DNA of 31,597 bases from Methylibium sp. (GTDB lineage Bacteria; Pseudomonadota; Gammaproteobacteria; Burkholderiales; Burkholderiaceae_C), in NCBI GenBank assembly GCA_043718725.1, contig JAYSVE010000108.1, positions 1 through 31,597 on the forward strand. Reading direction: 5' to 3'. The position numbers and the translations under genes were made by a program. The notes beneath the pieces are model-generated. The model searched no databases and was not told the origin of the DNA. It saw only the letters and a program-made list of their open reading frames with translations. Shown here piece after piece: positions 1-31,597 of the stretch; the stretch's first letter is position 1; every line of letters begins with the position of its first letter.

Positions 1-2765
1 ATCGAATCCGAAGGCGACGAAGCCTGCGTCGATCCGCATGCGGCCGGTGCCGTCTCGCGCCTGATCGGCGAATGCCATGCGGCCGGGCGGCGCTGGCATG
101 GTGTGATCCACGCCGGCTTGCTCGACCCGTTCATGCGCGACACGTCATCGTTGGCCAGCCTGGACGCGGCGCGCCAACGCGGCGTGGTCAGCGCGATGCG
201 CCTGGCGCAGGCGCTCGTCGCGCACCAACCGGCGTCGCGCCTGTGGCTGCTGACGCGCGGCGCGCAGGCGGTGGGGTTTGCCGCACGATCGGCGCCGGTC
301 GTGCCGATGGCCGCGTCTGTGTGGGGCTTGGGCAAGGCGCTGCGCCTGGAACACCCCGAACTGCACACCGTCTGCATCGATCTCGATCCGCAGGCCGGCG
401 AGCATGAGCTCGACGCGCTGCTGGCCGAACTGGCCGACACCGGCGCGGAAGCCGAACGCGCCTTGCGTGGCGGCCGCCGCCATGTGGCGCGCCTGCTGCG
501 CCTGCCTCATGCAGTGCCGGCGTCGCCGCAACAAGAAGCCGCTCCGTGGCGGCTGGTGCCCGCGTTGCCCGGCTCGCTGGACCGCCTGGTGCGCAGCCCC
601 CACGCGCGGCGCGCGCCCGGCCCGGGGGAGGTGGAGATTTCCGTCGAGGCCACCGGCCTGAACTTCAAGGACGTGCTCAACGTGCTGGGCCTGTACCCCG
701 GTGACCCGGGTCCGCTGGGCGGCGAATGTGCCGGCCAGGTTGTGGCGCTCGGCGCCGGCGTCACGCAGTTCGCGATCGGCGATCCGGTGCTGGCGCTGGC
801 CACCGGCAGCTTTGCCTCACATGGGGTCACGCGCGCCGAGTTCGTGCAGCGCCGCCCGAACGGCATGAGCGCGGTCGAGGGAGCCTCGTTCGCGATCGCT
901 TACCTCACCGCCGAGTTCTGCCTGTCGCACCTGGCCGGGCTGCGCGCCGGGCAGCGGGTGTTGATCCATGCGGCGGCCGGCGGTGTGGGCCTGGCGGCGG
1001 TGCGGGTGGCGCAGCGCGCCGGCGCCGAAGTGATTGCCACTGCCGGTTCGCCGGCCAAGCGCGCCTTGTTGCACTCGATCGGCGTGGCCCATGTGTTCGA
1101 TTCGCGCAGCGCGGCTTTCGCCGAGCCGATCCTGGCGCTCACCGGCGGCCAAGGGGTCGACGTGGTGCTCAATTCGCTGGCGGGCGAGCTGATCGCGCCC
1201 AGCTTCGCGGTGCTGGCACGCGGCGGCTGTTTCGTGGAGATCGGCAAGCGCGGCATCAAGAGTGCCGAAGACGTCGCGGCGCTGGCCCGCGAAATCCGCT
1301 ACCACATCGTCGACTGGGGCGAGACCGCGGCGCGCGAGCCGGCCGTGATCGGCGCCATGTTGGCGCGGCTGGTCGATGCGCTGGCCCAAGGCGAGTTGGC
1401 GCCGTTGCCGCGCCATGAATTCGCGCTCGACGATGCGGCGCGCGCCTGGCGCTTCATGGCGCAGGCGCGTCACAGCGGCAAGATCGTCGTGCGCCACGCC
1501 GGCGCGCCGCCCTGGGCGCCGCGGCGCGCCGGCAGTTACCTCGTCAGCGGCGGGCTCTCGGGGCTGGGCCTGCAAGTGGCGGCCTGGCTCGCCGAGCATG
1601 GCGCCGGCCGGCTGGTGCTGCTCGGCCGGCGCGGCGTGACGCCCGAGGCCGCGCCGGTGCTGGAGCGCTTGCGCGCGGCGGGCGTCGATGTGGTGGCCGA
1701 GGCTGTCGATGTGGCCGACGAAGCCGCGCTGACGGCGCTGCTGGCGCGCGTGCGCCGCGCCGGGCCGCCGCTGCGCGGCGTGTGGCACAGCGCCGGTGTG
1801 CTCGACGATGCCGGCCTGCTGCAGCAAAACGAAACCCGTTACGCGCGCGTGTTTGCACCCAAGGTGCGTGGCGCCGTGCTGCTCGACCGCCACACGCGCG
1901 GCGACCCGCTCGAATGTTTCGTGATGTTCTCGTCGGTGGCCGGCGTGCTGGGATCGGCGGGCCAGTCCAACCATTCGGCGGCGAACGCCGTGCTCGATGC
2001 GCTCGCGCAGGATCGCGCGGCGAGCGGCCTGCCGGCGCTGAGCATTGCCTGGGGCGCCTGGGCCGAGGTCGGCGCCGCCGCCGACCGTGGAATGGCCGAA
2101 CGCATCGCCCAGCAAGGCCTGGGCACCTTGTCGGTTGCACAGGGCTTGCAGGCGATGCAGCGCCTGATCGACAGCCGCGCCGTGCACGCCGCGGTGCTGA
2201 GCATCGACTGGCCGCGCTACCTCGCGCGTGTCGTGCCCGGCGGCGCCAGCACGTTCCTGAGTGAACTGGCCGGCGCGGTGGCAACGGCCGATGCACCGCC
2301 GACACGGCTGATGGCGGCGCCGAACACGATCGACCTGCCGGCCCAACTGGCCAGCGCGGTGCCGGCGCGGCGGCGCCCGATGCTCGCCGCCTTCGTGCGC
2401 GAGAAGGCGCTGCGCGCGCTGGGGGTCGACCCGGCCAAGGCAGTGGACCCGCGCACGCCGCTGGGCGATCTGGGGCTCGATTCGCTGCTCGCGGTGGAGT
2501 TGCGCAACACGCTGGGCAGCGCACTCGGACGCTCGCTGCCGGCCACGCTGCTGTTCGACCACCCGACGCTGGACGCGCTGACGGACTGCCTGCTCGCTGA
2601 AATGTTCGCTCCCGTTGCCGCGTTGGCCGCGCCCACCGCACCGGCCGCGCGGGCTGCACCCGCCGCCGCAGGCGGTGCGGCCCTCGTGGGATCGATCGAA
2701 GACCTGTCCGACGAAGAAGTCGAGCGCCAACTGGCGGCGCGATCCCGCAACACCGTCACCGCGCC

Positions 2766-2769
<4 letters not shown>
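1..2769 (+). CDS. Type I modular PKS, C-terminal part (pseudoKR-ER-KR-ACP-docking helix); 5' end lies outside the window
   Basis: Frame is open from base 1 (IESEGDEACVDP...), so the ORF-track start at 103 is not the true start. ER motifs GLNFKDVLNVLGLYPG and LIHAAAGGVGLAA; KR motifs YLVSGGLSGLG, HSAGVLDD, PKVRGA, FSSVAG, GQSNHSAAN; ACP LGLDSLLAVELRN; acidic C-terminal helix IEDLSDEEVERQL. The stop overlaps the next start (ATGA, 2766-2769). Confidence 0.96.
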
Positions 2770-9392
<6,623 letters not shown>

Positions 9393-9462
9393 GACCGCAC
9401 GGCCGCCCGAAGGTCTCATGCTCCCGCTCGGCGGGACCGCGCGCAGCGCGCAGGGTGCCCCA

Positions 9463-10356
9463 ATGACCGACAACCGCCGCGCGATGCTGCTGATGCTGGC
9501 GTTCGTCTCGCTGTGGGCGTTGGTCGAGGCGATGGCGGCTCATGTGCTGCGCGCGTATTCGCCCTTTCAAGTGGTGTGGACACGTTATGCCGTGCACCTG
9601 GCGCTGCTGCTGCTGGTGTGGGGCTGGCGCGAACCGGCCTCGCTGTGGCGCACCCGCAGGCCGGTGTTCCAGCTGGCACGTTCGCTGCTGATGTTGGGCA
9701 TGCCGGCCTGCTGGATCATCGGCATGCAACTGGGCGTGCGGGCCGCCACGGTGATGGCGCTGTTCTGGCTCAGCCCTTTGTTCATCCTGCTGCTGGCCAG
9801 GCTGTTCCTGCGCGAACGCGTGCCGGCTTCGATCTGGGTGGCCAGCGCGATCGCCTGCGCGGGCGCGCTGCTGCTGCATCCGCCCGGCGCGATGCCGCCG
9901 CTGCTGTTGCTGGTGTTCCCGCTCGGCATGGGCTTGTGCTTCGGCCTGTACGTGGTGATGACGCGCTCGCTGCGCAGCGAGACCACGCGCGCCAACCTGT
10001 TCTACACCGCGCTCGGCGTGTTCCTGGCGCTGTCGCCGGCGATGCCCGGCGTTTGGGTGGCGCCGTTGCCGAACGATTGGCTGGCCATGGTCGGCGTCGG
10101 CGTTCTGGGGTACGCCACGCTGTACCTGCTCGATCGCATGGCCGCGGCGGCTCCGGTCAGCATGTCGGCGCCGTTCTCGTATTTGCAGATTCCCGTGACG
10201 CTGGGCATGGCCTGGCTCGCGGGCATGGGGCACGGCTTGTCGGACAGGCGCCTGGCGCTGGGCCTGTTGCTCATCGCCTCGGCGGCGCTCTACGTGTGGG
10301 CGCGTGAAGCGCGCCCGACGGTGCGAGACGCCGTGTCCATGCGGCCGACTCAATGA
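9463..10356 (+). CDS. EamA/DMT-superfamily inner-membrane transporter (start 9463; alternative 9418)
   Basis: About 300 aa, nearly all hydrophobic helices, with a two-repeat layout and DMT-like segments (FQVVWTRY, LFILLLARLFLRERV, APFSYLQI). Hydrophobic sequence begins right after the ATG at 9463. Confidence 0.85.
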   Translation: MTDNRRAMLLMLAFVSLWALVEAMAAHVLRAYSPFQVVWTRYAVHLALLLLVWGWREPASLWRTRRPVFQLARSLLMLGMPACWIIGMQLGVRAATVMALFWLSPLFILLLARLFLRERVPASIWVASAIACAGALLLHPPGAMPPLLLLVFPLGMGLCFGLYVVMTRSLRSETTRANLFYTALGVFLALSPAMPGVWVAPLPNDWLAMVGVGVLGYATLYLLDRMAAAAPVSMSAPFSYLQIPVTLGMAWLAGMGHGLSDRRLALGLLLIASAALYVWAREARPTVRDAVSMRPTQ

Positions 10357-10365
10357 TGATTTCTC

Positions 10366-10370
10366 AGGAG
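10366..10370 (+). promoter_or_regulatory. Shine-Dalgarno site for the third PKS
   Basis: AGGAG lies just upstream of in-frame ATGs at 10373 and 10379; the spacing fits 10379 (8 nt) better than 10373 (2 nt). Confidence 0.6.
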
Positions 10371-10372
10371 CA

Positions 10373-16923
<6,551 letters not shown>

Positions 16924-16927
<4 letters not shown>

Positions 16928-19900
16928 CGAGCACCGCCGACCTTCTCGGGCGTTTGCAGGCGCTGGACATCCGCCTCGCGCTGGACGGTGAGCACCTGGC
17001 CGTCAACGCGCCCAAGGGTGCGATCACGCCGGCGCTGCGCGACGAACTGGGACGCCGCAAGGAAGAGGTGAAAACCTTCCTCAAGGCGAGCGGCATCGCG
17101 GCGGCGCCGAGCCGAAAAGAAGCTGCGCCGCCGCTCCAGCGCATCGCGCGCGCAGCCGAGATGCCGGTCTCGCACACCCAGCAACGGCTTTGGTTCATCA
17201 AGCAGATGGACCCGGCCAGCCACGCCTACAACATTCCGGCCGGGCTGCGCCTGAAAGGCGGGCTCGATCAGGTCGTGCTGCGGCGCACGCTCAACGAGCT
17301 GCTGGAGCGGCACGAGAGCCTGCGCACTCGTTTTGTGTCGGTCGACGGCCTGCCGCGCTGCGTGATCGATCCGCGGGCCGAAGTGGCGCTGGAGCAGATC
17401 GACCTGAGCCCGCTGCCGCTGGCCGAGCGCGAAGCCGCCGCGCAGCACGCGGTGCATCAGGTCGAGCAGCGGCCGTTCGATATCGCGCGCGCGCCGCTGC
17501 TGCACACGGCGCTGGTGCGGCTGGCTTTTGATGAGCACCTGCTCGTCTTCGTGTTCGACCACATCGTCGCCGATGGCTTGTCGGTGGGCATCTTCCTGCA
17601 CGAGTTCCAAGCGCTGTACTCGCGCCACGCCGGTGGCGCGGTGGCCGAACTGCCCGAGCTGCCGGTGCAGTACCTCGACTACGCCGAGTGGGAACGGCGC
17701 TGGTTCGCCACGGGCTCGATCGACGCCCACCTGGCGTTCTGGAAGCAGCAACTTGCGGCGCTGCCGCCGCTGTTGCAGCTGCCGGCCGATCGGCCGCGCC
17801 CGCCGGTGCAAACGGACCGCGGCGCGCGCGCGGTGCTGCAACTGCCGGTCGCGCTCGGCCAGCAGCTCAAGGCATTGGCGCGCGCTGAAGGCGCAACGCA
17901 CTTCATGGTGCTGATGTCGGCGTTCCAGGCGCTGCTGCACCGCCACAGCGGCGAAACCGACATCGCGGTGGGAACGGCGATTGCGAATCGCAGCCGCTCC
18001 GAGGTCGAGCGCGTGATCGGCTTCTTCGCCAACAACATCGTGCTGCGCGGCGATCTTTCGGGTGAGCCAACCGTGCGCGAGCTGATTGCCCGGGTGCGCG
18101 ACACCGCGCTGAAGGCCTACGCGCACCAGGACATGCCGTTTGACATGCTGGTCGATGCGCTGGCCACGCGCCGCGAACTCGGCCACTCGCCGCTGTTCCA
18201 GGTGATGTTCGTGCTGCAGAACATCAAGCTCGCTGGCTTCGAACTGCCGGGGCTGGTGTGCGAAACGATGGAGTCGACGGTGCGCACCGCCCGCTTCGAC
18301 CTCGCCGTCGACGTGTTCGATCTGGCGCAGGGGCTGCGGATCTACTTCGAATACAACACCGACCTGTTCGACGCAAGCACGATCGAGCGGATGAAGGGGC
18401 ACTACAGCCGCTTGCTCGAGGGCTTCGTCGCGCGGCCCGATACGCGCGTCGGCGAGTTGCCGATGCTTGGCGATGACGAACAACAAGCCTTGCTGGTCTG
18501 GAACCGCGGCGCCGCGGCTGTTCCGAATGCGCGGACGGTGCATGGCTTGTTCGAAGCGCAGGTCGAATCCACGCCGGACGCACTGGCGCTGCGCTTCGAG
18601 GATGTTCACTTCAGCTATCGTGAACTCAATGCGCGCGCCAACCGCTTGGCGCATCACTTGCGCACGCTGGGTGTCGGGCCTGAGTCGATGGTCGGCGTGT
18701 GGATCGAGCGTTGCGCCGACATGGTGGTGGCGCTGCTGGCGGTGCTGAAGGCCGGCGGCGCTTATGTGCCGCTGGATCCGGCGTTCCCGCAGGATCGCAT
18801 TCGCTTCATGATGGCCGATGCGGGATTGGCGGTGGTCCTCACGCAAGCCAGCCTCGCACAAACGCTGAAGCCCGACGGGCCACGCGCCGTGTGCCTGGAC
18901 GGCGACACCTCATGGCTCGCGCAGCTGAGCGCCGGCAACCCGCCGCCGCTGGCCGAAGCGGCGAACCTCGCCTATGTGATCTACACCTCCGGCTCCACCG
19001 GCCGCCCCAAGGGCGTGATGCTGGAGCACCGCTCGGTCGTGAACTTCCTGTTGTCGATGCACCGCGAACCGGGCCTCACCGCGGCAGATCGGTTCGTGTC
19101 GGTCACGACCTTGTCGTTCGACATTGCCGGGCTGGAAATCCACGGCCCGCTCACGGCCGGCGGCACGGTGGTGCTGACGCCGCGCGCCACCGCGCTCGAC
19201 GGCGCGCGCCTGGCCGAACTGCTGGATCAGTCCGAGGCCACCGTGCTGCAAGCCACACCGGCCACCTGGCAGTTGCTGCTGGCCAGCGGCTGGCGCGGCA
19301 GGCCCGGCCTGAAGATGCTGTGCGGCGGCGAAGCGCTGCCGCGCGAGCTGGCCGGCAAACTGCTGAGCCTGCCCGGCGAGTTGTGGAACCTGTATGGGCC
19401 GACCGAGACCACGATCTGGTCGACCGTGTGGCGCGTCACCGACGCGTCCCGCACCATCCCGATCGGCCGGCCGATCGCCAATACGCAGGTCCATGTGCTG
19501 GAACCATCGGGGCTGCCGGCGCCGATCGGCGTGAGCGGCGAGCTGGTCATCGGCGGCGCCGGCCTGGCGCGCGGCTACCTCCATCGCGACGAGCTGAGCG
19601 CACAGATGTTCGTGACACTCGATTTGCCCGGCGTGGGCCGCGCGCGCGTGTACCGCACCGGCGATGTGGCGCGCTTCCTCGCCGACGGCCGGCTCGAGTA
19701 CGTGGGCCGGCGCGACCAGCAGGTCAAGCTGCGCGGCTTTCGCATCGAGCTCGGCGAGATCGAGACCGTGCTGGCCCGGCACCCTGGCCTGAAGGCCTGC
19801 GTGGTGCATGTGCGCGAAGACACGCCGGGCGACCAGCGCCTGGTGGCCTACGTCGTGGCCAGCGCCGGCACGCCGTTCGATGCCGACGCGGCGCGCGCGA

Positions 19901-22900
19901 CGCTGCGCACGCAGTTGCCCGAGTACATGGTGCCGAACCTGATCGTCGCGCTGGACACGCTGCCGCTCACACCCAACGGCAAAGTCGACCGCAAGGCCCT
20001 GCCGGCGCCGGTGGCGCCTTCGAGCAAGGACAACGTGGTCGCGCCGCGAACACCGGTCGAACAGGCCATCTGGGAAATCTGGCGCGACGTACTGCGGCTG
20101 CGTGACTTCGGGGTGCACGACAACTTCTTCGAACTGGGCGGCCATTCACTGCTGGCCACCCAGGTGATGGCGCGCATGCGCGAGGTGCTGCGTGTCGATC
20201 TGCCGCTGCGCGCCCTGTTCGAAGCGCCGGACGTTGCCGGGCTCGCCGCGGCGGCCGAGCGCAAGCGTGCGGCCGAATCCGAAACGCCGTTCGCCGAGCG
20301 GCCCGCCATCACGCGGGTTGAGCGCGCAGGCTTGCTGCCGACCTCGTACTCCCAGCGCCGCATGTGGCTGGTGCAGCAGTTCAACCCCGGAACGACGGCC
20401 TACAACATGCCGTTCGCGCTGCGCCTGCGCGGCGGGCTGGACCGCGAACGGCTGGTCGAGTCGCTGCAGCGCCTGGTCGCGCGGCACGAGGCCTTCCGGA
20501 CGACGCTGGTGGCGGTGGACGGCGAGCCGATGCAACGCATCGTGCCGTTCGAGCCGGTGACGGTCGAAATGCTGGACTTGCGCTCCTTGCCCGAGGCCGA
20601 GCGCGACGCCGCGGCGGCCCAGGCCTTGCACCAACGCAGCACGCTGCCCTACGACTTGGCCGAAGGGCCGCTGCACCGGCCGACGCTGTTGCAGCTGGGC
20701 GAGCAGGACCATGTGCTGTTCTGGTCGATCCACCATGCGATCGGCGATGGCTGGTCGTCGGCGGTTCTGCTGCACGAGTTCTCCACGATCTACTCCGCGC
20801 TGATGCGCGGGCAACAGCCTTCGCTCGCGCCGTTGGCGATCGACTTTGCCGACTACGCCAGCTGGCAGCGCAGCGCGCTGAGCACGGCGTTGCTGGCCGC
20901 CCAGGTGGCGTTCTGGAAACAGGCGCTGGCGGGCTTGCAGCCGCTGCCGCTGCCGCTGGACCGGCCGCGACGCGGAGTTCAGGACGGTCGCGGCGCCAGT
21001 GTGTCGGCCAGTTTCAAACCGCAGACCGTGGCGGCGCTGAAAGCCCTGACGGTGCGTCACGCGGTGACACCCTACATGGCTTTGCTCGCCTGCTTCCAGT
21101 TGCTGCTCGCGCGCCATTGCGATGCCACCGATGTGGCGGTGGGCACGCCGATTGCCAACCGCACGCACCTGTCGTCCGAGCAACTCGTGGGCACGCTGGT
21201 CAACACCCTGGTGATGCGCACCGATCTGGCGGGCGACCCCAGCTTCGCGGAGCTGCTCAAGCGCGTGCGCGAAACCGCGCTGCAAGCGTACGCGCACCAG
21301 GACTTGCCGTTCGAAGCGCTGGTCGAAGCCTTGGCCGTGCCGCGCGCCGACGGCGCGGCGCCGCTGGTTCAAGTGCTTTTCAATGTGTTGAATCCGCCGC
21401 ACGGCGACAAGCGCATTGAAGGCATCGTCTACGAACCGTTTGTCTTCGACGTGGGCAGCAGCCAATTCGACTTGGTGCTCACGATCGACACCGAGGTGTT
21501 CGGCCAGGCGCACCTGAGCCTCTCCACCGACGTGTTCGAGCCCGCCACGGGCCGCCGACTGCTGGCCCACTTCATGGGTCTGGTGGACCAGGTGCTGGCC
21601 GATCCGCAACGCCCGATCTCGTCTTACGACATGGTCGGCGCCGAAGACCGGCAGTTGCTGGCAAGCTGGAACCACACGCCGCCGCTCGCGCCGCCCGCTG
21701 CCGTGGCGCATGAGCTGCTCAATCAGCAGGCGCGGCGCACACCGGAGTGCATCGCACTGCGCAGCGGCGCGGTCAGCGTCAGCTACGCCGAACTGCAATC
21801 GCGCGCGCTGCGCTTGTGCCGCGCGCTGCGATTGCGTGGCGTGGGCCGTGGCGGCCTGGTCGGCCTGTGCCTGCCGCGCACGGCCGACATGGTCGTGGCC
21901 CAGTGGGCCATCCTGCAAAGCGGCGCGGCCTATGTGCCGCTGGACCCGGCCTACCCGCCCGACCGGCTGTCCTACATGGCGCTGGACGCCAAACTGTCCT
22001 TGCTGGTCAGCGAAGATGAACTCGCGGCCGGGCTGGATTGGCCGGCCGAGAAGTCGCTGCTGCTCGATCGCGACGCGGCTTTCATCGCGCAGCAGCCGAC
22101 CACTGTGCCGGAGCCTGACGCTGCGCTCGATGCGCGCCCCGAAGACCCAGCCTACGTGATCTACACCTCGGGCTCGACCGGCCGGCCCAAGGGCGTGGTC
22201 GTGCCGCACCGTGGCGTGGTGAATTTCCTGGCCAGCATGGCGCGCGAGCCGGGCCTGTCGGCCTCCGATGTGCTGGTGGCCGTGACCACGCTGAGCTTTG
22301 ACATTGCGGTGCTGGAATTGCTGCTGCCGCTGAGCGTGGGGGCCCAGGTGGTGCTGGCCAGCCGCGACGAGGCCACCGACGGCCAGACTTTGCGCGCCTT
22401 GCTCGACGCGACCGGCGCCACGGTGATGCAGGCCACCCCGTCGAGCTGGCGTTTGCTGATCGAGGCGGGCTGGCAGGCATCACAACAACCCGGCACCGGC
22501 GGATTCAAGGCACTGATCGGTGGTGAGGGCCTGCCGCCCGATTTGGCGCAGCAACTGCTGCAACGCATAGGCGCGGCCGGCGAGCTGTGGAACCTGTACG
22601 GCCCGACCGAAACCACGGTGTGGTCGACCTGCTGGAAGGTGAATGCGCACCAGCCGGGCATCCGCATCGGCCGGCCGATCGCCAACACGCAAGTGCACAT
22701 CCTGGATGCTCACGGGCAGCCTTGCCCGATCGGCGTGTCCGGTGAAATTTTCATCGCTGGAAGCGGGGTTGCGCTCGGTTATCTGGAGCGCCCCGAGTTG
22801 ACGGCCGAGCGCTTCGTCGCCGACCCGTTCAGCGTCCACCCCGGGGCGCGGATGTATCGCACCGGGGACCGCGGGCGCTGGTGCCACGACGGCCTGCTGG

Positions 22901-23493
22901 AGCATCTGGGCCGGCTGGACTTTCAAGTGAAGGTGCGCGGCCACCGAATCGAACTGGGCGAGATCGAGGCCACGCTGGCCGCCCACCCGGCCGTCAAGCA
23001 GACCGTCGTGATGGCGCGCGAGTCCGGCCCCGGCGACTTGCGCCTGGTGGCCTACATCGTGTTCCAGCCAGGAGAAGACCTGACCGTAAGCGACGTGCGC
23101 CGGCACCTGCGGCGCGACCTGCCTGAGTACATGATTCCGTCGGTGGTGGCCGCGGTCGACGAGATCCCGCTCACCGCCAACGGCAAGATCAACCGCCTCG
23201 CTTTGCCCGACCCGTTCAAGAACGCGTTGTTGGCCAACAAGAATTTCGTCGCGCCGGAACCCGGCTTCGAGCAGGAGATGGCCGACATCTGGCGCGGCAT
23301 CCTGCAGGTCGACCGCGTCGGCGCGGAGGACAACTTCTTCGAACTGGGCGGCCACTCTTTGTTGTCATTGCGGGTGACCGCGGCGGTCGAAAAGAAGCTC
23401 GGCTGGCGCATGGACGCGCGCACGCTGTACTTCCAGGATCTGCGCCAGGTCGTCGCCACCGCGGCGGCGAACCAGGTTTCGCAAAGCCCATGA
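16924..23493 (+). CDS. Bimodular NRPS: TubC-N-like docking domain-C-A(Gly)-PCP-C-A(Gly)-PCP, no terminal TE or R domain
   Basis: N-terminus LLGRLQALDIRLALDGEHLAVNAPKGAITPALRDEL resembles EpoB/TubC-type docking domains. C1 DHIVADG, C2 HHAIGDG; both A domains have YTSGSTGRPKG, YGPTE, YRTGD and NGK(V/I)(D/N)R; both PCPs have LGGHSL. The protein ends about 40 aa after the second PCP serine. Confidence 0.97.
20119..20144 (+). repeat. 26-nt perfect direct repeat encoding the PCP core (second copy 23329-23354)
   Basis: GACAACTTCTTCGAACTGGGCGGCCA occurs at both positions and encodes DNFFELGGH in PCP1 and PCP2. Confidence 0.9.
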
Positions 23494-24260
23494 ATCCGTT
23501 TTTCTTCGGCGAAAGTTCACGCCGGTTGTTCGGCCTGTACGCGCCCGCTCGCGCGACCGGCGGCAAGCAACGCGGCATCGTGTTGTGCCACCCCTGGGGC
23601 CAGGAGTATTTGCGCGCGCATCGCAGCATGTGCCAGCTCGGCAAGCAACTTGCCGGCGCTGGCTTCCATGTGCTGCGCTTCGACTACTTCGGCACCGGCG
23701 ACTCGGCGGGCGACATGGCCCAGGCTGATCTCAAGGGTTGGTGCTCCGACGTGGACACCGCGATCGACGAGCTCAAGGACACCGCGAGCCTGAGCCGCGT
23801 GAGCCTGCTCGGTCTGCGCCTGGGCGCAACGCTGGCCGCGCAAGTGGCCACACGGCGGCGCAACGTTGTCGATGCCTTGGTGTTGTGGGATCCGGTGGTC
23901 TCGGGCAGCGAGCACCTCGCCGAGCTGCGCCGCACCGACGGGCAGGCTGTGCCCAGGCCGGCGGCGGCCGGCGGCGGCCACGAAGTGTTGGGCTTCCCGC
24001 TGACCGACGCACTGTCGCGCGAGATCGAAACACTCGATCTCTTGCAACTCGTGGCTGCGTTGCCGGCGCGAACTTTCGTCGCACTGTCCCAGGCCTTGCC
24101 ATCTCACGCCGCACTGCGGCCCGCGCTGGAGAGCGGCGGCGGCGGTAAGCTCGCGACGGAGCTGATCGAGAGCCAGCCCGCGTGGCTCGAAGACCGAAGC
24201 TCCGGAGCGGGCGCCGTGCCCGTGAAGGTCTTGCAACGCATCGTGGAGTGGCTCGGCTGA
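23490..24260 (+). CDS. Alpha/beta-hydrolase-fold protein with non-nucleophilic GLRLG elbow (resembles exosortase-system-associated 'hydrolase 2' type)
   Basis: LRFDYFGTGDSAG, nucleophile-elbow position GLRLG (23811-23825), LVLWDPVVSG; no His in the C-terminal ~100 aa. ATGA overlap with the NRPS stop. Confidence 0.88.
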   Translation: MNPFFFGESSRRLFGLYAPARATGGKQRGIVLCHPWGQEYLRAHRSMCQLGKQLAGAGFHVLRFDYFGTGDSAGDMAQADLKGWCSDVDTAIDELKDTASLSRVSLLGLRLGATLAAQVATRRRNVVDALVLWDPVVSGSEHLAELRRTDGQAVPRPAAAGGGHEVLGFPLTDALSREIETLDLLQLVAALPARTFVALSQALPSHAALRPALESGGGGKLATELIESQPAWLEDRSSGAGAVPVKVLQRIVEWLG

Positions 24261-25216
24261 TGGACAAGCAGGGCGACAAGCCGGCGGACAGGCTGACCGA
24301 ACAAGCCCTGCTGCTCGGGTCGCGCAAGTCGCTGGTGGGGGTGATCACCCAGGCGGCGACAGCGGCGCGCCGCCCGGACGCGCCCTTCGTCGTGATCCTC
24401 AACGCCGGCATCATTCACCGTGTCGGGCCCAACCGCATGAATGTGACGCTCGCGCGCGTGCTGGCGGCGCACGGTTTCAGCGTGCTGCGCTTCGACCTGT
24501 CGGGGCTGGGCGACAGCGAGATGCGTGCCGACGGCCTGGCGCCGCTGGAAGCCAGCCTGGCCGACATCCGCGAGGTGCTCGACATGCTGCAGACCACGCG
24601 CAACGTGCAGCGGGTGGTGTTGGTGGGGCTGTGTTCCGGCGCCGACCACTCGGTGATTTACGCCGGCACCGACCCGCGCGTGGCCGGCGTGGTGCTGCTC
24701 GACCCGTCGATTCCCCGCACCGTGGGCTATTACCTTCGCCACTACAGCCGCCGCGTGATGAGCCTTCGAACCTGGCTCAGCGTCGTCAGCGGGGCCCACC
24801 CGGTTTGGCTGGCGTTGAAGCGCCGCGCGGCGTTGGTGCCAACCGAGCAAGACCCTGAACCGCACAGGCCGGCGATCGACGATCCGCGGGCGCGCGCGTT
24901 TCTTCAGAATGCCTATGGGAACGCGTTGAGCAACGGCGTGCGGTTCCTGGCGGTGTTGACGGCCGACGTGGAGTCGCGGCACAACCATTGCAAGCAACTG
25001 CTCGAGGCCTTTCCGCAACTCGATTTCGGGTCGCAATTGCGGCTGGAGTACTACGAGGACTCCGACCACACCTTCACATCAGAAACCAACCGGTCCCGTG
25101 TGATCGGATTGATCGAAGAGTGGATGCTGAACACCGCCTTCGCGCCGCCCGCCCGCGCGGCTCATCACGACAGCCCCACCGCGGCACCCGAAGACTCGCT
25201 TCACGACCACGCATGA
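24260..25216 (+). CDS. Alpha/beta-hydrolase-fold protein with GxCxG elbow (GLCSG) and DHTF His (resembles exosortase-system-associated 'hydrolase 1' type)
   Basis: The true start is probably the ATG at 24260 (TGATG overlap with the upstream gene). Motifs LNAGIIHRVGPNR, LRFDLSGLGDS, GLCSG (24626-24640), DSDHTF (His at 25067-25069). Confidence 0.88.
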   Translation: MDKQGDKPADRLTEQALLLGSRKSLVGVITQAATAARRPDAPFVVILNAGIIHRVGPNRMNVTLARVLAAHGFSVLRFDLSGLGDSEMRADGLAPLEASLADIREVLDMLQTTRNVQRVVLVGLCSGADHSVIYAGTDPRVAGVVLLDPSIPRTVGYYLRHYSRRVMSLRTWLSVVSGAHPVWLALKRRAALVPTEQDPEPHRPAIDDPRARAFLQNAYGNALSNGVRFLAVLTADVESRHNHCKQLLEAFPQLDFGSQLRLEYYEDSDHTFTSETNRSRVIGLIEEWMLNTAFAPPARAAHHDSPTAAPEDSLHDHA

Positions 25217-25395
25217 AGCTGCTCGTGCTGTCCGACCTGCAGCTGGAGTTCAGCGACCTCGCGCGGCCCGCCGGTCTGGACTTCGATGTCGCGGTGCTGG
25301 CCGGCGACATCGTCTGTCCGGGCTCCATGGCCATGGCGTGGACCGGCCGGCGACAAGCGCCGCGGCGCGCCGAGGCGGTGCTGCTGGGGAGGTAG
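25213..25395 (+). pseudogene. Truncated calcineurin-like metallophosphoesterase remnant (60 codons)
   Basis: MKLLVLSDLQLEF...DFDVAVLAGDI matches metallophosphoesterase motif I (DxH, here DLQ) and motif II (GD). The frame stops at TAG 25393-25395 before the GNHE motif, and I see no continuation in the other frames. ATGA overlap with the upstream gene. Confidence 0.72.
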
Positions 25396-25442
25396 GGTAG
25401 CGCGGCCGCGGACACGCCGGCCCTTCCCGGGCGCTGGCCGGT

Positions 25443-25457
25443 GCAGCCGAGGGCTGC
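25443..25457. other. Small GC-rich hairpin in the convergent intergenic gap
   Basis: GCAGCC-GAG-GGCTGC, 11 nt past the cofC stop. There is no U-tract, so a terminator role is unproven. Confidence 0.3.
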
Positions 25458-25468
25458 CGCGGAAATTC

Positions 25469-26059
25469 CTATCCGCACGCAATGCGTGCAAGGTGCTGCG
25501 GCAGGTCGAGGTCGAATGCAAGCCCGGGTGTTTCGATCGACAGGTGTTGCAGCCCCGATCGTCGGATGTGGTTCACGTGGCGGGCATAGCTGTGCGGGCC
25601 GAAGCTGAATGCGAATTCCAGCGACGTGTCCAAACACAGGCCGTTGGTGCCTTCTCCGGTCTCGTCGGGCGCGATACCAATGCACCGGGTCGTTGCCGCA
25701 TCGGCGAGGCGTCGCAGGTCGTCGACCCTCAATCGCGGAAGATCGCAGGGGACGACCAGCATGTGCGAGGCGTTGATGCGGCGCAGTTCCTGTTGTGCCT
25801 GGCGCAGTGCGCCGTTCAATCCGGCGCCCGATGTTTCTTCGAGGACCCGGGCACCGATTCTCGCCGCACAAGCGCGGCTCTCCGCGCAGCCGCTGACCAG
25901 CAGGGTTCGATCCAGGCCGGCAAACTCCGCGGCGCGCGCGAGGGTGCGCAGCAGCATCGATTCAAGCAGTTTGTGCCGTTGCCGCGGCTCGAGCGCGGAT
26001 GCCAGGCGGGTCTTGCCTTCGCGCATCGACTTCATCGGCAGCACCAGCCAGACGTTCAT
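25469..26059 (-). CDS. cofC: PEP/2-phospho-L-lactate guanylyltransferase CofC/FbiD
   Basis: PMKSMREGKTRL, VPCDLP, IAPDETGEGTN, FSFGPHSY..H, AFDLDLP; 196 aa; located in an F420 operon. Confidence 0.92.
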   Translation of the reverse strand: MNVWLVLPMKSMREGKTRLASALEPRQRHKLLESMLLRTLARAAEFAGLDRTLLVSGCAESRACAARIGARVLEETSGAGLNGALRQAQQELRRINASHMLVVPCDLPRLRVDDLRRLADAATTRCIGIAPDETGEGTNGLCLDTSLEFAFSFGPHSYARHVNHIRRSGLQHLSIETPGLAFDLDLPQHLARIACG

Positions 26060-27015
26060 ACGGCGGCGCGGGGGGTCGAAGTCAACCCGCGGCCGAAGTC
26101 GATGACTTCTCTGGCGAGGGTGGCGCGATCAGCGGGTTCACGCATCACGCTCGCCGTCACGAAACAACGGATTCCCGAGCGCTCGATCTCATCGGCGAGT
26201 GCCCCGTCTGCGTGATCCACGACCAAGGCATCGATCAGGCCTTCGTAGAACTGCGCGACCGTAAGCGACGACGGCTCGGTCCCGAGTTCGCGCATGATTT
26301 TCGCGGCGGGCCCCTTGATCGCCTGCCCGGCGACGATGGGCGACACCGCGATCACCGGCACGCGGCGGTTCAGCAGTGCGCCGCGCACGCCAGGCAGAGC
26401 GAGGATGGGCGCGATGCTCAGGTAGGGATTCGATGGACAGATGACCACGGCGCGCAGGCTGGCGTGCTCGAGCGCCGCGCGAAATGCGGGGGCGATGCTC
26501 GCGTCGGCGGCACCGGCGAACTCCAGTCGGGTCACCACCGGCTCGGCACGCCGGCGCACGAAATAGTCCTGAAAGCTGAGCACGCCCTCGTCGGTATGGA
26601 CACGCGTGGGCACGGGGCCATCACTCATGGGCACCAAGCGATGGCGGATTGCCAGGCTGTGGCACAACGCCTGGGTCACGCGGGACAAAGTTTCACCGTC
26701 GCGCAAGCGCAGCGTGCGCCGCACATGCGTGGCGAGATCACGATCACCGAGCCGGAACCAGGTTTCTCCTCCCAGAGCCTCGAGGTGCTCCATGAAGTTC
26801 CAGCTCTCTCCCGCGACGCCCCAGCCACGCATGGCATCGTTGATGCCGGCCAGCGTGTACATCACCGTGTCCAGGTCCGGCGAAATGTTCATGCCCAGAT
26901 GCTCGAAGTCGTCTCCGGTGTTGACGACGATCGTCAACTCGTTGGGGCCGAGCAGCTCGGCCAGGCCCTTGGCGAGTTTCGCACCGCCCACGCCGCCAGC
27001 CAGTGCGAGGATCAC
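26056..27015 (-). CDS. cofD: 2-phospho-L-lactate transferase CofD/FbiA
   Basis: True start is the GTG at 27015 (ILALAGGVGGAKL), overlapping the upstream stop. Motifs VNTGDD, ISPDLDTVMY, LGDRDLATH, PSNPYLSI, VSPIVAGQAIKGPA. Confidence 0.95.
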   Translation of the reverse strand: MILALAGGVGGAKLAKGLAELLGPNELTIVVNTGDDFEHLGMNISPDLDTVMYTLAGINDAMRGWGVAGESWNFMEHLEALGGETWFRLGDRDLATHVRRTLRLRDGETLSRVTQALCHSLAIRHRLVPMSDGPVPTRVHTDEGVLSFQDYFVRRRAEPVVTRLEFAGAADASIAPAFRAALEHASLRAVVICPSNPYLSIAPILALPGVRGALLNRRVPVIAVSPIVAGQAIKGPAAKIMRELGTEPSSLTVAQFYEGLIDALVVDHADGALADEIERSGIRCFVTASVMREPADRATLAREVIDFGRGLTSTPRAAV

Positions 27016-27668
27016 GCTTCGTCCTTCGCGTAACGCGTGACATCGCCCAGCCCACGGCGCCGATACGCCTTGCCCGAGTCGGCCGGGATCCCCAGCGTCA
27101 CCAGCGCCTGCGGCTCCCAGTCTTCGGGCAGCGCGAGCGCAGCCGACACCGCGTCCGGGCAGAACAAGGGCGCGCACATCCAGCATGCGCCCAGGCCTGC
27201 CGCGTGCGCAGCGAGCAACAGGTTGTGCGCCGCCATCGACGTGCCCTGCGTGGCCATCAAGCGTTCCGCCTCGTTGCGCCGGGCGTCGGCGTAATGGTCC
27301 ATGTCGGCCATGCTCATGCAGACGAGCACCAGCACCGGCGCGCCGGTGATTCGCGCGTGGGAGCGCGCCACATCGGTTTCAATGGCCGCGCTCGCGTCGC
27401 CGTCGCGGCGGCGATCGACGCGCAGCTCCGCTCCCATCGCGCGCGCCAGCGTTTCCTTTGTCGACGCCGTCGCGATCACCAGAAAGCGCCACGGTTGGCG
27501 GTTGTGCGCAGAGGGAGCCGTCACCGCGGCTTGCAGAAGGCAGGCGATCAACTCGGGCGCAAGTGGTTGCGCCACATAGCGGCGGATCGAGCGCCGCCCG
27601 GCCGCGAATTCGGCAAACCAGGCCAGGCCCATCTCGTCGCGCGCGGTGTGATGTTCGTGCGCACCCAT
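27012..27668 (-). CDS. Stand-alone nitroreductase-fold protein resembling the FbiB C-terminal domain (FbiE-like, putative dehydro-F420-0 reductase)
   Basis: RRSIRRY, APSAHNRQPWRF, RRDGD, AERLMA, LLLAAHAAGLGACW, LALPEDWEP; lies between cofE and cofD. Confidence 0.82.
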   Translation of the reverse strand: MGAHEHHTARDEMGLAWFAEFAAGRRSIRRYVAQPLAPELIACLLQAAVTAPSAHNRQPWRFLVIATASTKETLARAMGAELRVDRRRDGDASAAIETDVARSHARITGAPVLVLVCMSMADMDHYADARRNEAERLMATQGTSMAAHNLLLAAHAAGLGACWMCAPLFCPDAVSAALALPEDWEPQALVTLGIPADSGKAYRRRGLGDVTRYAKDEA

Positions 27669-27670
27669 GG

Positions 27671-28474
27671 TCAGCGGAACAGGTCCATGCGTTGGGGTCG
27701 GATCAAATCTGCCGCGCGCCCGTCTTGCGCCGCGCCCGCGAGGCCGCGGATCAGCACGACGGGCGTGCCTTCGTCGGCCTGGCCCATCACGAGCGACGCG
27801 GCGGCGGCGATTTCATCGGCCATGCCCACCTGCGTGATCAGCAGCGTGCGGCCGAACAGATCGGGCTTGCCGCGCAGATCGAGCAATGCCGGCAGCCCCG
27901 CCGTGCCGATGGCCACGCCGACCGTGCCGTTGCGCCAGGCGCGACCGTGGCTGTCGTTGATGATCACACCGATGTCCACGTTTGACTGTTGCCGCAGCGC
28001 TTCTCGGAGCTTGCGGCATTCGCCGTCGGGGTCGCGAGGCAGCAAGAGCGCCCGAGCATCCACGGCATTGCCCTCGACGTTGGAAAAGTCGATGCCGGCG
28101 TTGGCCATCACGAAACCCAGGCGATGCTCGACGATGATCACATCATGCCGCGCCCGCAGCACTTGCTTCGATTCGCGCAGCACCAGCTCGATGACGCGCG
28201 GGTCCTTGCCGACCACGCCGGACAACTCCAGCGCGCGCGGCGACGGCGTCACGGTCGCCAGGTCCACATGGCAGCCGGTGGCCTTGGACACAATCTTCTG
28301 CGCCAGCACGAGAACGTCGCCGCACCTGAGTTGCTCGCCCGAGTGCGCCAGCGCGGCGAGCACGATCGACGTCAGATCGTCGCCTTCTTGCACGAGCGGC
28401 ACGCCGTCAAGGGCGATCACGCGCAACTCTCGCTTGCGCGAGAACGTGGTCGTTGGCATGCCTTGTTCTGACAT
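27671..28474 (-). CDS. cofE: F420-0:gamma-glutamyl ligase CofE (start 28474 or 28459)
   Basis: VPLVQEGDDL, LAQKIVSKA, ANAGIDFSN, LLPRDPD, NDSHGRAWRNG, DLRGKPDLFGR, ADEIAAAASL, C-terminus RPQRMDLFR. The upstream part of the 623-aa track ORF is not coding. Confidence 0.94.
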   Translation of the reverse strand: MSEQGMPTTTFSRKRELRVIALDGVPLVQEGDDLTSIVLAALAHSGEQLRCGDVLVLAQKIVSKATGCHVDLATVTPSPRALELSGVVGKDPRVIELVLRESKQVLRARHDVIIVEHRLGFVMANAGIDFSNVEGNAVDARALLLPRDPDGECRKLREALRQQSNVDIGVIINDSHGRAWRNGTVGVAIGTAGLPALLDLRGKPDLFGRTLLITQVGMADEIAAAASLVMGQADEGTPVVLIRGLAGAAQDGRAADLIRPQRMDLFR

Positions 28475-28479
28475 GACGG

Positions 28480-29154
28480 TCAACGCTCGGGATCGATCTT
28501 CAGCCCGGTGATGCGAAGTCCCGCGCCGCCCGGAATCTTGTAGCGCGAGTTGATTGCGATCAACACCGACGTGAGCGCCTCGCTCGCCGCGGAATTGACG
28601 ATGGGCCCGGCGTGGATGCCGCGCAGGCCGATGTCGGCCGCGAGTTTGATCACCGCCTCGCGCGCCGGGATGTGGTCGCCGCACACCAGCACGTCGCAGT
28701 CCAGCTCGTGGTCGAGCTGCTGCAGCAGATGCGCCGCCACGTTCTGGAATGCCGACACGACTTGAACGGATGCGCCCAGCAAGGCCTGCACCGCCGCGAC
28801 GGCCGAGCCGCCGGCGGGGAGCTGGACACGGGCGACCTTCGGCGGCACGAGCGGCACGGTGGTATCGATCAGGATTTTTCCGGTCAGCGCCGCGCGCACT
28901 TCCTCGACCGTCGCAACCTGCGCCGCGTAGGGCACGCACAGCACGACGACTTGCGCCGCCGCCGCGGCAGCGTGGTAGCCGGCAGGCGTGGATGCCAGAC
29001 GACCCAGCCGTTGATTGATCTGCGCACACGCCCGCGCCGCCTTGTCCGCATGTCGCGAACCGATGATCACCGGGTAGCCAGCGCTCGCCCAGCGCAGTGC
29101 CAGCCCGCTGCCTTGTGCACCGGTACCGCCCAAAACCGCAATCGTCGCTTGCAT
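28480..29154 (-). CDS. npdG: F420H2:NADP+ oxidoreductase (NADPH-dependent F420 reductase)
   Basis: IAVLGGTGAQGSGLALRW, IIGSR, LCVPY, IDTTVPL, VSAFQNVAA, CDVLVCGD, LIAINSRYK; 224 aa from the ATG at 29154. Confidence 0.92.
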   Translation of the reverse strand: MQATIAVLGGTGAQGSGLALRWASAGYPVIIGSRHADKAARACAQINQRLGRLASTPAGYHAAAAAAQVVVLCVPYAAQVATVEEVRAALTGKILIDTTVPLVPPKVARVQLPAGGSAVAAVQALLGASVQVVSAFQNVAAHLLQQLDHELDCDVLVCGDHIPAREAVIKLAADIGLRGIHAGPIVNSAASEALTSVLIAINSRYKIPGGAGLRITGLKIDPER

Positions 29155-29174
29155 CGTTTGTGACCCCAGGCCAG

Positions 29175-30131
29175 TCAACCCGCCAAGGGCAGCACCGCGG
29201 CTGCGAAGCGCTCCATCGCAGCCAGCGACGCGGCAAGCGTGGGCCGCACGAAGTTGAACAGCAGATGCCGCACGCCGAGCGCGCGGAAGGCGCGGATGTC
29301 GTGTGCGACATCGTCGTCGCCGCCGGTGAACGCCTCGCGCTGCCCATCTTCGAGCGTGTTCGCGCGCCCTTCCCTGTACCAGGCTGCCCAGTAGGCGAGA
29401 TCGATGCTCGCCGGGTCGCGATTTGCAGCCGTGGCCTGCGCGTGCAGTTCGGAAAGCGCGCTGGCGTAACGCTGGGCGGTGTTGAGCGGAAACCGCGGGT
29501 TCGAGCCGATGGGGTACCAGGCATCGCCCAGCGCCACGACACGGCGCCGCGCCGCCGGGCTCTCGCCGCCGATCCACAGTGGCGGGTGCGGTTTTTGCAC
29601 CGGCTTGGGTTCGAACGCGATGTCTTTGAACTTCGCGTAGCTGCCGCAAAAGCGTGGGGCGGCTTCGGTCCAGAGCAGCTTGAACACGCGCAGGTATTCG
29701 TCGGTGACCTTGCCGCGCTCAGCGAAAGGCGGTACGCCGATGGCCTGAAACTCCTCTTCCATCCAGCCCGCGCCGCAGCCTACGGTCACGCGGCCTTGCG
29801 ACAACACGTCGATGGTGGCGAGCGCCTTGGCGGTGAACACCGGACTTCGGTGCGGGACGACCATCACCGAGGTGAGCAGGCGAATCTTCTGTGTCGCCGC
29901 GGCCAGATAGGCCATCAGCACGAGTTGCTCGAGGCAATCGCCGTCGGCGGCGCCGGCCATCTTTCGGTCTGCGCTGTACGGATAGGGCGAGTCGATCTTG
30001 TGCGGGATGACGATGTGGTCGGGAATGGCGATGTAGCTGAAACCAAGTTGTTCGCCGCGCTGGGCCATGGCGACGATGCTCTCGCCTGTTGCCAGTGCGC
30101 CGCGGGTGGGTATGCTGAAGCCGTAGTCCAT
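29175..30131 (-). CDS. Luciferase-like (LLM) class, probably F420-dependent, oxidoreductase (Rv2161c-like)
   Basis: True start is the ATG at 30131 (TGATG overlap with the fbiC stop). Motifs DHIVIP, YPY, AAATQKIRL, TAKALATIDVLSQGR, GAGWMEEEF, PKPVQKPHPPLWIGG. Confidence 0.9.
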   Translation of the reverse strand: MDYGFSIPTRGALATGESIVAMAQRGEQLGFSYIAIPDHIVIPHKIDSPYPYSADRKMAGAADGDCLEQLVLMAYLAAATQKIRLLTSVMVVPHRSPVFTAKALATIDVLSQGRVTVGCGAGWMEEEFQAIGVPPFAERGKVTDEYLRVFKLLWTEAAPRFCGSYAKFKDIAFEPKPVQKPHPPLWIGGESPAARRRVVALGDAWYPIGSNPRFPLNTAQRYASALSELHAQATAANRDPASIDLAYWAAWYREGRANTLEDGQREAFTGGDDDVAHDIRAFRALGVRHLLFNFVRPTLAASLAAMERFAAAVLPLAG

Positions 30132-31597
30132 CACGAGCTCGACAGCGCGACGGGTTGAATGCGCGCGCGTTTGCCCGCCGGCGGCAACACCATGGCGGTG
30201 AGCGGCTGCGCGGCGTACGAGCGCTCCCGTTGCGCGGCGGGCGCGGCACCGTACAGCGTGGTGCGCTGCTGCGGCACACGGCCGCAGGTGGCAATCAACT
30301 CGTCCATCTGCCGCGGCGGCATTTCCTGTCCGTGGCGGGTTCCCGCGGCGCGCGAAATGCTCTCGTTCATCAAGGTACCGCCCAGATCGTTGGCGCCGGC
30401 GCGCAGACAAGCGCTAACACCTTGCGCACCCATCTTCACCCACGACACCTGTATGTTCTCAATCACCGGGTGAAGCGCGAGCCTGGCGACCGCGTGCATC
30501 AACACGGTCTCGCGATAGGTGGGGCCCTTGCGCGCGAGGCCGCGCAAGTACATCGGCGCCTCCATGTGAACGAACGGCAGCGGCACGAACTCGGTGAAGC
30601 CGCCGCTGCGCGACTGCAGCGCGCGGATGCGGAGCAAGTGACGCGCCCAGTGCTCGTAGCGATCCACGTGCCCGAACATGATGGTCGCGGTGGTGCGAAA
30701 CCCGGCGCGGTGCGACGCCTCGATCACTTGCAGCCACGCCTGGGTGTTCAGCTTGTCGGGGCAGATGATCCGGCGCACGTCATCGTCGAGAATTTCCGCG
30801 GCGGTGCCGGGCAAGGTGCCCAGGCCTGCGTCGCGCAGGCGCAGCATGAACTCGTCGACCGACAGGTCGAGCGTTTGCGCGCCGTGCCACACCTCCAGCG
30901 GGGAAAACGCGTGCACGTGCATGGCGGGTACCGCGCTCTTCACGGCGCGGCACAGGGCCAGATAGGTCTCACCCGAGTAGTCGGGGTGGATTCCACCTTG
31001 CATGCACACCTCGGTCGCGCCGCGCTGCCACGCTTCTTCGGTGCGCCGCACCACTTCGTCCAGGCCGAGGTCATAAGGGGTGCCGCGCAGGCTGTCGTGC
31101 CCCTTGCCTTTGGAGAAGGCACAAAAATGGCAGCGGAACGAACAGACGTTGGTGTAGTTGATGTTGCGGTTCACCACGTAGCGCACCGTGTCGCCCACGG
31201 TACGGCGGCGCAAGTCATCGGCCGCGGCACACACCGCGTCGAACTGTGCGCCGCGCGCTTCAAACAGCGTCACGATGTCGCGCTCGCTCAGCCCGCCTCC
31301 TGCGCAGGCCGCACCCAGGACGCGGTCCAGATTCGCGCTTGGGTGACGCGACCTTGTCGTCGCGCAGTCCGGCGCCAGCGGCACCGGCCCCGCCTGACCC
31401 GGAGACCAGTCGTCGTTGCGCGCGAAGCCCTGCGCATCGACCGCACGCAACACGCGCGGGGCAAGCGTCGCGTCCTGCCAAGTTGCAACGTCTGTGCAAA
31501 ACGAAGGGTAGACGGCAAGGCGTTCGACGAGCACCTTGCCGGATTCTTCGGTGTTCATGCGCAACTTCGCTATTTCCGGCCACGGCATTTCGGGGTT
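30131..31597 (-). CDS. fbiC: Bifunctional FO synthase FbiC (end of CofG domain, linker and complete CofH domain); 5' part outside the window
   Basis: Frame is open to the window edge: NPEMPWP and ERLAVYP (CofG C-terminus), then NRNINYTNVCSFRCHFCAF (CxxxCxxC), EVCMQGG, LPGTAAEIL, GGFTEFVPLPF, NDLGGTLMNESISRAAG (CofH). Confidence 0.94.
   Translation of the reverse strand, partial: NPEMPWPEIAKLRMNTEESGKVLVERLAVYPSFCTDVATWQDATLAPRVLRAVDAQGFARNDDWSPGQAGPVPLAPDCATTRSRHPSANLDRVLGAACAGGGLSERDIVTLFEARGAQFDAVCAAADDLRRRTVGDTVRYVVNRNINYTNVCSFRCHFCAFSKGKGHDSLRGTPYDLGLDEVVRRTEEAWQRGATEVCMQGGIHPDYSGETYLALCRAVKSAVPAMHVHAFSPLEVWHGAQTLDLSVDEFMLRLRDAGLGTLPGTAAEILDDDVRRIICPDKLNTQAWLQVIEASHRAGFRTTATIMFGHVDRYEHWARHLLRIRALQSRSGGFTEFVPLPFVHMEAPMYLRGLARKGPTYRETVLMHAVARLALHPVIENIQVSWVKMGAQGVSACLRAGANDLGGTLMNESISRAAGTRHGQEMPPRQMDELIATCGRVPQQRTTLYGAAPAAQRERSYAAQPLTAMVLPPAGKRARIQPVALSSS

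What the first reader, a model, noticed from the sequence alone, without database searches (positions are those of the whole stretch)
23490..25216. Candidate new offloading system: TE-less PKS/NRPS coupled to a pseudo-enzyme plus Cys-nucleophile hydrolase pair
Seen: the NRPS has no release domain and is followed by two overlap-coupled alpha/beta-hydrolases. The first has Arg at the nucleophile elbow (GLRLG) and no late His, so it appears catalytically dead. The second has Cys at the elbow (GLCSG) and a DHTF His. Neither resembles a type II thioesterase (GHSxG). Established, from memory: similar 'hydrolase 1 / hydrolase 2' pairs occur with ACPs and acyl-CoA ligases in exosortase A/PEP-CTERM exopolysaccharide loci and are poorly characterised. 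Inference: the two form a heterodimer in which the inactive subunit binds the PCP or acceptor and the Cys enzyme transfers polyketide-Gly-Gly to an acceptor (sugar, EPS/LPS, amine) or cyclises or hydrolyses it. If a transacylase, the cluster would make a surface-polymer decoration rather than a free metabolite.
Basis: partly seen in the sequence, partly recalled or inferred. Interest (0 to 1): 0.85.

Follow-up and report, generated by a model that had tools for sequence, protein, structure and literature searches.

The report
Cys/Arg hydrolase pair ending NRPS line
Two coupled hydrolase-fold genes, one with a catalytic cysteine and one a conserved inactive copy with arginine in its place, sit where this lipopeptide assembly line should have its release domain. 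The same uncharacterised pair follows glycine-ending assembly lines in many bacterial phyla, so it is probably an undescribed two-part chain-unloading enzyme.

Summary
The NRPS (16924-23493) ends 44 residues after its last PCP serine. It is translationally coupled to a GLRLG alpha/beta-hydrolase (23490-24260) and a GLCSG/DHTF one (24260-25216).

They are sub-threshold relatives of TIGR03101/TIGR03100, the exosortase-A 'hydrolase 2/1' pair. Canonical members also carry Arg and Cys.

Found here:
- In 80 related loci from many phyla, 75 keep the pair and 61 place it directly after a terminal PCP.
- The last A domain has a glycine code in 51 of 52 loci.
- The terminal PCP is its own subtype.
- 113 natural Arg-domain/Cys-domain fusion proteins exist, so the two parts work as one unit.
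- Cys125 and His270 are essentially invariant.

- The cluster is not thioesterase-free. A GHSMG type II thioesterase heads it, on contig C530 here and 46-50 kb upstream in Rhizobacter and Hydrogenophaga.
- No glycan genes flank this cluster type. It carries EamA exporters, so a free methyl-branched acyl-Gly-Gly lipopeptide is likelier than polymer decoration.

Best reading: a two-part, trans-acting release or transfer enzyme for glycyl-thioester chains. This is inferred, not shown. I found no paper describing it. Earlier notes of this scan report the same pair in at least eight other genomes.

The parts
1..2769 (+). 3' part of a PKS gene cut by the contig start (ER-KR-ACP)
   Evidence: Pfam ADH_N/ADH_zinc_N, KR, PP-binding. 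The window is the whole of contig C34. Earlier parts of the cluster lie on contigs C530, C901 and C18.
2766..9392 (+). PKS module KS-AT-DH-cMT-KR-ACP
   Evidence: Pfam domains.
9418..10356 (+). EamA (DMT) transporter inside the cluster
   Evidence: PF00892, 51.4 bits. One or two EamA genes occupy the same place in the Rhizobacter and Hydrogenophaga clusters.
10304..16927 (+). PKS module KS-AT-DH-ER-KR-ACP
   Evidence: Pfam domains. The KS is 91% identical to that of Hydrogenophaga sp. ANAO-22.
16924..23493 (+). NRPS: TubC docking domain, C-A(Gly)-PCP-C-A(Gly)-PCP, no TE or R domain
   Evidence: Pfam. Specificity codes read by motif register are DILQLGLIW and DILQLGLVW. The protein ends 44 aa after the PCP2 serine.
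23221..23493 (+). Terminal PCP of a distinct subtype; Ppant serine at 23356-23358
   Evidence: 62 terminal PCPs share G.R...R.LFFQ.LRQ after the serine. 56 internal PCPs do not.
23490..24260 (+). hydArg: alpha/beta-hydrolase-fold protein with Arg110 (23817-23819) at the nucleophile elbow and no catalytic His; TIGR03101-like
   Evidence: AF2 pLDDT 91. TM 0.7-0.8 to Hydrolase_4 esterases. ATGA overlap with the NRPS stop.
24260..25216 (+). hydCys: alpha/beta hydrolase with Cys125 (24632-24634), His270 (25067-25069) and Asp148 (24701-24703); TIGR03100-like
   Evidence: AF2 pLDDT 87, with Cys at the end of beta5 and His after beta8. TGATG overlap with hydArg.

Best explanation
The two genes encode the two halves of one trans-acting off-loading enzyme for the last carrier protein of the assembly line.

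- hydCys is the catalyst. Cys125, activated by His270 with Asp148 and/or Asn242 as candidate third residue, would take the finished chain (a C-methylated, largely reduced polyketide acyl-Gly-Gly) from the phosphopantetheine arm of the specialised terminal PCP by transthioesterification. This gives an acyl-S-Cys intermediate on the glycyl carbonyl.
- hydArg is a non-catalytic paralogue. Its nucleophile site is filled by an invariant arginine. It would serve as an obligate partner that docks the PCP and/or positions the nucleophile that resolves the intermediate.
- In this cluster type, which has EamA exporters and no glycan genes, resolution is most likely by water or a small nucleophile. The result would be an exported lipodipeptide. 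In other lineages the same unit may transfer (acyl)glycyl groups to glycan-linked acceptors.

Shown: gene coupling, residue conservation, folds, context statistics, fusions, glycine codes. Inferred: complex formation in this unfused pair, Cys acylation, the role of the Arg subunit, and the acceptor.
For: - Position: the pair lies directly after a terminal PCP in 61 of 75 pairs across Burkholderiales, Steroidobacteraceae, Alphaproteobacteria, Gemmatimonadota, Myxococcota, KSB1, Planctomycetota and others. Three further metagenomic or MAG contexts agree.
- Coupling: overlapping stop and start codons in the window.
- Catalytic residues: Cys125 is present in 131 of 131 hydCys sequences and in 141 of 142 diverse sequences in the alignment of 50%-cluster representatives plus the window protein. 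His270 is near-universal and Asp/Glu148 is present in 140 of 142. These residues align with the Ser and His of solved esterases. In the AF2 model they sit at the end of beta5 and after beta8.
- hydArg is conserved rather than decaying: mean column identity is 64%, Arg110 is present in 103 of 108 sequences, and several Trp and Asp residues are invariant. The fold model is confident.
- One unit: 113 natural ~600-aa fusion proteins carry the Arg domain N-terminal and the Cys domain C-terminal, the same order as the genes. Arg is kept in 107 of 113, Cys in 113 of 113 and His in 113 of 113.
- Substrate constraint: the terminal A domain has the Gly code DILQxGxxW in 51 of 52 loci. The terminal PCP is a dedicated subtype. 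The fusion proteins sit beside stand-alone carrier proteins and amino acid--[ACP] ligases (NF005479, 411-421 bits).
- Carrier-protein link in the XrtA clade: that clade sits 1-6 kb from the XrtA-associated acyl-CoA ligase.
Against: - A canonical type II thioesterase (GHSMG) belongs to the same cluster and could be the releasing enzyme.
- No experiment on any member was found.
- No complex model could be computed. The fusions belong to a separate clade, so interaction of the unfused pair is extrapolated.
- The 80 surveyed loci were chosen by similarity to the window's protein and are related to one another. Terminal Gly module, PCP subtype and pair may simply be inherited together as a cassette.
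- Glycine is also common at internal positions of these lines.
Confidence: 0.62

Rival explanations
1. The discrete type II thioesterase at the head of the cluster releases the chain. The Cys/Arg pair does something else on the terminal PCP or on the product, such as editing of mis-primed glycyl-PCP, post-release tailoring, or esterase or amidase action.
For: A TEII with GHSMG and a late His lies on contig C530, 68% identical to the cluster-head TE of Rhizobacter Root1238. A TEII is present 46-50 kb upstream on the same strand in five relatives. Discrete TEs are known to release chains in some systems (general knowledge).
Against: The TEII is always attached to the first KS, in both gene orders seen: TEII-PKS...NRPS-pair, and NRPS-pair-TEII-PKS. 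This ties it to the PKS start, not the last PCP. NRPS-only lines with the pair show no TEII within 10 kb; only 9 of 80 loci have one in the flank. The pair, not the TEII, tracks the terminal PCP subtype and the Gly module.
Confidence: 0.15
2. One reading: the pair is a transacylase that grafts the acyl-Gly-Gly chain onto a sugar, EPS or LPS acceptor, so the cluster decorates a surface polymer.
For: A cysteine nucleophile keeps thioester energy, as in acyl-transferring enzymes (general knowledge). The sister clade is XrtA/EPS-associated. A Wzx-like flippase directly follows the pair in 8 alphaproteobacterial loci. The fusion proteins lie among glycosyltransferases. Earlier scan notes report glycan contexts.
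Against: In this cluster type no glycan gene is present. The window's downstream neighbours are convergent F420 genes. Flanks in Rhizobacter and metagenome relatives hold a PPTase, an integrase, an MFS transporter, an ABC transporter and housekeeping genes. One or two EamA exporters lie inside the cluster. The own genome has no XrtA above cut-off and no canonical pair, although it is only 87.5% complete. No accessory gene recurs in more than 10 of 80 loci.
Confidence: 0.12
3. Only hydCys matters. hydArg is a decayed duplicate with no function, or the pair shuttles the chain to another carrier protein as SyrC and CmaE do.
For: hydArg lacks the nucleophile and the histidine. SyrC and CmaE are Cys-type alpha/beta-fold shuttles between carrier proteins (from memory; both are mentioned in PMC8748450, found, not read).
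Against: hydArg is as conserved as hydCys: Arg110 is near-invariant in three clades and is retained in the fusions. No further carrier protein is encoded after the pair in this cluster.
Confidence: 0.06

Closest known systems
NCBIfam TIGR03101 / TIGR03100, 'hydrolase 2 / hydrolase 1, exosortase A system-associated' (hypothetical equivalogs, function untested)
   Same: They are the best-scoring families. Gene order is the same, hydr2 then hydr1. The elbows are the same, Arg (GLRxG) and Cys (GLCDA/G). The histidine is the same. They are linked to a carrier-protein system, with ligase_PEP_1 1-6 kb away.
   Different: Scores fall below both curated cut-offs. The window's proteins lie in a separate clade, NRPS-type with 99 support against XrtA-type with 100. 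The post-beta6 residue is Asp/Glu rather than Asn/Gln in both partners. The context is a PKS-NRPS, not an XrtA EPS locus, and the own genome has no XrtA above cut-off.
Type II thioesterases and other discrete release hydrolases of NRPS/PKS (PF00975; for example DcsB, PDB 7d79)
   Same: Alpha/beta-hydrolase fold, stand-alone, encoded with the assembly line, presumed to act on Ppant thioesters. DcsB appears among distant fold matches.
   Different: No PF00975 match. Cys replaces Ser. The unit has two subunits with a pseudo-enzyme partner. A true TEII (GHSMG) is encoded separately in the same cluster.
SyrC / CmaE Cys-type alpha/beta-fold aminoacyl transferases of NRPS pathways (from memory)
   Same: A GxCxG elbow in an alpha/beta-hydrolase-like protein that accepts an acyl group from a carrier-protein thioester.
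   Different: Those are single proteins that shuttle aminoacyl groups between two carrier proteins in mid-pathway. Here a pair follows the last PCP and no acceptor carrier protein is present. Sequence relatedness was not tested because no reference sequence was available through the tools.
Cys-nucleophile cis thioesterase domains (for example SulM TE; PMC11298585, abstract listed)
   Same: Cysteine used for chain release from an NRPS.
   Different: Those are C-terminal domains of the synthetase, belong to the PF00975 lineage and have no Arg partner.
Pseudo-enzyme partners of lipid hydrolases, for example ABHD5/CGI-58 (from memory)
   Same: An alpha/beta-hydrolase-fold protein with the nucleophile replaced, acting as a cofactor of an active enzyme.
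   Different: Eukaryotic, unrelated pathway, and the partner is not a paralogue. The resemblance is functional only.

Membership tests
TIGR03100 (hydr1_PEP) | HMM score at or above the curated cut-off of 168.45 bits | tested here: not met
   105.6 bits; 105.5 bits in the genome search.
TIGR03100 (hydr1_PEP) | Adjacent to a TIGR03101-type partner | tested here: met
   hydArg lies immediately upstream and overlaps by 1 nt.
TIGR03100 / TIGR03101 | Genome has the exosortase A (XrtA) system, and the pair lies in that locus near ligase_PEP_1 | tested here: not met
   No TIGR03109 hit above cut-off in the own genome (137.7 against 208 bits, on another contig; genome 87.5% complete). The neighbours are a PKS-NRPS and F420 genes. 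Canonical members do lie 1-6 kb from the ligase.
TIGR03101 (hydr2_PEP) | HMM score at or above the curated cut-off of 202.75 bits | tested here: not met
   119.4 bits.
TIGR03100 / TIGR03101 | Cys and Arg respectively at the nucleophile elbow (derived here from members above cut-off) | tested here: met
   Canonical members have GLCDA/G and mostly GLRxG. The window has GLCSG and GLRLG.
Type II thioesterase (PF00975) | PF00975 match and GHSxG nucleophile motif | tested here: not met
   No PF00975 hit for either protein. The elbows are GLRLG and GLCSG. The cluster's real TEII is on contig C530.
Alpha/beta hydrolase, Hydrolase_4 (PF12146) | Pfam score above the gathering threshold, and alpha/beta-hydrolase fold | tested here: met
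   48.1 and 39.3 bits against a threshold of 27. AF2 models with pLDDT 91 and 87 show the canonical strand order. PDB matches are Hydrolase_4 esterases.
Active alpha/beta hydrolase (catalytic triad) | Nucleophile, histidine and acid at the canonical positions | tested here: inconclusive
   hydCys has Cys125 and His270 at the canonical positions. The acid is uncertain: Asp148 after beta6 or Asn242 after beta7, and no model coordinates were available. hydArg has neither nucleophile nor His.
SyrC/CmaE-type carrier-to-carrier acyl shuttles | A second, acceptor carrier protein in the pathway | tested here: not met
   No carrier protein lies downstream of the pair in the window or in complete relatives.
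SyrC/CmaE-type carrier-to-carrier acyl shuttles | Sequence homology to SyrC or CmaE | not tested
   No reference sequence could be obtained through the tools.

The most novel reading that the evidence does not exclude
The Cys/Arg unit is a general, undescribed class of two-component enzyme specialised for glycyl thioesters on carrier proteins. It appears as three sister clades: after NRPS/PKS lines, in XrtA EPS loci, and fused next to amino acid--[ACP] ligases. In all three it would transfer glycyl or N-acyl-glycyl groups from carrier proteins to water or to lineage-specific acceptors. The arginine subunit would form the acceptor or PCP site. This would give one biochemical answer for TIGR03100/03101, for the orphan aa:CP ligase cassettes, and for hundreds of assembly lines that lack a cis release domain.
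Probability: 0.35. Interest if true: 0.85.

Novelty: new variant of a known kind. Interest (0 to 1): 0.7.

Why it matters
Chain release decides what an assembly line makes: acid, amide, macrocycle or conjugate. If this reading is right:

- About 2,000 protein clusters at 50% identity (E <= 1e-30) and at least 343 loci in species-representative genomes would use a release device that genome-mining tools do not recognise. Their products are therefore mis-predicted or the clusters are called incomplete.
- Two 'hypothetical equivalog' families of exosortase-A loci would receive a first testable function.
- There would be a natural example of a pseudo-enzyme paralogue serving an active hydrolase in bacteria.
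- There would be a candidate portable 'Gly module + PCP + pair' cassette for pathway engineering.

Cultured carriers exist: Hydrogenophaga intermedia S1, H. borbori LA-38, and Rhizobacter sp. Root1238, OV335 and SG703.

Tried and rejected
- A single-protein scan of genome contigs found nothing because the patterns were too specific. The alignment-based scan worked.
- Literature searches for the TIGR families, for exosortase plus hydrolase plus ACP, for NRPS lines lacking a thioesterase with a Cys hydrolase, for heterodimer or pseudoenzyme release, and for Hydrogenophaga PKS/NRPS gave no description of the pair. One paper only lists TIGR03100 for a Burkholderia EPS gene.
- No terminator or promoter consensus lies between the pair and the convergent F420 genes.
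- I considered Cys33 of hydArg as a hidden nucleophile. I rejected it because it aligns with a buried Leu just before the HG motif of esterases and is not conserved in XrtA-type members.
- I considered hydArg as a decaying duplicate. I rejected it on conservation and on the fusions.
- I looked for a universally co-occurring accessory or acceptor gene. None occurs in more than 10 of 80 loci; the commonest is an Sfp-type PPTase.
- The Mocibob et al. 2010 paper on aa:CP ligases could not be read. Its existence is confirmed only through a note in PMC2922099. The glycine preference of those ligases is from my memory.
- Both structure-prediction jobs went on the two single proteins, so neither a fusion protein nor a complex was folded.
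- One unpublished genome (G493) was among the 401 genomes tallied.
Full report
**What is in the window**

The window is the whole of contig C34 of a fragmented metagenome-assembled genome: 1,023 contigs, 87.5% complete, about 70% G+C.

One co-directional gene train runs on the + strand:
- a PKS fragment, ER-KR-ACP (1-2769);
- a PKS, KS-AT-DH-cMT-KR-ACP (2766-9392);
- an EamA transporter (9418-10356);
- a PKS, KS-AT-DH-ER-KR-ACP (10304-16927);
- an NRPS with a TubC docking domain and C-A-PCP-C-A-PCP (16924-23493);
- two alpha/beta-hydrolase-fold genes (23490-24260 and 24260-25216).

Everything downstream lies on the other strand. It is an F420 biosynthesis set (CofC, CofD, CofE plus a nitroreductase domain, Fno, a luciferase-like oxidoreductase and a CofH-like radical SAM enzyme), so the train ends with the second hydrolase.

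**Check of the observation**

- The NRPS ends 44 residues after the serine of its second PCP (nt 23356-23358).
- The three genes are coupled by overlapping stop and start codons, ATGA at 23490 and TGATG at 24258.
- Protein 1 ('hydArg', 256 aa) has GLRLG with Arg110 at nt 23817-23819.
- Protein 2 ('hydCys', 318 aa from ATG 24260) has GLCSG with Cys125 at nt 24632-24634, and DHTF with His270 at nt 25067-25069.
- Profile searches against solved structures align both Arg110 and Cys125 with the nucleophile serine of Hydrolase_4-type esterases. They align His270 with the catalytic histidine.
- AlphaFold2 models are confident, pLDDT 91 and 87. They show complete alpha/beta-hydrolase folds, with Cys125 at the end of beta5 and His270 after beta8.
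- The nearest solved folds are thermophilic lipase TTL, feruloyl esterases and a PETase. None is a thioesterase.
- Neither protein matches the thioesterase family PF00975.
- The two proteins are paralogues over the beta1-beta6 core (hhalign probability 98%), with Arg110 opposite Cys125.

**Relation to the exosortase-A pair**

The best NCBIfam hits are TIGR03101 for hydArg (119 bits) and TIGR03100 for hydCys (106 bits), both below the curated cut-offs.

I took members above cut-off from 16 genomes of the same class. They have the same gene order and the same odd elbows: GLCDA/G in hydrolase 1 and mostly GLRxG in hydrolase 2. In four of the five canonical genomes checked the pair lies 1-6 kb from the XrtA-associated acyl-CoA ligase, and in three of four checked it is on the same contig as XrtA.

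The Cys/Arg arrangement is therefore ancestral to the whole pair family. It is not a peculiarity of this window.

A tree rooted on the paralogue splits hydCys proteins into three clades: XrtA-type (support 100), NRPS-type (99, containing the window's protein) and a fusion type (87). A FastTree of all 241 sequences agrees.

The own genome has no canonical pair and no XrtA above cut-off.

**How general is the NRPS association**

Homologues more than 50% identical number in the hundreds. They come mostly from Burkholderiales such as Hydrogenophaga, Rhizobacter, Methylibium and Rhodocyclales.

A scan of one genome per species found 343 encoding loci. I mapped the best 80 with the window's own domains as probes:
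- 75 have the adjacent hydArg-hydCys pair. Four of the remaining five are cut by contig ends.
- In 61 of those 75 a carrier domain ends within 400 nt of the hydArg start. No cis TE or R domain can fit in that space.
- Six more have an NRPS convergent on the pair or starting directly after it.

The loci span Beta-, Gamma- and Alphaproteobacteria, Gemmatimonadota, Myxococcota, Planctomycetota, KSB1, Acidobacteriota, Bdellovibrionota and a spirochaete.

The profile of the family finds 1,995 clusters at 50% identity with E <= 1e-30. Among 142 aligned sequences (141 diverse representatives plus the window's protein):
- Cys is present in 141;
- His is present in 141;
- Asp/Glu148 is present in 140.

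**Three findings that bear on mechanism**

First, the adenylation domain that loads the last PCP carries a glycine-type specificity code (DILQxGxxW) in 51 of 52 loci where it could be read. The single exception is a poor alignment. The window's two A domains read DILQLGLIW and DILQLGLVW. Other codes occur at internal positions. I extracted the code positions by motif register. Assigning this code to glycine rests on established knowledge of the Stachelhaus code.

Second, the terminal PCP is a subtype of its own. It has a conserved G.R...R.LFFQ.LRQ stretch after the serine that internal PCPs lack.

Third, natural fusions exist. A 624-aa ORF in a Polyangiaceae MAG has the Arg domain followed by the Cys domain. 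A search with it returned 382 hits at E <= 1e-10. Of the 120 listed, 113 are ~600-aa full-length fusion proteins; they keep:
- Arg in 107 of 113;
- Cys in 113 of 113;
- His in 113 of 113.

Three fusion genes that I looked up sit beside an 80-aa carrier protein and an 'amino acid--[acyl-carrier-protein] ligase' (NF005479, 411-421 bits against a cut-off of 357), in glycan-gene neighbourhoods. These ligases are the seryl-tRNA-synthetase paralogues that load amino acids onto carrier proteins (PMC2922099, note added in proof). From memory, they prefer glycine.

The fusions are Rosetta-stone evidence that the two halves act together. The glycine codes and the aa:CP ligases point to a glycyl thioester as the common substrate.

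**Correction: the cluster is not thioesterase-free**

In Rhizobacter sp. Root1238, SG703 and OV335, Hydrogenophaga sp. ANAO-22 and Piscinibacter aquaticus, a PF00975 thioesterase lies 46-50 kb upstream of the pair on the same strand.

Domain maps of two of these show one contiguous cluster:
- TEII;
- six PKS modules, three of them with C-methyltransferases;
- two EamA genes; their position relative to the sixth PKS module, and the composition of the NRPS part (one adds an extra PKS module), differ between the two clusters;
- the NRPS part;
- hydArg;
- hydCys.

In the window's own genome, contig C530 carries the orthologous TEII. It is 68% identical, with GHSMG and a late His, and it is followed by the first KS at 70% identity. 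Contigs C901 and C18 carry middle modules.

In Gemmatimonadota the order is permuted to NRPS-pair-TEII-PKS. The TEII therefore stays attached to the first KS while the pair stays attached to the last PCP. This argues that the TEII serves the PKS start, in priming or editing, and that the pair serves the end. It does not exclude the TEII as the releasing enzyme.

**Free metabolite or polymer decoration**

For this cluster type I find no link to polysaccharide genes.
- The window's neighbours are F420 genes.
- Flanks in relatives hold a PPTase, an integrase, housekeeping genes, an MFS transporter and an ABC transporter.
- EamA exporters are built into the cluster.
- No accessory gene recurs in more than 10 of the 80 loci. 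The commonest is an Sfp-type PPTase.

In other lineages a link does exist. A Wzx-like flippase follows the pair in eight alphaproteobacterial loci, and the XrtA and fusion clades sit in glycan loci. The acceptor may therefore differ by lineage. Here a free, exported, methyl-branched acyl-Gly-Gly lipopeptide or a small conjugate of it is the more economical reading.

**Mechanism and rivals**

Best-supported mechanism (confidence about 0.6):
- Cys125/His270 of hydCys takes the chain from the terminal PCP as a thioester.
- hydArg is an obligate non-catalytic partner.
- The intermediate is resolved by water or a small nucleophile.

A cysteine nucleophile preserves the thioester energy and is typical of acyl-transferring enzymes. 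Transfer rather than plain hydrolysis therefore remains open.

One curious detail is unexplained. The residue after beta6 is Asp/Glu in both partners of NRPS-type pairs, but Asn (hydCys) and Gln (hydArg) in XrtA-type pairs.

The rivals are release by the TEII, polymer grafting, and a dead or shuttle role. They are weighed in their own sections.

**Novelty**

I found no paper describing the pair in the library searched.

Notes of this scan report the same pair on other DNA in at least eight genomes, with similar readings. I reached the same core reading independently before seeing them.

- the cluster-head TEII;
- the terminal glycine rule;
- the terminal PCP subtype;
- the fusion family with its aa:CP ligase context;
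- the three-clade tree.

I class the finding as a new variant of a known kind, namely trans-acting alpha/beta-hydrolase release enzymes. It is real, widespread and experimentally untested.

Noticed in passing
window 25469-31588, minus strand: A complete-looking coenzyme F420 biosynthesis operon, convergent on the PKS-NRPS: CofH-like radical SAM, luciferase-like oxidoreductase, Fno, CofE, a nitroreductase (FbiB-type) domain, CofD and CofC. This is uncommon for a Burkholderiales-like proteobacterium.
   Followed up: no
L137:16498-18372 (-); proteins P0242-P0361: A large family of natural hydArg-hydCys fusion proteins of ~600 aa. They lie next to 80-aa carrier proteins, amino acid--[ACP] ligases (NF005479), acyl-CoA-dehydrogenase-like genes and DUF1839, within glycan loci.
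   Followed up: partly
G000 contig C530 (TE 1318-2115, KS 2-1327, minus strand); also C901 and C18: The 5' part of the same cluster lies on other contigs of the MAG. A type II thioesterase (GHSMG) is directly coupled to the first KS.
   Followed up: yes
window 10304-16927 compared with L172-L175 (Hydrogenophaga sp. ANAO-22): Identity to the Hydrogenophaga cluster is mosaic: KS 91%, ER 83%, AT 82%, but KR 60% and the hydrolase pair 62-64%. This suggests recombination or transfer of cluster segments.
   Followed up: no
L068-L073 and L172 (G603:C1:178074-185910): Hydrogenophaga genomes carry a second, convergent NRPS with its own more divergent Cys/Arg pair (about 30% identity). Its last module shows C and PCP but no recognisable A domain in a 1.4-kb gap.
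   Followed up: no
hydCys residue 148 (window 24701-24703) and hydArg residue 134 (window 23889-23891): The post-beta6 residue co-varies with context in both paralogues. It is Asp/Glu in NRPS-type pairs, and Asn (hydCys) and Gln (hydArg) in XrtA-type pairs. Unexplained.
   Followed up: partly
L084-L089, L094, L097 (alphaproteobacterial MAGs): A Wzx-like flippase (Polysacc_synt_3) and a conserved 452-aa protein with no Pfam match directly follow hydCys on the same strand.
   Followed up: partly
G000 contig C124:650-1429 (-): The own genome has an exosortase-family gene scoring 137.7 bits against the XrtA model, below the cut-off of 208. This indicates a different exosortase subtype.
   Followed up: no
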